Of a stretch of DNA of 64,000 bases, positions 1-64,000 are shown piece after piece. This DNA comes from a virus. Lineage: Duplodnaviria; Caudoviricetes. The translations under genes and the position numbers were made by a program. The stretch spans positions 40,988 to 104,987 of the IMG/VR virus record IMGVR_UViG_3300038524_000024. The stretch is one strand, 5' to 3'. How positions within the stretch are numbered: position 1 is the first letter of the stretch; each line of letters opens with the position of its first letter. The notes beneath the pieces are model-generated. The model did no database searches. It had not been told where the DNA came from and was given only the letters and a program-made list of their open reading frames with translations.

Positions 1-457
1 AAACGGTCTGCCAAGTGAAATATGGAATGGTGTTACCAAAGAATTTACATATGGATTTCTAGATGGGCTATTATCGTCAGATGGAAATGTCGAAAAGGGT
101 AAAAGAGTCTCGCTTAGCAGTGCGCACGAAAATTTAGCAAAAGATGTTCTTGATTTACTTGGTTGCTTGGGCATACCTGCAAATATGCATAAAAGAACGA
201 CTAGGTTAAAAGGTTATGATAAAAGTTATATAAGTTATGTTATTCGTTTTCAAGGTCATTATCTTGATAATAAGTTTAGTTTAAGTAATAAATTTAAACA
301 AGACAGGTTGAACGAAATGTCGGAAGGGATAATTCATAAAAGTCCTTTGAGACATGTCGTATCTGTTACTAAAACACACCTTAGTGAAAACGTTTGGGAT
401 ATTACAGTATATGACGATACACATTGCTTCTCTCTACCAAATGTCATTACTGGAAAT
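1..457 (+). mobile_element. C-terminal part of LAGLIDADG intein in NrdJ
   Basis: GFLDGLLSSDG endonuclease motif (about 53-85); VWDITV..HCF...TGN then C(+1) at 458, the catalytic Cys of the NPCxE motif. Confidence 0.9.
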
Positions 458-1348
458 TGTAATGAGCAAAGTTTGGAATCAATGGAGACGTGTTTACTTG
501 TAGAATCGTTCCCAAATAGAAATGAAAACCTAGAAGATTATAAACGAACATTAAAATTCGCATATCTATACGCAAAAACAGTTACTCTTGCCAAAACTCA
601 TTGGGCAGAAACTAATCGTGTCATGCTGCGTAATCGCAGAATAGGTTTGTCTATGTCTGGAATCGCACAATTTATTACGGACAGAGGACTCAATGAATTA
701 AAACAGTGGTGCGAAGAGGGATATAAGACGATTAGATATTATGACAATGTATATTCCGATTGGCTTGCTATTCCCAAAAGCATAAAAGTAACTTCTGTAA
801 AACCATCTGGAAGTGTTAGTCTACTTGCCGGTGCAACTGCTGGTATACACTATCCAGAAAGTAATTTTTATATTCGTAGAATTAGATTGTCCAAATTCTC
901 AGACCTTATTGAGCCTTTACAAAACGCAGGATATAAGGTTGAGTTGGCTGTTGGGCAAGAGGATAGTACGGTGGTAGTTGAATTTCCAGTATCGCTAGGC
1001 AAGAAGATGAGAACCATCAAAGATTTGTCCATGTGGGAACAATTATCTCTCGGTGCTTTTATGCAAAGATATTGGTCTGATAATCAAGTATCACAGACCG
1101 TTACATTCAATCCAGAACTAGAAGGCAAAGATATTGCACATGCCTTAGAATACTTCCAATATCAATTAAAGGGGGTTAGCTTTCTTCCAACTTTGGAATA
1201 TGGTGCTTATCCACAAATGCCATATGAAGCTATTACCGAAGACGAATATAATGATATGATGAGTAAAATCACTGTAGCCGATTTTTCAAGTAATGTAGAA
1301 GATGCTATTGATGAAAAGTTTTGTAATAATGATGTTTGTACTATATAA
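1..1348 (+). CDS. nrdJ: Class II (AdoCbl-dependent, monomeric RTPR-type) ribonucleotide reductase, 5'-truncated, intein-containing
   Basis: Frame open from window start; CNEQSLE active-site Cys/Glu, RNRRIGLSMSG, TSVKPSGSVSLLAG, WSDNQVSQTVTF, C-terminal EKFCNNDVC redox pair. Confidence 0.93.
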   Translation, partial: NGLPSEIWNGVTKEFTYGFLDGLLSSDGNVEKGKRVSLSSAHENLAKDVLDLLGCLGIPANMHKRTTRLKGYDKSYISYVIRFQGHYLDNKFSLSNKFKQDRLNEMSEGIIHKSPLRHVVSVTKTHLSENVWDITVYDDTHCFSLPNVITGNCNEQSLESMETCLLVESFPNRNENLEDYKRTLKFAYLYAKTVTLAKTHWAETNRVMLRNRRIGLSMSGIAQFITDRGLNELKQWCEEGYKTIRYYDNVYSDWLAIPKSIKVTSVKPSGSVSLLAGATAGIHYPESNFYIRRIRLSKFSDLIEPLQNAGYKVELAVGQEDSTVVVEFPVSLGKKMRTIKDLSMWEQLSLGAFMQRYWSDNQVSQTVTFNPELEGKDIAHALEYFQYQLKGVSFLPTLEYGAYPQMPYEAITEDEYNDMMSKITVADFSSNVEDAIDEKFCNNDVCTI

Positions 1349-1366
1349 ACCGTTGTGGATAATGTT

Positions 1367-2404
1367 ATGAAATTTGGAAGTTTATTTACTGGAATTGGCG
1401 GTTTTGATTTAGGGCTTTCAAATTCTGGAATGGAATGTGTTTGGCAGGTTGAGAACGATATAACCTGCCAGCACATACTAAGAAAACATTTTAATGGCGT
1501 TAAATTATATGATAGTGTAAAAAAAGTAGGCAAAGACAACTTGGAAAAAATTGACCTTATCTGCGGTGGGTTTCCTTGCCAAGAGATATCTAAAGCCGGA
1601 AATCGTAAAGGATTAAATGGAAGACGTAGTGGTTTGTGGTTTGAATATAAAAGAATTATTAGCGAATTACTTCCCAGATGGGTTATTATCGAAAACGTTC
1701 CGGGTTTGCTCACATCTGGAAATGGAGAAGACTTCAAAGAAGTTATCGGGTCGATTGATGAATTCGGGTATGGTGTTTCGTGGAGAATCTTGGATAGCAA
1801 ATATTTCGGAGTCCCACAACGGCGCCGTAGACTCTTTATTGTCGGAAGTCTTGGAAACAACAGTTCATCCAAAGTACTTTTTGAGCGAAAGAGCCTGTCG
1901 GGGGATATTGAGGAGACTAATAACAAAAAAATCAAAAATCAAGAACCAAGAAGCAATTCTAATGGCTCTAAATCTTCGTATAACCCCACCATCTGGTGGA
2001 ATGGAAGTCAAATAAGCCAGACATTAGATAGGACACTATATAAAAGACAGGCAATGCCAGAAAAAGGAAGATTTCCTGCTGTTTTAACACCCATTTGGAG
2101 CAAATGCGAACTATGTGAGAACTATTGGTGTAATATTCATGGAATGCATGTTGCTGATTGTGATTGCCCACCGGTAGAAGATTTTACAGAATGCTCTACG
2201 TATCCATACGATGCTTCATTATTACGCTATCTAACCCCATTAGAATGTGAAAGGCTACAAGGATTTCCAGACAATTGGACTGTTTGTAATATAGATGATA
2301 TAGAAATATCTGATATGCAAAGATATAAAAAAATTGGCAATGCGGTTACTGTGAATGTAGCAGAATGGATTGGAAAGCGAATTATGGAAGTAGATAAACT
2401 TTAG
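1367..2404 (+). CDS. dcm: DNA (cytosine-5) methyltransferase
   Basis: FTGIGG (I), GGFPCQ (IV), ENV (VI), PQRRRR (VIII), RYLTPLECERLQGFP (IX), IGNAV (X); start at ATG 1367 or GTG 1355. Confidence 0.95.
   Translation: MKFGSLFTGIGGFDLGLSNSGMECVWQVENDITCQHILRKHFNGVKLYDSVKKVGKDNLEKIDLICGGFPCQEISKAGNRKGLNGRRSGLWFEYKRIISELLPRWVIIENVPGLLTSGNGEDFKEVIGSIDEFGYGVSWRILDSKYFGVPQRRRRLFIVGSLGNNSSSKVLFERKSLSGDIEETNNKKIKNQEPRSNSNGSKSSYNPTIWWNGSQISQTLDRTLYKRQAMPEKGRFPAVLTPIWSKCELCENYWCNIHGMHVADCDCPPVEDFTECSTYPYDASLLRYLTPLECERLQGFPDNWTVCNIDDIEISDMQRYKKIGNAVTVNVAEWIGKRIMEVDKL
1617..2015 (+). CDS. Overprinted alternative-frame ORF resembling the beta polypeptide of M.EcoHK31I-type MTases
   Basis: 132-aa ORF nested in dcm, AAGGA shortly before ATG, contains LSEVLE...PKYFLSERACRGILRR motif. 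Confidence 0.65.
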   Translation: MEDVVVCGLNIKELLANYFPDGLLSKTFRVCSHLEMEKTSKKLSGRLMNSGMVFRGESWIANISESHNGAVDSLLSEVLETTVHPKYFLSERACRGILRRLITKKSKIKNQEAILMALNLRITPPSGGMEVK

Positions 2405-2414
2405 GAGATTCAAT

Positions 2415-4094
2415 ATGAAAATAGATGTTCTTGATAAAGGATTTGTTGAATTACTTGAAAGTATGGGAAATGATAGTACCATTGCGGAATCTGCTAGAAT
2501 TTCTCATTTAGGTAAATATAAATCTGATGAAGCAGATGCAAAACTTATTCGTAATCTAATTACTAGTGGACACACTTCACCACTAGAACAGGTTGAATTT
2601 CGATTTCTTGTAAAAGCACCCATATATGTCGCAAGACAATGGATGAGACATCGTACATGGTGTTTAAGCGGGGATACAGAAATAACATTCAACAGACCAG
2701 ATAGGTGGAATCGAGGAATGCATACAAAGCAATCTCCATTTTTTGAAGACGGATTTACAATAAAAGAATTGTATAGGAAATGGAAGAAGTCTGAGCATTC
2801 AAAAAATATTATTTCATCTATGCTGCTACGTGTTTATGATGAAAAAGAAAAAAAATTCACTATTTCTAATATAAAAAATATTCTATATAGTGGTAAAAAA
2901 GAAGTATATAAAGTATCAACCCAATCTGGAAAAAATATTAAATGTTCAAAAGACCATCTGTTTTTAACTGGGGAAGGGTGGATGACACTAGAAAAAGCTC
3001 TCGGATTAGGGTTGACTAATAGCAATTTAGCGTATATGACTGATAATAGCGCTTTTTTTCTAACTAATGGAGAGCAATTATATCAAAACAAAGAGTGGCT
3101 ATCAAACCAAAAAACTTTAGGAAAATCTGTACAGGATATGGCAGATGAAGCTGGATGTGGATATTATACAATAAGAAAATATTTAAAGCGATATAACTTA
3201 CAGTTTGACCCTCTCCAAAATTTAGCAGGGGTCAACGGGAAACCAGTTTGGAACAAGGGTGTTTATGGATATAAATTAAATACTATTTTTTCAGAAGAAG
3301 CTAAAGAGAATATAAGAAAAGCTAGGGCGGGAGAAAAATCTAACTTTTGGAAAGGAGGAGTTACCTCTGATAGAGCACGCATAGCAGGGTGGGCCAACAG
3401 TGTTGCAAAAAGTGTGCATGCCAAGAATAATTATACATGCCAGCGTTGTAATAAGGTTGGAGGAAAGTTGCATGCCCATCATATTATGCCAGTAGTGGAT
3501 TATCCAGAAAAAGCATATGATATAAAAAATTTAACAACGCTATGTGAAAATTGCCACAAAGAGATTCATAATAATAAAGAAAACAATAGAAGCAAAAACG
3601 GAACTCCTTTACTGGCTAAATTAGAACAGATAGTTTCTATTGAGTATATTGGTATTGAAGATACATATGATATAGAAGTCGAAGGAGAACATCACAACTT
3701 TGTAGCAAACGGGTTTGTTGTTCATAACTCATACTCCGAGGTTTCCCGTAGATACACATCAAAAGATATGGATTTTTATGTACCACAATTTGACAGTGAG
3801 GATGCAAAACACGCCTATGAACAATCTGTTTTCATATCGCTCAACGCATACAATAAGCTTATAGAAGAGTCGGTCAGAAAAGAACAGGCAAGAGGTGTTC
3901 TACCAACTTGTTTGTACACAACATTCTATGCTAAAACGGACTTGCACAATCTCTTTCATTTTCTAGAGTTAAGACTAGGCAAAGGTGCTCAATATGAAAT
4001 AGTAGAATATGCTAATGCAATTTGTAAATTGATTGAGCCAATAGCACCAATAACAATGCAGATTTGGCTAGAAAAATATAATGTGGTAAAATAA
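2415..4094 (+). CDS. thyX: Flavin-dependent thymidylate synthase ThyX with intein
   Basis: GHTSPLEQ, ARQWMRHRTW-[intein]-SYSEVSRRY (RHRx7S motif restored on splicing), EQARGVLP, AQYEI. Confidence 0.95.
   Translation: MKIDVLDKGFVELLESMGNDSTIAESARISHLGKYKSDEADAKLIRNLITSGHTSPLEQVEFRFLVKAPIYVARQWMRHRTWCLSGDTEITFNRPDRWNRGMHTKQSPFFEDGFTIKELYRKWKKSEHSKNIISSMLLRVYDEKEKKFTISNIKNILYSGKKEVYKVSTQSGKNIKCSKDHLFLTGEGWMTLEKALGLGLTNSNLAYMTDNSAFFLTNGEQLYQNKEWLSNQKTLGKSVQDMADEAGCGYYTIRKYLKRYNLQFDPLQNLAGVNGKPVWNKGVYGYKLNTIFSEEAKENIRKARAGEKSNFWKGGVTSDRARIAGWANSVAKSVHAKNNYTCQRCNKVGGKLHAHHIMPVVDYPEKAYDIKNLTTLCENCHKEIHNNKENNRSKNGTPLLAKLEQIVSIEYIGIEDTYDIEVEGEHHNFVANGFVVHNSYSEVSRRYTSKDMDFYVPQFDSEDAKHAYEQSVFISLNAYNKLIEESVRKEQARGVLPTCLYTTFYAKTDLHNLFHFLELRLGKGAQYEIVEYANAICKLIEPIAPITMQIWLEKYNVVK
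2661..3728 (+). mobile_element. Intein (356 aa) carrying an HNH homing endonuclease
   Basis: Begins CLSGDT, block B CSKDHLF, ends TYDIEV..HHNFVANGFVVHN then S; internal CQRC..LHAHHI...NLTTLCENCHKEIH HNH and NUMOD3-like SEEAKENIR. Confidence 0.93.
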
Positions 4095-4095
4095 A

Positions 4096-4965
4096 ATGTC
4101 TATCTTAATCTCTAATGAAAACGAATTGACTCCAGTAGATAAAATAGATGATTTTTTATTTGTTAAAAGAGATGATTTATTTTCTCCTTCTGATGCATCC
4201 GGTATCAATGGAGGAAAATTGAGACAATGTATTTTTTTATTCAAGTCAATTGAGCATAAATACAATGGAGTTATAACAGGTTGTGGAATATATTCACCCC
4301 AATCGTCTATTGTATCTTATGTTGCAAATAAGCAAGAAATTCCTTCTTATGTTTGTGTGGGTGGAACTACGGAAAATAATATAAACCAAAACAAATATTT
4401 ATCTTTATCTAAAAAATATGGTGGTCAAATAATTAATTTAAAAAGTGGAAGACACACCGTGCTATATAAATACGCAAGAGAAAGAGCATTAAAAGATAAT
4501 TTGTTTTTAGTAAATTATGGTATCAACCTAGACGATAACATGCAATCCCTTATTTTTTCTACTGCTAATCAAGTAGAAAATATACCGGACTATTTAGACA
4601 ATTTATTTATTACTTGTGGTAGCGGAATCACGTCCATTGGAATATTAGTTGGAATAAAAAAGTTTGGCAAAAAGATAAGAAATATTACATTGATAGGAAA
4701 CGCACCAAATAGAACTTTAAAAATAAAAAAAACATTAGCACTAATAGAAAATTATGATAATCAATACAAAGGTGTTTTAGACATTGATTTTAATTTTATA
4801 GACAGATATTCAGATATAAATTTCAAATATGAAAGAAAAGAAACTGGATTTCTAAATGATATATTGCTGCACCCAAACTATGAAGCAAAAGCTTGGAATT
4901 ATATAGTTCAAGAAAAACTACTATCTGGAAAAAATTTATTTTGGATAGTGGGTGCTTCTTTATAA
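4096..4965 (+). CDS. PLP-dependent enzyme, fold type II (ACC deaminase / D-Cys desulfhydrase-like); candidate DNA-modification decarboxylase
   Basis: TPV..FVKRDDL...NGGKLRQ Schiff-base Lys, TCGSGITS phosphate loop, HPNYEAK, FWIVG. Confidence 0.8.
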   Translation: MSILISNENELTPVDKIDDFLFVKRDDLFSPSDASGINGGKLRQCIFLFKSIEHKYNGVITGCGIYSPQSSIVSYVANKQEIPSYVCVGGTTENNINQNKYLSLSKKYGGQIINLKSGRHTVLYKYARERALKDNLFLVNYGINLDDNMQSLIFSTANQVENIPDYLDNLFITCGSGITSIGILVGIKKFGKKIRNITLIGNAPNRTLKIKKTLALIENYDNQYKGVLDIDFNFIDRYSDINFKYERKETGFLNDILLHPNYEAKAWNYIVQEKLLSGKNLFWIVGASL

Positions 4966-4976
4966 GAAAGGAAATT

Positions 4977-6056
4977 ATGACATACAAATATCCAATTCAA
5001 CTAACTCAACAGTTTCGTTTTTGTGGAAATGCTTTTAGAATAGACCTATATCGGGGCTGTGATTTTGGTTGTAATTATTGTTTTGCTAACAATCGTGGGG
5101 GAGGCATTAAAAGAGGTTACGATAGCGCAGAGTTTGAACAAATTGAAAATTTATTTACAAAAGCTTTTGAATCTGATAAGGAATATAAAGATGTAACAGT
5201 TGAACTTATAAAGAGAAAAGTTCCCTTGCATTTGGGTGGCATGTCAGACCCTTTTCAAGAAAGAGAATTTGAACAAGAGTTGTCTTATAAATTGTTGGAA
5301 TTGACTAAAAAATATAATTATCCAATGATTATATCTACAAAGCAAGCTTTTTTACCTGAAAAATATTGGCAAGTTATGGATAATAAAATTCATGCTTTTC
5401 AAATTAGTTTAATGGGATATGATGATAGTTTCCTTACTCAATACGAGGGAAATACCCCAAGCGTAACAGAAAGAATTGCATTTATGCAAAAATTACATGA
5501 CAATGGTTTTTGGGTATCTCTACGTTTGCAACCACTAATTGATTTAGAACAAGCAAAGAAAGTTATTGTGGCTGTTGAAGATATTGTCAACTATATTACT
5601 ATAGAACATTTGAAAATTCCTAATGATAATGTGGAAATTAAAAATTTATTTGCGCCACTCATAAAAAAGGAGGATTATTATTATCCTAGTTCTATGCGTA
5701 ACATGGAACTTAAAAAAGAAATAAAAGAATATAATTTTAATGAAATTAAAAAAATTACTAAAATTAAATTAGGTGCTGGTGATAATGATTTACATTATTT
5801 GTCAGATAGCCGAAATTGCTGTGGTATTGATACGATTGGAAAAGAATTTGATAACTGGTTAAAATATAATTATACATATTTTGTGACAGGTGATAAAAGT
5901 GAAAATTTTGACGAGCTATGGTGTCCTGTCGGAAATGTAAATAGTTTTTTAAATCCTGATACTCGCATAAAGGGATTTAATAGTTACAAACAATATACAG
6001 ATGCATATACAGAAAAATTTGGTAAGAAAATGAAAAGGTTAGAAAAAAATGAATAA
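4977..6056 (+). CDS. Radical SAM protein (spore photoproduct lyase-like)
   Basis: GCDFGCNYCF CxxxCxxC, LGGMSDPFQ, ISTK, LRLQPLI, extra CCG; RBS AAGGAA before ATG 4977. Confidence 0.88.
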   Translation: MTYKYPIQLTQQFRFCGNAFRIDLYRGCDFGCNYCFANNRGGGIKRGYDSAEFEQIENLFTKAFESDKEYKDVTVELIKRKVPLHLGGMSDPFQEREFEQELSYKLLELTKKYNYPMIISTKQAFLPEKYWQVMDNKIHAFQISLMGYDDSFLTQYEGNTPSVTERIAFMQKLHDNGFWVSLRLQPLIDLEQAKKVIVAVEDIVNYITIEHLKIPNDNVEIKNLFAPLIKKEDYYYPSSMRNMELKKEIKEYNFNEIKKITKIKLGAGDNDLHYLSDSRNCCGIDTIGKEFDNWLKYNYTYFVTGDKSENFDELWCPVGNVNSFLNPDTRIKGFNSYKQYTDAYTEKFGKKMKRLEKNE

Positions 6057-6107
6057 ACTAGATTAAAATAAAATATAACTTTCATTTGAAACAATAAGGA
6101 GATTCTT

Positions 6108-6296
6108 GTGCGTGAAATAGACCGTATAGACCGTATCTTAAATATCATTTCAAAACTCTGGCATTTAATGCCAGATTTGAGATTGGGGCAACTTCTATAT
6201 AATTTCGCTGGCTTTGGAGATAAAGAGTATTATATAGAGGACGATATCACTGAAGAGAAATTGTTAGCATCACTGCGTAAGTGGAATATTGAATGA
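6108..6296 (+). CDS. Hypothetical phage protein (RxxxRI...W...PDLRLGQL type)
   Basis: RBS AAGGAG before GTG; motif typical of small phage proteins. Confidence 0.7.
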   Translation: MREIDRIDRILNIISKLWHLMPDLRLGQLLYNFAGFGDKEYYIEDDITEEKLLASLRKWNIE

Positions 6297-6514
6297 TAAT
6301 CGTAACTCATATATATTTATGTGAAGTTTGTGGTAAAATTGTATCAGAAACGGAAGAGGGTGACCGCTATGGTGATGACCTTATAGATTATCCTAAAGGT
6401 TGGATAGATGTTTGGAAAGATGATAACCACAATGTTGGATATTGCCCAGAATGTGCAGAGAAGCATAAGGATGAATATTATTTAGATAAAAATAGTTTTT
6501 ATTGGTACAAATAA
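6293..6514 (+). CDS. Hypothetical Zn-finger protein
   Basis: CEVC...CPEC; ATGA overlap with upstream gene. Confidence 0.65.
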   Translation: MIIVTHIYLCEVCGKIVSETEEGDRYGDDLIDYPKGWIDVWKDDNHNVGYCPECAEKHKDEYYLDKNSFYWYK

Positions 6515-6529
6515 AAGGAATCTATACAT

Positions 6530-6829
6530 ATGAGAAACGAACGTCAAGAAATATACTGTCACGAGTGTAATAATTATGTCCAATTTGTCATTGACCTTGA
6601 ACTGAACGGAAATCATGTTCTCAAATGTCCAAAATGTGGACACGAACATTGTCGAGTTGTTAGGAACGGAATTATCACCGATGACAGATGGGATAGTAGA
6701 AATGGAGCAGCGATATATGTATCAAGATATACAATCACTTATAGCACAAATTCATATGCTACAACTTCAAGTTTTGGTACAGCCACAAACGCTTTCATCT
6801 TTGCCTCTGCCGGCACCTCGGTAGCATAA
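6530..6829 (+). CDS. Hypothetical Zn-ribbon protein
   Basis: CHEC...CPKCGHEHC followed by S/T-rich tail. Confidence 0.65.
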   Translation: MRNERQEIYCHECNNYVQFVIDLELNGNHVLKCPKCGHEHCRVVRNGIITDDRWDSRNGAAIYVSRYTITYSTNSYATTSSFGTATNAFIFASAGTSVA

Positions 6830-6840
6830 AGGGAGATTCT

Positions 6841-7052
6841 ATGGGATGCGTAGAAAATGTAGATTACAATAAGTTTCCAAAACAAAGTAACTGGCTTAAT
6901 AAAAGAACAAGGGTTTGTTTTTTTATGGAGAAAAGACTCTTAAGGGTACAATCGTTAGAGAAGATATGGAAGACCCTTTTAGAACAATAATTCGCCTTGA
7001 TGATGGTAGATATATATTGTCTGGTGAATGTCAATATGCACCAGAAAATTAA
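6841..7052 (+). pseudogene. Small phage gene interrupted by a -1 frameshift in a T7 run
   Basis: GGAG RBS; MGCVENVDYNKFPKQSNWLNKRTRVCFF continues in the -1 frame as YGEKTLKGTIVREDMEDPFRTIIRLDDGRYILSGECQYAPEN*; T run 6918-6924. Confidence 0.55.
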
Positions 7053-7090
7053 TAAAATAAATGTTTATGACAACACTAAAGAAAGGTTTT

Positions 7091-7288
7091 ATGAAAATTA
7101 ATATAGAAGATATTCAAAAGAATCTCGACCAAAGAAAAGAGTGGAACCTTTTTCCACTTGATAAAATTGAATTCTATGAAAATGGTATAAAATTAGAGAT
7201 ACCCAAAGATGTGATTATTCAATTTGAAAAAATTGGATTGAATAATGTTGATTTCATTACTAGTGGATATTATAAAAGGAAATTTTAA
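7091..7288 (+). CDS. Hypothetical protein
   Basis: AAGG RBS before ATG 7091; fills operon gap. Confidence 0.6.
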   Translation: MKINIEDIQKNLDQRKEWNLFPLDKIEFYENGIKLEIPKDVIIQFEKIGLNNVDFITSGYYKRKF

Positions 7289-7289
7289 A

Positions 7290-7739
7290 ATGAATTCTGA
7301 ATATGGAGATTTCAAACTGAATTCTGAACTTGGTACTTATACGACAGAAAACTTTGAATTAACAAAGAAGCATGAATTTGATGCAGGACTTGATATTTGC
7401 TCAAATGAAAATATCGAAGTACCAGCAAGAGGAAGACAACTTGTGATGACCGGAATACGGTTGAAAATTCCAGATGGCATGGCAGGACTAGTCTGGTCTA
7501 GAAGCGGACTTTCTGTGGCACATGGTATAGAGGTGGGGGCAGGACTCATTGATTCCACATACAGAGGCGAGTTGGGTGTTTTACTATATAACCACTCTGA
7601 CGAACCATTTGAGATAAAGAAAGGCAATAGAATTGCCCAATTAGTTACTGTTCCAATTATGCTTGATACATATCTAAAAGTTGAAACATTAGATGAAACG
7701 CCTCGTGGTGAAGGTGGATTTGGTAGTACAGGAATATAA
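7290..7739 (+). CDS. dut: Trimeric dUTPase
   Basis: AGLD, SRSGL, GLIDSTYRGE, RIAQL, RGEGGFGSTG motifs 1-5. Confidence 0.96.
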   Translation: MNSEYGDFKLNSELGTYTTENFELTKKHEFDAGLDICSNENIEVPARGRQLVMTGIRLKIPDGMAGLVWSRSGLSVAHGIEVGAGLIDSTYRGELGVLLYNHSDEPFEIKKGNRIAQLVTVPIMLDTYLKVETLDETPRGEGGFGSTGI

Positions 7740-7748
7740 TAAAAAGGT

Positions 7749-7783
7749 AAAAAATACCCCCTCGAATGAGGGGGTATTTTTTT
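7749..7783. terminator. Bidirectional intrinsic terminator between convergent operons
   Basis: AAAAAATACCCCCTC-GAAT-GAGGGGGTATTTTTT. Confidence 0.88.
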
Positions 7784-8306
7784 ATTTCGTAGTTCTACGT
7801 GCATATTTGCGTTTTGGTGCTTCTAATGGTATCAAGTTAGCATTCTTCATTTGAACAATAAGTTCAGAATTATATTGCTGTGCTACCCCTAAATCAAATT
7901 TTAACTCGTTGATAACTTCATCTTGTTCACACATTTTTATTTCTTGTTCGTTGAGTCGAATATTATTGTTATCGATTACTATAGCCTGTTCTTTAATAGT
8001 TAGGTCTTGAGCCACTACTTTACTATTAAGCTCATCATGTGCGAACTTAAGCATATTATAATCATTTTCAAGTCGTAAAAGCTTAGTCTGCAAATTAACC
8101 GCTTGTTCTGCAGCTTTGTTGGCAATATCATTAAACTGGTCAGCTACAGACGCTTCTTTTCCCAGGTTGTCTAAATCCATACCCTTTGCTTCTTTAGGCA
8201 TCATTTTTGCGGCTCTTATCCATGTAAATACAGCACCTATTATAGCTATAATACTCGATATTAAAACGCCTGTTACTAAATTAATTAGTTCTTGAGTAAG
8301 TTCCAT
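7782..8306 (-). CDS. Membrane-anchored coiled-coil protein (possible lysis accessory)
   Basis: One N-terminal hydrophobic helix, then long heptad-rich region. Confidence 0.65.
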   Translation of the reverse strand: MELTQELINLVTGVLISSIIAIIGAVFTWIRAAKMMPKEAKGMDLDNLGKEASVADQFNDIANKAAEQAVNLQTKLLRLENDYNMLKFAHDELNSKVVAQDLTIKEQAIVIDNNNIRLNEQEIKMCEQDEVINELKFDLGVAQQYNSELIVQMKNANLIPLEAPKRKYARRTTK

Positions 8307-8638
8307 TGGTCGCTCCTTCCGCTTTTTTCAAACTTATATCTTATGCGCGTCCATACGGAAATAACAGATGAAGATAATAAGATAACAGGTCTGATAAATA
8401 AACTTCCAAATGAATACGGCACTATTGGGGCAACTTCAATAAAAGACTCTTCTAATATATAACCAAATATTATTGACCACACAAAGCAAATTAAAGTTTG
8501 GACTAATACAATCCAATCAAACTGCCTTTTAAGTTTTGTCAGTAATAGATATCCTACTCCGAACCGTACTCCTATAACTGAGAATACAACAATAAGTACT
8601 GCTAAAAAGTTGACAACTATATCATATATAGTTTTCAT
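8285..8638 (-). CDS. Small multi-pass membrane protein
   Basis: About 3 hydrophobic segments; SFGSLFIRPVILL shared with neighbour. Confidence 0.65.
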   Translation of the reverse strand: MKTIYDIVVNFLAVLIVVFSVIGVRFGVGYLLLTKLKRQFDWIVLVQTLICFVWSIIFGYILEESFIEVAPIVPYSFGSLFIRPVILLSSSVISVWTRIRYKFEKSGRSDQWNLLKN

Positions 8639-8988
8639 AGGTATTTACTTCCCTTCCTTCGATATTTTTCTTTTTCACTTATTGCTGTACCAACAGCTTC
8701 CAGTACAATTAGCGGGCGTATAACTACCGCTCCGAAAGAACTATTATCTATTATGTGTCCTTTTATAGCTGTTGCAACAATGATATAGCTAAATGCAACT
8801 ACAAATAGAAAACTAACAATTAAATTAAAATATGTGGTAAAAAATACTTTACCTGTAGTTTGTTTATAAAGTAAAATCCTTTTTATGTTATAGTATATTG
8901 CCCATGAAAACCAAAAGATGATATTTGCGGATAAAACTATTGCTATAACATCTAGCGCCGAATTTACTGTTTGTGCTCCTTCTATCAT
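8635..8988 (-). CDS. Small multi-pass membrane protein, paralog of 8285-8638
   Basis: About 3 hydrophobic segments; SFGAVVIRPLIVL; same 117-aa length. Confidence 0.65.
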   Translation of the reverse strand: MIEGAQTVNSALDVIAIVLSANIIFWFSWAIYYNIKRILLYKQTTGKVFFTTYFNLIVSFLFVVAFSYIIVATAIKGHIIDNSSFGAVVIRPLIVLEAVGTAISEKEKYRRKGSKYL

Positions 8989-9074
8989 TTCAAATCCTTT
9001 CTTTTTTGTCTATATCACTCTTTTTCATAAGCAAAATGAAAAGCCCTACTCAAATATATCTTTCGGGCTTATAT

Positions 9075-9410
9075 CTATTCAACAATTGGTGTTGCTACAT
9101 ATAATGTATCACAAACTGTAAACCTAACTTTTTCAGTAAAAAACTTTCCTAAACTGGTTTCCACATAGCCTTGAACAGACCATACACCCGGTTTATCTAT
9201 ATCCCCGGCAATAGTTATGTATTGTAATATTCCATCAGCTCCATTCGTTAAGAATGAAGCTGATTTTTGCACCTTTGTTCCAGATGGATTCTGGAAATAA
9301 ATATATTTTACATCAGCGGTATCAAGGTCAATTGGTACGCCGTTTTCATCGGTGACAATTAGCCTAAATATAGTACCAACGTCCCCTTTATGAATAAATG
9401 TTGACTTCAT
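9075..9410 (-). CDS. BppU N-terminal-like baseplate/virion protein
   Basis: GDVGTIFRLIVTD...PIDL...DGILQY...GDID..G.W..QGYV pattern. Confidence 0.6.
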   Translation of the reverse strand: MKSTFIHKGDVGTIFRLIVTDENGVPIDLDTADVKYIYFQNPSGTKVQKSASFLTNGADGILQYITIAGDIDKPGVWSVQGYVETSLGKFFTEKVRFTVCDTLYVATPIVE

Positions 9411-10654
9411 GTAACCTCCGATAATTCTTTATATGCTGGCATCTCTATTCTTGTTATTATTTTTACGGTTTCAATAACTTGCATATTCATAATAACAAAG
9501 AATTCAGCAATTTCAGCGTATTGGATATCTACCAGAATGTGTCCATCTAATTGTATAGCGGACGTATTTATAATAACAACTTCTCCTTCGTGTGTTACAT
9601 GAGTAACATCTCCAGATACTTCAAAACTAGATGCACAAGCAATATCGGACAATCCATTATGGATAGCATGTAATATACTTCCAATCACATTTAGTTCTGA
9701 AATTATAATAGTATTTGATTCGCCTTCTAGTTCGCTAGCACTTAATCCACTGACACCTAGTAATGATGTTATTGTAATATTGGTTGAACCATCAATAACC
9801 ATATGGTCAACACTACCAATAACCTCTAATGTGGAGTTAGATATAATACTAGAAATTCCTTCTCGTATGCTAAAAATGCTAGCTTCAATCAGCATTGTAG
9901 AATCATTAACAATAGTTACTGAACCCTCATGTACAGGGTGGACAATCGTAGCAGATATTACTAGCGTAGAATTTTGCTCAACACCAGCAACGCCTTCAAG
10001 TAAACTACCTACTTCGGGGAAAGCCAACAGATTAGATGTAACATCAATAGTAGTAGCGCCCTCGTGAATGGGATGTAAGACAGTCGCAGATACTTCTAAT
10101 GTAGAAGTTCCTGAAACAATCGAAGCGCCCTCCTGCGTTCCCGCTTTCCAAGACGATGCTAAAAGTTCTGATGTGACATTAATTGTAGCTAAACCTTCAT
10201 GAGTAGCATGTGTGACACTTCCCACCAAATCCATAGTGGATTGAGTGGTAATATCATTTGAGCCTTCCAAAATTGCATGTGTGATTGTATCTTCTGTCAA
10301 TAACTGAGAAGTTACAACAATTGCGGTTGCTCCTTCCAAAGTTTGATGTAATACTGTATCAACAGCGACTAAACTAGAAGTCGTATCAATCGCAGCACTA
10401 GCCTCAATGGTTTCGGCGCTTACTCCAACAGCTAATAATTCACTTGTGATGACAATAGCTGTTTCCCCTTCGAATACCGCATGAGTAACCGTTCCAACTA
10501 AGTCAGTATAGAGTTCACCAGATGTATTTAATGAGGAAGTGCCGCTAATTGAGGCACTTCCTTCATGGTAAACTCCAGTAACAGGGAAATAGTTGAGTGC
10601 CCAATAGTATTGTCCAAAATAACTATCTGATAAAATATAGGTTTCTTTCGCCAT
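9407..10654 (-). CDS. Repeat-rich acidic virion protein
   Basis: Many imperfect about 26-aa repeats (HEGxAxIxxTSxL); located in tail accessory region. Confidence 0.65.
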   Translation of the reverse strand: MAKETYILSDSYFGQYYWALNYFPVTGVYHEGSASISGTSSLNTSGELYTDLVGTVTHAVFEGETAIVITSELLAVGVSAETIEASAAIDTTSSLVAVDTVLHQTLEGATAIVVTSQLLTEDTITHAILEGSNDITTQSTMDLVGSVTHATHEGLATINVTSELLASSWKAGTQEGASIVSGTSTLEVSATVLHPIHEGATTIDVTSNLLAFPEVGSLLEGVAGVEQNSTLVISATIVHPVHEGSVTIVNDSTMLIEASIFSIREGISSIISNSTLEVIGSVDHMVIDGSTNITITSLLGVSGLSASELEGESNTIIISELNVIGSILHAIHNGLSDIACASSFEVSGDVTHVTHEGEVVIINTSAIQLDGHILVDIQYAEIAEFFVIMNMQVIETVKIITRIEMPAYKELSEVT

Positions 10655-10675
10655 AGACACTCCTTTCTAACAGGT

Positions 10676-11380
10676 TTATACTGTTAAGGTTATTTTTGAC
10701 CTGTTTCCATTTGTATCTACTGCTGCCACAATTACATTTGATGTATCGTCAACACCACGGAAAGTTATAGTTGAAGTTTCTGCTCCGGACACTTTTCCAG
10801 CTAATGCTGATGCGAGTATTTTAAGAATTTGGCGCATGGTGTAAGTACCAACAACAAGTTCATCTAAAATAGAATCTACTGCTTCGGATGTTAATTTTAC
10901 CCCGTCCGTGCCAGTGTCGGCGAGGATGTCCGTGACCGCCTTGCTGAATGAGCCAGCGGAAGTGTGTCCGCTTGTGGCTTCATCCAGAACAGCATCAGCA
11001 ATGCCAGCCGCAGTAACGCCAGCCAACTCGTACCAGCGCGTAGTCCAGTCAGGCGTTGAAGTGTCGCCAGCCAAGCCGTCAACGTAAACCGTCAGCACGT
11101 CCCCATTCCTGACCGTAATCCAGCCGGATTGCCCTGAGATTGCGGTCAAGCCCGAAGCCGCCGCCATCGTGGTTTGTGGCAGGATGCGGTAAGCCGAGCC
11201 AGAGCCGCCGATTTGCCGAGTAACGTACATAACGTAATCGCCGTTGCCAGCCACCGCGTCTATTGATACATCGCACATGACGAGCTTATCGCCTGTTGAC
11301 GTGTAAGCCCCGACTGCGGTTGCCGCGCTGATGTCTACATTCGTTCCTGTATCCGTTTCTAAGTGCGTAAATACTGCCAT
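10676..11380 (-). CDS. Virion structural protein, compositionally chimeric
   Basis: GGAGG RBS; GC-rich 5' part and AT-rich 3' part switching near 10900. Confidence 0.7.
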   Translation of the reverse strand: MAVFTHLETDTGTNVDISAATAVGAYTSTGDKLVMCDVSIDAVAGNGDYVMYVTRQIGGSGSAYRILPQTTMAAASGLTAISGQSGWITVRNGDVLTVYVDGLAGDTSTPDWTTRWYELAGVTAAGIADAVLDEATSGHTSAGSFSKAVTDILADTGTDGVKLTSEAVDSILDELVVGTYTMRQILKILASALAGKVSGAETSTITFRGVDDTSNVIVAAVDTNGNRSKITLTV

Positions 11381-11392
11381 ATAAGCCTCCGA

Positions 11393-11668
11393 TTAGCCGC
11401 AACGTGATAAGAGTTGCGCGATGAATGCCGCCGATTGAAGTTCCGCGTTTGCCGAGCCCCACAGGTTGTAGATTGCCTCCGCCTGTTCCGCGTTCACGCC
11501 CAAATAACCTGATAACGCGGTGAAGTCCGAGCCGAGTGCCACTTGGTCAAGCACGAGCTTGAGATTGTTCCAGTCATCCTTGACCCGTCGAAGCGAGTCA
11601 ATCGCCGAGCGTGCCTGTGACGAAATGCGGCTTGCTGATGTTGAGATGTCGATGTATGCTGATGCCAT
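11393..11668 (-). CDS. Hypothetical protein (GC-rich patch)
   Basis: GGAGG RBS, 91-aa helical protein. Confidence 0.7.
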   Translation of the reverse strand: MASAYIDISTSASRISSQARSAIDSLRRVKDDWNNLKLVLDQVALGSDFTALSGYLGVNAEQAEAIYNLWGSANAELQSAAFIAQLLSRCG

Positions 11669-11691
11669 AATAGTTCCTCCGATTAGATTGA

Positions 11692-12396
11692 TTAAAGTGC
11701 CGCTATTGCGGTGTGTAAGTTCCCCATTTGTGTATCAGTCAAGCCTGTGCTATAAAAGGCAATGGCGTAGATGTAGCCGCCAAAATATCTGCTTGGTGCG
11801 GCATAACGATTGCCAATAACAAGCCCATCTGAGTTTATTGCGGCAGTCTTAGCTATGTTTCCGACATCCGTGCCGTTAAAATAGGTATCAACTCGTGTCC
11901 CTGCGACCAAATTCATACCTACGGTGTGGTCTACTTTTATGTTGCCGCCAAAGTAGTTAGATAATAGCGTTCCGTCCCAGTCATAGTTTATGCTATTGCC
12001 TACATAGTTGGAGTTGATTTGGATTAGTGCAGTATAGGCATGGTTAAGGTTAAAGTAGTTTCCATAATCCCCTCCGCCCGCACCAGCCGCTTTTGCAAAT
12101 ACAATTACAGCACCGATATTGCCAGTGTACGGCACAAGCAGTTGCGCGTCACCCGAAAAGTCCCATCCAGTTTCGCTTGCCCAACTTGGCGATGTGCCTT
12201 CTGCTGCGTTGTTGCCATTTCCCGACAAATCCACCAGCGAAGCCGCATAACTCGCCGCCCCCTTCGGTTGGTACGCTGCCACGCAACTGGTTATCGTGCC
12301 GCTCAAATCCCACCAGCCGCCGCCAGCAACCGCCGCCTGACTTGACGGTTGGAATGTAGGCGAGAACGTGCGCCCGAATACTGAACCGAATGTCAT
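11692..12396 (-). CDS. Concanavalin A / LamG-like virion protein
   Basis: AGGAGG RBS before ATG 12396; AAYQPKGAASYAASLVDLSGNGN, IGNR...YFGGYIYAIAFYS. Confidence 0.72.
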   Translation of the reverse strand: MTFGSVFGRTFSPTFQPSSQAAVAGGGWWDLSGTITSCVAAYQPKGAASYAASLVDLSGNGNNAAEGTSPSWASETGWDFSGDAQLLVPYTGNIGAVIVFAKAAGAGGGDYGNYFNLNHAYTALIQINSNYVGNSINYDWDGTLLSNYFGGNIKVDHTVGMNLVAGTRVDTYFNGTDVGNIAKTAAINSDGLVIGNRYAAPSRYFGGYIYAIAFYSTGLTDTQMGNLHTAIAAL

Positions 12397-12539
12397 GCTT
12401 GCCTCCTGTACGAAACGATGCGATACACGAACCTCTTCGCGTCCTTGTACCTGCTCTTGAAACTGCCAACGTGCCCATCCCACGGGTCAATCATCACGTA
12501 ATCCTCATCCGCCAGCTTGCCGATAGAATAATTACTCAT
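12393..12539 (-). pseudogene. 48-aa chimeric remnant resembling the C-terminus of a C39-like peptidase (lysin)
   Basis: MSNYS then IGKLADEDYVMIDPWDGHVGSFKSRYKDAKRFVYRIVSYRRQA; GAGGTG RBS; stop overlaps next ATG. Confidence 0.5.
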
Positions 12540-12609
12540 ATTTCACCTCTACTTTACCATATAAAAGTTTCATTTTAAGACTGAGCACAATCGCTTGCGC
12601 CCCACTCTT

Positions 12610-12638
12610 AAAACGGGGTGGTTTTACCCACCCCATTT
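12610..12638 (-). terminator. Terminator-like hairpin downstream of GIY-YIG gene
   Basis: GGGGTGG-GTAAAA-CCACCCC followed by GTTTT on minus strand. Confidence 0.6.
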
Positions 12639-12652
12639 CTAGTTGTTTATTA

Positions 12653-13351
12653 CTAAGACTCTTTTTCTCTTAGACACCTGCGTTTTGCAGATTCTCTCAT
12701 TTTAGCTTTTGTCTCATCTGAATGTTTACAGCCTAGGCTATTTGTATTTCCGATTCTAGATTTAGACATCTTCTCTTTTGATTCCTCTGAATGTTTGTAT
12801 CCTAGTGTGCGAGTATTTCCAAGTAAAGCATTACTCATTTTGGTTCTTGCTTCATCAGATGGGGTATGTCCTAAAGCATATTTATTCCCAACTAGAGACT
12901 CGGATATTTTTGCTTTATGGTCATCAGAAAGTTTTCTTCCCAATGTATTTTTGTTTCCTATGCCGTTTTTGTTTCCTAATGCGGCTTTACTCATTTTTTC
13001 CTTTGTCTCATCGGAATGCTTTAAGCCTTTCCTTGATATAAAAGCGTCTGTCGCTATATTATATTCGGGTTTAAGCCCATCTAGGCACGATTGCTCATAT
13101 ATGAACGTATTGTCAGCATCACAAAATAATAGTACGCCAAATTCAAAATTGTCTTCGCCATATTTATTCCATGCGTTTTGCAAGTGTGCGTTATCATGTT
13201 TGTTTTTTCGTAAATCAATTAAGTGACGACCCCATCTTGTCCAAATATTAATAGAGCTTCCAATATATTTATGCCCGTTTAAATTGTTTACAATTTGGTA
13301 AACTCCCGGAATAGTGAGGGACTCTTTTCCAAAGTTTTTTGCAATGTTCAC
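12653..13351 (-). CDS. GIY-YIG homing endonuclease with NUMOD3 repeats
   Basis: GVYQI..YIGSS..R..H, YNI, five HSxE(T/H/S)KxK(M/I)-type repeats. Confidence 0.92.
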   Translation of the reverse strand: MNIAKNFGKESLTIPGVYQIVNNLNGHKYIGSSINIWTRWGRHLIDLRKNKHDNAHLQNAWNKYGEDNFEFGVLLFCDADNTFIYEQSCLDGLKPEYNIATDAFISRKGLKHSDETKEKMSKAALGNKNGIGNKNTLGRKLSDDHKAKISESLVGNKYALGHTPSDEARTKMSNALLGNTRTLGYKHSEESKEKMSKSRIGNTNSLGCKHSDETKAKMRESAKRRCLREKES

Positions 13352-13427
13352 AGAACCTCACTTTCTTTTAGGTAGAATAGAAATGCTTTTGACACTTCTA
13401 TTCTACCAATAAATTATGTTTAATATC

Positions 13428-14231
13428 CTAAGATAAGGTGATATCTATAGCCCCGCTGGAAAACCTGAAGGTATCTCCGGAGTACACTGTTTTACTGGCA
13501 GTTAGCGTCTTAAAAAAGTACATATCTCCGGCGGCGTTGGCTGACCTTATCGACATGCCTACCACTGTTCCCCAATTTGCGCTAGCAACAGGGAATGTTT
13601 CAGTTGCGGTATTAGCAGTAAAACCGCCAGTCGCATTAGGGGCATCCCATTTTGCAGCGCCATGGCAAGTCACACGTGCGTATGAACCACCTGACACTTC
13701 AACACCACCAACATCGGCAGCGTTTGGCATTGTAGTATACAATGTTAGCCATGCAGCAGTCGGTTGGGTGAAAGTAGCTCCATCGAGAATATGGTCAAGC
13801 ATTTCATTGGCAAGGAATGTAGAAATATCCCCACCTAACGAAATATCCAGTGCTCCCGCGGCAATTGACAGAGTATCCCCTGTATCAACCTGCAAAGATG
13901 AACTGAATGAACCATAGAACAAGAGGTTGCCACCTGTTGGGGCATCAAAAATACCAACACTAGTAATCAATCCCCAAACGCCAGTAGCTGTCGGAAATGT
14001 GATAGTAGCAGTATTAGAGGTTGCGCCAGCAGAAGCTGCGTCAAAAGCACCCGTTAGTTGTTTACGTGCATAGGCGTTGGCTGAAGCTACTTCTGTGCCA
14101 CCGCCCGCATCAGAGGGGGTAGCAGTAAATAAAGCAAGATAAACACTTGCTGGTGAAGCAAACGTTCCACTTCGTAGAACGTAGTCAATAAATTTTCCTT
14201 CAAGATAGTCGGACATAATATTAACACTCAT
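13428..14231 (-). CDS. Tail/baseplate accessory protein with two tandem homologous domains
   Basis: YLALFTA.P...GGTEV...YAR...TFP.A...WG occurs twice; homologous to 17896-18300. Confidence 0.75.
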   Translation of the reverse strand: MSVNIMSDYLEGKFIDYVLRSGTFASPASVYLALFTATPSDAGGGTEVASANAYARKQLTGAFDAASAGATSNTATITFPTATGVWGLITSVGIFDAPTGGNLLFYGSFSSSLQVDTGDTLSIAAGALDISLGGDISTFLANEMLDHILDGATFTQPTAAWLTLYTTMPNAADVGGVEVSGGSYARVTCHGAAKWDAPNATGGFTANTATETFPVASANWGTVVGMSIRSANAAGDMYFFKTLTASKTVYSGDTFRFSSGAIDITLS

Positions 14232-14911
14232 TATAACTCCATTTCTTTTTGACTTTCATCAAAAATTTGTAATTTTTTTAATTTGTTTTTTCTTCCTCGT
14301 TCAACAGAAGCCAAACCTATTTTTGTTTTTGCTTCTTCCGTATGCTTTCTTCCAGTTGCAGCTTTACGAAATTTTTCTGTTGTTTCTTCAGAAAAAGGAT
14401 TTTTAATCCCTTTGTTCCAAGGAACATTGCCTTTTTTAAAAGTGCCAACCGGATGTTTCCCTTTATTGCCCTCTGATATTTTTCGCTTATGCTCTTCAGA
14501 CAAAGCTATACCAACATGGAATTGTCTCAAAAACTCTTTTTGCTCATCAGACATTTTGTGTTTACTATTGGTTTCACCAATTTTCCTTTTGTGCTCGTCT
14601 GATAATTTCATTCCTTTATTTGGGCATAGAGCATCTATGGCAATATTATACTCTGGTTTATAATAATCTAAATAAATCTGTTCATAAAGTGTTGTATTTT
14701 CTCTATCACATATTAAAAGTATTGAGAAGCTAAACGATTCTTCTCCATACTTTTCCCATGCTCTTTGAAACGCAACATTATGACTTTTATGTAAATTTAG
14801 ATACCACCTATGTGTAATCCATCTTTCGTGTATATCAACAGAGCTACCAATATAAGAATGCCCGTTTACTTTATTTGTAATTTTATAAACGCCAGATATA
14901 ATGTCTCTCAT
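14231..14911 (-). CDS. GIY-YIG homing endonuclease with NUMOD3 repeats
   Basis: GVYKI..YIGSS, YNIA, LSDEHKRKI repeats. Confidence 0.92.
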   Translation of the reverse strand: MRDIISGVYKITNKVNGHSYIGSSVDIHERWITHRWYLNLHKSHNVAFQRAWEKYGEESFSFSILLICDRENTTLYEQIYLDYYKPEYNIAIDALCPNKGMKLSDEHKRKIGETNSKHKMSDEQKEFLRQFHVGIALSEEHKRKISEGNKGKHPVGTFKKGNVPWNKGIKNPFSEETTEKFRKAATGRKHTEEAKTKIGLASVERGRKNKLKKLQIFDESQKEMEL

Positions 14912-14915
14912 ATTA

Positions 14916-15001
14916 CCTCCTACAGTAACATCCTAATTTAAGTAGTGAGCGAAAGGCGTTTAGGATTACGCTCTTCGGGCTCGAGACCCTATTCGCTCAC
15001 T
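14916..15001 (-). ncRNA. Putative three-way-junction leader RNA upstream of GIY-YIG gene (copy 1)
   Basis: P1 AGUGAGCGAA/UUCGCUCACU; UA-GGGU..GCCC-GAAGA; P3 GCGU-AAUCCUAA-ACGC; loop complementary to downstream UUAGGAU and the RBS. Confidence 0.62.
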
Positions 15002-15005
15002 TATC

Positions 15006-15164
15006 TTATTTTTTATTTTGTGTTTTTATTTTGTTTAGCATTCGACGGTCAACCGGAATGCCCAGAGCAGTGAGCCGCGCGAACGTAGCTCCGGTAGAGA
15101 TTGCGCGTTGCCAGTCCATGCGCTTCTGGTATGAGCTTACGTCAATGCCAAAGGGGTAGGTCAT
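15006..15164 (-). pseudogene. Truncated GH25 lysozyme N-terminus
   Basis: AGGAG RBS; MTYPFGIDVSSYQKRMDWQRA...GATFA, then runs into AT-rich sequence and stops. Confidence 0.7.
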
Positions 15165-15201
15165 GCTTGCTCCTGCCATTGGCTTAGGTCGAGGATAGTG
15201 G

Positions 15202-15543
15202 TCATGCTTCGTCCGGCATGTCTGACCAGATTTCGTCACGCATCGCAATCAGCATCCGCGCCATTAACTTGAGCACGGTTTTCGCGCTGGCGATGTTGGT
15301 GACGTTGGCTTCGATGTAATTCACCGCCTCTGCTGGCGTGATTGTTTTGAGCGCGGTTGCCTTCGCCGCTTCGTCTTTCGCCAGCCTGCGCCTTAGTCGT
15401 GCAGGATAGACAATCTGCTCGTAAATCTCCCATTCTTCAGGTGTGAGCGTGCGGCTAAACTCGGCGTGATAGTTGCCAAGTCTTGTTTCAACAAGTGATG
15501 TTATCGGTATTCCTGCGTTTTGAAGTAGTGTTAGTTTATCCAT
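15202..15543 (-). CDS. Tail-fibre-associated small protein (chaperone-like)
   Basis: Directly follows fibre gene; GC-rich patch. Confidence 0.65.
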   Translation of the reverse strand: MDKLTLLQNAGIPITSLVETRLGNYHAEFSRTLTPEEWEIYEQIVYPARLRRRLAKDEAAKATALKTITPAEAVNYIEANVTNIASAKTVLKLMARMLIAMRDEIWSDMPDEA

Positions 15544-15544
15544 G

Positions 15545-17341
15545 TTATGCCGCCTCGTATGTGAATGTGAAAGAGACAGATCTGTCTACGTTGTTCTGCT
15601 CTGCGCCAGTCAGGAAGTCCCAATCAAGTTCTGTAATTACGAATTTAGACGCACTGGCAACTAAATATATTCCGCCCATTGACCAAGTGGAACCGTTATT
15701 ATAGCCAGCCGAGCCGGCATGCACATCATCATTATTCTTGGGCGGAACTGGTAAGGTTATTAATATCGGCTCCGCTCCTGCCCCAGCAGTTCCACCTTCG
15801 ACGTTCCCCCACTGCCCTGTGACAGTGACAAGTTTACCAACTTGACAATAGCGGTTGATAAAGCAGCGGGTGTACGTTGGCGCCGTGCCGCCTGATACTG
15901 ATAGCGTTGGCGTGTAGTTGAACCACTGGGGAAAGCCAACGGGCGATGTCTGATGACTGTAGAATGGCTGCGTCCACGTCTCATTAGCAAGCACGTGGTC
16001 GGTGTTCACGGCAACAGTCAGCACGGTGTCGGCGATGCTGACAACCGTGCCGTATCGCTGCGTTGAGCCGGTATTGGTTATCCATTTTAGCCGGTCACCT
16101 ACCGAGTAGACCGCTGCCGCGCCGCTCGAAACGTTGATGGTAGAGGCTGTTTTCCAAGAGAACGTGCCGGTAACAGGTATCCATCCGTTCTGATAAGAAA
16201 CGGGCATGAAATAGGTGGAGTCTAAGTTGTCAAGTTTGTCAGAATCAGCCGCTTTTCCGGTTGCTGCCAAATAATAGCTTGCTGATTGACCGTTCAGTTT
16301 ATCACTATCCACTGCTTGTGCGGCAACACCAAGATAGGTTGAGTCATGATTATGCGTAGACGTTGCAAAATAGTCGGTATTAAACCCATCAAATAAAATG
16401 CTATCCACTGCTTTTGCGGCAACACCAAGATAGGTTGAGTCATGATTATGCGTAGACGTTGCAAATGCTAAACTATCGAGTCCATCCAACAAATCGCTAT
16501 CAACAGCCTTACTTGTCGCAGGTAAATAATAAGATGGTAAATTGCCACCTAATTTTTCAGAATCGGGTGCGTAACTTGCCCATGACAATATTCCATCGCT
16601 AGCCCTAAAAACAAAATTTCCGGTAGCTAAAGGATTTGGAGTCGTTATACCAGAAACTCTACCATATGCGTCGATTGTTACACCGATATATGTGCCGGGC
16701 GTCAAACTCATTGTTGGCAGTATAAGATTATGACTACCATCAACGCCTAACATAGAACCTATATTAATGCCCTCACTAGCAATTTTACCATTATATAATG
16801 AAACTCCAGACTCATCAATAGTTTTATCATTGCTTACCATCAATAAATTACCGGCAGTGCTGTCACTAACAACGACCTGATTTGAAGTAACACCGCCCAT
16901 CATAATCCATACTCCATTTTGATATTCAAAAGTATAAATTTTATTTGCGATTAAATCACCAACAGTTAAATTAGTTGCCACGCCAAGAGGAGATAACTTT
17001 TGCAATGTTTTATTTCCACCAGAGTTTATATTCAATACGGCAGAATTTGTGTTAGATATATCCACGGAAAGTTGAATCTGTATTCCATTTGCCAACGTGC
17101 CTATATCGGAGCTTGTAGCTACATAGTTATTTTCCGTTGAGAAAGAACCATATATTCTAAAAAGCGTTCTAGCTAACTCCAAATCATCAATGCGAGAATC
17201 TGTTGATATGGCATATGCATCAATTTTGCTAAAAGCAGAAGAAACCGCATTTTTATTTATTGTATCTCTCCAAGTTTTTACGGTAGGGTCATCAAAGTCA
17301 TCATATACGTCTAGTTCCAACCTTGTTGTAATTGCACTCAT
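15545..17341 (-). CDS. Tail fibre / receptor-binding protein
   Basis: A.DSDxLDGxxSxxF and HNHD repeats; 51-bp DNA duplication 16319-16369 / 16415-16465; GC-rich C-terminal head. Confidence 0.8.
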   Translation of the reverse strand: MSAITTRLELDVYDDFDDPTVKTWRDTINKNAVSSAFSKIDAYAISTDSRIDDLELARTLFRIYGSFSTENNYVATSSDIGTLANGIQIQLSVDISNTNSAVLNINSGGNKTLQKLSPLGVATNLTVGDLIANKIYTFEYQNGVWIMMGGVTSNQVVVSDSTAGNLLMVSNDKTIDESGVSLYNGKIASEGINIGSMLGVDGSHNLILPTMSLTPGTYIGVTIDAYGRVSGITTPNPLATGNFVFRASDGILSWASYAPDSEKLGGNLPSYYLPATSKAVDSDLLDGLDSLAFATSTHNHDSTYLGVAAKAVDSILFDGFNTDYFATSTHNHDSTYLGVAAQAVDSDKLNGQSASYYLAATGKAADSDKLDNLDSTYFMPVSYQNGWIPVTGTFSWKTASTINVSSGAAAVYSVGDRLKWITNTGSTQRYGTVVSIADTVLTVAVNTDHVLANETWTQPFYSHQTSPVGFPQWFNYTPTLSVSGGTAPTYTRCFINRYCQVGKLVTVTGQWGNVEGGTAGAGAEPILITLPVPPKNNDDVHAGSAGYNNGSTWSMGGIYLVASASKFVITELDWDFLTGAEQNNVDRSVSFTFTYEAA

Positions 17342-17883
17342 AAGTATTCCTCACTTTCTTTAAAGTCCAAATCGCTTAATAATTTTGTATTCCAATAAGA
17401 GATTGGAAATGGTATTGGAACGGTACTATCATCATAATCCCAAGTTGATAAAACCCTCCAAAATCCAGCAGTAGCTTCCGCCCAAATACTAATAGTTCCG
17501 ATTTTGCTAATAAAATTCGCCAATAGTTGTTCATAAAATTGAGCAAAGATACTTGGTGGTAATACTCCCATTGATAAGGACAATGCTTCTTGAGAGGTCA
17601 AAGTTGCTATTATCTGAAAATTTTCCGCTAAAGGAAAAGGTAAATCAGAAAATTGCTCTAAAATGCCAGACATGGTTTCATCTATATAAAAAGCAAATCC
17701 CAATGGCACTGTACTTCTAAGCATCTCGTCTATTGTACGAACTAAAGTGTCGTCTACATCATATGTAAAGGGTATAGATATTCTAGCAAAAGCGCTGTCA
17801 ACCTTTGGAAATCCATCAATCAAAACATCAAAATTTTTTATAAGCGAAAGGATAACATCAAAATTTTTTTTAGATGTATCCAT
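17338..17883 (-). CDS. Hypothetical baseplate-region protein
   Basis: GGAG RBS, position in tail operon. Confidence 0.65.
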   Translation of the reverse strand: MDTSKKNFDVILSLIKNFDVLIDGFPKVDSAFARISIPFTYDVDDTLVRTIDEMLRSTVPLGFAFYIDETMSGILEQFSDLPFPLAENFQIIATLTSQEALSLSMGVLPPSIFAQFYEQLLANFISKIGTISIWAEATAGFWRVLSTWDYDDSTVPIPFPISYWNTKLLSDLDFKESEEYL

Positions 17884-17895
17884 ATTATAACTCCA

Positions 17896-18300
17896 TTAAA
17901 CATTTGTCATTTTGAACTTTAAAGCACTTGCAAGAAATACAAGAGTTGCACCAGATTGAACAATTCTTGTTGTTTGAAGCGCATCAAAATACCAAATATT
18001 TCCTCCGGTTGCTAAGTCTGATAGGAAAACATGGCTTATTGTACCCCAACTTCCAGTTGCTACCGGAAATGTTATAGAAGATAAATTTGATAATTCCCCG
18101 TTGGCAGCACTTGAAAAATATGCCTTTGTATTTAGAACTGCCACCCTCGCATAACTATTACCAACTGGTTCCGTTGCGCCAGTTCCAGTTGATGAAATGG
18201 TAGTGGTTGATAAACCAACATAATAATTTGATGGTAGCGTAATACCAGTTGCTCCAAATAAATTATCCAAAATCTTGTTAGAAGCATATACAGTAATCAT
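17896..18300 (-). CDS. Tail/baseplate accessory protein (single-domain paralog of 13428-14231)
   Basis: YYVGLST...EP.GNSYARV...ITFP.ATGSWG. Confidence 0.75.
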   Translation of the reverse strand: MITVYASNKILDNLFGATGITLPSNYYVGLSTTTISSTGTGATEPVGNSYARVAVLNTKAYFSSAANGELSNLSSITFPVATGSWGTISHVFLSDLATGGNIWYFDALQTTRIVQSGATLVFLASALKFKMTNV

Positions 18301-18318
18301 ATAAAATCAATCCTTTCT

Positions 18319-18723
18319 TTATTCTGGCAAATATAAGTCATAAGACTCTGAAGTGCCATAAAACATTTGAAAAATGGTCATTGTTCCCTGAAAAGGAATG
18401 AAATATCCACTTTGATAACCCTCTAGGACAAGTTGATATATAAATTTGCCATATAAACTTTGTGTGTCTTCCGCATTCATAGTTACGGCGATAACATTAT
18501 AAGGCTCTTCAGCAATTAATTGTCCTTCGATGTTTAATACTAATTTATCTAAATGCCCATAATGAGAGAGCTTAAAATTTGTAGACGTAGCACCAATCAT
18601 TGATACTGGTGTAATCATATCTAATTCATAAAAATGAAAATGATATTCTTGTTTTGACCCTCCCACAATCGCTAACGATGGTGCAGAACGCATTCCAACA
18701 CTAACAAAATCGCAATTATCCAT
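18319..18723 (-). CDS. Baseplate accessory protein, paralog of 18735-19106
   Basis: VGGSKQEYHFHFYE...ITPVS...EDT..LYGKFIYQ. Confidence 0.7.
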   Translation of the reverse strand: MDNCDFVSVGMRSAPSLAIVGGSKQEYHFHFYELDMITPVSMIGATSTNFKLSHYGHLDKLVLNIEGQLIAEEPYNVIAVTMNAEDTQSLYGKFIYQLVLEGYQSGYFIPFQGTMTIFQMFYGTSESYDLYLPE

Positions 18724-18734
18724 GGGTTACCTCA

Positions 18735-19106
18735 TTATGTTGAAGAGATTTGCTTATGAATATTAAGCAAACCCTGTATTGGTATAATAGTACCATAACT
18801 ACCAAAGAGAGATATTTGGTAAACAAACTTACCATAGAGTCCTAAAGTATCTTCGTCTAATAGCAATATTCGAATAGAATTGTATGGTGATTCATTTACT
18901 TTTTGCCCATTGACACTGAGTAAAACATTGTTTGGCTCTCCAAATTTTGTTATACTAAATATTATCGAAGTTGCCCAATCAATAGAAACCGGAGTAATCA
19001 AATCAGATTCATAGAAATGAAAAATGTATTCTTGTTGTGACCCACCTACAAAAGATATTTCTGGAATGTTATAAATATTATATTCACTAAATTCACAATC
19101 ATCCAT
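18735..19106 (-). CDS. Baseplate accessory protein
   Basis: VGGSQQEYIFHFYE...ITPVS...EDTLGLYGKFVYQ. Confidence 0.7.
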   Translation of the reverse strand: MDDCEFSEYNIYNIPEISFVGGSQQEYIFHFYESDLITPVSIDWATSIIFSITKFGEPNNVLLSVNGQKVNESPYNSIRILLLDEDTLGLYGKFVYQISLFGSYGTIIPIQGLLNIHKQISST

Positions 19107-19305
19107 CGGCTACCTCATTCAAGTTTTTTTGCTCGTCATCCTGTTCTTTGTTGTCTTCGGCAATTTGTTTCATAACGGAATCAAGTGTTAGTCCAGCATG
19201 GTATAAATAAGATACACTCTTACCTTTTACTTCTAATTCGGAAATATAATTACCAATGTTACTCAATTGTTGCAAACATGTTTCATTGATTTTATAAAAT
19301 TTCAT
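19099..19305 (-). CDS. Small hypothetical tail-region protein
   Basis: AAGGA RBS; ELEVKG motif; overlaps next gene. Confidence 0.6.
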   Translation of the reverse strand: MKFYKINETCLQQLSNIGNYISELEVKGKSVSYLYHAGLTLDSVMKQIAEDNKEQDDEQKNLNEVADG

Positions 19306-19325
19306 TTTAATTCAATCCTTTTAAA

Positions 19326-22300
19326 TTAACTAAGCGCGGTAATAATACCATCTACAACCGACATATTTATTTGACCACCAGCATAACTTCTAAAACTTCT
19401 ATTCGCAGTTACACTACTATGATAATGATAATAACTAGCATATGTGCTTCCGTGACTATGACTGGTAGGGGCATATCTTGTATCGTTTTGTGCTATGCTC
19501 CATATTTGATTTGAGGCGTCAGTACCATCTTTCCAAAGACCTCCTGTTATCAGTGTTCCGGTTCCTGTATTTATTCTAAGATAGTTTGCAGTCAAGAATG
19601 TTGTTCCGACAGAGCCTAATGATAAAGTGGTAGCAGATGTAACATTTCCTTCTCCTGAAAACCACAATCCGATACCAAGTCCGCTACCTGCCTCCCCAAT
19701 ACTCCCCCCGGGGAATACAAATCTTCCACCGGAAACACGATACCCACTTAAACTTCCTGCGGTAAATCCACCTAAACTATACCCAGTACCAGTATTGATT
19801 CTATCAACGGGAACAGGCGCATTAGTAATTTGGCTCCAATCAACCGCACCCAAAAGTCTTGTAGCACTTATTGTTCCGGTTGTACTAGTAATATCCCCGG
19901 TAAATGTTCCAGTCGCAGCAGATAATGACCCGCTGAATACACCACTTCCTTTAATGGTCAAAACACCATTCTCCCATTTTAGATAACTTGTATCGGTGGC
20001 ACTACCAAGATAAAAATTGCCAGCATTGTCCATATATGTTTTCCACGATGCTATGCCAGTCGTTGGATTTTTATATACATATCCTAACTTTTCATAATCA
20101 ATATGCAAACCTGTTTCGGTATTTCCAGCTTGAACATATCTTGGTTTGCTAGCAACACTGTCCCAAGCATATCCTGTAGACTGAGAAATATCGCCCGTGA
20201 ATATTCCACTACCTTTAATTTTTAAAGTGCTAGTCGCAGAAGTCCACGATAAATAGTTAGCATTGTTTTCAGCACCAAGATAAAAGTTACCAGCATTATC
20301 CATATATGTTTTCCAACCAACTGGAGCTTCATAATATCCTAAGCGGTCAGACGATATGTGTAATCCTTTCGTTGGAGCATCTTCATCTATAACATACAAT
20401 GGCTTTCCTGCTAAGGTATCCCAAGTTTCTGGCGGTGGTATTACGGGATATGGTGGCAAATCATAAATAGATGTGTGAGATATTCTTATGTTTCCATCCG
20501 AACCTATACTAAGTACTTCCGCCCCACCAGTCTTTTTGATTACAATACCAACTTCTGGATTTATATCAATTACATTTTTAGCATTAGATAATTCTAGGTT
20601 CATATTTTTTGCTTTTAAACCAGAGGCATCTACTAAAAATGTTGCCAATTCAGAATTAACATTGTTTTGAATTACTAGGCTATTACCAGCAATCATTCTT
20701 CCAACCAGCGCTTCGGCAACTACCCCATATAGATTTTGACCACCAAAATTTATTTCTCCCAGAGCCATTTTCACACTCTGCCAATTATTATTGGTAAAAG
20801 CTATTTGGTTGCTAGTGAGCCAAATTTGATTTGGTTCATATCCAGTTACTGTCTTTTGCCTTCCAATAAGCCCATTTGGTGTCAACGAAATTTCCTGGTC
20901 TTTGGTCGCCATTAGCGTTGTCAACGAAGCGTTTAACGCTTCGTCTATATACTGATTTACTGCTTGTTGACCACTTTCTACCCAATCGCTCCAGTCCCCA
21001 GCGCTATATTTTACCTGCGAAATTGTTCTATCGGCATCTGAATTGATATCTCCTAATTCAATTTCCGAATTAGCTAATCTCAGCCTATTACTCAATAAGA
21101 ATTTGAAGTCAGTTGGTACATCATAATTATAGTCAAATCCCAAAATTATGGGAACAAACAACGTATCGTTATTTCCATCTTCAAGTTGCACATATAAAGA
21201 GCTTCCAAGTGCTAACTGGTCAATAAAAGGTTGGAAATATTTTATAAATATAAAATTATGCAAATCAAGAGAAAATTCATATGATGGTTGTGATACCTTA
21301 TTAGAAATAATCACCCCTTGTGCATATAAATCTAAGGCCATTTGTTGTACTTGCTGTAACGTCATCATGTCTGTTTGCAAGAAGTTGCGATTATCATACG
21401 CACCAGCAAAAATAAAATTATTTAATTGAGCCAATTGCGCTATTGTAAAATTCGCCTCTATTTTGCAAGTGTTATTGATTACAACAAGTTCATTTTGCTT
21501 AGTGCCTATTTGCAGTTGTTTAGCCTCTATCTCGGCTTGTTTATTGTCTACGGCAAGTTGCGCAGCAATAACCGCATTTTGTTCAACCGACGTGTTAGTT
21601 TTACCAGAATCTATAGCTAACTTCAAAGTATTTTGTTTTATAAGCAACTGCGTTTGTAGATATTCAAGCCCTGTCGTTGTATTGGTACGCAAATCATATA
21701 TTTCTCGCTGATATGTCATTAGTTGTGTTAATTTAGTGGCATATGATGATTGATAACCTGCTATTTTTGTTTTCCAAGCATCAATAGCCGTAATTAGGTC
21801 GCTAGACATCCACTCAAGATTTTTATAGTAATCAAAATTATAAATAATGTCATCCCCGGTTGGATTTACCTGATTGATGGTTAAATCATCTTTACCATAT
21901 ACACTTAATGCAGTTATAATATTATCGGAATTTTCATCAATACTAACATTTTCTAGCAAATTTTCATAAGATAAATAAATATCAGTTTTTGTTATGGCAT
22001 TTGTCAATGCTTGTGCGTTGATTTTTTTGTTGAATGTATCAAATGTAAAAACACATTGATATGCTTGTTCCATTTCTTTCATTAAGAAAGTATAGACAGT
22101 CGTATCTTTTTCGTCAAAAGTTCTATATAGGTTATATAATGATGAATCAAGTGTTCCAAGAGACCATCCCGGCATATAAATAAGCAACTTATGCATCAAA
22201 CTGTTTGCTTGATTGGACGCATCATAAAATTTCCAAGTGCCTTTTATGTTTAATATTTTACGAAATGATAGTTCAAATTCTAATGATTTAGCTTCAACGT

Positions 22301-22589
22301 CTTTGTAAATCTTTGCTCCATCAGATTTTTCTATTACCTTAGTAATAATAAACATGCCAATATCTGGAATCTGTATTCTGCGCTTGCCAACAAGATATGA
22401 ATAATATGGCATAGCAGTACCATTAATAGTTTTTGGAGCAGAAAATTTAATAGTAGAAACCGCATTATATCTTAAACTTACTTGTCTATCGTAAATGCCA
22501 CCTATATTGAAAAGTTTAGTCCCGTCTGGATTGCATAATATATAATCTGGCACCTCATATTGTGAAAAAGAATCGAATTTTTGTATCAT
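19326..22589 (-). CDS. Tal / baseplate hub (prophage tail endopeptidase-like) protein
   Basis: Follows Dit; LCNPD, ITALSVYG..LTINQVNPTG, coiled coil, F.....W...KMALG, internal WKTYMDNAGNFYLG repeat. Confidence 0.8.
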   Translation of the reverse strand: MIQKFDSFSQYEVPDYILCNPDGTKLFNIGGIYDRQVSLRYNAVSTIKFSAPKTINGTAMPYYSYLVGKRRIQIPDIGMFIITKVIEKSDGAKIYKDVEAKSLEFELSFRKILNIKGTWKFYDASNQANSLMHKLLIYMPGWSLGTLDSSLYNLYRTFDEKDTTVYTFLMKEMEQAYQCVFTFDTFNKKINAQALTNAITKTDIYLSYENLLENVSIDENSDNIITALSVYGKDDLTINQVNPTGDDIIYNFDYYKNLEWMSSDLITAIDAWKTKIAGYQSSYATKLTQLMTYQREIYDLRTNTTTGLEYLQTQLLIKQNTLKLAIDSGKTNTSVEQNAVIAAQLAVDNKQAEIEAKQLQIGTKQNELVVINNTCKIEANFTIAQLAQLNNFIFAGAYDNRNFLQTDMMTLQQVQQMALDLYAQGVIISNKVSQPSYEFSLDLHNFIFIKYFQPFIDQLALGSSLYVQLEDGNNDTLFVPIILGFDYNYDVPTDFKFLLSNRLRLANSEIELGDINSDADRTISQVKYSAGDWSDWVESGQQAVNQYIDEALNASLTTLMATKDQEISLTPNGLIGRQKTVTGYEPNQIWLTSNQIAFTNNNWQSVKMALGEINFGGQNLYGVVAEALVGRMIAGNSLVIQNNVNSELATFLVDASGLKAKNMNLELSNAKNVIDINPEVGIVIKKTGGAEVLSIGSDGNIRISHTSIYDLPPYPVIPPPETWDTLAGKPLYVIDEDAPTKGLHISSDRLGYYEAPVGWKTYMDNAGNFYLGAENNANYLSWTSATSTLKIKGSGIFTGDISQSTGYAWDSVASKPRYVQAGNTETGLHIDYEKLGYVYKNPTTGIASWKTYMDNAGNFYLGSATDTSYLKWENGVLTIKGSGVFSGSLSAATGTFTGDITSTTGTISATRLLGAVDWSQITNAPVPVDRINTGTGYSLGGFTAGSLSGYRVSGGRFVFPGGSIGEAGSGLGIGLWFSGEGNVTSATTLSLGSVGTTFLTANYLRINTGTGTLITGGLWKDGTDASNQIWSIAQNDTRYAPTSHSHGSTYASYYHYHSSVTANRSFRSYAGGQINMSVVDGIITALS

Positions 22590-22596
22590 CTTATTA

Positions 22597-23394
22597 CTAT
22601 GCTCCTATTTTTCGTGAGAACTGATATACCATTATAAAGTCTTGAAATCTACCATAAAGATTTATGATGTTCTCACCCGGCAATAGTCTTAACCAATTGC
22701 TACTAAAATATTGCATTAACTTTCGGTTTTGGTTTGACGTAATTATTTTGTTAATATTGTCTATTGTAACAACCTCATCAACCAATAGTCCTCCAGTAAA
22801 GGAAAGCAAACGACTTGGCTCTGCTAAATTTTTTATCACTAAGCCCGTTGAACTTTTTGATTTAAATCGTACTACCGGGTATACATACCCGTCTTCAGCA
22901 CTATCATTATAAATTGCCGGTAGGTTTACATTAACAGTGTTGGACAAATGACCAACATGCGTAGCATATTTTGGCAAGCTCCATCCAAATCCAGAATCAC
23001 AATGAGCAGTGTATCTTATGGCATACAAGAAATTCCCAACATATATAGGAGTAGCATTTATAAAAATTACGTTGAAATAAGTGTCAACCATATCTCCTTG
23101 AACAATTTGTAATTTTTTATATGAGCTTCTACCCAACATCCACCTATTGATAGAATCAAAGTCAATAGCGGTTCGTTTGTTGCAATCTCCAACTGTAAAT
23201 TCAAATTCTAGCGAGGTATGATGAACTCTTTTATAAAAGTATGGTTTAGTTCTATGGATTTGATACTCCTCTATAATTGTTGATGCACCAGCAGACATAC
23301 CTTCTTGTAAGCCTGTTTCAAAATTAATAATTTGCAAACCATATTCCTCTGATGGGACACCATCATAAATAAAAGTAGAACCGTAGAAAGCCAT
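22597..23394 (-). CDS. Distal tail protein (Dit)
   Basis: MAFYGSTFIYDGVPSEEYGL, WLRLLPGEN; directly downstream of tape measure. Confidence 0.8.
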   Translation of the reverse strand: MAFYGSTFIYDGVPSEEYGLQIINFETGLQEGMSAGASTIIEEYQIHRTKPYFYKRVHHTSLEFEFTVGDCNKRTAIDFDSINRWMLGRSSYKKLQIVQGDMVDTYFNVIFINATPIYVGNFLYAIRYTAHCDSGFGWSLPKYATHVGHLSNTVNVNLPAIYNDSAEDGYVYPVVRFKSKSSTGLVIKNLAEPSRLLSFTGGLLVDEVVTIDNINKIITSNQNRKLMQYFSSNWLRLLPGENIINLYGRFQDFIMVYQFSRKIGA

Positions 23395-23452
23395 AGCCCT
23401 CCTTTCAATTGTTGGGTGAGCCATTATATTAACTGGCTCACCCTTAATTAGA

Positions 23453-26400
23453 TTAAATTGTATTAAAGTTACTAGAAGACCGCAATCCAGCGTTGTCCCT
23501 AATAGACATAATAGCCTTAGAGACAGCTCTCTCTAAGTCCGGCAAAACTGAGTGGTCTAAATTTCCAGAAACAGGTATGGTTATATCAACTTTAATATCT
23601 CCGGTTTGTTTTCTACCATTGTCGACTAGACTTGGTAAGGTGTTCTTTATGAAGTTATGTGCTTGCTCTTTTGTTGTAACAACTTCACCTTTTAGTAATT
23701 TTGCAAATACCTCTTGCTCAGGTATCTGCGGCAGTTCACCAACAATACCACCAGAGTGATACATTAGTGCTGGAATATTACGTCCACCGCCACCCATAGT
23801 TAGAACAATATCTGCCCCAAGAGCATTTAAGTCTGCAACATGAGCTAAGGCTTGTGCAAGTGTCATGGCTTGTGATATAGCATGGGCAGTCTTTGTTGTA
23901 AGACTATCTATAGCATTTCCAGCATTACTAGCCATCCCGGAAATAGCACTTCCAGCCGAACTAGCAAAATTTTGAACAGCAGTAGCGCCTTGCATTCCAA
24001 AAGTTTCAATCCAAGCAATTGCGCCCTTCCAAGCGTCAACTACGTCTGTAGAAATTCCACTTCCATAAGTCATATTCCATTCCATCAATTCGTCGTAAAA
24101 TTCTTTTGTTCTATCGTGAATTAATGCTTGGGCTTCTTGAACAATTAGCCCTTCTTCTTCCAAGTACTTATCTAATGCATCTAACTTTGAATTAATATTT
24201 TCAGTAAATAGTTCTAATTCTATGTCTAATGCATCTTCTTGTGCTTGAATTCGTTGGTCAAATTGTTCGTCTTCCAATTCAGTTTTAGCATCGGCAAGTT
24301 GTTCCTCTAACGCTAACCTTCTTGCAATGCCTTCTTGCGAAGTGTCAAATTGTATTTGAGCAAGTTCTGCTTCGAGGTTTACAATTGTATTTGTTCGCTT
24401 GCTAATTTCCTTCGTGTCAGAACGCTGTTTCTTTTGTATGTCTAGTTCTTCTTTTTTTGCTTTGATAAGCTTCTTATACGCGTCTAATTCCTCTTTGAGT
24501 GCATCTTTAGCACGTTTAGCTCTATCTTTCAACATAGCAACGGTCATTTTTAATAAATCTTGATATGATTTTTCTGCTTCTGACCTTGCTTTAGCTTCCG
24601 CTTCTGCAGCTTCCTGTTCTGGTGTTTTTCCACCGCCTCCACCGCCACCCCCATCAGGTTGCGTAGGTGGTTTATATCCACCCCCACCAGACCATATATC
24701 GTTACCAAAATTAGGTGGTGTCATTGATTGTGGATTGAATATTGTTGAAAGATTATTTCCCAAATTAGACAGTTCCTCTGTGCCAATGGTTGCCCCACCA
24801 GACATTGAAATATTTGGTACTTGTATTGGGAAACTATCTACCTTAAATATTTGTCCAAAAAATTTTGGTAGCGGCCAGTTTATAGTTGAGAAACCATCTA
24901 CTTTTGCAGTAAATGACATTTTGAATGACGATATGACACTAGCTAAACTTGTCATAGCAGATTGAATTGCTTTGTTTTGGTTAGCCACGCTTTCATTAAC
25001 TCTAGCGGTCATTTGTGTGGCGAAGTTACTAAAATTGCCAACCCCGCCAGTTAAATAACCATATATGGCTTCCGCACTAGTCAATGCTTTTCCTGCACTA
25101 TCTGTAAATGCTAAACCACTTTGTTGAGAATAGTTCCATGCGGCTTCAGAAAGAGATTTATAATATGCAAGAGCACTTTCAGCACCGGTTTGGAACTGAC
25201 TAAACATATCGCCGGACATGACTGAATCATATCCCTGTCGCAGTAAGTCTGCTGTATCAGACATGTTTACAAGGTCTTGAGTTGATTGTTGAAGAGCTAC
25301 GCTATAACTAGCGTGAGATTCCGTCAAAGCTCGAACTTGTTCATCACTCAATCCAAGAGCGTCTTTATTTTCGATTATGGCGTTATACTGATTTTCAATC
25401 ATCTCAGTAGCACCAACGAGACCATCTATATAGTCGGTGATGGCTATGTCACCACTTTCGAACTCAGAATTAAGACTGTCTAATGCAACTAATCCGTTTG
25501 TGAATAATGTGGTAAAAAACCTTTGGGCGGAATCGGTGCTATCATCAAACATATTGATAATATCACGGTTTGCCGTAATTTCTGACAATGTATCAAAATA
25601 CGCTCCAACAGATATTTTTCCATCTTCAAAGTTTTTGTTTAAATCAACGATACGCTGACCAAACGACTCAAATGCTTCTTTTGCTTCGCCCTGCAATGAG
25701 CTAGCTAAACTCGCTACCAAAGATTCAAAACTCTTAAATTGGTCTGCTAGTGCATTTGCTTTTGGAGCGTTTGTTTCTCCCTCTAACATGGCGTTTAAAG
25801 CCTTGATAAGAGGATTATCTTTTCCAAATTCATTGATTAATTCTTGGCGAAATTCAGCACCAGCACTAACCCATGTTGAAAATAACTCTGAAGCAAATTC
25901 CTTAGCGACCTTTTCACTATCTTCGATAGCCTTTTCAGCATCACCTTCGCTTATTGCAAAATCTTGGAGCAATATGCTAAGAACATCTTCACCATCAGTA
26001 AGCCAGTCTTCGTAATTGAAAAGAGCATCTCTTAATGTTTTTTGTGTTTCAGTTAAGACTTCATCAGCCGTACCAGAAATATTGTACAACCATCCAAGCA
26101 AAGCCTGATTAGCTGTTTGCCCTTGTTTAGCACCACTCTCAACAATACCTTTGATTAATGAGGGAAGTTGCTCTGCGGCTTGCGCTACTTTGATTGCTTG
26201 TGTAAGTTTCTCATATTCTTTTATTTTTTCGGATATGGTTATCTTGAAACTTGCTTCTTCTTCGCCTGTAAGTTTGCCCTGTTCTCTGAGTAAGTCATTT
26301 ACCGTCTCTATGGCAATAGCTTCTTCTAAATACCAACCCATTTTCCCATAATGCCAGCCCTCATACTCTGGTATGAGTTGGTGCAAAATAGCGTATTGGT

Positions 26401-28951
26401 CATATAAAGCGCCCTCATCATCGGTAGTTAAAGAACCCTCTTTAAACTTAGCAAAAAGCTTAGTAATTTCATCAACTGCATTACCGGCATCGGCTAATTT
26501 AGAAGGAATATTTTCAACGCGAGTTATATATGCGTCTACAGCGGTTGTTGCTTCCTCAACCTTTTTTCTATGGGCTTCAGTTACTGCATTATATATTCCA
26601 TATGCGGTTCCAGCTACGGCAAGTATGATACCAATAGGTGCAAGCGCGCCCGCCAATCCCCCAGCCGCTGTTCCTGCCAATGTTAATTTAGCAGCTAATT
26701 CGGCAATTCTTGTTCCAAGCGCAGTAATTCCACTTGCAATACTAGTCGCATTTAAAGCTATAACCAAACCAATAATAGTAGTTAAAACAGGAATAAGTCC
26801 ACCTAAATTTGCACCTAGTTGTAATAATCCGGTTCCAATATCTAAAATAGTTTTTGTAACACCACTATTTAAAGTATTTAACCAAAGTTCTTCCCAAGTA
26901 GCCTTAAATTTTTGTTGCTTGGCTTCGACAGATTCAAGATAAATTCCATACCTGTCCTGCGCCAATCCAGCCGCATTGGTGGTCATAATTTCTGCTTGTT
27001 TTACTTTATCATAATTTTCTAATAAAATAAGCAAACGTTCACGTTGTCTTACACCAGCAATTGTTGATGCAATTTCAGATTTAGCAACACTGCCAAATTC
27101 TTTCCATCGACCAGCAACATCATCTAATACATCACTTAAATCTTTAAATTCACCAACAGAGTCTCTAAGTGTAATATTATATTTAGTAAGAACCTGTTCA
27201 ACATTAGAAATATTCTCGCCTTCTTCATCAGTATCAGCACCAATTTTTACTGCTTGCATACGTGCAAAAATAGTTTTAAAAGATTCACCGATTGATTCGG
27301 CACTTTGACGAGAGACAGAACTAACAACTGTAACCATACTGGCTAATTCTTCTAGGCTAATTCCAGCAAGCCGAGCGGAAACCGATGAGCGCTGAAGCGC
27401 TTTTGCAATTTCGGCAACGCTAGTAGCATAATTATTATCAAGTTGAACTAACTTATCAAGAACGCCTATCATATCGCCAGACTCTAAATTAAAGCCATTC
27501 ATAATAGATGTTAAGTATTCAGTTGATTGTGCGGCATCCATGTTAGCAAGCTTTGCTTGCATAGTAGATACTCGAATTAGTTCTGCTGTTTCTGCTTGTG
27601 ATTTACCTTGTCTGATAAACTCAAGACTTCCACGAGCAACTTCCTGCGTTGTTGTTCCAAGTTCTTTTGCTAATGAGTTATATTCATGAGCCAAATTTGC
27701 GGTTTCTTCTGCGGTAGCACCACTAACAATTCTTACGTTGGTAAGATGTTCATCTAATTCATTGATAAATGATATACCTTGTTTAAGTTGATTTAATGAA
27801 CCATAAACAAGACCCATGGCAAGAGACCATGAAATGGTTCTACTGATAGCTACACCAATTTGGGATACAAAAGTTTGGGTGTCTTTGCCCAATCCCTTGA
27901 ATTCTGTTCCTGCTAATTGAGTAGATTCAGAAAGCTTATTGAGCGAAGCTTCCTGTTCTTTGGTCATGGGTATACCCTGACCCTTTACTTGATTTGAAAG
28001 TGCTTCCTCGGCTTGCAAAAGAGCCTTACTTTGTATTACTGCCTCTCGTACTGCTGGAACTGATTGAGAACGTGTTTCAGCAAGTTTCTCAAGATTTGAT
28101 GCTTGACTCTTAGTAGAATCAAGTAGTTTTTTTTGTCGCTCTAATTCGGTATTAAGCTCTTTTTGTGTCTTAGTTGTAGACTTAGCCCTTGTCGTCATTA
28201 TTTCTAAGTATGCGCTACTTTCTTTAGTAAGTAACTGGGAATCCGGAGTAGAAAGAGACGACTTTGCCGAATCTATAGACCTTTGTAAATCATCTGCAAT
28301 TTTTTGAGCACGTTGAGTTGCTTCAGATGCCGGATTAGAAACTTTTAATACAGCATTCATTTCGGCAACAACTTTTTGTGATTTCTCTAAGATAGCAAGT
28401 TGTTCTTTTTGCTTCTTTATATTATCTTCAGTGTATCTAGCTTTTTGTTGTACTAATTCTCCCTCGCTATTAACTAAATAGTTTATGGAACGAGCTTTAT
28501 TCTCTAAGTCTGTATATTGAGCAACCACTCTTGTAATTATGTTTTCACCATTGGCTTCAACAGTAATTCTAGCTTGTGCCCCTCTTGTTGCTTCGTTTAC
28601 TCTTTGAACAATTTTTTCATATTGTGCTAATAACACAGAATTACTACGAATTTGTTCTTCGGTAACAGGGGCACTATTACTACCAGACGGTGTTATACTA
28701 GGAGCGGTTCTTGTGGTGCTTCCACCGCCAGTTCCCACTAAATTTACATTAATAGCACCTAATTTATTTTCAACATACGACTTAAGTGAATTAATAGATT
28801 GTTCGCTAACTGTGAATTGAGTAATGTTTGCAGTAATTTTTACTGAAACATCTTTCATCTTATCAAGTTCTTTTTGTATATTTACAAGTGATGTAGTATC
28901 AAGTTTTCCACTAATTAAAATGGTATATTTATTATTATTATTATCAGCCAT
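23453..28951 (-). CDS. Tape measure protein (TP901-type core)
   Basis: About 1830 aa helical; ELDEHLTNVRIVSG, ATSVAEIAKAL, IGESFKTIFARM, C-terminal YHSGG. Confidence 0.93.
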   Translation of the reverse strand: MADNNNNKYTILISGKLDTTSLVNIQKELDKMKDVSVKITANITQFTVSEQSINSLKSYVENKLGAINVNLVGTGGGSTTRTAPSITPSGSNSAPVTEEQIRSNSVLLAQYEKIVQRVNEATRGAQARITVEANGENIITRVVAQYTDLENKARSINYLVNSEGELVQQKARYTEDNIKKQKEQLAILEKSQKVVAEMNAVLKVSNPASEATQRAQKIADDLQRSIDSAKSSLSTPDSQLLTKESSAYLEIMTTRAKSTTKTQKELNTELERQKKLLDSTKSQASNLEKLAETRSQSVPAVREAVIQSKALLQAEEALSNQVKGQGIPMTKEQEASLNKLSESTQLAGTEFKGLGKDTQTFVSQIGVAISRTISWSLAMGLVYGSLNQLKQGISFINELDEHLTNVRIVSGATAEETANLAHEYNSLAKELGTTTQEVARGSLEFIRQGKSQAETAELIRVSTMQAKLANMDAAQSTEYLTSIMNGFNLESGDMIGVLDKLVQLDNNYATSVAEIAKALQRSSVSARLAGISLEELASMVTVVSSVSRQSAESIGESFKTIFARMQAVKIGADTDEEGENISNVEQVLTKYNITLRDSVGEFKDLSDVLDDVAGRWKEFGSVAKSEIASTIAGVRQRERLLILLENYDKVKQAEIMTTNAAGLAQDRYGIYLESVEAKQQKFKATWEELWLNTLNSGVTKTILDIGTGLLQLGANLGGLIPVLTTIIGLVIALNATSIASGITALGTRIAELAAKLTLAGTAAGGLAGALAPIGIILAVAGTAYGIYNAVTEAHRKKVEEATTAVDAYITRVENIPSKLADAGNAVDEITKLFAKFKEGSLTTDDEGALYDQYAILHQLIPEYEGWHYGKMGWYLEEAIAIETVNDLLREQGKLTGEEEASFKITISEKIKEYEKLTQAIKVAQAAEQLPSLIKGIVESGAKQGQTANQALLGWLYNISGTADEVLTETQKTLRDALFNYEDWLTDGEDVLSILLQDFAISEGDAEKAIEDSEKVAKEFASELFSTWVSAGAEFRQELINEFGKDNPLIKALNAMLEGETNAPKANALADQFKSFESLVASLASSLQGEAKEAFESFGQRIVDLNKNFEDGKISVGAYFDTLSEITANRDIINMFDDSTDSAQRFFTTLFTNGLVALDSLNSEFESGDIAITDYIDGLVGATEMIENQYNAIIENKDALGLSDEQVRALTESHASYSVALQQSTQDLVNMSDTADLLRQGYDSVMSGDMFSQFQTGAESALAYYKSLSEAAWNYSQQSGLAFTDSAGKALTSAEAIYGYLTGGVGNFSNFATQMTARVNESVANQNKAIQSAMTSLASVISSFKMSFTAKVDGFSTINWPLPKFFGQIFKVDSFPIQVPNISMSGGATIGTEELSNLGNNLSTIFNPQSMTPPNFGNDIWSGGGGYKPPTQPDGGGGGGGGKTPEQEAAEAEAKARSEAEKSYQDLLKMTVAMLKDRAKRAKDALKEELDAYKKLIKAKKEELDIQKKQRSDTKEISKRTNTIVNLEAELAQIQFDTSQEGIARRLALEEQLADAKTELEDEQFDQRIQAQEDALDIELELFTENINSKLDALDKYLEEEGLIVQEAQALIHDRTKEFYDELMEWNMTYGSGISTDVVDAWKGAIAWIETFGMQGATAVQNFASSAGSAISGMASNAGNAIDSLTTKTAHAISQAMTLAQALAHVADLNALGADIVLTMGGGGRNIPALMYHSGGIVGELPQIPEQEVFAKLLKGEVVTTKEQAHNFIKNTLPSLVDNGRKQTGDIKVDITIPVSGNLDHSVLPDLERAVSKAIMSIRDNAGLRSSSNFNTI

Positions 28952-28988
28952 CCACAAATCCTCCTTTCAGTTACACTACCCGTATAAA

Positions 28989-29993
28989 TTAGTTATTTTC
29001 AATGTTGACGCCAAAAACCTCATTCATAACTGAAAGTTTATCGTCTTTTAAATATCCTTCTGTAGTATCAACCTTTTCGTGGTTAGCTATACTTTTCAAA
29101 ATCGTCAAATCTAATTTACCAAGATTTTTTCTAACACAAATGTAATGCGTACCGTCAGCCATATTCTGCAATGCAGAATGACGCATAGAGTGAACATTAA
29201 ATTTTGTTTCTTTTCCCTCTACTTCAGTAAAAACATTCCTGATTTCCATAAACATTCTATATATCTTATTGGCATTGGCTTGTTGTTTCTTTCCATAAGC
29301 ATGATAAACCCATAAGCTATCAAACTCATCGTGTCCTCTTTGTTCAAGCCAAAGCCTAGCACATTTCTTTGTTTCTTCAAAATAAATCAAATTGAAAACT
29401 TTTCTTCGTTTTCCAATGACCTTATTGGTATAACTTATAGCATCATCATAAAAACCATGTTTTAACACCTGTGCAATTTCATTTTTACGAGCGGCAGAAT
29501 CATATGCAAGCATAAGCAATGTTGCTAATTGATATTCTTCACGTCTGATAAGTTCTTCTTCAAGCCGCAATACTTGCACATCAGACAAGAAAAATATTTC
29601 TCTTACTGGCTCTCTTTGTAGCCCTTTTATTTTTCTAGCTATATCGTTGGAATAATGCAATTCTTCGTCTTCTTCACAATAATTATATAATGATTGCATA
29701 GAAGACCATAACCTATTATGCCTAGCTACAGAAACCCCACATTCTTCGGTTAGCCAAATAGAGTAAGTTTTTAATTCTCTTCTAGATAATTGCAATATGC
29801 TCTTATTATTACAATTTCTATATACATATATAAGAAATATGCGCATATCGTTATAATATTGTTTTATAGTTCCAACAGCACGTCTTCGCTGTCTAAGTTC
29901 AAGTATAAAATCATCTAATACAATTTTATTCTCTAGTAAGACAGCATCCCAATCTTCTTGGTTGTAAACACTGTTATAAACTCCCTTAGTCAT
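28989..29993 (-). CDS. Tyrosine recombinase (YomM-like position)
   Basis: SAARKNE (R), GKRRK (K), HSMRH, NHE, GY catalytic residues. Confidence 0.88.
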   Translation of the reverse strand: MTKGVYNSVYNQEDWDAVLLENKIVLDDFILELRQRRRAVGTIKQYYNDMRIFLIYVYRNCNNKSILQLSRRELKTYSIWLTEECGVSVARHNRLWSSMQSLYNYCEEDEELHYSNDIARKIKGLQREPVREIFFLSDVQVLRLEEELIRREEYQLATLLMLAYDSAARKNEIAQVLKHGFYDDAISYTNKVIGKRRKVFNLIYFEETKKCARLWLEQRGHDEFDSLWVYHAYGKKQQANANKIYRMFMEIRNVFTEVEGKETKFNVHSMRHSALQNMADGTHYICVRKNLGKLDLTILKSIANHEKVDTTEGYLKDDKLSVMNEVFGVNIENN

Positions 29994-30004
29994 ACTTCCT
30001 CCGT

Positions 30005-30463
30005 TCAATCAATACGTACAAGTATTTCAGTTCTTGGACGGTCTTTGTCGTAATCTATTTTTAATGTTAAGCTATGTATGTGCTTATAATCATCGTCTAC
30101 AATGAATCCTGCTTCTACCAAACCATCAATTAAAAACTTTGGTGACATATTATCAACGTCTGCACGGATTTTGGTTTTGAGATATGAAGTACATTCCATT
30201 TTACAACCCTGAATTTTTAATCCAGATAATCCTTCGTTCTCTACAAACCATACGATAAATTCTTTCCACTTACCTTTTAGCGCATTCATTTCTGGTCTGC
30301 GCATCACAAACCAAGCATTTATAGAAGGATGTGTTGGTCTATCAATAGGTGGTACCTTTCTTTTTGGATACCTAGAAAAGTAAAAATTATTATAATCATT
30401 TAATGTGTTTTCATCTATTACTAGCTTAATGGTATCCCCCGACTTATATTGTTGATTAGTCAT
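30005..30463 (-). CDS. RusA-like Holliday junction resolvase
   Basis: PSIN, RADVDN...KFLIDGLVEAGFIVDDD, PRTEI. Confidence 0.8.
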   Translation of the reverse strand: MTNQQYKSGDTIKLVIDENTLNDYNNFYFSRYPKRKVPPIDRPTHPSINAWFVMRRPEMNALKGKWKEFIVWFVENEGLSGLKIQGCKMECTSYLKTKIRADVDNMSPKFLIDGLVEAGFIVDDDYKHIHSLTLKIDYDKDRPRTEILVRID

Positions 30464-31181
30464 TTTGAGCCTCTCGTTTGAGCGCCCAACGCTTTTTAGC
30501 CGCTATACTCATTTTTTCGCGTGTTTTATCAGACGCAATACGCCCACGCATTTTTGCGAGGACTTCTTCTGTATACTTATGTCCAAGAGCGTTAGTATTG
30601 CCTTTGCTTGCCTCAGACAGTCTTGCACGAACTTTTTCTGATACAATGTGCCCAAGAGCATTTGTATTACCTTTACCAGATTCACTAATTTTTTGTTTGG
30701 ATTCTTCGGTGTGATATTTCCCTATATTTACTTCTCTGATTTTTTGTTTGGATTCTTCGGTGTGATGCTTCCCCATATTGGCTTTTCCGATTTTTTGTTT
30801 TGATTCTTCGGTATGGTGCTTACCAAAATTGTGATGGTTCTTACCAGACATCTTTGCAAGAGATTCGGCGGTATGATGTCTTCCCTGCATTGGAGCGAGT
30901 GCGTCTTCTGAACTGTTATATGCGGGACGTAACAACTTTATAAGCCCATCTTCAAGGTACAATTTGTGAGCAACATCACATAACAGTAATATGCTAAACT
31001 CAAATGCTTGTTCACCGTACTTATTCCAAGCATTTTGAAAATGTGTGTTTCCACGTAGGTTTTTACGTAATTCATAGCGATGACTATTCCATCGCCCACG
31101 TATATCACATGAGCTTCCAAGATAATAATCTCCAGTTATAGTATTCAAAATCTTATAAACTCCACAAATTTTTGCAATCAT
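30456..31181 (-). CDS. GIY-YIG homing endonuclease with NUMOD3 repeats
   Basis: GVYKI..YLGSS, AYN, HTEESKQKI repeats (51-bp DNA period); AGGAGG RBS before ATG 31181. Confidence 0.92.
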   Translation of the reverse strand: MIAKICGVYKILNTITGDYYLGSSCDIRGRWNSHRYELRKNLRGNTHFQNAWNKYGEQAFEFSILLLCDVAHKLYLEDGLIKLLRPAYNSSEDALAPMQGRHHTAESLAKMSGKNHHNFGKHHTEESKQKIGKANMGKHHTEESKQKIREVNIGKYHTEESKQKISESGKGNTNALGHIVSEKVRARLSEASKGNTNALGHKYTEEVLAKMRGRIASDKTREKMSIAAKKRWALKREAQND

Positions 31182-31186
31182 TTTTG

Positions 31187-31273
31187 CCTCCTGTGGCAAC
31201 TCCCGAATTAATGAAGAACGGAAAGGACATTTCAGGAAGTATGTCTTTTCGGGAGCTACCCTATTCCGTTCTT
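31187..31273 (-). ncRNA. Putative three-way-junction leader RNA upstream of GIY-YIG gene (copy 2)
   Basis: P1 AAGAACGGAA/UUCCGUUCUU; UA-GGGUAGCUCCC-GAAAA; P3 GACAU-ACUUCCUGAA-AUGUC; loop complementary to CAGGAGG RBS. Confidence 0.65.
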
Positions 31274-31300
31274 TCAATACAATTTAAAACAGTTCAATAT

Positions 31301-33133
31301 TTATATTTTAGTGACGAAGTTTTTATTAATCCATCTATTCGTGACGGGACTAACTCTAAGCCAATCACCGCGCTCTTGATAAACAGTTATGTCTGCACCA
31401 TAATAATAGTAATCAATTTCTCTAAAGTTAATTCCAGCACCAACACGAACTCTCAATCCATGCGCACTGACTTTTCCATCCCATAATTTAATTAATGGCT
31501 TATCTTTTTCCCAATCCCAACTTCTAAACAATGGAAGAGGGTCTATAGCATTATATTTTTTACTACCGGCAATTGGGGGCTGTGGAGAATCCGCTCTTAG
31601 TTCTATGTGCAAATGTGCCCCTGTCGAAAAACCGCGATATGGGTCGCTCAATTCTCCGTTGCTAAGCCCCACAATTTGTCGGGACTTCACCACGTCACCT
31701 ACTTTTACTCTAAATTCTTTGAGATGTCCATAAATACTCACCCCCGCCTTATGTTGATTGTCATCAAAGTGTTGGAGAAATACGCTTCTTCCATACCCGT
31801 CGGAATTGTAGTCAGCCCTAATAACTGTTCCGCTTCTAACTGCGAAAATTTCATTATAGGGTGCTATTCCATAATCAATACCATTATGCCCACCACTTGA
31901 TGGATACCACGATGGATTTTTACCAAAAAGTTGAGTAATAGGAAATCCTAACTGTTCATTAAAAGGAAAATATAAGTAATCTAGTTCGCCTATTTCTTCT
32001 GGTACGCCATCGGAATAAGGAACAGTTAGTTGTTTATAAATCCACTTGTTCTCACTAGCAGAAATTTTTAACCATTTTGATGTAATTACATAAGCATCAA
32101 CTATACTGCCCTCTGGAAGAGTACCAACAATAGAATATTCTGTACCGGCACCTCCTCGAATATTGATATATTCATTAGAAGTAACTTTAAATTTACCAAG
32201 CGAATTTGGTTCTGGTACTATAATGTCAGGTATTTTACTGAGCCAAGTACCATTGCACCACTCACTGCTTATAGGGGAAATTTTTCTCCAAACATCATTT
32301 TCTTCGTATATATCAACAACTCTTTTATAAGGAAGTGCTGTTATTTTTGTAGCTATTGGATTAGGGGCGTTGCGAACAAATAGCCCATCAGTTGCGGTAA
32401 CTTCAGCTTTATACAAAGCTTCTATTGGTTCTGGCTCTGGTTCTGGAGATGAAACCTTATTGCAAAACACAAGCAAATCATCGTAACTACCATTGAACCA
32501 ATTCATATCTAACCCACTATACTGACTTCCCCAACTTATACTATTGTCCCCAGAATCACTGTAACTTGGATAAGATGCATTTGAAGCATATTGCCAAATT
32601 TTATAATTAGACCAAGGATTTGGTAATAGTGGCTCGGATACATGAGAATACATAGCGACCCAAAGTGGATATCTACTCATCCAAGCTAATAATCTTTGGT
32701 CATATCTATCGGTATACCACTTTGCAGTATAAATCATTGGAATTCTGCCGGTTGCTTTTTCTACAACATCTAACCATTGTCTCGTATCGTCAACATGCTT
32801 TTGTGGATTTTTTAATCCCTCTAGCTCTTCAAAGTCTAAAATTGGCGGAAAGTCAAGTAGATATCTATTATATATGTTATTTAAATAATAATCCGCTTGA
32901 TATTTTCCATCTCTAGTTGCATCCATCCAGCAATAACTACCAGTTAATAGTCCTTGCATTTTTGCATTGTCATAATTATTTTTGGCTTGTGCATCTACAA
33001 AACCAACTCCCGTTACAGAACCAACATCGGTGCCTTTAAAAATAACCCATCGAACACCTTTTGACTTTGCTTTGGAGTAATCAAAAAATCCCTGATGTGA
33101 TGAGACATCAATACCAAGTACGCGCCCAGTCAT
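31301..33133 (-). CDS. Modular endolysin: GH25 muramidase - SH3 - SH3 - M23 peptidase - SH3
   Basis: GIDVSSHQG, ILDFE, WQY, DMNWF; HNGIDY, YGHL, STGAHLH; three LxVRxG/P SH3-type domains. Confidence 0.88.
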   Translation of the reverse strand: MTGRVLGIDVSSHQGFFDYSKAKSKGVRWVIFKGTDVGSVTGVGFVDAQAKNNYDNAKMQGLLTGSYCWMDATRDGKYQADYYLNNIYNRYLLDFPPILDFEELEGLKNPQKHVDDTRQWLDVVEKATGRIPMIYTAKWYTDRYDQRLLAWMSRYPLWVAMYSHVSEPLLPNPWSNYKIWQYASNASYPSYSDSGDNSISWGSQYSGLDMNWFNGSYDDLLVFCNKVSSPEPEPEPIEALYKAEVTATDGLFVRNAPNPIATKITALPYKRVVDIYEENDVWRKISPISSEWCNGTWLSKIPDIIVPEPNSLGKFKVTSNEYINIRGGAGTEYSIVGTLPEGSIVDAYVITSKWLKISASENKWIYKQLTVPYSDGVPEEIGELDYLYFPFNEQLGFPITQLFGKNPSWYPSSGGHNGIDYGIAPYNEIFAVRSGTVIRADYNSDGYGRSVFLQHFDDNQHKAGVSIYGHLKEFRVKVGDVVKSRQIVGLSNGELSDPYRGFSTGAHLHIELRADSPQPPIAGSKKYNAIDPLPLFRSWDWEKDKPLIKLWDGKVSAHGLRVRVGAGINFREIDYYYYGADITVYQERGDWLRVSPVTNRWINKNFVTKI

Positions 33134-33162
33134 TTATTATTTCTCCTTATATGTTATTATAG

Positions 33163-33199
33163 AAAAAAGAAGGTATTGACTTATAATACCTTCTTTTTT
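33163..33199. terminator. Intrinsic terminator
   Basis: Inverted repeat AAAAAAGAAGGTATT ... AATACCTTCTTTTTT. Confidence 0.75.
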
Positions 33200-33216
33200 G
33201 CTATTTTATATTATTT

Positions 33217-34476
33217 CTAAACACTAACGAGAATATTTACCGTTGCAATTTCAGAATCTACAAATCCATCATTAACTTTAAAAGTAAACATATCATCACC
33301 GATGTACTCCGCTTCTGAAGTATAAATTACGTTTGGCGCAGTACCAGTAAGTTCACCGTGTGTCGGTTGAGTAACGATTATATATGTTAGTGGGTCATTT
33401 TCAGTGTCGAGTCCAACTAAAGTTATTTCTTCAGCTACACCCTGTGTTGCGTTAACACTGGGCTGACCGGTCGCTGTTGGTTGTGTATTAACATTAATGC
33501 TAACAATAGCACCGGCTACAGCATCTTCAGAATCTGTTACGGTATATTCGAAACTATCTGTTCCATGATAATCTACATCTGGAGTATATGTAAGATTTGG
33601 TTGGGTTCCAGTTAGTTCGCCATGCAGTGGGTCAACAGTCATGGCATATACTAAAACGCCCATATCTTCATCGCCGTAGTCAAGTATAAATTCCGCATAG
33701 CCATTGGGAACGACATCAATAATTTGGTTATTCGCAAATGGCAAATCATTTATAGATTCTATTGTTATACCAACTGTTGAAACATTAGAATCTGCAATTC
33801 CATCATTTGCCTTGAACGTGAAGCTATCTATACCAAAATAATTAGCATCTGGTGTATATACTAGGTTAGGAATATCACCAGTCAAACCGCCATGCAAGGG
33901 GGCATCGACAATAGAATATGTAAGGTCATCATTATCGTTATCGGTTGCGACAAGGGTAATGTTGACCGGAGTATCTTCATCTGTAGTTATATCTTGGCTT
34001 TGTGCAACTGGTATGTCATTAATAGGATTAATTGTAATACTAATAGTGGCGGGCACAGAGTTACTCATTCCATCGTTAACAATAAATGTGAACTCGTCCG
34101 TTCCATTAAAATTCTCGTCTGGTACATAGGTAACTGCTGGGAGTACTCCTGTCAAAGTACCATGCTCTGGTTGTTGTGTAATTATATATTCTAGTCCTAT
34201 GGCATCCGCCTTAATACCGCTAAGGGTAATTGCTTTTTGTACATCTTCATCTGTTGAAACTTCTTGACTGGCAGCCGAAGGCAGGGCGGTATAGTTTGCC
34301 GGAAGTTTGAAATCAACAAGTTGTAAATTACCTGAAACTATTTTCCAAGTAAGTGTATCTGTTAAATAGACTGTGCCGCCTATAATTCCAGCACCTTTAA
34401 TCTTCCCACCTACTATATCAGTGCTTTCAGCAATATAGGTGGGAAATGCTGTGGGCGAAATCGAATAAATTCCCAT
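33217..34476 (-). CDS. Ig/cadherin-like tandem repeat protein (virion decoration or adhesin)
   Basis: Four about 90-aa repeats P.A..Q...TDED...LTY.I...P.HG.LTG..P...Y.P....G.D.FTF...DG. Confidence 0.85.
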   Translation of the reverse strand: MGIYSISPTAFPTYIAESTDIVGGKIKGAGIIGGTVYLTDTLTWKIVSGNLQLVDFKLPANYTALPSAASQEVSTDEDVQKAITLSGIKADAIGLEYIITQQPEHGTLTGVLPAVTYVPDENFNGTDEFTFIVNDGMSNSVPATISITINPINDIPVAQSQDITTDEDTPVNITLVATDNDNDDLTYSIVDAPLHGGLTGDIPNLVYTPDANYFGIDSFTFKANDGIADSNVSTVGITIESINDLPFANNQIIDVVPNGYAEFILDYGDEDMGVLVYAMTVDPLHGELTGTQPNLTYTPDVDYHGTDSFEYTVTDSEDAVAGAIVSINVNTQPTATGQPSVNATQGVAEEITLVGLDTENDPLTYIIVTQPTHGELTGTAPNVIYTSEAEYIGDDMFTFKVNDGFVDSEIATVNILVSV

Positions 34477-34532
34477 AAAACTCCTTTATTATATCTTTAT
34501 AAGTCGCCCCAAAAGGAGCTTTTTGCTAATCT

Positions 34533-34567
34533 AAAAAAAAGAACACTAGCGCTTGCTAGTGTTCTTC
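34533..34567 (-). terminator. Intrinsic terminator after holin
   Basis: AAGAACACTAGC-loop-GCTAGTGTTCTT with T-tract on minus strand. Confidence 0.8.
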
Positions 34568-34578
34568 AATACTATAAG

Positions 34579-34962
34579 TTATCCTTTTATTCCAGATGTA
34601 TCTTCAGATACTTCGACGCTTAAACTCTTTTCGTCTGTCGACTTAGAATCAACAACGTCAGCAGTACCCTTGCCAGCACGATGGAAACCCGTACCAATAT
34701 AAACATTAATAAATGCAATTGCAATAATGCTAAAATATGGCGTAAGAAGTGCCAAAGTTGCTTCTGGGACGTAATTCATAATTACATACATAATGATAGT
34801 AAAAGCAGAAACAATACCAAAATAAATATTTTTCTTAGCTTCACTATTTTGTCCGGTATACCATGCCATTTTTTCCAATATGAAAGAAACAGCGATGGCA
34901 CCACCGCCACCGTATACAATCCACGTTAAAAAGTCAACTAAATTTGTAGGTAAATCAATCAT
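34579..34962 (-). CDS. Putative holin
   Basis: Three TM helices, charged C-terminal tail, near endolysin; AGGAG RBS before ATG 34962. Confidence 0.6.
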   Translation of the reverse strand: MIDLPTNLVDFLTWIVYGGGGAIAVSFILEKMAWYTGQNSEAKKNIYFGIVSAFTIIMYVIMNYVPEATLALLTPYFSIIAIAFINVYIGTGFHRAGKGTADVVDSKSTDEKSLSVEVSEDTSGIKG

Positions 34963-34969
34963 TTTTCTC

Positions 34970-35542
34970 CTAATCAAACATTCCGAATGGAAATATCGGA
35001 ACACCTATTTTGTTATATGCGTTATATGTCATATCATCAATTTGTTCTGACAAATCTTTTAAAGATGGTGTGAAATAATCTCTTGGATTTTTCCACCATT
35101 CTATATCTTCTCCAAAAGCATCAAACGCAGCCTGTGCGTTTTTTGAAGAATAATCCCAATATTTACCTTCAGCAATTGCAACATCCATGATGCTACGTCT
35201 ATCCTGCTCACCGTCTGGGCTACCATGCATAGCAAAAGTATATTCTCCACTGGAGCTTTCTTGGTTTGGATTATATTCCATAAGTTCTGGATTGCTAAAA
35301 ATCCTATAGGCGACAGCATTTTTATTCCCTCTGGGAATTTCAAACACAATGTCCCAACTAGCAACAAACCCGCCGTTTTCCCCTTGTCGTTCATACATTT
35401 CAGGCTTGAACGGATTATAAACCTCAGCCCAAACATTTTCAACTACAATTTCTTTTGCTAGAATGGAAATATCAAGAATTACACCATCTAAATCTTTAAG
35501 CATGTCCTTTTGTAAAGCAAGCGGAGTATAATAAAATGCCAT
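34970..35542 (-). CDS. Putative tail completion / neck protein
   Basis: VY..F.P.MYER...GF..SW and PRDYF motifs; tail operon position. Confidence 0.55.
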   Translation of the reverse strand: MAFYYTPLALQKDMLKDLDGVILDISILAKEIVVENVWAEVYNPFKPEMYERQGENGGFVASWDIVFEIPRGNKNAVAYRIFSNPELMEYNPNQESSSGEYTFAMHGSPDGEQDRRSIMDVAIAEGKYWDYSSKNAQAAFDAFGEDIEWWKNPRDYFTPSLKDLSEQIDDMTYNAYNKIGVPIFPFGMFD

Positions 35543-35543
35543 A

Positions 35544-35738
35544 TTACTCCATTTCTTTTAGTTTCACCAACTTCTTATGCTTTTTGAGTTTATGTGGTTC
35601 TATATATCCACATGCTGGACATAGTAAAACTTTATGTTCGAAAACAACATCTTCAATGTAATCCTGCTCAATGCTCCAATATAAGTATTTGTTGCATTCT
35701 GGGCAAGGTTTTCCACTGCGCTGTAATTTGTTCGACAT
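35544..35738 (-). CDS. Small Zn-ribbon protein
   Basis: CPEC...CPACG. Confidence 0.6.
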   Translation of the reverse strand: MSNKLQRSGKPCPECNKYLYWSIEQDYIEDVVFEHKVLLCPACGYIEPHKLKKHKKLVKLKEME

Positions 35739-35739
35739 T

Positions 35740-36381
35740 TTACTCAGACTTCTTTCTGCGAACAGATACCTTTTTTGTAATATTTTCCGTACTGCCTATC
35801 AAATTTTCAACCACGGGTATCATATCATTAGATGGCTCTATAATTTGATATTTATCATTAAATTCTTTTTGCGTACTTAAGACTGTTTGCATCAATTTAG
35901 CTATAGAATCCTTATCAAGGTCTATTCCAGAAATTTTGTTTAGCAGTTCTTCAACTTTGTCAATAATGCTTTCTAGTTTGAAACCAAGATTTGACTTACT
36001 ATATAAGTCTTTAAAAACTAATTCAACTGAAGAGTTCAATATCTTTTCAAAGCTTCTATAGTTGGTAATCTTTTCTAATATCTTGTCATAAGTGCCATTA
36101 GCAACAATGTCGTCTAATGGGAAACTATAATCATCAATATCTTCTATTTCCAAGTTGGTCATAAAATTTATAATAGATAAATATAATTTTATGTTTGCTC
36201 TAAGAACCCTCATTTCAATTGGGTTAGTAATGTCGGTTAATTCTTCACAATATTGTTGAATCAAAATACCTTGAATTGGCAAAGATATGTGTGTCAATAC
36301 TTCAACAGACTTATTGCCAATTTTAATTGTATCTGTTATCTCAGATTCTTTATCACTGAAAGAAATTCTAATTTTTTCCAT
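35740..36381 (-). CDS. Putative tail assembly chaperone
   Basis: Downstream of major tail gene; AAGGA RBS. Confidence 0.55.
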   Translation of the reverse strand: MEKIRISFSDKESEITDTIKIGNKSVEVLTHISLPIQGILIQQYCEELTDITNPIEMRVLRANIKLYLSIINFMTNLEIEDIDDYSFPLDDIVANGTYDKILEKITNYRSFEKILNSSVELVFKDLYSKSNLGFKLESIIDKVEELLNKISGIDLDKDSIAKLMQTVLSTQKEFNDKYQIIEPSNDMIPVVENLIGSTENITKKVSVRRKKSE

Positions 36382-36397
36382 CTTTTCCTTTAATATT

Positions 36398-36430
36398 TAA
36401 GAGGGGTGGCTTCACAGCCACCCCTCTAAG
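36398..36430 (-). terminator. Hairpin/terminator after major tail operon segment
   Basis: GAGGGGTGGC-TTCACA-GCCACCCCTC. Confidence 0.7.
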
Positions 36431-36431
36431 T

Positions 36432-36605
36432 TTATTGTGGAATAAAATCATGACAATCAATTTTGTCAATCATTTTATAGTCCATTATTTTTGCGCATAT
36501 CTTTACAAAAGGACATTGTTTGCCCTTATAAATGTTATTATACTGGCAAACAAATAATACATTACCATTTGTGGTTTTTATCTGTTTACCATTTGCACAA
36601 ATCAT
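36432..36605 (-). CDS. 57-aa Cys-rich protein missed by the ORF track
   Basis: TAATG coupling to major tail stop; MICANGKQIKTTNGNVLFVCQYNNIYKGKQCPFVKICAKIMDYKMIDKIDCHDFIPQ. Confidence 0.65.
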   Translation of the reverse strand: MICANGKQIKTTNGNVLFVCQYNNIYKGKQCPFVKICAKIMDYKMIDKIDCHDFIPQ

Positions 36606-37636
36606 TAGGCAACAACATTAAAAATACAACGGTCTGTTGTACCACTGTCAGTATGTGTAACAACAATAATTGCACTATCGCCTGCCGTAGCAGTATTAGC
36701 ACATGTTACTAATCCGCCAGCACTAATAGTAATATCGGCATCGCCACCGGCTTCCTTAGCAAAGGTACACCCACTGGTGATGTTAATATTGGCGCGAATA
36801 CCATCTCCTGGAATACCAAGAACTTCGATTTGCTTAGATTGTGGCAGACCTTGTGCAACTGAGAAATCCCAATCTGATGGAGTCGCAGCAATTAAACTAA
36901 ATGAACTTGATGCAACACCACTAACTGGTAGCCAAGCAATACGAGCATATACCCCACTCATACCGCAACCACCTTCACTAGATAGCATGGCACTACCTTC
37001 AATCGCTTCATTTGCAACACCATTGGCGTTGAAAGTCATAGTGTAATTACCAGATAACTGGAACTTAGGAACATAAATCTGCATAAGCTCAACTACGACA
37101 TTTGTATCATCTCGAACCTCGGTTGTATAAAACAACTCAACCATTGAAGGCGGAGTGTTGGAACCAATAAGAACAGACTCAGCAGTACCTGATGTCATAT
37201 AAGTTGCATGAACAGTAAGGTTTTCACCGTCAGGAACTAGAATATCACTTCCACTAGGAATAACAGATGTTTTGATATCTGTTGGCAATATTATGGTAAC
37301 ATTACCCGTAGGAACTTTAGACAACGTAGCCCCACCTAAAGCACTAAGCTCCAAACATTCAGTATATAGATACTCAATACTACCAGTCTGAATCAAAGAA
37401 CCGGCATTCAAAGCCAGAACTTCCTTATTAAATGATGCCTGTGTAATACTTACATCAAATGAGCGCTCTGAAACATACGAGAACAGAATGCTATTACCTA
37501 CACCACCGCGAACATCGGTTTTGGTAGCAGTCAAAGTAAAAGACGTGTCAACTGCGGTTGTACCAATAGCGATAATTTCTTTGGTAGCAATGTTTCGGAG
37601 AATAACTTCTCCTACGCTAACAATAAATTTTTTCAT
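36605..37636 (-). CDS. Major tail tube protein with C-terminal Ig-like domain
   Basis: VRGGVGN.IL, VPKFQLSG, ISAGGLVT; strong RBS; position. Confidence 0.8.
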   Translation of the reverse strand: MKKFIVSVGEVILRNIATKEIIAIGTTAVDTSFTLTATKTDVRGGVGNSILFSYVSERSFDVSITQASFNKEVLALNAGSLIQTGSIEYLYTECLELSALGGATLSKVPTGNVTIILPTDIKTSVIPSGSDILVPDGENLTVHATYMTSGTAESVLIGSNTPPSMVELFYTTEVRDDTNVVVELMQIYVPKFQLSGNYTMTFNANGVANEAIEGSAMLSSEGGCGMSGVYARIAWLPVSGVASSSFSLIAATPSDWDFSVAQGLPQSKQIEVLGIPGDGIRANINITSGCTFAKEAGGDADITISAGGLVTCANTATAGDSAIIVVTHTDSGTTDRCIFNVVA

Positions 37637-37655
37637 ATAAACTCCTTATTGAATT

Positions 37656-38468
37656 TTATTTTGACTTACTTTGTTCGACCATTTGGTCATTCATCAATGC
37701 CGATTTTTTCATAAAAGTTTCCTTGTGGATAAGGATATCGTCATAGCGACCCACATTTTCGCTTACAGAAAAATAGCTTTTTATTTTTGAACCATCAGTA
37801 AATTTTATTTGACCACTTGCTTCTAGGGGCTTGTATAAAATATATTCCTGAATTGCTGTCATTCTCATAAACTGATGTTTAAATTGAAACAAAGTATATT
37901 CTTCTATTTCTGAAAGCGTTTTATTCAACAAGGAACAAAACACAAACACTTGGTCTTTCAAAGTCATAGCACCGCTCGTTTTGTTTTTGAGCATTAATTT
38001 CTTTTCTAAATCTGGGTCATAATCTTCAACAAATCTCAGGGATAATCCATTTTGTACTAATACAATTTCTCTTATATTTTCAAAGTCGGTTTCTGTTATT
38101 TTTATTTCATCAAGCATAATATGCCATTTAACATTACGATAATCCACACCGCTATATCCAATGGTAATTTTCTCTTTATCAACTTTTGTAATATAAGAAA
38201 AGAACGCAATTAATTTATCAAAAAATATTTCTGGTTTTTCTTTATTCGCAGTAATGCCCATATTGATGATAAACTTCAAATAACTCATGCGCAAAATTTC
38301 AACATCTTGAATGTATCTTTTTGGAACACAAAAAATTTCATAAAATAAATCTTTCATTTTTGTTTCTTGAATTTTAATTGGGTAAATGTTTATTCCTTTA
38401 TATTGTTGGGGATGCCCCCATATATCACTTTCTTCATTGTAAATAGACCTCAAATTTTCTGAAATCAA
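37656..38468 (-). CDS. Conserved head-tail region protein
   Basis: IYPIKI, PK..I.D..IL.MSYL, IREI...QN; GGAGG RBS before TTG. Confidence 0.7.
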   Translation of the reverse strand: MISENLRSIYNEESDIWGHPQQYKGINIYPIKIQETKMKDLFYEIFCVPKRYIQDVEILRMSYLKFIINMGITANKEKPEIFFDKLIAFFSYITKVDKEKITIGYSGVDYRNVKWHIMLDEIKITETDFENIREIVLVQNGLSLRFVEDYDPDLEKKLMLKNKTSGAMTLKDQVFVFCSLLNKTLSEIEEYTLFQFKHQFMRMTAIQEYILYKPLEASGQIKFTDGSKIKSYFSVSENVGRYDDILIHKETFMKKSALMNDQMVEQSKSK

Positions 38469-38476
38469 GAATCCTC

Positions 38477-39037
38477 CTATCCAAGTAGGAAGTTACACAT
38501 TACTAATCCCATCCCTTTATAAGGAATACGACCAATGGATGAAACTCTACATAACGCAGAAGACCTTTTATCAAAAAATAGCCTACCTAAGCCATCAATT
38601 TCAGCACCATTAAAAACCGAAATTAATCGTTGTATTATAGATACCGTTCTAGTTGTATGATTAGACAGATGATTTACTTTATAATGAGTATAAACCTCAA
38701 ATGCCATAGCAATTTTACCATATACGTGAGTATCTGGCGTTGCTATAATTGGGCTTACTCTCAATATAGATGTCTCTTGTGTCCATGCATCATCCATACC
38801 AACATCAAGAAATACACGACAATCAGTAATATTATCTCTGCCAGTATAAATTAAATCGGCTTTTTCTTGTAATGTTAAATTAGGGTGTTTATTAATATCT
38901 AAACTATCAGGGTCGGTATATTTCAATAGTCTCCACGATATGTCATCATGTTCTATTAAATAAGCCACTGTATTGTAAGATAATTCCGGCAATGCTGAAA
39001 ATTCATTATAAGATTCTTTTCTGTGGTCGGTAAACAT
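38477..39037 (-). CDS. Putative tail terminator / head-tail protein
   Basis: WRLLKY...D.L, FNG..I.GLG.L.F; position. Confidence 0.65.
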   Translation of the reverse strand: MFTDHRKESYNEFSALPELSYNTVAYLIEHDDISWRLLKYTDPDSLDINKHPNLTLQEKADLIYTGRDNITDCRVFLDVGMDDAWTQETSILRVSPIIATPDTHVYGKIAMAFEVYTHYKVNHLSNHTTRTVSIIQRLISVFNGAEIDGLGRLFFDKRSSALCRVSSIGRIPYKGMGLVMCNFLLG

Positions 39038-40317
39038 TAAAACACCCCTCTCAGAATAATTGTTATTTCGTAAGTATTAGCACCGGTTATACAATTGATT
39101 TTCAAATTGTTATAAGGACTTCTCTTTACATTTTTTACACTAAAAGTATGTTCATCTATTTGTCTTAGAACAAAACTGCTTAATGGGGCGGTATTATTTT
39201 CAGACACTGCAAAAACAAAACTGGCTGGTGTCAAAACACCGCCAAGATATAATTGGCAATCAAATGTTTCTGTTCTTCCTTCAATTATATATGATGGTTC
39301 AGGCGTAACAACAATTGCTGGCACATCAGATATACTGGACACTTCAACATTAACAATTGCTTCAACATCTGTGTTATCTGCAAACGCAACAGTAATTTCA
39401 GCCAAACCTTCACCAACCATTGATACAAGTCCACTAGAATTCACTGTAGCTACATCAATATTAGATGAAGTATAATTAAATATTTTTCCTTCAATAGGTT
39501 CGTCTGCACGATATAATTGTGGAAAGAGTTGATATGTACTAGTTGGTTTACCAGATATATATGTTGGAAGACTCTTAATTTCGTGAGTAAGTTTAAAAGC
39601 ATTGGCATATCCGTTAATAATATCGTCAGTGCTATCGTTGACGTGGCTTCCACCCATAGTAAGCATTAGCATAGATGCAGAATAATCATCATAAGCAACA
39701 CCATTAATAAAATTACGTAAACCACCACCAAATACCTTGTATCCAACCCTGTTTTCTGGATTACCAATAAGAAATCTTTGATTTTCTCTAATTTTCTGTG
39801 TTTTTTGATTGAGTTGCGCATAAACATTAATATAGCCTTGAAGATTTACTAAATCATCAGAACTCATCTGGTCTCTTGCACGTGCAATCACTAAATCAAA
39901 AATGCATGGTTCATTGTATCTTACACCATCCTCGTCAATCCATCGTAAAACATTATTACAACGTTTCACCATACATGAGACGGCAAAATTATTATACGTT
40001 TCAGTATTAAAAGTAAGCCAATAGTTATTATCAAAGAAATATTTTTTACCCATTATAATAGGATGGTCAACATTTTTAAAAATCAAAAGTCGCCAATCGT
40101 CACCAAGATTTCTTCCAGTGTAGACACCAATGCCACGATTAATCCTAACGTCTATGTCAGTATATTCATCGGAGCCAATTAAATTTTGTTCTTTTACTGT
40201 ATAAATATCTGGCGCATTATAAAACCTTCGATGTACAACCTCTTGAAATACTTCTTTAATAAGGTCGCCATTTGTTTTCCCAAGTTCAATATCGTTAATG
40301 AAGTATTTATATGTCAT
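39037..40317 (-). CDS. Head-tail joining protein with Ig-like (Big_2) domain
   Basis: KRCNNVLRWID.DG; SSNIDVATVNSSGLV. Confidence 0.72.
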   Translation of the reverse strand: MTYKYFINDIELGKTNGDLIKEVFQEVVHRRFYNAPDIYTVKEQNLIGSDEYTDIDVRINRGIGVYTGRNLGDDWRLLIFKNVDHPIIMGKKYFFDNNYWLTFNTETYNNFAVSCMVKRCNNVLRWIDEDGVRYNEPCIFDLVIARARDQMSSDDLVNLQGYINVYAQLNQKTQKIRENQRFLIGNPENRVGYKVFGGGLRNFINGVAYDDYSASMLMLTMGGSHVNDSTDDIINGYANAFKLTHEIKSLPTYISGKPTSTYQLFPQLYRADEPIEGKIFNYTSSNIDVATVNSSGLVSMVGEGLAEITVAFADNTDVEAIVNVEVSSISDVPAIVVTPEPSYIIEGRTETFDCQLYLGGVLTPASFVFAVSENNTAPLSSFVLRQIDEHTFSVKNVKRSPYNNLKINCITGANTYEITIILRGVF

Positions 40318-40319
40318 AT

Positions 40320-40772
40320 CTACCCCACAAACGACTGATTCAACCAAGAACTCCAATTATTGTTGCGGTATGTATATAAACTAAGAACTTTATCAGTTTC
40401 TTCTATTTGAAGATTTAGTAAATTCCGCTTGGAATCTAAATTTTGGGCTTGGCTATATGTTTTAAAATCATGGTCTTGCAAAGTATTTTCAAAAGCTAAA
40501 ACGTCATTGACTTCTTTTTCTAACCAATATCTAACCATCAAACGAGCAAGAATTTTTATATCCTCGCTATTCAACGTAGTTGAAAATGTTTGTGTATCTT
40601 TATCATATATTAAGTTATCAGCCCTTACGGAATTAAAGTCAACAATCGCAAGAATTAGCCAAGCCTCTACATAATTATTCAAGACTTCTTCACTCATTGA
40701 AAAAAGTTTTCTCAACTTATAGTCAACCGTAAGCATCATGAATATATCCACTATTTCAGAAATGTGTGTCAA
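40320..40772 (-). CDS. Head-tail adaptor
   Basis: F...L..E...ILA.LM...W, DFKTYSQA.NL. Confidence 0.7.
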   Translation of the reverse strand: MTHISEIVDIFMMLTVDYKLRKLFSMSEEVLNNYVEAWLILAIVDFNSVRADNLIYDKDTQTFSTTLNSEDIKILARLMVRYWLEKEVNDVLAFENTLQDHDFKTYSQAQNLDSKRNLLNLQIEETDKVLSLYTYRNNNWSSWLNQSFVG

Positions 40773-40805
40773 ATGCTACCTCCTTGCGATAAGTTTATAA
40801 GCAAA

Positions 40806-41471
40806 CTATTCTGGCTTCTCAAATATCTGTTTGAATTGTTTAGCTCTTTCACTAACATCATACCCGACAAACTTTGAAATGCCATAAATTCGATTCATGT
40901 CAACTTCTTTACCTTCGTTGATGTTATCAATAAGCATACCAACTATGTGCTCTTTTTGAGCCGTAGTAGCATTCTCAAATAAATGCAAGTCCTCTGGAGC
41001 GTTTCCATGAACAATGCGCTCGATTTGTTCTTTGTTAAGAACATTTTTTGTAATCTGTTCAAGACCGTTTATTTTTGTAAATCTCGCATCGTTAACATAC
41101 AAGTATCCACGTTCAAAAAATTTGAACTGTTTTTGCACGATGCTTACGAGGTCACCATAAGGAATCTCCATTGATACACCAAAGCCACGAAAAGTATAAA
41201 CTCTCCCATTATTTTCTCCACCTGATGTAGTAACATTTACTATTCCGGGGGATAATGAAATCACTTCAATAGATTCGCCTAATTGAATTTTTTTATCTTC
41301 ATTTTTGCTTCCGCTAGTAATTTCTTTTTGAATAAATTGTTCTAGTGAATTCAATAGCTTTTGATAATCAGATGCAGGAATAACTACAACTTCATCTTTC
41401 TGTTCGATTTGTTCAGCATTGATTTGTTGTGCTTTATTCGCAGGAACCTTCCTTCGAGTTTGTGTAGCCAT
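40806..41471 (-). CDS. Conserved protein downstream of capsid gene
   Basis: Y.F..FG....IPYGDL, FFE.G motif; position. Confidence 0.7.
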   Translation of the reverse strand: MATQTRRKVPANKAQQINAEQIEQKDEVVVIPASDYQKLLNSLEQFIQKEITSGSKNEDKKIQLGESIEVISLSPGIVNVTTSGGENNGRVYTFRGFGVSMEIPYGDLVSIVQKQFKFFERGYLYVNDARFTKINGLEQITKNVLNKEQIERIVHGNAPEDLHLFENATTAQKEHIVGMLIDNINEGKEVDMNRIYGISKFVGYDVSERAKQFKQIFEKPE

Positions 41472-41495
41472 TTTATTATATTTCCTCTTTTATTC

Positions 41496-41524
41496 TTTGG
41501 GGGCTGGTATTACCAGCCCCCAAA
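41496..41524 (-). terminator. Hairpin/terminator after major capsid gene
   Basis: TTTGGGGGCTGGTA-T-TACCAGCCCCCAAA. Confidence 0.75.
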
Positions 41525-41538
41525 TACTTAAAATTTAG

Positions 41539-42618
41539 CTAAAGTTCTACAGCACCAAATACCATACCAGTAGCTGCGACAACGCCAAATTCCTTCCACA
41601 TGGTAACGGTTTGGGACAAATCTGCATAGTCGAAAGTACCGCTTGAATGGCGCATTTCTCCACCAACGCCAACCTTAATAGGTTTGCCAGATGACGGAAG
41701 AATGTAAATAACATCATCAGCCAGAGCAGTGTCATAAGCAGAGGCGCCAACAAGTTGGGGCAACGCAAACACTGGCGAACCCATAGCTTGAGTTACGTGC
41801 CCAAGGGCAAAGTAACGAGAATCTACTGGCAACGAAGCATATGCAGCCGTCGGAATTATATCTGACAATGCGGCTGGAGTACCAACAATCCAAGGAACAC
41901 CACCACCAGACCAAGCACGAACCTTACTAATAAGTTCCATCATAGTCTTTTGAGTATAGCCACTTACAACTAAACCGCTAGTGCCAGTCGGCAATGCAGA
42001 AACAGCAACCGACAAAGCAGAAAGAGCTTCGTTCGCAATTGCTTGTGCCATAGAACGCACTACCAACGCAGCCATTTCGGCTAACGAATCTAGACCAAGT
42101 AACAAACGATAGAGGTCGGTTTCCATAGTAAGCATATGATTTTCTGTTTCAACGCGATATGCTCCCTTAACTACGCGCTGGCGCTCAGCAAGACGCTGTG
42201 CACGACCAGCTTTGGTAACCTTTAGGAAGCCAACGAGGTCTTTACGGAATTCAAACACATCACCATATCCACCAAACTGAATGTCAGCCCAAAGACCAAT
42301 ATAACGTTCGAGGGATTCTGGCATAATCGAATCTACCAAATTAGTAATAACCGCATATGTAGCCCAACCAGTCATGGGTGAGCTCAAATTTTCTTTTAGG
42401 TCTTCAACTGCAAATCCAGCGCGTTTAGCAACTTCCTTAACAATAGCCTCGTTGACTTTTTCCTCTTTTTCAGAGAAAGTAATATCGGAGCTAAAGCGAA
42501 GGTCGCTTACACCACGTTTTGAAAGATACTCGTTGTAATAATCACCAAAAGAGGCGAATAAACTAAGGGTATCTGCATCATTTTTTGCAAAAGTAACAAT
42601 GTGATTCTGAAGTTTCAT
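41539..42618 (-). CDS. Major capsid protein
   Basis: 359 aa after protease and decoration genes; strong RBS and terminator; IVGTPAALSDI, KPIKVG. Confidence 0.82.
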   Translation of the reverse strand: MKLQNHIVTFAKNDADTLSLFASFGDYYNEYLSKRGVSDLRFSSDITFSEKEEKVNEAIVKEVAKRAGFAVEDLKENLSSPMTGWATYAVITNLVDSIMPESLERYIGLWADIQFGGYGDVFEFRKDLVGFLKVTKAGRAQRLAERQRVVKGAYRVETENHMLTMETDLYRLLLGLDSLAEMAALVVRSMAQAIANEALSALSVAVSALPTGTSGLVVSGYTQKTMMELISKVRAWSGGGVPWIVGTPAALSDIIPTAAYASLPVDSRYFALGHVTQAMGSPVFALPQLVGASAYDTALADDVIYILPSSGKPIKVGVGGEMRHSSGTFDYADLSQTVTMWKEFGVVAATGMVFGAVEL

Positions 42619-42644
42619 ATTTTTATCTCCTTATCCTTTATGAA

Positions 42645-43175
42645 TTAGTCAACCGCTGGAACGATAGCAGGGTTGTGAACTACTTCAAACTTGAACGCAG
42701 GAAGATTAAACATACTGTCGCCAATAGTAGTAGCTTTTACCAATTTAGCAGCAAAAGTACCAGCAACAGGGGCAGCAGCCCAATTCAGTTCCCAACTCTC
42801 GTTTACAGCGATAACATATGTGTTAGTGCCTTGTGTACCAGCCAACGCATCGGCGGTAACAACAAACAAATCACCTTCATGTGGGAGAAACGCATCAAAA
42901 ACTTTTCCAGCCACATTATATAGTTCACGAGGGTCGCCTTCGATAGACTCGCCTTTAGCTTTTGCCCAAGGGGAACAAGCCATCCAAAGATAGCCAAGTT
43001 CGCCAGTTACGGGAACAGTAGCTTCCCAAACTTCATTACTAGACCCTTCGGCCTTTTGAGAATTCAATCTCATGAGATTACCATTATCCAAATCGACTCT
43101 CGCAACAGCGTTACGCATGTGGGAATCCGCATTTGAAGAAAGGGTTTGAGACTTTACAATAACTGCATGTGCCAT
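42645..43175 (-). CDS. Head decoration / cement protein
   Basis: DLDNGNL, GDLF motifs; between protease and capsid genes. Confidence 0.65.
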   Translation of the reverse strand: MAHAVIVKSQTLSSNADSHMRNAVARVDLDNGNLMRLNSQKAEGSSNEVWEATVPVTGELGYLWMACSPWAKAKGESIEGDPRELYNVAGKVFDAFLPHEGDLFVVTADALAGTQGTNTYVIAVNESWELNWAAAPVAGTFAAKLVKATTIGDSMFNLPAFKFEVVHNPAIVPAVD

Positions 43176-43203
43176 ATTTTATTCCTCCAAAAATTTATTA
43201 AAA

Positions 43204-44508
43204 TTACCAAAGCAACTTAACGCCATTTTTCTTCTCTTTCTTTTCAGGAAGCGAAGCCGACATATCAGATTTTGCTTGAGGTTTATTATTCAATGATGCT
43301 TTATAGGCTGTTGCCATAGCTTCATTTTTCCAAATATCAATGTTCTCAAGAGTATAATTTTGAGAAGCTTGAAGTAAAACAGTAGTTTCATTTTCAGATA
43401 ACGAATGTTTTACTGTTTCCATAGTTTCATTGATTTCTTTTTGTAGTTGATTTTTATCAACTTCGGATTTGAATTCCTTTAGAACAAGATTTTCACTTTT
43501 ATAAGTTTCAAGCTCATTAGAAACGCTTATCAACTCATTATAAAGAAACTCAATAGCACCAATGTGGTTATCAGAACTAAATAATTCCGATACTTCAACC
43601 TTGCCAAAATATTCAATTATTTCAGCAAAGGGTAATTTTGGCTGCATAGTTTCTGTTTGTTCTATTTCTTCTAACTGCTCAGAAATTTCTTTGTCAAAAA
43701 CTTTCTCAGATTCTGATTCTGGTTTAGATTCTTGAATTTCAAACTCTTCAACTGCATCGTCTTTTTCCAAAATATCGTCAATTGTAACGTCACTATCTTC
43801 AGGCAAGTCTTCATTTAAGTCTTCTTGCTGTTGGATAATTTCTTCTAAGTCTTCATGTAATTCTTTATCTTCTATTTCCACAATACTATCACCTTCTTCC
43901 ATTATTTCATTCACCGTAGTAATTGGTTTTGAAAGTTCTTTTTCATATGCTTTATTATATTCCTTAGTGGCATCAGAAAAATTCATTACCAATGCTTTTG
44001 CCCCGGGAATTGCTGGCATAACTTTTGTACCTAAAATGGTAATTCCAGTATATGCATAATCAGATAATTCCCACGAACCATCTTCACGGTGTGTTGAATC
44101 AAGAACTTCTAATTCGACAGAAACTGGTTTTTGGCTATCGTCACGCCTAAAGAAATCCATTAGGAAGCCAGAGTAGTATTTCCACACTTTAGCAACGACG
44201 CTCAACATCGTTCTGCCATCTTCTAGCCTAGTAAACGTCAAGTTGTTATTACTTGAAGGCACGAATCCACAAGGCACTTCGCTTCTTTCATGGCTACCAA
44301 CATCATTGACTTTCTTATCATAAGCCCACAAAAGCGGTTTATCAAGAATAGTCCATGCTGTTTTTTGCAATGTTTCATCACTGATATAAGTTTTATTCAA
44401 ATTATGTCCCGATGCAAATGCGTTGACATGCAGTGTGGCAAATTGTTCGTCGTTGTGTTGTCTCTCGATTCTAACATCGGTTGCCACAAAACTCAATTTT
44501 TCACCCAT
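43204..44508 (-). CDS. Prohead protease with scaffold domain
   Basis: N.N.TYIS, SHE, VWKYYS, SVELEV, YTGITILG...PAIPGA, followed by acidic coiled coil. Confidence 0.82.
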   Translation of the reverse strand: MGEKLSFVATDVRIERQHNDEQFATLHVNAFASGHNLNKTYISDETLQKTAWTILDKPLLWAYDKKVNDVGSHERSEVPCGFVPSSNNNLTFTRLEDGRTMLSVVAKVWKYYSGFLMDFFRRDDSQKPVSVELEVLDSTHREDGSWELSDYAYTGITILGTKVMPAIPGAKALVMNFSDATKEYNKAYEKELSKPITTVNEIMEEGDSIVEIEDKELHEDLEEIIQQQEDLNEDLPEDSDVTIDDILEKDDAVEEFEIQESKPESESEKVFDKEISEQLEEIEQTETMQPKLPFAEIIEYFGKVEVSELFSSDNHIGAIEFLYNELISVSNELETYKSENLVLKEFKSEVDKNQLQKEINETMETVKHSLSENETTVLLQASQNYTLENIDIWKNEAMATAYKASLNNKPQAKSDMSASLPEKKEKKNGVKLLW

Positions 44509-44547
44509 TCATAGTCCTCCTTTCTACCAAAATTGTAATGGTTTCCT

Positions 44548-45213
44548 TCATACATATCTCCAAATAAATCCACCTGAAGAATTTAGTTTACCGCTACAGC
44601 ATGAACCAATCTTCTTAGCACCAGTAGCTTCACGTGCGACTGATATGCTATTGTATTCTTTTATAAGTTCTAGGTTCAACGTGTATTGTGACACCGGCTT
44701 GCAATGTGCAATTGACATATTAGCACGAGCCACTTGTGAAACAACAATATTACATCGTTTGGCACACGCCATAGGCGAAAGCTTGCACCCTCTTTTAGCC
44801 AACGACATTTTCTGACGAGTCTCGGATGAGTGTTTGTAACCAAGCGCATTCTTACGCCCCATTCCAGCGTCCGATATTTTAGCACGTGTTTCTGGCGAAT
44901 GTTTCAGCCCAAAACAACTTCCAGCGGTCTTTAAAATATTATATTCAGGTAGAAGACTGTCAATGTAATATTGCTCTCTTATGAGAAGCATGGATTTAAA
45001 ACAAATTTCTAACACTGAAAACACAAAAGCATCTTCACCGTAAAAATTCCAAGCGTTCTGAAGATGCTTGTTCGGGTGTTTATTTTTCCGCAATGCACGG
45101 AGATGTTCCCCCCATCTTTTGCTGATATTCATAGCACTGCCGATATAAAACTTTCTATTAATAGTATTAAAAATTTTGTATATTCCACTGGTTTTCTGCG
45201 ATAAACTATTCAT
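44548..45213 (-). CDS. GIY-YIG homing endonuclease (NUMOD3 + NUMOD1)
   Basis: GIYKI..FYIGSA, YNI...AGS, HSPETRAKI, PVSQY...YNSI..A...GGFIWRY. Confidence 0.92.
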   Translation of the reverse strand: MNSLSQKTSGIYKIFNTINRKFYIGSAMNISKRWGEHLRALRKNKHPNKHLQNAWNFYGEDAFVFSVLEICFKSMLLIREQYYIDSLLPEYNILKTAGSCFGLKHSPETRAKISDAGMGRKNALGYKHSSETRQKMSLAKRGCKLSPMACAKRCNIVVSQVARANMSIAHCKPVSQYTLNLELIKEYNSISVAREATGAKKIGSCCSGKLNSSGGFIWRYV

Positions 45214-45234
45214 ATCAAACCACCTTTAAGTATT

Positions 45235-45435
45235 TTAAACACGCACTCCATATTCATTCAAAGCCTCAAGTAATTCATCTGTGATTGCGAATATGTATGG
45301 CTTTTTAGAATCTTCGTCTTTGTCCAAAGAAAAGACGGGAATATGCTTATCATAAATAAGAAAATTTGCCATCTCTTTATTGCATTTATAACTTTTAAAC
45401 CCAACCAAACTATCAGGATTTATTACGAAACTCAT
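45235..45435 (-). CDS. Small conserved protein after portal
   Basis: MSFVINP...YIFAITDELLEAL; likely ATG 45435. Confidence 0.6.
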   Translation of the reverse strand: MSFVINPDSLVGFKSYKCNKEMANFLIYDKHIPVFSLDKDEDSKKPYIFAITDELLEALNEYGVRV

Positions 45436-45436
45436 T

Positions 45437-46990
45437 TTATACTTCCCCACCACGGTCTATATTTCCACCACTATCCCGTGTAGAAACTCCAGAATCGCTT
45501 AACTCAGAATCTTCTTTTTCTGGTCGACCAGCATCGGCAGAGCCAACTTTGCTAACGTTTATCATTTGGGTGAATTTTTCGGCAATACCACTAGCATACC
45601 CTTCTTCAATCTGATGATAAAAATCAAACGGACTCATACTCAACGCGCTGGCAATTTTTTGTGGTAACAATATGCCATAGTTCATTACTTTCGTAATGGC
45701 ATCTAGTCTTTGACTTCTATTGGTATAGAAATCACTTCCTTCAAATTTAAAAGTAAATAAATATTTCTTAGTAAATTGATTTACAAATAATTCTAGAAAA
45801 GATTCTGCCTGTGGGTATATTGATTTAGCCATCAATTGTTCATCAACATTTAAAGACAATTGTGTTTCAACACTATTTGAACGATTATCACTATCTGCAA
45901 ATAATAAGTTTGAATTAACGCCACTCGTAGATAAAGTTGTTTTTAAATAATCTTTATATAGGTCTTTTTCGGCAGGAAAACTTATGGCTTGAACTTCTTC
46001 AAGTGGCAATGCGGCTAATTTGATAGCATCCGAGAGAGCCGATTTCATAAATGCCATAAATTGACCAAGCAACTTAGCATCGGTATCAAAGTTATTACCT
46101 GTTTTTGCCTGTGTGTCTTTGTTTCTACCAAGTTGACCAATGACAAGTCTTTGTGCGGCAGCCATATCTGAATTCTTTTGTAAGTTGCGCATTAAATTTT
46201 GATTTATCAAGTCTTTAAACAATCCACTAAATACAGGAACACCACTCAAAGTTTCTAAGTTAAACTTAAATACAAAAGCAACCTCGGTTGGAAGTTCGAT
46301 AAATCTTTCAATTTTTTTTCTAGATTTTGTTTTTAAATCCCTATCATTGATAATCTCGTTATATGTCTTAGTAAAATACTCTGGAAAACCAATGAGAGCA
46401 TCTTGATTTGAATCAAAATATGAAAAATCAAATGCAAACCTATAGCAATATTCGCCTTTGCCTGTAATGTGACAAAACTGTCTTGGAAGTTCTTGAAGAA
46501 TAATTTTATTTCCCTCAAATCTAGGAACACAATAAAAAACTTCATTTCTTAATAAATGTCTTGTTACATTAATAAATTCTTTTTTGTAATCAAAGCGATT
46601 GAAAAAATTTTCTACTATTTTCAAATCTTTCTTATATGCTAAACTATTATAATCATTCTTTCCATCATATGCGTTAGAGACATATGTAAAATCAAAAGAC
46701 AACAAATTACCCAAATATGATATTAATTTCCTATATATTTGAGATTCAAGTTCTAGTTTTTGACTATATTCAATTAGCTTTTCCGATTCGGAATCGCTAC
46801 CCTGAATCATGGCATCTATACTATTGATGCCATTACTAAGCAAATCAGTTCTATTCGCTCCAATATTTATAAAGGAGCCAACATTGAAGTAGTTCTGGGC
46901 GAAGGATAATACGTCCCATACTTGTTCTTGGGTCAATTCGCTATTATCTGATTCATCAGGAATAGGGCTCATTAAATTTTCATTATCCAT
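45437..46990 (-). CDS. Portal protein
   Basis: Follows terminase; LQELP..FC.ITG, F.FDFSYF, C-terminal AGRPEK...SDSG..TRD. Confidence 0.82.
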   Translation of the reverse strand: MDNENLMSPIPDESDNSELTQEQVWDVLSFAQNYFNVGSFINIGANRTDLLSNGINSIDAMIQGSDSESEKLIEYSQKLELESQIYRKLISYLGNLLSFDFTYVSNAYDGKNDYNSLAYKKDLKIVENFFNRFDYKKEFINVTRHLLRNEVFYCVPRFEGNKIILQELPRQFCHITGKGEYCYRFAFDFSYFDSNQDALIGFPEYFTKTYNEIINDRDLKTKSRKKIERFIELPTEVAFVFKFNLETLSGVPVFSGLFKDLINQNLMRNLQKNSDMAAAQRLVIGQLGRNKDTQAKTGNNFDTDAKLLGQFMAFMKSALSDAIKLAALPLEEVQAISFPAEKDLYKDYLKTTLSTSGVNSNLLFADSDNRSNSVETQLSLNVDEQLMAKSIYPQAESFLELFVNQFTKKYLFTFKFEGSDFYTNRSQRLDAITKVMNYGILLPQKIASALSMSPFDFYHQIEEGYASGIAEKFTQMINVSKVGSADAGRPEKEDSELSDSGVSTRDSGGNIDRGGEV

Positions 46991-47008
46991 AGTAAAGCCC
47001 TCCTTTCA

Positions 47009-48766
47009 TTAAACAACTATTAACAAATTGCGCATTTCTTCAAATTCACTATCATAATTTGTTTCACGCATATATGCTCTATCTAAAATCTCAGCAAAGA
47101 AATTTGCATAAGAAACTGAAGTATATCTGTCTTTTCTTCCATTTGGTCTACTCAACTTAATGTTGTTATTTACAAATGAGGTTTCAAGATTCATACACTC
47201 ATCAATCAACAATGTTGTTTGAACATATGGATTTAGAAAAAACGCACCAATATTGTTATCGGTTGCATTAGACATATATTCTGGTTGAGAATCTAATAAA
47301 TAGTTTTCAGCATCAATCTGATGTATCAAAAATTCCCACATTTTATTTTGCAATGATGATTTGAATTCACTTGCAATTCTTGAGTTCAAAGATGCACTTG
47401 CCATAATTGGAAATACAACTGGCATTGCATTAATAGATGTAACCCTAGAAAGATAATCTTCTCTCTGCTGGTTGTCAAGAATGCTTAAACTACATAATGT
47501 AAACGCTGGATATGCCACATTTCTTTCATCGTCTGTACTCGCCTTGCCAAGTTGCTCAAATATGCTTAATCCAACATTTTGTGTATCAAGCACTAGATAA
47601 TCAGCTTCAAAATCAAAAAATACTTGTTTGATTCTCGCCGCTTGATTAGCAGTACTAACACCACCATGAGATTCCATATATACTAATTTGCGCGCAAATC
47701 CCTTTGTACTAGGTATAAGTCTTACACAAGATAATATGGTAAGGTCATTTTGTTTACCACTTCTAGTGGCAACATCAACTGATAGTATGCGTACCTCATC
47801 TGCAACTTTAGTAATTCCATAAGGATTCTTTTTAGCATTATAAGTGGCTAAACGTTGAGGATAAAAGGCACGATTTCCAGTTCTTTTGAAAAATGATAGG
47901 TCAAAAAATGCTTTTGCGGATATGGTTGATGGTAGGTTATAATACTCATGTCTAACAGTTGTCCTATCATTATTCATCATTTCGCCCATTAAACTACTAC
48001 GCCCTTTAATACCATGTCTAATAGAAATAAGATAATCTAAAGCAATAAAATGAACAAGCTTATCGCCTTTAAGAACTCTAGATATTACCGACTTTACATC
48101 TTGATACCAATCAGCGTCTGCATAATGTGCGGAGGTGATATATGAAATTGTATTGTCTTCACGAAAATCTAAATCGTCTTTATATGGTTCTTTAGCCCTA
48201 TATGGTGGGTGCCTAAAAAACAAAAATGGCTTAATAATAGATTCAAGAGATGCTTTGTCAACAAGTCTTGATTCTTCAATGATGATATCATTGGCACGGT
48301 TTCCACGAGCAGATTCCCCGAGTGGAACAACTTTTATAGTTGACCCGTTGCGAAAAAGTGCTTCATAGCCACCTTTGTTAAAATGAAGCTTAGTGATTTC
48401 TCTAGCTACATTTGGATGTAATTCCATAATAGACTTAGTTTTATCCGATATGATAATACCAGCCTGTGCCATAGTTTTCGCCACAACGACAATCTGAATA
48501 CCCGGATATAAAATAGCTTTTGCAATAGAAAATGCAGCAATCAACCATGATTTTGCACTTGCTCTTGCGGCGACAGCATAAAACGTTTGGCTATGTTGTA
48601 ACATCCAAACCATCAATATCTGATACGGATAAAGTTCAAGCCCCATGTAGTCAACCATAAAACGATGTATGTTCCTACGATAAAAAGTAATCCAGCGTTT
48701 CAATCTATCTTTTTTTACGGTAGAAAAATCAGCATGTAGGTTAAACTTTCCTTTTTGGCTTGCCAT
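47009..48766 (-). CDS. terL: Terminase large subunit
   Basis: LYPYQ, AARASAKSW (Walker A variant), ARGNRAN.IIIEE, ITSA, SVDVA, KDRYTS. Confidence 0.88.
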   Translation of the reverse strand: MASQKGKFNLHADFSTVKKDRLKRWITFYRRNIHRFMVDYMGLELYPYQILMVWMLQHSQTFYAVAARASAKSWLIAAFSIAKAILYPGIQIVVVAKTMAQAGIIISDKTKSIMELHPNVAREITKLHFNKGGYEALFRNGSTIKVVPLGESARGNRANDIIIEESRLVDKASLESIIKPFLFFRHPPYRAKEPYKDDLDFREDNTISYITSAHYADADWYQDVKSVISRVLKGDKLVHFIALDYLISIRHGIKGRSSLMGEMMNNDRTTVRHEYYNLPSTISAKAFFDLSFFKRTGNRAFYPQRLATYNAKKNPYGITKVADEVRILSVDVATRSGKQNDLTILSCVRLIPSTKGFARKLVYMESHGGVSTANQAARIKQVFFDFEADYLVLDTQNVGLSIFEQLGKASTDDERNVAYPAFTLCSLSILDNQQREDYLSRVTSINAMPVVFPIMASASLNSRIASEFKSSLQNKMWEFLIHQIDAENYLLDSQPEYMSNATDNNIGAFFLNPYVQTTLLIDECMNLETSFVNNNIKLSRPNGRKDRYTSVSYANFFAEILDRAYMRETNYDSEFEEMRNLLIVV

Positions 48767-49773
48767 TATTCACCATCATCTTCATATGACTCTGGTTCAT
48801 TTTCTTGCATTTCCCTAAGCAAGTCCCCACCGTGACCGCCTTCACCATCATTTTCAACGTAAAAATCTGGAGGAGTTTGTCCAAAGAAATTAAGTATTGG
48901 ACGAGTAACAAAGTCAGTAATATATTGTTCTATATTATCATTATCACTAAACAATTTCTTATCTTTATAATATTCAGCAGGCTCAGTATCTTCTATCATA
49001 CGAATGAAATCAGAAAACGCAGTCATTGATTTCCCAGAAATATTATCTTTGGTTTTGCTTGGTGTAATATCTAGCATGTCCATAATTTTCTGTTGTTCTT
49101 TTAAAAGAGCAGCGCCAGTATTGCCTTTAGCCCGCTCTTTTTCATAGTCAAGTTGATATTGCGTCAAATATTTATAAAGCAATTCTTGTTCTTTGGTTTG
49201 AACTTCATGATTTTCAACCCATTCTCTAAAATGTCTTTCAAGAAACTCATATTCTGGTTCAGAATATCTTTCTCCCCAAAACTCTTTTACATCATGGTGA
49301 GTTTCAAAATTTTTATAAACATCTGCAATAACCGCATTATTTGGTTCAATAAAACTTGTATCTACTGGTGGTCTATCGCCACCACCATAAAATGTTTTTG
49401 CAACCCAAGCCTTATACAATCCAAAGAAAGATAGTGGGTCAAAATTTGACATATCTATACCCTTTATTGCACCATTTAATGCATCCCCGCTAAATTTTAC
49501 ATCTAATATGCGACACGTATTAAGGGTTGCAACTTCTATGTTGGCACCACTCATAACATATTGGTTTTTAAATATTTCGTAGCAGCATGTTCTGCAAATA
49601 CTCATTCTACCATTTTTATCTAAAAAATGATTTGACGCAACAAAAAAATCGTCAACTCTTTTGGTTTTTTGACAATGGCGACAATAATATATTTTGCCAT
49701 CACGTGCGACTTTTACTGGTGCAATCGTGGCTGGCGTTTTTATTTTCGCACTTCTTTGTCTTGATACAGCCAT
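48766..49773 (-). CDS. Putative terminase small subunit with N-terminal Zn finger
   Basis: CRHC...ICRTC, FWG...EY.FLE, IE.TEPAEYY; directly upstream of TerL. Confidence 0.65.
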   Translation of the reverse strand: MAVSRQRSAKIKTPATIAPVKVARDGKIYYCRHCQKTKRVDDFFVASNHFLDKNGRMSICRTCCYEIFKNQYVMSGANIEVATLNTCRILDVKFSGDALNGAIKGIDMSNFDPLSFFGLYKAWVAKTFYGGGDRPPVDTSFIEPNNAVIADVYKNFETHHDVKEFWGERYSEPEYEFLERHFREWVENHEVQTKEQELLYKYLTQYQLDYEKERAKGNTGAALLKEQQKIMDMLDITPSKTKDNISGKSMTAFSDFIRMIEDTEPAEYYKDKKLFSDNDNIEQYITDFVTRPILNFFGQTPPDFYVENDGEGGHGGDLLREMQENEPESYEDDGE

Positions 49774-49830
49774 AAGACACCTCCAAGAAACAAAAGGGGG
49801 TCGACGCCCTTTTTATAATATTATTATTTA

Positions 49831-51105
49831 TTAATCGACAGAGGAATATATAATTGTTTCTAGCCCACAGTCTTTATCCCATATAAAAGCAAAAGCTTTT
49901 CTTTGAGTACCAACATAGCCTTTTTTGCCATGCCACGCGTCCGGAGCAGATACACTACTAATGCGTCTTATAATCAAACCTGAATCTTCTCTGACGCTTT
50001 CGTGATGTAAATCTCCCAGATGCCACTCTCGATGCCTTGTATTCGCCCATAACTCAGGAACTTCGATTTGCATAAGCCCAACAATTCGTTTTCCTTCATC
50101 TCGTCCATGTGAATAACCAATAAGATTTGTTCCATATGATACATACTTTCTAGGCGATGGGCTCGTATCTACACTAACATCTAATGTATTCTTATAAACA
50201 TGGGCTATCCCAACTAACGCACAATAAGATAGCATTTCATCATGATTCCCAGCAACATACATTATTCTTACCGGGGCAATAGCCCTAAGTTGTTCTATGC
50301 CCCACACAAGCATATCAACACCCGTAGCAAATATTTCTTGCCACGAAGAATTAGTATCAACTAATGTGCCGCTAGTGGTCGTACCACTTGGAGTATCTAT
50401 ATGAAAAAAATCCTGCCCTATAGGAAATACAATTTCCTCTATGTCGAAACCATAGTCATTAATTTTTTTCAAAATATCTACGATGATTTTTTTGTAAAGT
50501 TCTTGTGCTACTTGCAAATTGTAGTCATCGTCACCTGTAACAATACTGTCGGCAAATTTGCCGACATGAAAATCCAACAGCGGCAACTCAAGCATTTTAT
50601 TACCAGTATCATAGTTATATGATTCTAATTTTGGAACGTTGATATTAGAAAATACACTTGTGATAACATCCCCTGTTATTTTGTCAGTTAATGGTTTCAC
50701 TGTAAGTGTAACTGAATACTTATGATTGGTTATTGTTTCAGGTGTGTCGTTTAGTTTTAGAGTAACGTCCCAATTACCACGAATAACACGACATGTTATA
50801 ACTTCCCACAACATAGGATTGAATCCCATTTTTTTCATAATTGAAATTGGACTACTTGCTTCGTCCTCAGACATTTCAATGTCGCGTTTTATTGTACGTG
50901 AGTTATCCTTGTTGTAACTTATTTCTTCCTGTGTTGCTGGTTGCTGAATAACCGGTTGAAATTCTTCTAGTTTCTTTGCTAATAATGAAATTCCATACCA
51001 ATATTTTTTTGCATTATTAGCACCAACGCGTTTACCAAAAAATCTTGTAATCTTATCCTCTGGAGTTCCAGTCGCTTCAAGAATAGCCCTAGTAAAATCA
51101 CTCAT
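49831..51105 (-). CDS. Calcineurin-like metallophosphoesterase
   Basis: DFHVG, GQDFFH, GNHD, SHG, GDLHH motifs. Confidence 0.85.
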   Translation of the reverse strand: MSDFTRAILEATGTPEDKITRFFGKRVGANNAKKYWYGISLLAKKLEEFQPVIQQPATQEEISYNKDNSRTIKRDIEMSEDEASSPISIMKKMGFNPMLWEVITCRVIRGNWDVTLKLNDTPETITNHKYSVTLTVKPLTDKITGDVITSVFSNINVPKLESYNYDTGNKMLELPLLDFHVGKFADSIVTGDDDYNLQVAQELYKKIIVDILKKINDYGFDIEEIVFPIGQDFFHIDTPSGTTTSGTLVDTNSSWQEIFATGVDMLVWGIEQLRAIAPVRIMYVAGNHDEMLSYCALVGIAHVYKNTLDVSVDTSPSPRKYVSYGTNLIGYSHGRDEGKRIVGLMQIEVPELWANTRHREWHLGDLHHESVREDSGLIIRRISSVSAPDAWHGKKGYVGTQRKAFAFIWDKDCGLETIIYSSVD

Positions 51106-51418
51106 CTATTTCATCCTCTGCTATAGAATTATCTAATTCATTAATAAAATTATGCATAACCTTTGATGGAGACATATATACTCTTTTATGAGCGGGAACA
51201 ACCACGTGTTTTTTATTAAAAGCATCCCAGCCATTATATGAATCAACATCTTTAACATATAGCTTCATAATTCTATGCCATCTAAGCCTATCACCATTTT
51301 TGACTATTTTATAAATACAGTCTTCTAAAGTTTCAAATATAATACGGGTATCACCAATTGTAAAATCAGCCTGTTTTGCCACCAATCGTATTAAAGATTC
51401 TTTATCATATTCTAACAT
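51098..51418 (-). CDS. HU/IHF-like DNA-binding protein
   Basis: K..LI..VA.......D...IF.....I......GD.L, G.D......V.VPA..RV...PSK. Confidence 0.8.
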   Translation of the reverse strand: MLEYDKESLIRLVAKQADFTIGDTRIIFETLEDCIYKIVKNGDRLRWHRIMKLYVKDVDSYNGWDAFNKKHVVVPAHKRVYMSPSKVMHNFINELDNSIAEDEIDE

Positions 51419-51491
51419 TTTTCTTTCCTTTTCGCATATATTACTGTGTGCCAGACTCTATCTTCATATATAGAATATGTAATTTATCTGA

Positions 51492-52235
51492 TTACATATC
51501 ACTTTTTGGTTTATTTCTAAAATTAGAAACGTTTTTTCTAATATCTTTCTTTCTTTTTTCGTCATAACATTTGTCACAATATGTTCTTCGTTTAGGTTTT
51601 CCGAGCATTTGCTCACCGCAAATTGAACATACTGCTGGAAATTTATCAGACATATTATCAAAGTCAACAATCGTTATATCGTTTTCATTGTCTAATGTTT
51701 CTTGGTCTATAATGCTTATTTTATATCCTCCTCTTAAATTGGGTTCTATATATTTATTTTTACTTAAACTATGGATAATATCAATTCTTTCTGACTTTGA
51801 TAATCCGGTCATTCTAGATAGTCTAAACACGTCAGATAAAGAACCATTGTAGTAATAGTCTTTATCTTTTGACTTATTAAAAATCTTTGAAATAACAAGC
51901 ATGGTAAACAAAACTTTTTGCTCTTTTATATTTGTTATTGTATGAATTTTTTCTATCTCTCTTGCACTAACTATTACTGGCTCTCCAGTGCGCAATTCAT
52001 TTCGTCCAAAATGTTTTAATGCGTAATCGAGATGATTATCGCCAATAATTTCATTGAAACTATCATCTACTTCTGTGGCATACTCTATAATCTTTTCACG
52101 TACTTCCGGCTTTTTCAATCCCAGATAGTAGTAGTATTTTGTCAATATATTTAAATCTCTTTGTTTTATTACAAAGTTACTTTTGACATTCTTTAATATT
52201 TTCTCGGCATATTTTTTTTCGTCAAAAATAATCAT
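51492..52235 (-). CDS. RNAP-adjacent DNA-binding protein with C-terminal Zn finger
   Basis: IIFDEKKYAE, KVLFTML, helix-turn-helix-like region, CSICG...YCDKC. Confidence 0.7.
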   Translation of the reverse strand: MIIFDEKKYAEKILKNVKSNFVIKQRDLNILTKYYYYLGLKKPEVREKIIEYATEVDDSFNEIIGDNHLDYALKHFGRNELRTGEPVIVSAREIEKIHTITNIKEQKVLFTMLVISKIFNKSKDKDYYYNGSLSDVFRLSRMTGLSKSERIDIIHSLSKNKYIEPNLRGGYKISIIDQETLDNENDITIVDFDNMSDKFPAVCSICGEQMLGKPKRRTYCDKCYDEKRKKDIRKNVSNFRNKPKSDM

Positions 52236-52238
52236 ATA

Positions 52239-55040
52239 TTATTCCCATTCATCCAACATCTCATAACCATCGTATATAGTTGGATTGATTGGCATTTTAT
52301 ATGTCTTATATGATTTACCAAGATAATAGGTTGTGTCTGCTCCACCGTCCTCGTCAAAAAATAACATGTCAAGAGTAGTCTTACCGTTCATAATGCAATT
52401 GTTTTTTATATTTTCAACAATGCCATCCCCAAAAACAGACCAAACAAAAGATTTGCTATCAGATGGGTGTAATTCGTAGCAAATAGAGACCGCCAAATTA
52501 GTAAGCTCAGCAAAATTTTGACTTATTTTATAAGCTTCAAAACGAATAAACTTATTATACTGCTCAATAGTTCTAAAGCGACCCTCACCAGAGCTAGCTT
52601 GACCTTCTCTGGCAGCAATCTTATTAAACCGACTGCGTTCTGAACGATATCTTCTAAATAGGGCTTCCATTTGTTTGTATTTTGCACTATCAAAAGGTAT
52701 GGTCTTATCTTTCATAAATAACAATAAGTTTTCATGTATTTCTAGCGGAAAACTTAATTTAATTTCCTTTACTGTTTTCTCCATATGATGACAAATATCA
52801 TTCATAGTACAGCGAGTATCTAAAAGAGGAGAGTATCTCTCATACTTTTCAATAATATCAGAATAACCTTCGTCGTGTTCATTGATATCTTTAAATTCTT
52901 TGCCAAACATTGCCAAACAATATTTATCAAAATTTGCTATATGCTGAGTATAATCCTTGTTGTAATTAGTATATAAATACCTCATAAAATATGGGCGCTT
53001 ATCAATCAAAATTGAATTATTGAACTTTATTGCATCTGAAAAGGATTCATTGGCGCTAGTAACTTTAGTCCAATTAGTCCAGTGCTTTGGAAAAGATTTG
53101 ACAATTAATCCTTTTGCCTTATCTATCTGATTTCCCTGTTCTTTTCGACATATTTTTAGTCGTTTTATAATTTCAGAATACTCTTTTGATGACTTATCGT
53201 ATTGTGATAACATGGCGTATAAGGTCGTACTGCAATTAGTGATAAACCCAATGCGTGTATCAAATGCTTTTATATCATATTCATATAATGTATTTTCATC
53301 TATAATTTCTTTTGGTGTTTTATTTTTCGTATATGTTACCGGCAAACCGCGATATGCATTATTAATTACCTGTTCGTTATTAGTCGTCATAATAATATCA
53401 CCATCATAATCACTATCAGCTTGAAGCATATTATCAAACCCATGAACATTATATATAATTCCAGTTTTAATGTATTTATACCACTTCTGCGTCTTCTCGT
53501 TGGCGATTAGATTTAATATATTTATTTCAGAACGCCATGTTAATGGTGCTCTCAGCGCTGCGACCTTAACAACATTCTTTTTCAACCAGTAATTAGCATA
53601 ATGTTGATTTATTTGTAATAACCCATTGGCTGGCATATCAAATATATGTTCGCAAAACGCATAAGGGTCTGAAATAATTGTTTGATAATTACCATCCAAT
53701 AATAAATTTCCAATATATGAATCTCTAATTTTTTTATTTAATGAACTAATAATATGAGCCCTAATATATGGGTCATCAATGAAATCACTTCTCAATAATA
53801 AAGTTTTTGTAATTGGGTCAGAAATTTTTTCTAATATATTGAGCGATTCATCAAATGGTTGATTAGCAACCTTTCCAAGTAGATATAGTTTAGTAATATC
53901 GGCATCATATCCAATAGCCTGTCCAAAAAAATCAATTGTTGGTTGGCAAATCTTTTTCATATCGTCTTCAGAAAAGTCTTCTACTTGTAAAAACTGATAA
54001 TTCGTATAGATATAGTCTGAATCATACTTAGGCGCATATCTAGATACCCCCCAATGTAATCCATTTGTCCTAAGATTATCTACGTACTGTGCGTGATTTT
54101 CAAATGCATTCCACATTTTCAATTGAGATTCGGTGAGAACCATATCTACATTGCGAATATCTGTTTTCTTTCCCCACACATCGTTAAAATATTTTTTTTC
54201 AAATTCTTCGGCAAATGCATGAAAATCAAATACGGCAACCATACCCTTCATAAAATTATTGCGTATAATGAACGTAGACGGAATATAATCCAGTCCCAAC
54301 TCGTCAGCCCACTCAATTGCTTTGCTTGGTGATATGAGCCCCATTCCATCAAACAAGTTGAATGCAATATCCATTTGTCTTTCAACAACGTCATCGTCTA
54401 AATATGGATTGATAGACGTGTCATTTTCCTCAACAACATTTACCAAACAATTTTGTTTTACTATTTCCAAATCTCTTATGACTGCAAATTCAGGAGATGA
54501 AACCTGATAAGTGGCAGACGAACAAAGAGCAAAATAAGCATTGAATTTAGAAGGCGCTATTGGTATGTTTTCATTTCTTCCATTGTTTAAAACTTTTTTT
54601 AATGGATTAGCAAATTGTTCCTCTATGAAAATTGAATTATTGCGTCTAGAATGCCCCGCGCCACATAATAATCTAACATATTTCTTGCCGTTTACTATGA
54701 AACCATGCTGTGCAATATATTCATAGTCTTTTTTCTTATCGACAACCACTGATATAATTTCTGGAATAAAGAGAATAGAATCTAACTCACTAGCGTTATA
54801 TGCTTTTTGTTTGCGATTTTTTGAAAGGGACAGCACTTTTTCCGTGATAGGCATAAGGTCTTCTTCTATCTTTCCCTGCAAACGAAACAAAGAGCGAATC
54901 AATTGACTCTCTCCAATAGAAACCACTTCACCATTTCTTCTTGCTTCGTTTATGTCATTAAAGTTTATTTCGTAATTTGATTTTTTTAATCTCTTGGTGT
55001 TTGTTTTTATAATAAAAAATTGTTGTAATTTTCTACTCAA
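52239..55040 (-). CDS. yonO: YonO-like single-subunit (double-psi barrel) DNA-dependent RNA polymerase
   Basis: DGMGLI, IIRN.FMKG, LRAP, DSDYDGD metal-binding motif, IDKAKG; heads the late region as in SPbeta. Confidence 0.88.
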   Translation of the reverse strand: MSRKLQQFFIIKTNTKRLKKSNYEINFNDINEARRNGEVVSIGESQLIRSLFRLQGKIEEDLMPITEKVLSLSKNRKQKAYNASELDSILFIPEIISVVVDKKKDYEYIAQHGFIVNGKKYVRLLCGAGHSRRNNSIFIEEQFANPLKKVLNNGRNENIPIAPSKFNAYFALCSSATYQVSSPEFAVIRDLEIVKQNCLVNVVEENDTSINPYLDDDVVERQMDIAFNLFDGMGLISPSKAIEWADELGLDYIPSTFIIRNNFMKGMVAVFDFHAFAEEFEKKYFNDVWGKKTDIRNVDMVLTESQLKMWNAFENHAQYVDNLRTNGLHWGVSRYAPKYDSDYIYTNYQFLQVEDFSEDDMKKICQPTIDFFGQAIGYDADITKLYLLGKVANQPFDESLNILEKISDPITKTLLLRSDFIDDPYIRAHIISSLNKKIRDSYIGNLLLDGNYQTIISDPYAFCEHIFDMPANGLLQINQHYANYWLKKNVVKVAALRAPLTWRSEINILNLIANEKTQKWYKYIKTGIIYNVHGFDNMLQADSDYDGDIIMTTNNEQVINNAYRGLPVTYTKNKTPKEIIDENTLYEYDIKAFDTRIGFITNCSTTLYAMLSQYDKSSKEYSEIIKRLKICRKEQGNQIDKAKGLIVKSFPKHWTNWTKVTSANESFSDAIKFNNSILIDKRPYFMRYLYTNYNKDYTQHIANFDKYCLAMFGKEFKDINEHDEGYSDIIEKYERYSPLLDTRCTMNDICHHMEKTVKEIKLSFPLEIHENLLLFMKDKTIPFDSAKYKQMEALFRRYRSERSRFNKIAAREGQASSGEGRFRTIEQYNKFIRFEAYKISQNFAELTNLAVSICYELHPSDSKSFVWSVFGDGIVENIKNNCIMNGKTTLDMLFFDEDGGADTTYYLGKSYKTYKMPINPTIYDGYEMLDEWE

Positions 55041-55060
55041 AAGACAACCCTTCTGTTTGA

Positions 55061-55438
55061 CTAAATAATCGTTAAGTCAAAACGTAAATATATATGGTCG
55101 CGCTCACAATGCGCATTATCGAAGAAAGCAAGAATATGAAACCCAATCCATCGTTCTGTATATTTATTTTTACGATAAGCTTCTTTTAGTGCGAAGTATG
55201 TTTCAACAATACCCTGACCTCTCAACGTACAAATATGCTTTGGTTCATCATCTTTTAAAACGCCATGTAATAGTGCTGTTGAAAATGCACTGGCATAAGG
55301 ATAGGTAGATGTTTTATCACTAATATCATTAATACCATCAACGATTTTTTTTACATCTGTCTCAGAAAATCTAGCAGTTTCAATGATTAATGCATCTGTA
55401 TCTTTTTCAATAAGATAACCAACCAATATTTTTGTCAT
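55061..55438 (-). CDS. Hypothetical protein
   Basis: Coupled to upstream gene; operon context. Confidence 0.6.
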   Translation of the reverse strand: MTKILVGYLIEKDTDALIIETARFSETDVKKIVDGINDISDKTSTYPYASAFSTALLHGVLKDDEPKHICTLRGQGIVETYFALKEAYRKNKYTERWIGFHILAFFDNAHCERDHIYLRFDLTII

Positions 55439-56031
55439 TATATGCCAAACATATTTTCATTCGTCATATAATCAGCATATACTAATATATTACCACGATT
55501 CTGGTATGCTTTGCCAAAAATAAATAGTAACTGCATTAAAACATGCACGATTCCAGCATATTTTTTAACCATAGACTTTCTATCTGATAGACGTTTACTA
55601 TCAATGTCTATGTTTAGCATGTCTTCTTCTGAATTGAAAAATCCTCGACATAATGATTCTACATATTCTTCTATTGAGTAGTAAAAATCTGCAATATCGT
55701 TTGGTTCATCAAATAGCAGACTATGCGGGCTAACTGCAACATATTCCAGCATCTCATCCAGTTTAGCAAAAAGTGGTGTATCAACACAATAGTCCATTAA
55801 AACACCTAGTGCTTCAAAAACACTTGTATAGTTTAACTTTGTCACACAAGGCTCAGAAATGGAATTTGCATCTAATAATTCAAAAATGAAATACCTATTC
55901 TTTATATCCTTATCTAATCTTTTAGCAATAGGCACACTAGTACGATTATTACGCATATTATCCATTCGCACATGTTTACGTCCTTTCATATCTGTTCTGT
56001 CAGATATGGTTCTACTATAATTTTTTGTCAT
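55438..56031 (-). CDS. Hypothetical protein
   Basis: First gene after consensus promoter. Confidence 0.6.
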   Translation of the reverse strand: MTKNYSRTISDRTDMKGRKHVRMDNMRNNRTSVPIAKRLDKDIKNRYFIFELLDANSISEPCVTKLNYTSVFEALGVLMDYCVDTPLFAKLDEMLEYVAVSPHSLLFDEPNDIADFYYSIEEYVESLCRGFFNSEEDMLNIDIDSKRLSDRKSMVKKYAGIVHVLMQLLFIFGKAYQNRGNILVYADYMTNENMFGI

Positions 56032-56099
56032 GTTCTTTAAACATTATTCCTCCAAATCATTAATTTGCCATCTACAAATCAGATTTCAAGTATATTTAT

Positions 56100-56128
56100 A
56101 TTATAACATATAATATATAAAATGTCAA
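56100..56128 (-). promoter_or_regulatory. Consensus sigma70/sigmaA promoter for the RNAP operon
   Basis: TTGACA-N17-TATAAT with extended TG. Confidence 0.85.
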
Positions 56129-56138
56129 GTACTAAAAA

Positions 56139-56522
56139 TCAAAATGGTATATCATCAGTATTATCATTGTCAGTACCAAAATAGTCCTGATTTACAGCAT
56201 CAACTATTTTGCTCATTTCTTCTTTTGTAAGGTTTCTATATTTATAAGACCGCATTGTATTATTGTTTGGTTCATACGCAAAGATACAACTATCATCAAG
56301 ACTATTTGAATCGAATTGTTCTATATTTACAATTCTCCAGTCTAATATATCGTTGGTGTCGCCGTCTTCCATATATACACCATATTCGGTCTTATCACCA
56401 TGATTCGCTCTTTTTTCAAGAACAATTCCCATAAAGGACATAGTATCATCATCGAATTCAAAACCATGATGTAAAGCAATATGATTACCAACCTCTAAAA
56501 TTTCATTTCGCTGTAATGACAT
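56139..56522 (-). CDS. RNEI-motif paralog 5
   Basis: MSLQRNEILEVGNHI. Confidence 0.65.
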   Translation of the reverse strand: MSLQRNEILEVGNHIALHHGFEFDDDTMSFMGIVLEKRANHGDKTEYGVYMEDGDTNDILDWRIVNIEQFDSNSLDDSCIFAYEPNNNTMRSYKYRNLTKEEMSKIVDAVNQDYFGTDNDNTDDIPF

Positions 56523-56766
56523 TGTTTGCCTCATCATCATGCAATTTAAATTCTAAAATCCTATCAAGATACCATGGAGTTGAAGAACCATCTTGTCTCT
56601 CAAGTTCTATCTTGATAAAGGGTGATATCGGACTATTAGGATACTTTTCGGTATCAATAATTTTTCCAACGCTATCAAATCTATCTGATAAATGTCCACT
56701 CCCAGTCATTCCAATATGTTGACCGTTTTCAAAAATTTCATTTCTAGGTATCATTGGCTTTCTCAT
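56503..56766 (-). CDS. RNEI-motif paralog 4
   Basis: PRNEIFENGQHI. Confidence 0.65.
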   Translation of the reverse strand: MRKPMIPRNEIFENGQHIGMTGSGHLSDRFDSVGKIIDTEKYPNSPISPFIKIELERQDGSSTPWYLDRILEFKLHDDEANNVITAK

Positions 56767-57077
56767 CGTTTCTCCTCCGCAAAAATTAGTACCTTATCTT
56801 TTTCCCATTCATATCCGGCAAAATCAGGTAAGGTTACAGTATCTGTATCTATTCTACCATTTGATTCTTCTATCCGTTTATAATGTCGAAAGGTTAATCC
56901 TCGATAGGTATCTGGCTCTTCAGTTGTTAGGTTTACCAATTTCCCAGAATACATACCGCCACTATACGACATCGTTCTTTGAATGGTAATAGTAAATATT
57001 CCACCCCTTGCTATCGTAGCACCACTTTCAATAATTTCATTACCAATTACTATACCATTATATATTCTAAATTTCAT
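56763..57077 (-). CDS. RNEI-motif paralog 3
   Basis: MKFRI....IGNEIIESG...AGYE. Confidence 0.65.
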   Translation of the reverse strand: MKFRIYNGIVIGNEIIESGATIARGGIFTITIQRTMSYSGGMYSGKLVNLTTEEPDTYRGLTFRHYKRIEESNGRIDTDTVTLPDFAGYEWEKDKVLIFAEEKR

Positions 57078-57372
57078 TGTATTTCTCCACTATAATCAAA
57101 GTATTGTTGTTATCGTTTTCATATCCAATAACGCTTGGTAAACAAGCTACACCAGATTGATATTCTGGCTCTGCAATCCAATAAGACAAAGTATACTCTA
57201 AATCATTATGCATTTGTGTTTCATATATGGTTTCAAAAATTCCATATAGAACAGAACCGTTATACACGAGAGTATTATCAACTATGTCTCTTCCTAATTG
57301 AATAACCATAGTGCTACCCTTTTCGATAATCTCATTACGAACAACTTTTTTGTTAGATATATTAAACTTCAT
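57067..57372 (-). CDS. RNEI-motif paralog 2
   Basis: MKFNISNKKVVRNEIIEKG...IGYEN. Confidence 0.65.
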   Translation of the reverse strand: MKFNISNKKVVRNEIIEKGSTMVIQLGRDIVDNTLVYNGSVLYGIFETIYETQMHNDLEYTLSYWIAEPEYQSGVACLPSVIGYENDNNNTLIIVEKYNEI

Positions 57373-57664
57373 TGTATTCCTCTGCATAACATAATTCTCC
57401 TTGTGTATTTTCATATCCGATTGTTTTTATGAAATAAGAGCTATTGCCTTCTCTAGTAATCCAATCATAATCCCATATTTCATATTCATAAATATTATCT
57501 TTACCATCATATAGTTTATTTACCAGAGTCACAATTTCAACATTCTCACTTTGATAAAAAACAAATCCATCTGTTCTCTCCATCATATAAAAAAGTGGAT
57601 AATGAGCACCACGACTAATAATTTCATTGCGTATAATTTTTTTGTCTTTAATTTGAAATTTCAT
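57362..57664 (-). CDS. RNEI-motif paralog 1
   Basis: MKFQIKDKKIIRNEIISRG...IGYEN. Confidence 0.65.
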   Translation of the reverse strand: MKFQIKDKKIIRNEIISRGAHYPLFYMMERTDGFVFYQSENVEIVTLVNKLYDGKDNIYEYEIWDYDWITREGNSSYFIKTIGYENTQGELCYAEEYNEV

Positions 57665-57686
57665 TGTATCCTCAAGCATTAGTATA

Positions 57687-57893
57687 CTACATTACCGTTG
57701 TCGTGTCAAGGTCTTGAGGAATAATAGTGGCTTCATAAATTACTGATATGTTTTCGTATGCTAGGTCTAAGTATTGTGATAGCGTAGCATTAGGATAGTC
57801 TTTTACTAATTGTGTAACCGCATCAACCTCATTATCATAATATATATTATTATATAACCATAATTTCTTATTTTCTGTCACGACAATCCTCAC
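57687..57893 (-). CDS. Hypothetical protein
   Basis: Fills operon gap; start uncertain. Confidence 0.45.
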   Translation of the reverse strand: MRIVVTENKKLWLYNNIYYDNEVDAVTQLVKDYPNATLSQYLDLAYENISVIYEATIIPQDLDTTTVM

Positions 57894-58167
57894 ATATAGT
57901 TCTTAACCAACCGTGGTCGTCTATTGTTTTTCCGGGTTGTCCACAATTTTCACAAATGGTCGTTGATTTATGTTCACATTTATCAATTAGGTCAAGATAT
58001 TCGTCAGGTGCTGAACCAACATAGAAACGCAAACCCCCATATTTTTCCTTAACTTGAATAACTTCAACGTTATTTGGTTTTTTGTCATATAATTCATTGA
58101 TTAAATCTTTCCACCCATCGCCAACACAAATTAAAGCATGTTCTCTTTTTATACTATTATAAGACAT
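57868..58167 (-). CDS. Conserved phage protein (QVKEKYGGLRFY family) with Zn finger
   Basis: GDGW..LI, QVKEKYGGLRFY, CENCGQPG...W..T.CEDC. Confidence 0.75.
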   Translation of the reverse strand: MSYNSIKREHALICVGDGWKDLINELYDKKPNNVEVIQVKEKYGGLRFYVGSAPDEYLDLIDKCEHKSTTICENCGQPGKTIDDHGWLRTICEDCRDRK

Positions 58168-58168
58168 T

Positions 58169-58648
58169 CTAATTCTCACTTTCGGTTTCAATTTTTCTAA
58201 ATACTTTTGCCCATCTTTGTTTCTTAACTATTGGTTGGTCAGACCTTCTTCCATCTCTATTATTCCAACCCACACCATCTTTACGTTCAGTATATTCTTG
58301 TATCCATCCACTGGCTATTAATGACGTTCCCGGTTCGGTATCTAATATATACGTTTGTATTTTTTCGTAACCCAATTCTTTTGCTACTCTGGCACTTGCA
58401 GAATATAGTAGAGAACAAGCGTTTTTTGTGCCATCTGTAACAAGTCTAGTTACTTCCAATACTTTACTTTTATCAATCATTCTTGCAACTGGTCTTCCAA
58501 CTATTGCCGCACCAACAAATTTATTTTGGTTGGTATCATATGCACCAATGCTAAAACGATGCCCTACTGCTGGTTTGTGATGTCTGTGTAGTTGACTAAC
58601 TAGTTCATTTGCATCTTTCAATTCAATTGGTTTTATTATCAAACTCAT
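58169..58648 (-). CDS. XF1762-family / Mom-like GNAT-fold protein
   Basis: AN..V...HRHH.P..GH.FSIG, GRPVAR, LEVTRL.TDGTKNACS.LY.A, TYI...EPGTSL.ASGW. Confidence 0.78.
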   Translation of the reverse strand: MSLIIKPIELKDANELVSQLHRHHKPAVGHRFSIGAYDTNQNKFVGAAIVGRPVARMIDKSKVLEVTRLVTDGTKNACSLLYSASARVAKELGYEKIQTYILDTEPGTSLIASGWIQEYTERKDGVGWNNRDGRRSDQPIVKKQRWAKVFRKIETESEN

Positions 58649-58805
58649 TTGTTGCTTTCACGTCCAATTTTATATAATCTTCACAATCTGTTGCTTGTTC
58701 ATCTCTTTTAATTAGCATCCTTTTGTTGACAAGACAATACCATCGTGGTGGATAGTGCCAACGTTCTTCAATTGACCAGTAGCATTGCGAGCAGAACTTA
58801 GCCAT
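58623..58805 (-). CDS. Small Cys-rich hypothetical protein
   Basis: MAKFCSQC...WYC...CEDY. Confidence 0.55.
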   Translation of the reverse strand: MAKFCSQCYWSIEERWHYPPRWYCLVNKRMLIKRDEQATDCEDYIKLDVKATNEFDNKTN

Positions 58806-59232
58806 TCCGCACCTCTGGTGGCTCTGGAAGTGGCATCCAGTGAGTAACCATAAGGTTGTATATATACGGTGACCATGCGCCACCACGAAATAACGCATCA
58901 AAGTGCTGTTCATATCTACAATCGTAGACCATGTAGTATCCGTCTTTTTCCGGCAACCTTTCGCTCACTGGTATCCACGCCGGAAACGCTGGCGTCATCC
59001 CGATAAGCTCACGCGCGTTCTTTAGCTCGGCTTCAAGCTCAGCAATACGGTCACAATAGAAGTCTTGTAACTCGTGACATTTTATGATTTCTGCTTCAAG
59101 CTCGCTGATGTACGTTCGCAACGCTGTCCTTTTTGCGATTACATCATCCATTGGCGTTGCAAGTGATGCAACTGCCTTTTCAAAGTCATACATCAAATTA
59201 AGTACATCCCAACTAATAACTATTTTGCTCAT
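58798..59232 (-). CDS. DUF551-domain protein
   Basis: WIPVSERLPE...VTHWMPLPEPPE. Confidence 0.8.
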   Translation of the reverse strand: MSKIVISWDVLNLMYDFEKAVASLATPMDDVIAKRTALRTYISELEAEIIKCHELQDFYCDRIAELEAELKNARELIGMTPAFPAWIPVSERLPEKDGYYMVYDCRYEQHFDALFRGGAWSPYIYNLMVTHWMPLPEPPEVRNG

Positions 59233-59618
59233 TACTTCACCTCCTGATTGCGCCATTCTGCGACGAGAGCGTGCCAGCGTTCCCATGTCTCTTTATCTTC
59301 TCTGGTATTAAGCAGGGCAATGATGCTGAGTTTCTTCCCCGCCTCAATCAACCGCTCGACCATTTGGAAGGCACGGTCACGCTCGGCTTCGATTGTGGCG
59401 TACCTATTTTGCAGATAACTAAATTGCAAATCGAGTGCTACAAATTTCAAGCGCCACTTTTCTGCTGTCTCCTGCGCTTTTGTTAATTTATTATTAGCTA
59501 CCGTTTCCGCGTCACCATATCCGCAGTCAGGACAGTAATAACTGGCATAAAAACTCTCGTCTTCATGCCAACGACTAAACCGCGTGCTTCCGCAGTTAGG
59601 ACATTTGCTTTCACTCAT
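59232..59618 (-). CDS. Zn-ribbon + VERLIEAG-domain protein
   Basis: CPNCG...CPDCG; MVERLIEAG...W.ALVAEW. Confidence 0.65.
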   Translation of the reverse strand: MSESKCPNCGSTRFSRWHEDESFYASYYCPDCGYGDAETVANNKLTKAQETAEKWRLKFVALDLQFSYLQNRYATIEAERDRAFQMVERLIEAGKKLSIIALLNTREDKETWERWHALVAEWRNQEVK

Positions 59619-59976
59619 TCCGCGCCTGCCATTCTGCGACTAAGTCTTTCCAATCAAGTGGTTGGTCGTCCTCCCACCTTGAAATGGCTAATTTTTCTGC
59701 CATTAAATTACCTTCAACAATCAACCGCTCGACCATCCGCTCCGCGCGTTCACGCTCGGATTCGACACATCTAACATATGTCAAATTAGTTAACCGGTTA
59801 AGTTCCGCCTCCGCGCGTTCGGCACGGGCAAGCAGGGCATCTTCGAGCGGACGGGAGTTCCAGACTTTATCTCTCATGTTGATACCGTAATAACATCCAC
59901 ACGTGCCCTCATCTCCACGTGCAGGTAGGTTGTGAAACGGACACGGGCGTAAATTACTTGGCTGGTTTGTAGCCAT
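59611..59976 (-). CDS. Lar-like N-terminus + VERLI-domain protein
   Basis: LRPCPF...WNSRP; MVERLIVEG...W.DLVAEW. Confidence 0.65.
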   Translation of the reverse strand: MATNQPSNLRPCPFHNLPARGDEGTCGCYYGINMRDKVWNSRPLEDALLARAERAEAELNRLTNLTYVRCVESERERAERMVERLIVEGNLMAEKLAISRWEDDQPLDWKDLVAEWQARNE

Positions 59977-60337
59977 TTGGTAACTCTCCTTTGCTTATGC
60001 AAAATTTCAAACCTTGTTGCTTTGCTCTTTGTAGCCATTGGCGGTTTCTTTTCGACATGTCCTCAGCATTATCTTTTTCTTTACCAAGATAAAGATGCTC
60101 TGGATTTATACATGTAGGGTTGTCGCACTTATGTAAAACAAGCATGTCGTCAGGGATACTTCCAACTTTCATCTGGTAACAAAAACGATGCGCTAACACC
60201 TTCTTTCCGTTAGCCCTAAACCTTCCATAACCCCATTCATTTTTATAACCCATGTAAATCCAACAGCCGTTAGGTGATACCTTAACCTTGCTCATCATTT
60301 TCAGATACGCTTTCTGTAATCGTTTCAAATCACTCAT
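59954..60337 (-). CDS. HNH endonuclease
   Basis: GCWI..G.....GYG, AHR, VLHKCDNP.CINPEHL..G...DN..D. Confidence 0.88.
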   Translation of the reverse strand: MSDLKRLQKAYLKMMSKVKVSPNGCWIYMGYKNEWGYGRFRANGKKVLAHRFCYQMKVGSIPDDMLVLHKCDNPTCINPEHLYLGKEKDNAEDMSKRNRQWLQRAKQQGLKFCISKGELPNGYKPAK

Positions 60338-60576
60338 CTCTTCCTCCACTCATCCACCAACTTGCGCCACTCGTTCTCGGCTCGCGTCACCTCGTCGTTG
60401 TCCATACCGCCCTGGTTCAGCAGGTTGCCACCAACTTCGATTAGGCGAGTAATAAATATTGCTTTTTTTATTACATCATCGACATACTTTCCAACATTAG
60501 CGCGCAATTTCTGATTGTCAATCCGGTACGCCGTAATCAGCGCGTCCTTGCATTTCTTTTGTTTCATCTTATTCAT
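60334..60576 (-). CDS. RLIEVG-domain small protein
   Basis: ITRLIEVG...WRKLVDEW. Confidence 0.6.
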   Translation of the reverse strand: MNKMKQKKCKDALITAYRIDNQKLRANVGKYVDDVIKKAIFITRLIEVGGNLLNQGGMDNDEVTRAENEWRKLVDEWRKR

Positions 60577-60612
60577 CTTTATCCAATCTCTAAAATAACT
60601 TAATATCTGTTC

Positions 60613-60975
60613 CTATCCTGTCGGCTTTGATATGCATCTCGAAGGATTTAGGGTTTTATGAACATCACCTTTTTCATTCAGCCATGTGGTTTTTACAGAC
60701 CAAGTATCTGGCAGAAAAGCCATAATCAAATCATATTCCTTACTATATGAAAAACGAATAATAATTTTTACCAAGCAATTATTTTTGATTTCAACTTCAA
60801 TTGGTTCACCAAGACTCGGATTAATGCAATTAGGTAATTGTATTACCTCGTATCTATCTGTTTCTGCTGATTTTATGGCATGACATGTATAAAAGACTTG
60901 TATGTTTTTATTGGCAAGTTTCAGTGGTGGAAAATAAATATCCTTGTGATATAAGCCATCTTTGTATGTGGTCAT
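60613..60975 (-). CDS. Conserved phage protein, possibly RelE/BECR-like fold
   Basis: YH.D...P, YT.HA...A..DRY, VKTTWLN...D.HKTL. Confidence 0.6.
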   Translation of the reverse strand: MTTYKDGLYHKDIYFPPLKLANKNIQVFYTCHAIKSAETDRYEVIQLPNCINPSLGEPIEVEIKNNCLVKIIIRFSYSKEYDLIMAFLPDTWSVKTTWLNEKGDVHKTLNPSRCISKPTG

Positions 60976-60976
60976 A

Positions 60977-61162
60977 TTATTTATCGGATTTCTTTCCTGT
61001 AATTAGAATTTTTATTGCGAACACAATACATGTGCTAATAGAACCCATATAAGCTTCTCTACTTATAGAACACCCCAACAATTCCAATGTAATTGCTATT
61101 ATAAATATAACAAGTCCCACACCTAACATATCCATGATTGAAAACTCAAGTTGTTTGTTCAT
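60977..61162 (-). CDS. Small 2-TM membrane protein
   Basis: Two hydrophobic helices; first gene after promoter; AAGGA RBS. Confidence 0.6.
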   Translation of the reverse strand: MNKQLEFSIMDMLGVGLVIFIIAITLELLGCSISREAYMGSISTCIVFAIKILITGKKSDK

Positions 61163-61184
61163 ATAGTTCCTTTCATATATAAAT

Positions 61185-61213
61185 AGTATAGCACATCAAA
61201 GTTGATTTGTCAA
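61185..61213 (-). promoter_or_regulatory. Sigma70/sigmaA promoter
   Basis: TTGACA-N17-TATACT with extended TG. Confidence 0.8.
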
Positions 61214-61227
61214 GTGCTAAATTATCA

Positions 61228-61793
61228 AATAATAGTTAACATGAGTTAATGTAATCAGATAAATTGTGAAGTCTGTATATGATATAAGAGTATTGGAAAT
61301 TTTTGTGAATCCTTTATTATCTTAATAATAGTTAACATGAGTTAATGTAATCAGATAAAATGGACTTGTATATATAGAGTCAGTACTGACTAAGATATAT
61401 GTTAATAAGAACCGATGTGTGTTTAGTACTTATATATAAATAAAACTTTCTAGGATTAATCACCGTGTTTTATTACTATTCACTTGCAAAGTAGTTAGTA
61501 CTATAGCTAGTACTTGTAGTCAGTACTGACTACATATATAGGAAATTCATTATTATCTGATTACATTGGCTCTTTTATGCTACTTGAATAAATTATAAAA
61601 AATGATAAATATTATTGATTTTTATAGGCTTTTAGTGAAAAAAAGAACGTTTTTTCTATATTTTAGCAATATTATTATGTGTCAAAATGTGGCTTAAAGT
61701 GGGTGAATATGTCATTTTGATATGCTTGTAGTATCAATACTTATATAGTTAGGTTTATTTGACATTTCGTATAACCATTATGTAATCAGATAA
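61228..61793. repeat. Non-coding repeat cluster (candidate origin or protein-binding array)
   Basis: 36-bp direct repeat 61228-61263 / 61324-61359; four ATGTAATCAGATAA; palindromes AGTCAGTACTGACT at 61378 and 61518. Confidence 0.8.
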
Positions 61794-62235
61794 TATGTTT
61801 TTATAGGGGGGTAGGCTATTTAGATGAGGATAATTTGATGATGGATTGTATATTATTGGATTGGATTAATTAGGTTATTTGTTAGTGCTGGTTTATATGG
61901 GCTAATCCTTCGCGTTTTTTTAACGGGCGGGCTGGCGTGTAAAATCGGGGTGGGTCGGTATGGTGTCAATTCGTGATTATATGGTATAATCGCTCGTTCA
62001 TCTGGGCTTTTCAAGTGGTGGAATTTTTGCCGCTGGTAGTAAAATTTTTTAATCATCTGGGCGGTTTATTTTAGGCTTTGGGCTTTGGGCTTTTAGGATA
62101 CCATTAACAGGCGGTCTTCTCGGGCTGGCATTATAATAATTTTAAAATTTAATAACAGTATAATAAAATCCATTAACGGCTTAAGCGCGCTGGTTTAGGG
62201 CGCGCTGTTCCCGTTGCTATGGTCCGGGGCTTGGT

Positions 62236-63783
62236 TTATCTTATTCTCTCGGGTCTTTCTTCTCGGCTGATAACCTTACCGAGTCGGGTTATTACTGCGC
62301 TGATAATATTTGACTGCTCGATATAATAGGCTTGGCGTTCGGTCAAGTCGGTTAGGTTTCTATCGGTGATAGCCTGTTCGACTCTCGTTCCTGCATAGGT
62401 GTAACCTTCAAGCGTCAATTTATAGGGGGCTTGGGCTATGCGGTTTTTTAAGTCTGCTATGGCTTGGGCGAGGGCTTGGGCTTTGATTTCCTTTTCTGCT
62501 TCGTTGATGCAATTCTCGCAGTAATAGACTCCTTCGGTGGTCTGGTAGGCGTTTGTTAATTTGATTTCTTCTTCGCAGTTTTCGCAGTGAGTAAAATTTT
62601 CATTAAAACAGTCTTCACAATATGAGTCTCCGTCTTCGGTGTTTATGATTTCATCATTGGAGACTATACTTCCACAATTTTCACAAGTTGTGAATCGTTC
62701 GTTGAAGCAGTCTTCGCAGTAGTTATTGTAATTTTCATCTCGTAAAGCGTCTTCGGTTCTGATGGTTTCTCCGCAGTCGTCGCAAGTTGTAAAATTTTCG
62801 TTAAAACAGTCTTCGCAGTATATCTCTCCGTCTGGCGTGTAGTATATATCGTCTTCGTGATAGATTCTATCTCCGCAATTTTCGCAATGATAATTATTAT
62901 CTTCGAGGTCTGGGTTCTGGCAGTCTTTAAACACTCTTCCTATGTAGGAGTCTTGTTCGTCTTGGCGGTGTAATGTATAGGCGGTGTGATTATTGATGTA
63001 TATCGTTCGGCTGGGTGTCAATTCCTTTTCTTCGAAGGTATAACTAAAATTTTCTGCGTCTTTATAGTTTCCGTTGGGGTCTTTTACAAGTTTTAATATC
63101 TGGGTGGCGATAATATCATTTATTATCTTCGCTTTTTTCTCGGTGCTGATATCGTGGAAGTTTGGTTTTAATTCGAAGTATGGGTTAAAAGTTGCAAGTT
63201 CTCCGCTGGTGGCGTTGATGATAAAGATTCTGCCGATTCCTGTTTCTTGCGTGATTTCGGGTTGGTCGCTTATGAGTAGGGCGACTCCGTTTGCGTTCTC
63301 TAATGTATACGGGGCGTCTGGGCAGTAATCAGTGTACCAACAGCTGGAAGGATTTCCGTATCCGTCTGATGTTCCGTTCTCGCATATGTTTTGGATGTCG
63401 TCTGTTATTCTCCAATAGAGGATTTTTTTCTCGGTCTTTGTCAATTCCTTTTGAAGGTCTGATACAATCGGGGCGATGCTCTCTGATAGTTTGTACTCTA
63501 TGCGTTGGCGGTCGGTATTTGGTAGGCGGTTTCGGCGTTTCCATTCGGATTCAATTCGTTTCCATAGTCGGGGCTGGTTGGGTTGGTCGGTTGTACCTGT
63601 GGCGTTGATGATGTCGGTTAAATAGTATTGGTCAAGGCGGAGTCGGTATTGGTTGAAGGCTTGGAGTGTGATTTCTTTGCTTAAGGTTTCGGCTGATGCT
63701 GGTTCGCTTGTTAGCGTGTAAGTGCCTGATAATCCGTTTAAGTCTTTTGCGGTTGTGCGGTGGTTGTGCTGGGCGTTTTTCAT
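62236..63783 (-). CDS. Hypothetical protein with four tandem double-CxxC Zn-ribbon repeats
   Basis: SSCWY...GRI N-terminal domain; eight CxxC motifs (xCExC...YCEDCFNE.F); own promoter. Confidence 0.8.
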   Translation of the reverse strand: MKNAQHNHRTTAKDLNGLSGTYTLTSEPASAETLSKEITLQAFNQYRLRLDQYYLTDIINATGTTDQPNQPRLWKRIESEWKRRNRLPNTDRQRIEYKLSESIAPIVSDLQKELTKTEKKILYWRITDDIQNICENGTSDGYGNPSSCWYTDYCPDAPYTLENANGVALLISDQPEITQETGIGRIFIINATSGELATFNPYFELKPNFHDISTEKKAKIINDIIATQILKLVKDPNGNYKDAENFSYTFEEKELTPSRTIYINNHTAYTLHRQDEQDSYIGRVFKDCQNPDLEDNNYHCENCGDRIYHEDDIYYTPDGEIYCEDCFNENFTTCDDCGETIRTEDALRDENYNNYCEDCFNERFTTCENCGSIVSNDEIINTEDGDSYCEDCFNENFTHCENCEEEIKLTNAYQTTEGVYYCENCINEAEKEIKAQALAQAIADLKNRIAQAPYKLTLEGYTYAGTRVEQAITDRNLTDLTERQAYYIEQSNIISAVITRLGKVISREERPERIR

Positions 63784-63846
63784 TTTTTCCTTTTCTGCGG
63801 TGTCTCCGCTCGGTGCGCTGTGTGCGCTGGTTTGGTTTACTCTTTA

Positions 63847-63874
63847 ATTATAGGCTTCTCTCGTTGGGTGTCAA
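63847..63874 (-). promoter_or_regulatory. Consensus sigma70/sigmaA promoter
   Basis: TTGACA-N16-TATAAT. Confidence 0.8.
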
Positions 63875-63934
63875 GTTTTTTAGGCTTTTTGGCGGTTTTT
63901 GGTCTTGATTTTGGCCTTTTTTGGGGGTGTTTTT

Positions 63935-64000
63935 CGGTCTGGGTGGTCGGTCTGGGTGGTCGGTCTGGGTGGTCGGTCTGGGTGGTCGGTCTGGGTGGTC
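63935..64000. repeat. Perfect 13-bp tandem repeat CGGTCTGGGTGGT, at least 5 copies, runs off the window
   Basis: Units start at 63935, 63948, 63961, 63974, 63987. Confidence 0.95.

Follow-up and report, generated by a model that had tools for sequence, protein, structure and literature searches.

What do two adjoining phage genes, one encoding a fold-type-II PLP enzyme and the other a radical SAM enzyme, accomplish together, and on which molecule do they act? The question is raised by positions 4096-6056 of a 64,000-nucleotide stretch of viral DNA (the window), which forms part of a 105-kb record. A reading made from the sequence alone had noticed the two genes and suggested that they may serve an undescribed route of DNA modification. 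To our knowledge, every thymidine hypermodification pathway described so far starts from 5-hydroxymethyluracil and continues with a DNA kinase and an amino acid:DNA transferase. The known entry steps comprise a dUMP hydroxymethylase or a thymine dioxygenase, then a 5-hmdU DNA kinase, and finally an amino acid:DNA transferase.

Genomic setting

Both genes are present with the motifs that had been quoted, and they lie in a block of genes on the + strand that agrees with the single operon proposed earlier. The block runs from the C terminus of nrdJ, which carries a LAGLIDADG intein (2-1348), through a C5 cytosine DNA methyltransferase (1355-2404) and a ThyX with an HNH intein (2415-4094), both identified with Pfam, to the PLP enzyme gene (4096-4965) and the radical SAM gene (4977-6056), with intergenic gaps of 1-11 nt from nrdJ through the radical SAM gene. 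Four small + strand ORFs follow, and a dUTPase gene (7245-7739; Pfam dUTPase, 1.2e-35) is the last gene of the block. The methyltransferase, ThyX, and the dUTPase are treated here as context only, the first two not being part of the module. The small ORFs (6108-7288) were considered as conserved partners or electron donors and were rejected because their homologs are absent from 83 radical SAM loci.

In this genome, NT5C, dNMP kinase, and nrdJ are encoded upstream of the pair, which itself lies between ThyX and the dUTPase. Action on free nucleotides would also fit a position among nucleotide-pool genes. The arrangement would suit a role in nucleotide-pool or small-molecule metabolism, in which the pair would work on a free nucleotide, amino acid, or cofactor precursor in place of polymeric DNA, with lysine 2,3-aminomutase as the model for its radical SAM/PLP chemistry. 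This setting, however, is not conserved, and in most loci the pair stands between a ParB_N gene and packaging genes.

We compared the record with 34 other records of the same PLP clade, 35 in all. A C5-methyltransferase of any kind is encoded in only 7 of the 34, for which reason it was rejected as a provider of the substrate. In the closest relative (L006), the radical SAM protein is 91% identical to that of the window; its 21-kb locus contains no homologs of the window's methyltransferase, ThyX, or PLP genes, and its whole record (68 kb, 56% complete) contains no PLP gene. The C5-methyltransferase, ThyX, and dUTPase genes are non-conserved neighbors of the pair, and the cytosine target that had been suggested from the presence of the methyltransferase and ThyX is not supported.

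The PLP enzyme

The PLP enzyme (289 aa) has its predicted Schiff-base lysine, Lys41, in NGGKLRQ, and the motifs KRDDL, HPNYEAK, and FWIVG are also seen in the translation. Its AF2 model has a pLDDT of 93.5, and in sequence it matches Pfam PALP (3.6e-7) and phrog_3650 (5.4e-42). Full-length BLASTP matches were obtained to gp226 of phage ViI (5e-25, 27% identity) and to gp52 of phage M6 (4e-12). The PLP enzyme profile (A1) reached the same two proteins at 2e-37 and 5e-15, respectively, and the comparison with gp52 by hhalign gave 98.6%. The functions of gp226 and gp52 have been proven experimentally: they are decarboxylases of amino-acid-decorated thymine in DNA, with K92 and K36 as their respective catalytic lysines (PMC8989533). 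Lys41 aligns with K36 in SFSKIRG of gp52 and with the lysine in NGSKLRQ of gp226. It is invariant across 25 homologs, and the 41 invariant columns of the alignment include, besides Lys41, a CGSG loop (174-177) and Y262. Judged by these alignments, the PLP enzyme is a member of the phage amino-acid:nucleobase conjugate decarboxylase family (gp226/gp52, phrog_3650), which agrees with the kinship to gp52 that the sequence-only reading had suggested. The metabolic identity named there as an alternative, ACC deaminase, was rejected: the match to TIGR01275 reaches 31.8 bits, far short of the cut-off of 289.4 bits, and covers residues 20-90 only.

Fold-type-II PLP enzymes mostly act in small-molecule metabolism, and the closest solved relatives of the PLP enzyme are ACC deaminase and D-cysteine desulfhydrase (PDB 1f2d, 4d8t; profile 7e-9). 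The likeness to gp226, however, far exceeds that to any metabolic family. In an exhaustive profile search, the family comprised 285 clusters at 50% identity (E <= 1e-30), and fusions to DNA methylase, ADDT, a kinase, and a DUF2156-like domain were recovered. The same search revealed no PLP-radical SAM fusion. Overall, DNA-linked fusions of the family are those with an N6/N4 DNA methylase, ADDT, HMUD2 plus ADDT, and ParB_N. A word index yielded no fused PLP forms of greater length, which is weak evidence. Fusions to DNA methylase, ADDT, and ParB domains, and a radical SAM partner whose nearest fold is that of a DNA enzyme, speak against a small-molecule role, which we consider unlikely.

The radical SAM enzyme

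The listed radical SAM ORF (4893-6056) opens with TTG at 4893. The true start is almost certainly the ATG at 4977, to judge from the N termini of homologs, which read MTYKYP, and from a Shine-Dalgarno sequence, AAAGGA, at 4967-4972. At the resulting junction (4963-4979, + strand), the PLP stop codon TAA (4963-4965) and the Shine-Dalgarno sequence immediately precede the radical SAM ATG (4977-4979). The protein has 359 aa, of which residues 1-269 form an SPL-like core; the C-terminal region that follows is specific to the family and contains an invariant CCG motif. Its cluster motif CX3CX2C reads CDFGCNYC (C28-x3-C32-x-Y34-C35), and C16, C281, and C282 are further invariant cysteines in an alignment of 35 homologs. 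M6 gp53 reportedly contains a second Fe-S cluster, with about 9 Fe per gp53. Matches were obtained to Pfam Radical_SAM (1.6e-9), the NCBIfam PA0069-family radical SAM model (2.4e-15), and phrog_13321 (2.4e-16).

Structurally, the earlier description of this enzyme as SPL-like was borne out. The top Foldseek match of the AF2 model (pLDDT 89.9) is SPL (7e-9), an enzyme that acts on DNA. By VIA, SPL reaches a Z of 18.5, 2 Z units ahead of other radical SAM enzymes, with 245 residues aligned at an rmsd of 2.9 A (residues 1-269 of the model, 65-341 of SPL); RlmN and TYW1 are among the weaker matches. In sequence, the enzyme did not match the SPL models TIGR00620 (NCBIfam) and PF20903 (Pfam) at the thresholds used, and its profile reached the PDB SPL at a nonsignificant E of 0.44. 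By these models, the enzyme has an SPL-like fold yet is not a true SPL, the other identity that had been named as an alternative.

Its relationship to gp53 is remote. Comparison by hhalign gave 96% with an E of 3e-9 over 178 core columns, leaving the N- and C-terminal regions unmatched; pairwise BLASTP gave an E of 0.002 at 20% identity, and the genome-wide match in M6 stands at 4.5e-5. On the evidence of these comparisons, the window's enzyme and the M6 isomerase are remotely related, with homology limited to the radical SAM core. M6 gp53 is a glycinyl-thymine isomerase with N-alpha-GlyT as its substrate (PMC8989533).

The structural match to SPL, together with the tyrosine that C-x3-C-x-Y-C shares with the SPL motif CMGHCHYC, the wide occurrence of stand-alone radical SAM genes in phages, and the label 'DNA repair photolyase' in some sources, would be consistent with a DNA repair lyase for thymine dimers or another radical-reversible lesion, to which the PLP enzyme would be unrelated or accessory. 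Yet the SPL sequence models fail, and the C-terminal third with its invariant CCG has no SPL counterpart. A repair lyase also gives no reason for a translationally coupled PLP decarboxylase homolog in more than 80 loci. The hosts are largely gut and sediment anaerobes with low UV exposure, and the neighbors of the radical SAM gene are methyltransferases. We regard repair as quite improbable. An RNA target (tRNA or rRNA) in place of DNA appears more improbable still: many radical SAM enzymes modify RNA, and RlmN and TYW1 do appear among the matches, but the two nearest characterized relatives both act on DNA, the fusions and neighbors are DNA methylases and ParB, and the phages with the pair have mostly small genomes of the temperate type.

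Pairing of the two genes

A radical SAM gene of the same family lies beside the PLP clade in 72 of 80 viral loci, or 72 of the 73 that are evaluable; in 7 of the 8 unpaired loci, fewer than 600 nt are available ahead of the PLP gene. The sole evaluable PLP locus that lacks the radical SAM gene (L090) was set aside as uninformative because its record is 28% complete. All 12 loci in bacterial genomes and all three in metagenome assemblies also have both genes. Roughly 90 further loci in phages and prophages hold the pair. The viral pairs are mostly overlapping and ordered radical SAM then PLP, and the radical SAM partners of this single PLP clade are diverse, with subfamilies 22-57% identical to that of the window. 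The adjacency of the two genes is far beyond chance.

The reverse does not apply. A PLP gene is present at only 2 of 26 radical SAM loci of the window's type and at 6 of 57 distant ones, and it is missing from four complete genomes that carry the radical SAM gene. ADDT was not seen in the locus listings of radical SAM-only loci. The PLP enzyme is nearly always accompanied by the radical SAM enzyme, whereas the latter mostly occurs without the PLP enzyme, and the symmetric pair of the sequence-only reading is not supported. This asymmetry leaves room for a self-contained role of the radical SAM enzyme, for example in repair, which the PLP enzyme would merely accompany.

No third gene conserved with the pair across lineages was found. 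In 58 of 80 loci the pair is directly preceded by a ParB_N gene, which is common at this place in phages of about 50 kb, and in the majority of loci the pair is flanked by the ParB_N gene and packaging genes. ParB_N was rejected as an essential third component because the window's own genome has none. A second radical SAM-like gene on the contig (P0242, 22133-23119, phrog_9298) was likewise rejected as a missing partner, a homolog being present in only one of the 34 other records.

In other phages, the radical SAM gene often lies among DNA methyltransferase genes. At one locus (L007) its neighbor is a Mom-like gene, and in one lineage a SAM synthetase gene adjoins it.

The hosts of phages with the pair are mainly strict anaerobes (Clostridia), largely of gut and sediment. 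The majority of these phages have small genomes of the temperate type. Prophages with the pair are present in two cultured strains, which makes the pair directly testable: Clostridium sp. D33t1_170424_F3, in which it lies at about 76.9-78.8 kb of NZ_JADPEG010000011.1, and Parachryseolinea silvisoli QH1ED-6-2. In the phage collection we found no close homologs from cultured phages: PLP matches were at most 36% identical, and the radical SAM enzyme had three matches only, all metagenomic. Megablast of window positions 1-12000 against cultured phages gave no match. Among the sequencing runs listed for this sequence there is no RNA run; the DNA runs belong to one terrestrial study, probably the source, and to wastewater samples with partial shares.

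Search for pathway-starting enzymes

No hydroxymethylase, kinase, or transferase had been seen in the window, and this absence extends to the whole 105-kb record, in which no ADDT, HMUDK_HMUD1, Tet_JBP, ThyA-type synthase, LPG_synthase_C, aGPT-Pplase3, or HMUD2 was found; the search for a ThyA-type hydroxymethylase covers this record only. None of the 34 other records has a match to ADDT, HMUDK_hel, Tet_JBP, LPG_synthase_C, aGPT-Pplase3, or HMUD2. Of these 34, 33 also carry the radical SAM gene, 18 are at least 90% complete, and 3 have terminal repeats. The ADDT and kinase models without a match were PF18724, PF18748, and PF18747 in the window's own record and PF18724, PF18723, and PF18747 in the other 34. 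M6 and ViI served as positive controls for ADDT and HMUDK_hel and ViI for HMUD2, while aGPT-Pplase3 and Tet_JBP had none. A tRNA-dependent aminoacyl transferase (PF09924), to which one of the PLP fusions had led, was rejected, being absent from all 35 records. Among the conserved neighbors scanned in pair-bearing phages of about 50 kb and in prophages, there were no dUMP hydroxymethylase or dioxygenase-type genes.

Could tailoring of the M6 type nevertheless operate from a cryptic start? The radical SAM enzyme would then isomerize, and the PLP enzyme decarboxylate, an amino-acid-thymine conjugate installed by enzymes of the host or by proteins of the phage that have diverged beyond recognition. 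Such tailoring is the only experimentally established role of the PLP family and of phage SPL-like radical SAM enzymes (PMC8989533). With the record that contains the window rated at 86% completeness, an entry gene may lie in the missing part; the same protein is found on 14 contigs, of which the largest has 105,184 bp. Ten ORFs of at least 140 aa in this genome have no Pfam match, six of them also no PHROG match. A cryptic start nonetheless appears doubtful. The known entry families are absent from all 35 records despite positive M6 and ViI controls, the scanned neighborhoods have no gene of the hydroxymethylase or dioxygenase type, and the pair has no conserved third gene. In addition, the radical SAM gene occurs alone in complete genomes that have no PLP gene, and ADDT is unseen in the radical SAM-only listings.

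A proposed route

Because the entry enzymes (ADDT, kinase, TET/JBP, tRNA-type transferase) are also absent from the 34 other PLP-clade records, an undescribed modification route remains the best reading of the locus, and on the whole the earlier interpretation is partly supported. We judge it somewhat more probable than its alternatives taken together that the pair is an autonomous DNA base-hypermodification module that bypasses the known entry steps. In such a module, the radical SAM enzyme would act on DNA by means of a 5'-deoxyadenosyl radical and would build or rearrange a base side chain whose terminal alpha-amino acid has its amine free. Lys41 of the PLP enzyme would bind this side-chain amine, and removal of CO2 would leave the base with a positively charged amine. 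The aminated base would be expected to block host restriction enzymes, and phages with the radical SAM enzyme alone would halt at the carboxylated adduct. The side chain could come from a free amino acid or from the aminocarboxypropyl moiety of SAM. Anaerobic hosts such as Clostridia fit an oxygen-sensitive enzyme.

It is conceivable, and we suggest it tentatively, that the radical SAM enzyme itself initiates the modification. It would abstract hydrogen from a canonical DNA base and join the resulting radical to an amino-acid-type fragment, with the PLP step as an optional trimming to the amine. Abstraction from the C5-methyl of thymine, for example, would give an allylic radical identical to the one in the SPL reaction, and an amino-acid-bearing base would arise without a 5-hydroxymethyl intermediate, a kinase, or a transferase. 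If this is true, it would constitute a new two-enzyme (or one-enzyme) route of hypermodification, widespread in phages of anaerobic Firmicutes. An initiating radical SAM enzyme would also imply a new DNA chemistry, the radical C-H functionalization of a base in DNA, as well as a new source of restriction-resistant DNA and a possible tool for site-directed DNA derivatization.

We found no description of a kinase-free phage system with a radical SAM and a PLP enzyme in the literature searched. In published metavirome surveys the bait was the kinase (PMC8989533), and kinase-free systems would thus have escaped them.

Comparison with known systems

A close precedent for the pair is the 5-NedU pathway of M6, which consists of the ADDT gp51, the PLP decarboxylase gp52, the radical SAM isomerase gp53, and the 5-hmdU DNA kinase gp54/gp55 (Lee et al. 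2021, PMC8989533). Both systems have an adjoining PLP enzyme and SPL-like radical SAM enzyme; the PLP enzymes are homologous over their full length and share the catalytic lysine, and the radical SAM cores are remotely homologous with an SDPF motif in common. By contrast, the ADDT, the kinase, and a source of 5-hmdU are absent here and in the 34 related records. The window's radical SAM enzyme has 359 aa, compared with 480 aa for gp53, and lacks the N-terminal extension of gp53 while possessing a C-terminal CCG region of its own. The order of the genes is variable, and the window's radical SAM family is mostly stand-alone.

The 5-NeOmdU pathway of ViI provides the closest characterized PLP relative, gp226, which acts on O-seryl-thymidine in DNA. 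However, ViI has no radical SAM enzyme and uses the ADDT gp247 with the kinases gp67 and gp243, and gp226 has 424 aa with insertions, compared with 289 aa for the PLP enzyme of the window.

SPL (SplB; PDB 4fhc and related) is the best structural match to the radical SAM enzyme and has the C-x3-C-x-Y-C cluster motif in common with it, but there is no significant sequence-profile match and the C-terminal 90 residues are unrelated. The window's enzyme is, moreover, phage-borne and coupled to a PLP enzyme. Similarly, the PLP enzyme resembles ACC deaminase and D-cysteine desulfhydrase in its fold (type II), in the K-R-D-D-L region at the N terminus, and in the lysine motif, but it falls far below the TIGR01275 cut-off and groups with phage DNA-modification enzymes.

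Results

The PLP enzyme and the radical SAM (rSAM) enzyme encoded side by side in this phage are best explained as a DNA hypermodification module that bypasses entry through 5-hmdU, a kinase and a transferase. Their genes lie on the plus strand in a tightly packed block comprising the intein-containing end of nrdJ (window 2-1348), a C5 DNA methyltransferase (1355-2404), ThyX with an HNH intein (2415-4094), the 289-aa PLP enzyme (4096-4965), the rSAM enzyme directly after it, four small ORFs and a dUTPase (7245-7739). The observation made in the sequence-only reading held throughout. The most likely start codon of the rSAM gene is ATG 4977 and not TTG 4893, because an MTYKYP start is common to the homologs and AAAGGA precedes this ATG, right after the PLP stop. 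GC content is lower in the 4-6 kb segment (28.7%) than in its flanks (33-37%). Just upstream of the window, directly before nrdJ, an NT5C-type 5'-deoxynucleotidase and a dNMP kinase (positions 38177-39267 of the whole record, contig C1; L004 8177-9267) could reshape the nucleotide pool.

The PLP enzyme matches phrog_3650 (5.4e-42), and tblastn retrieved 346 phage records, mostly Ackermannviridae, including orf00226 of Salmonella phage Vi01. This protein, gp226, has been demonstrated to decarboxylate O-seryl-thymidine in DNA (PMC8989533). Pairwise BLASTP matched the PLP enzyme over its full length to gp226 (5e-25) and to the phage M6 decarboxylase gp52 (4e-12); Lys41 in NGGKLRQ aligns with gp52 K36 and the matching gp226 lysine. 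A 25-homolog profile recovered gp226 at 2e-37 and gp52 at 5e-15. Among solved structures, the nearest are ACC deaminase and D-cysteine desulfhydrase (7e-9), and ACC-deaminase-type families fall far under the cut-off (TIGR01275, 31.8 versus 289 bits). The AF2 model is confident (pLDDT 93.5). A maximum-likelihood tree groups the window protein, with good support, among phage proteins from metagenomes, and gp226 and gp52 are long branches outside this clade.

The rSAM enzyme carries the cluster motif CDFGCNYC and matches the PA0069 and Rv2578c rSAM families, both uncharacterised. Spore photoproduct lyase (SPL) is the structure closest to its AF2 model (pLDDT 89.9; Foldseek 7e-9); according to VIA, model residues 1-269 superimpose on SPL with a Z of 18.5 and an rmsd of 2.9 A over 245 residues, about 2 Z units ahead of every other rSAM enzyme. 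An SPL-like repair role, suggested by this fold, is an unlikely alternative; on sequence models and profiles the enzyme is not an SPL, and nothing in SPL corresponds to its C-terminal ~90 residues. The earlier description as SPL-like stands for the fold and not for a true SPL. Comparison with the M6 isomerase gp53 by hhalign gave 96% and E 3e-9 over 178 columns only, with an SDPF motif in common, and a genome-wide M6 search gave an rSAM match at 4.5e-5; on these profile comparisons gp53 appears to be a remote relative. Invariants among 35 homologs include C16, C32, Y34, C35, GGxSDPFQ, STK, C281 and C282, and C28 of the cluster motif is present in at least 90%.

Six-frame HMM searches of the phage's own record (rated 86% complete) found no ADDT (PF18724), HMUDK_HMUD1 (PF18748), Tet_JBP (PF12851), ThyA-type synthase (PF00303), HMUD2 (PF18747), aGPT-Pplase3 (PF18746) or tRNA-dependent transferase domain PF09924. 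Early-region ORFs of at least 140 aa, all scanned against Pfam, likewise lacked entry families. The lack of hydroxymethylase, kinase and transferase first noticed in the window extends to the rest of the record. Among 34 other records of the PLP clade, 33 of which also hold the rSAM gene (18 at least 90% complete, 3 with terminal repeats and 4 proviruses), ADDT, HMUDK_hel, Tet_JBP, PF09924, aGPT-Pplase3 and HMUD2 were each found in none. The positive controls M6 and ViI gave strong ADDT and HMUDK_hel matches, and ViI also HMUD2. ADDT was likewise absent from five further records with more distant rSAM and PLP pairs. A less likely alternative is that host enzymes, or proteins that were not recognised, carry out a cryptic upstream step. 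Only 7 of the 34 records encode any C5-MTase, so the MTase beside the pair is not part of the system, contrary to the tie proposed by the sequence-only reading.

Searching IMG/VR with the PLP profile yielded 80 loci. In 72 of these, an rSAM gene of the same family sits directly 5' of the PLP gene and in most cases overlaps its start; of the remaining eight loci, seven have <600 nt of sequence 5' of the PLP gene. Pairing is kept in all 12 bacterial-genome loci (mostly Clostridia, one Bacteroidota isolate) and in three metagenome assemblies. The closest PLP relative, 54% identical and from a metagenome assembly, has the order of the window, PLP then rSAM. Because the partner rSAMs come from different subfamilies (22-57% identical to the window rSAM), the PLP enzyme seems to work with the whole rSAM family. 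The pairing is real but asymmetric, the PLP gene being nearly always with an rSAM gene and the reverse not being true. A PLP gene lies within 10 kb of the rSAM gene in only 2 of 26 window-type rSAM loci and in only 6 of 57 loci with more distant rSAMs. In a search whose positive controls matched, the PLP gene was absent from four complete rSAM-holding genomes, three with terminal repeats. One relative, whose rSAM is 91% identical, has no homologs of the window MTase, ThyX or PLP enzyme in its 21-kb locus and no PLP gene in its 68-kb record (56% complete).

Action of the pair on free nucleotides, a less likely alternative, would suit its nucleotide-metabolism neighbourhood in the window phage, but that neighbourhood is not conserved elsewhere: phages of ~50 kb have the order ParB_N, rSAM, PLP, a 172-aa protein, terminase-like ATPase, portal and Mu-F. 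A ParB_N-domain protein (~190-210 aa) precedes the pair in 58 of the 80 loci (L015-L094), ~1-2 kb ahead of the PLP gene (L017 7791-8426, for example); the phage's own genome has none. RNA modification by the pair is a further, unlikely alternative. Fusion partners of the PLP family are ParB_N (one protein, P0217), an N6/N4 DNA methylase, ADDT, HMUD2 plus ADDT, and a DUF2156-like domain, all of which point to DNA as the substrate. Stand-alone rSAM genes often lie amid DNA methyltransferase genes, with a Mom-like gene adjoining in one locus (L007).

In one lineage a SAM synthetase gene adjoins the rSAM gene: in L014 (5132-7549) and L040, the phage synthetase is directly downstream of a window-type rSAM that has an acidic N-terminal extension of ~80 aa, and the PLP gene follows ~3.5 kb further on. 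In P0307 (L188 1723-6696; 765 aa), a DUF2156/LPG_synthase_C-like domain is fused to a PLP domain, and the protein is preceded by a ParB-like protein and an SPPY-motif DNA methyltransferase-like protein. Eight genes of this 12.5-kb contig were checked and none encodes an rSAM; the locus may represent yet another, distinct variant that is kinase-free.

Outside the window, a second DNA-modification island (C1 20399-26978; L003 5399-11978) encodes a 208-aa MTase-like protein (phrog_799), the 328-aa rSAM-like P0242 (GCIRNCYFC; phrog_9298, 3.9e-62; no Pfam match), the PAPS-reductase-like P0243 (phrog_424), a second C5-MTase and a Dam-type MTase; only 1 of the 34 other pair-holding records has a P0242 homolog. 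Up to four inteins occur in replication and nucleotide-metabolism genes: LAGLIDADG in nrdJ, HNH in ThyX and, at C1 29348-32227 and 33700-37743, a DnaE HNH intein and a primase-helicase LAGLIDADG signal (weak only). The early region also encodes a DUF2828/DUF7788 protein that contains a VWA domain and is Ro60/TROVE-like (C1 13740-15236, L002). The record spans 104,987 bp, with the window as its right-hand 64 kb, and 14 contigs carry an identical PLP protein, the longest of 105,184 bp. Assemblies probably stop at ~105 kb because of repeat arrays at both ends of the record (C1 1-120 and window ~63900-64000), with three GGCACG-N4-TTGCAAC-like units at the left end and a tandem GGTCGGTCTGGGTG run up to the last base at the right.

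Discussion

Homology, fold, pairing and absences were observed here; substrate, donor and product are inferred. In the hypermodification module that we favor, the rSAM enzyme would build an amino-acid-type adduct on a DNA base, which the PLP enzyme would then decarboxylate to an amine. The asymmetric pairing is as expected if the rSAM step is self-sufficient and tailoring by the PLP enzyme depends on it. Our literature search found no paper on rSAM and PLP pairing without ADDT and kinase; a published survey of metaviromes searched with the kinase as query (PMC8989533). Activation of phage thymine dioxygenases by ParB proteins has recently been shown on dsDNA (PMC13229309), and by analogy ParB_N may be a helper of the pair. 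Known thymine-decorating pathways begin with a dUMP hydroxymethylase or a thymine dioxygenase, followed by the 5-hmdU DNA kinase and the amino acid:DNA transferase; if the rSAM is the initiating enzyme, the module described here would represent a new route.

Follow-up and report, generated by a model that had tools for sequence, protein, structure and literature searches.

The window, by which we mean the whole 64,000-nt stretch of Caudoviricetes DNA analysed, contains two intergenic elements standing in front of two GIY-YIG endonuclease genes, and the locus raises the question of what kind of RNA these elements specify and what that RNA does to the gene behind it. In the original prediction they were described as two copies of one folded RNA, sharing a three-way-junction architecture and proposed to control a nuclease in the manner of the phage C4/CI RNAs. 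The shared architecture was confirmed by reading of the sequence, by the Rfam model RF02996 (int-alpA RNA) and by R1, our own covariance model trained on 44 other copies, and in both cases the RNA shares the strand of its GIY-YIG gene and immediately precedes it, as had been proposed. All features given below are on the minus strand.

Leader 1 (14944-15001), which is also marked by its folding z score, opens and closes with a 10-bp helix, P1 (15001-14992 with 14953-14944). Between the two P1 strands lie J12, UA (14991-14990); P2, GGG(U)..(G)CCC (14989-14977); J23, GAAGA (14976-14972); P3, GCGU/ACGC (14971-14968 with 14959-14956), capped by the loop AAUCCUAA (14967-14960); and J31, CU (14955-14954). 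Leader 2 (31214-31273) has the same order of parts: a 10-bp P1 (31273-31264 with 31223-31214), UA (31263-31262), a P2 of GGG-UAGCU-CCC (GGG 31261-31259, CCC 31253-31251), GAAAA (31250-31246), a P3 of GACAU/AUGUC (31245-31241 with 31230-31226) with the loop ACUUCCUGAA (31240-31231), and CU (31225-31224). When leader 2 was folded alone, the minimum free energy (MFE) structure preferred a different hairpin, which we set aside for the structure supported by covariation. Leader 1 precedes gene 1 (14231-14911), encoding a GIY-YIG homing endonuclease of 226 aa (PF01541, E 6.6e-7; PF07460, NUMOD3), and leader 2 precedes gene 2 (30456-31181, start codon 31181-31179), encoding one of 241 aa (PF01541, GIY-YIG; PF07460, three NUMOD3 motifs; PHROG homing endonuclease families) that is 38% identical to gene 1 in alignment. 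Both genes are GIY-YIG homing endonucleases in that each is free-standing and combines a GIY-YIG with a NUMOD domain, and gene 1 is variably present among relatives.

The elements belong to a catalogued family. Against RF02996, whose curated gathering score is 35.8 bits, leader 1 scored 43.0 bits (E 5.7e-8, hit 14931-14999) and leader 2 scored 45.2 bits (E 1.4e-8, hit 31202-31271), each hit spanning model positions 1-71 of 71. R1 gave 52.3 bits for leader 1 and 53.7 bits for leader 2, the runner-up within the 64-kb window reaching 10.5 bits, and the isolated leaders folded with z values of -4.1 (leader 1) and -2.5 (leader 2) relative to shuffles. When the entire window was scanned with the Rfam models at their gathering thresholds and with fast filters, both leaders were missed, and short-range scans recovered them; this miss is due to the speed filters and not to absence of the leaders. 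A seven-locus Rfam scan also overlooked the copy in the related locus L130. The joining bases UA, GAAAA and CU of RF02996 can be read in both leaders, with GAAGA as the leader 1 variant, and the purine block that the model conserves in its 3' tail is matched by UUAGGAU in leader 1 and by UUCGGGAG in leader 2. The RNA is not a new family, both copies being placed in int-alpA by the Rfam scan; the membership takes away the novelty of the motif, not that of its function.

What int-alpA and both leaders have in common is three helices, the junctions, a P3 loop containing CCU and a block of purines within the 3' tail. The window copies depart from the family in that their P1 terminates in GAA/UUC where GGC/GCC is usual, and in that they head GIY-YIG genes in the tail/lysis region of a lytic-looking 105-kb phage and not int or alpA; near leader 1 there is no integrase or alpA gene, and after leader 2 the GIY-YIG gene and a RusA-like gene are succeeded by one for a tyrosine recombinase (28989-30008). 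Proximity to such genes is the source of the family's name but does not strictly define membership. RF02996 files int-alpA as Gene; sRNA, whereas the anatomy in the window suggests a cis-acting leader. The motif reportedly goes back to a 2017 survey by Weinberg and colleagues. It is unnamed in the main text of that paper (Weinberg et al. 2017, PMC5737381). Our search of the literature on int-alpA and RF02996 turned up no work on what the family does, and blastn of the leader 1 region against GenBank phages gave no match.

A pattern scan of viral contigs yielded 119 hit stretches with 46 unique copies. In an alignment of 44 copies, 96.7% of the cells expected to pair do so and the covariation score reaches 0.62; shuffles give 67% and 0.13. 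Both partners vary in every one of the 12 base pairs of P1 and P3. These values have to be read with the knowledge that the pattern fixed P2 and J23 and the filter demanded pairing of P1 and P3, so that conservation of P1, P2, J23 and P3 is partly by construction. Between leader 1 and leader 2, 5 of the 10 P1 positions differ and every one of these differences is compensated; the predicted covariation of P1 and P3 was thus borne out, both between the two copies and in the 44-copy alignment. The same kind of scan of bacterial genomes produced mostly noise, with 4 of the 100 searched hit loci real by R1.

In nearly all 46 copies the P3 loop finds two partner words downstream of the junction. Site 1, located 3-12 nt after P1, is complementary to the loop and is predicted to form an H-type pseudoknot with it; at site 2 the word of site 1 occurs once more, overlapping the Shine-Dalgarno (SD) sequence, usually in the loop of a hairpin, P4, before the start codon. 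In leader 1, site 1 (a putative decoy) is UUAGGAU (14930-14936, aligned to the conserved 3' tail of RF02996), which starts 7 nt past P1 and is predicted to pair with AUCCUAA of the loop over 7 bp in a pseudoknot (duplex -7.4 kcal/mol). Its final two bases double as the bottom of P4 (14910-14931), a hairpin of AUGUUACU and GGUAAUAU with the loop GUAGGA in the MFE fold of 14900-15010, in which site detection located site 2, UAGGA (14922-14918), overlapping the SD AGGAGG (14921-14916); the start codon ATG of gene 1 (14911-14909) contributes its A and U to the predicted P4 stem. In leader 2, the putative decoy is UUCGGGAG (31200-31207, the conserved tail block in the RF02996 alignment), 6 nt past P1 and adjoining P4, with 8 bp including two G-U to the loop segment CUUCCUGAA (-9.1 kcal/mol). 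The predicted P4 (31184-31199) consists of UUGCC and GGCAA with the loop ACAGGA, and site 2, CAGGAGG (31193-31187, site detection), contains the SD AGGAGG (31192-31187) and can form 7 bp with CUUCCUG of the loop (-10.7 kcal/mol). The complementarity between P3 loop and RBS region given in the original prediction holds in the sense that the match tracks each copy's own sequence across the family, but the decoy partner was missed; for leader 2 the RBS had been given as the only partner, and the family-conserved one is UUCGGGAG, with CAGGAGG second.

Across the family, the correspondence between loop and sites follows each copy's own sequence. In a comparison of own with foreign loops, own loops gave the better match in the region of site 1 as well as in that of site 2 (0 of 10000 permutations in either case). 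Strict de-duplication left 21 unrelated loops; among these, the two sites were both present for the own loop in 14 of 21 copies, for foreign loops in 11%, and for the reversed own loop in 1 of 21. The predicted duplexes of the loop with the two sites are about equal in stability (-5.8 and -5.4 kcal/mol). The idea of copy-specific loop/target pairs holds in part: own loops are favoured across the family, but in the window the loop of leader 2 fits the SD region of leader 1 nearly as well as its own (-10.1 versus -10.7 kcal/mol). A strand test was uninformative, G-U being no commoner than A-C at either site.

The arrangement of the sites is equally regular. Pairing of site 1 runs to the 3' end of the loop in 27 of 33 copies, leaving 1-3 nt unpaired on the 5' side; P4 begins 0-2 nt past site 1 in 30 of 34; and site 2 falls within a hairpin loop in 28 of 37, its end lying a median of 7 nt upstream of the start codon. 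G makes up 4% of the linker that separates P1 from site 1. P4 is weak (-3 to -6 kcal/mol) and holds the SD mostly within its loop, two G of the SD being inside the stem in both window leaders. A 13-nt pairing between P2 and the tail of leader 2 (GGUAGCUCCCGAA:UUCGGGAGUUGCC), which the original prediction had pointed out, does exist but is not conserved: it is missing in leader 1 and in the orthologous L173 leader, and across 42 copies the longest complementarity of P2/J23 to the tail has a median of 5, with 9 in the second-best copy. As a conserved switch it was rejected as an outlier.

Of the 46 copies, 42 are followed on their own strand by an SD-bearing ORF whose start lies 19-68 nt beyond P1. 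Free-standing HNH or GIY-YIG nucleases account for 14 of the 42 downstream genes, and the others, from unrelated families, include replication, integrase (1 of 42), methylase and unknown genes; the leader is specific neither to GIY-YIG genes nor to nucleases. By R1, a third GIY-YIG gene (12653-13351) has no leader. In 12 of 44 copies P1 is preceded, at a distance of 3-12 nt, by the end of a sigma70-like promoter, compared to 1.7% at control positions, and in about half of the copies the leader lies 4-15 nt after an upstream stop codon. The sigma70 scan of both window leaders detected no coding-strand promoter-like site within or upstream of them. The sole coding-strand promoter match near leader 1 sits inside the ORF.

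At the gp80 locus of relatives, the leader and the nuclease gene are jointly present or jointly absent. Gene 1 is present in L130-L132 and absent in L133-L135; L134 and L135 have neither leader nor gene, and L133 retains a 716-nt deletion scar that runs from J23 of the leader to 36 nt before the stop codon of the gene. Likewise, the orthologue of gene 2 in L173 is preceded by a leader. This joint presence and absence agrees with the proposed cassette of RNA and endonuclease, but the cassette is not exclusive, as other genes also carry the leader.

Taken together, these observations make it probable that int-alpA is a portable cis-acting leader which controls translation initiation by means of an anti-SD loop and a decoy site. 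The three-way junction (P1, P2 and P3, with the joining bases UA, GAARA and CU) would hold out the P3 loop, and site 1 would pair with the 3' part of this loop to form an H-type pseudoknot stacked on P3 and adjoining P4. The loop of P4 would display site 2, the word fused with the SD, 5-9 nt before the start codon. Since the P3 loop could hold one partner at a time, its pairing with the decoy would leave the ribosome-binding site free and its pairing with site 2 would mask it, and the balance of the two states, or a trigger shifting that balance, would set the amount of nuclease. We infer from the sequence that the two pairings alternate, that translation is altered by this and in which direction. 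If the two sites were alike for some other reason, a match of the loop to site 2 would be implied by its match to site 1, and alternation is accordingly not proven by the matches; the pseudoknot, which forms first and is helped by stacking, may always win and leave the anti-SD pairing unused. The leader would also be a self-contained module that moves with add-on genes, sometimes bringing its own promoter, and as such would render expression independent of the place of insertion.

A segment with two mutually exclusive partners that gate the RBS is likewise found in translational riboswitch platforms and in the pseudoknot/hairpin equilibrium of rpsO, where a pseudoknot is also one of the two states (PMC3985624). 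Whether the leader goes beyond a fixed throttle is a separate matter, and we consider it rather unlikely that int-alpA is a triggered switch in which a signal, by loosening or locking the pseudoknot, would drive strand exchange and shift the anti-SD loop from decoy to RBS or back. Such a signal might be a small molecule or an ion that binds the conserved junction; it might also come from ribosomes, either the first one to unwind P4 or one that terminates 4-15 nt ahead of P1. The window leaders matched none of the known riboswitch classes in Rfam and, unlike riboswitches, the family is associated with genes that share no metabolic theme.

A static role would account for part of the anatomy. The pseudoknotted junction and P4 might constitute one fixed fold that does not switch but acts as an insulator or stabiliser, defining the structure of the RBS, showing the SD in a loop and/or blocking decay or interference from mRNA and ribosomes upstream, with the likeness of site 2 to site 1 as a by-product. 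The predicted stacking of the pseudoknot on P3 next to P4, the transcription of site 1 before site 2, and the occurrence of leaders in two contexts, behind their own promoter or shortly past a stop codon, fit this reading, and a three-way junction with its P3 loop paired 3' of P1 may bring to mind exonuclease-resistant RNAs. We nonetheless judge a purely static element to be distinctly unlikely, because it leaves unexplained why each copy repeats its own word at the SD, where its own loop matches better than foreign ones, and why the 5' part of the loop extends the pairing into the SD.

The C4 RNA of phages P1 and P7 and the CI RNA of P4 are folded RNAs transcribed together with their target, on which they act once processed into a free RNA of ~77 nt. 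Like them, the leaders are folded RNAs on the transcript of their target, with a loop complementary to nearby sites, one of which is at the RBS. Unlike them, the leaders have one interacting loop instead of two, and both partner sites are downstream, within 40 nt. The C4/CI-like character originally proposed would be an analogy of mechanism and not membership, as the C4 model matched neither leader region at E up to 10. A junction of ~60 nt might still be excised, for example at the A/U-rich linker, and its loop silence site 1 or site 2 of mRNAs in trans; the Rfam type sRNA, the A/U-rich, G-poor linker and the ability of the leader 2 loop to bind the SD region of leader 1 would suit such an sRNA, and the two downstream target words may recall the sites flanking c4 in phage P1. 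This appears quite improbable to us, given that the element invariably shares the strand of an ORF and precedes it by a short, fixed distance, that every copy matches its own sites, that no terminator follows the junction, and that the C4 model goes unmatched. Lastly, a self-cleaving ribozyme or a DNA-level homing or recombination signal in place of a translational element is highly improbable: although a pseudoknot and a compact junction whose joining bases do not vary are typical traits of small ribozymes and the mosaic breakpoints of L131 and L133 fall inside the leader, matches to Rfam ribozyme families (hammerhead, twister, twister-sister, pistol, hatchet) were absent at E up to 10, both leaders lack CUGANGA, the hammerhead core, between P1 and P2, the compensated stem changes and fixed orientation to the ORF indicate RNA, and neither idea explains site 2.

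The cis-acting leader that we favour has a precedent in homing endonuclease genes of the T4 type, the translation of which is restrained by RNA structures at the RBS; those of I-TevI, I-TevII, I-TevIII, segB and mobE are simple hairpins that are bypassed by an internal late promoter (PMC2988022). In both systems the RNA is structured around the RBS of a homing endonuclease gene from a phage, but the leaders have a conserved junction, an anti-SD loop and a decoy in place of a simple hairpin. We also considered the T4 arrangement itself, an SD-burying stem combined with an internal late promoter, and rejected it, since the SD of the leaders is mostly in a loop and no internal promoter is predicted.

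The two window copies add no new principle beyond the role proposed here for int-alpA. That family has been an orphan entry in Rfam, and its anatomy in dozens of phage contigs now suggests a job that can be tested. If the proposed role is true, it would explain how selfish nuclease genes achieve bounded expression in foreign contexts, the Rfam classification of int-alpA would need correcting, and the leader would be a compact, naturally occurring part with which translation could be controlled independently of context. Should the less likely switch exist, mobile genes of very different phages would share a portable sensor or one-shot translation device.

Two GIY-YIG endonuclease genes on the minus strand, gene 1 (14231-14911, 226 aa) and gene 2 (30456-31181, 241 aa), carry GIY-YIG and NUMOD3 motifs, are 38% identical, and are each preceded by an intergenic RNA element, leader 1 at 15001-14944 and leader 2 at 31273-31214 (minus strand). 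Both elements consist, in order, of a 10-bp helix P1 with a GAA end, UA, a GGG..CCC hairpin (P2), GAAGA or GAAAA, a P3 helix of 4 or 5 bp with a pyrimidine-rich loop, CU, and the 3′ strand of P1. This architecture matches exactly the original prediction's reading of the two stretches; between the copies, 5 of the 10 P1 positions and the entire P3 are changed with pairing retained. When each region was scanned alone, both elements matched the full Rfam model of int-alpA RNA (RF02996) at 43.0 and 45.2 bits (cut-off 35.8, E ~1e-8) and thus belong to a catalogued family. A scan of the whole 64-kb window at gathering thresholds gave no matches. With Rfam default filters, cmscan missed both above-threshold copies in 64 kb and a copy from a relative (L130) in 55 kb, so the family's absence from large scans is not reliable. 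Riboswitches, like C4 RNA and self-cleaving ribozymes, gave no match at E up to 10 in the two regions, and no other family came near. Our literature search found no study of int-alpA RNA function and no occurrence of the accession RF02996; two papers include the name int-alpA, only as a list entry or a gene order, and the 2017 survey (Weinberg et al., PMC5737381) does not mention it in its main text. The elements are a real, well-supported RNA structure and new members of a known but functionally orphan family.

A conserved-core pattern search of IMG/VR returned 119 stretches, among which a descriptor demanding P1, P2 and P3 identified 46 distinct copies. In an alignment of 44 of these, 96.7% of cells were paired, compared to 67% in shuffles, conservation that is partly built in, as P2 and the P2-P3 joining bases (J23) were fixed by the search pattern and pairing was demanded by the filter. 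The predicted covariation of P1 and P3 was borne out by this alignment, with a score of 0.62 versus 0.13 in shuffles and two-sided changes in 12 of 12 pairs. Evidence independent of these choices comes from the diversity of pair types, from the Rfam model, and from the partner sites, the geometry and the context, the last three of which were not selected for. R1, a covariance model built from the alignment, scored copy 2 at 53.7 bits and copy 1 at 52.3 bits, and found no third copy in the window. In bacterial genomes, where the pattern is mostly noise, real copies were present at 4 of the 100 pattern-match loci searched, all with the layout of the phage copies.

A divergent candidate, probably a third leader, lies outside the window at locus L296 (G000:C1; 16387-16446, plus strand), ahead of an HNH-like gene (16474-17217). 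It scores 15.1 bits with R1 (E 0.016) and its fold is no better than shuffles. It has UA after P1 and a perfect extended sigma70 promoter (TTGACA-17-TGgTATAAT) ending 8 nt ahead of P1, and its P3 loop GCUCUG is matched ahead of the start codon by the two words CAGAG and GCAGAGG.

Complementarity between the P3 loop and the RBS region, predicted for the two window copies, holds for both and extends across the family. In nearly all copies the loop has a complementary word 3-12 nt past P1 (site 1), and this word recurs, again loop-complementary, directly before the start codon (site 2). In copy 1, the loop AAUCCUAA faces site 1 UUAGGAU (14936-14930) and site 2 UAGGA (14922-14918), within the SD AGGAGG; in copy 2, the loop ACUUCCUGAA faces site 1 UUCGGGAG (31207-31200) and site 2 CAGGAGG (31193-31187). 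Other copies use unrelated words, such as UGACGA/GACGAGG, GUGAUA/GAUAGGG and UGGUGCA/GUGCA. Own loops outperformed foreign loops at both regions (0/10000 permutations each), and among 21 loops with no common 5-mer, 14 found both sites with their own loop, compared to 11% for foreign loops and 1/21 for the own loop reversed. The copy specificity claimed for the window pair stands for the copy 1 loop (-7.4 and -5.6 kcal/mol with the sites of copy 1 versus -4.3 with those of copy 2), but the copy 2 loop binds either SD region equally. A 13-nt pairing between P2/J23 and the tail of copy 2, also predicted, exists but is unique, being the maximum of 42 copies (next 9, median 5) and absent from the copy 2 orthologue in L173; its source is the likeness between UCCUGAA in the loop and UCCCGAA in P2/J23.

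In 27 of 33 copies the loop is paired with site 1 as far as its 3′ end and keeps 1-3 unpaired bases on the 5′ side, which is the geometry of a predicted H-type pseudoknot stacked on P3; the linker ahead of site 1 contains 4% G. A small hairpin, P4, begins 0-2 nt past site 1 (30/34 copies) and encloses site 2 in its loop (28/37), and the median distance from the end of site 2 to the downstream start codon is 7 nt, the usual spacing of an SD. Site 1 of copy 1 overlaps P4 by its last two bases, which form the bottom of that hairpin by pairing with the start-codon A and U, so that pseudoknot and full P4 are mutually exclusive there. Across the family, the duplex energies of the two sites are nearly equal (-5.8 and -5.4 kcal/mol). 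Such a loop, whose two copy-specific partners exclude each other and include the RBS, is most simply explained by cis control of translation initiation, which we consider the probable function: the loop on the decoy (site 1) would leave the RBS open, and the loop on site 2 would mask it. Within the loop, site 1 is matched preferentially by the 3′ portion and site 2 by the 5′ portion, the layout expected for exchange between states; that the fold is instead fixed and insulating seems unlikely. A C4/CI-like RNA that is processed and acts in trans is less likely still, given that no C4 model matched either region at E up to 10. A ribozyme or a signal in the DNA is very improbable, with no self-cleaving ribozyme family matching at that threshold. 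Translational control in cis would have a precedent in T4-type homing endonuclease genes, which are restrained by RNA structures at the RBS (PMC2988022), and is plausible, if unproven.

The window lies within a 105-kb IMG/VR virus record, and the leader region is a tail and lysis module. In minus-strand gene order, an endolysin (31301-33133; GH25, M23 and SH3) is followed by leader 2 and GIY-YIG gene 2, a RusA-like gene (30005-30463), a tyrosine recombinase (28989-30008), the tape measure (23453-28957), tail proteins, a GH25 remnant ORF, leader 1, GIY-YIG gene 1 and a gp80-like fibre protein (13428-14231). The position of the recombinase and RusA-like resolvase genes (28989-30463) between endolysin and tape measure is unusual; the same order occurs in relative L173. 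The 80-codon GH25 ORF (15006-15248, minus strand) ends 4 nt ahead of leader 1. Of a GH25 lysozyme domain it holds just the first ~20 residues (FGIDVSSYQ...), which share 52% identity with the beginning of the endolysin, and it is probably what is left of a gene; a similar remnant occurs in relatives without the endonuclease gene (L134). Directly past the gp80-like gene, a third GIY-YIG gene (12653-13351, minus strand, 232 aa), ~40% identical to genes 1 and 2, has no int-alpA leader. Ahead of its SD is a perfect 12-bp hairpin, GGUAGAAUAGAA / UUCUAUUCUACC (13371-13407, minus strand), which includes GAAUAG..AAAAGC..UUUC and could be a collapsed leader.

Across the family, 12 of 44 copies have a sigma70-like promoter whose end lies 3-12 nt ahead of P1, compared to 1.7% at control positions. 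None is predicted for either window copy; the L173 orthologue of copy 2 has a perfect TTGACA-17-TATAAT directly ahead of P1. Family-wide (loci L003-L129), about half of the copies have an upstream ORF whose stop lies 4-15 nt ahead of P1. This spacing is near the footprint edge of a terminating ribosome, and the leader could be coupled to upstream translation or insulated from it. An SD-bearing ORF begins 19-68 nt past P1 in 42 of 46 copies. The downstream products comprise HNH or HNH_3 nucleases (n=12), GIY-YIG nucleases (n=2, both in this window), DUF1376 replication-type proteins (n=4), one each of an integrase, a Dam methylase, a DUF927 primase-like protein, an intein-bearing terminase and a glycosyltransferase, and many small or unknown proteins. 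This mixture indicates that the leader is a general head of add-on genes, enriched for nucleases and not limited to them.

At the gp80 locus, leader and nuclease gene are both present in relatives L130, L131 and L132 and both absent from L134 and L135 (gp80 82% identical), a pattern indicating that they were gained and lost jointly. In L133 (3946-4003) the leader's first 20 nt run directly into the final 36 nt of the nuclease ORF, the scar of a 716-nt deletion relative to L131 that spans J23 to a point 36 nt short of the stop codon. In L131 (2125-2916) P1 is broken and a different ORF upstream terminates at the leader-junction UAG; this junction and the L133 scar point to mosaic breakpoints inside the leader. 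The proposal that RNA and nuclease travel as one unit is thus upheld by their joint gain and loss at this locus, but leaders of this type stand before unrelated genes too, which makes the leader a module in its own right.
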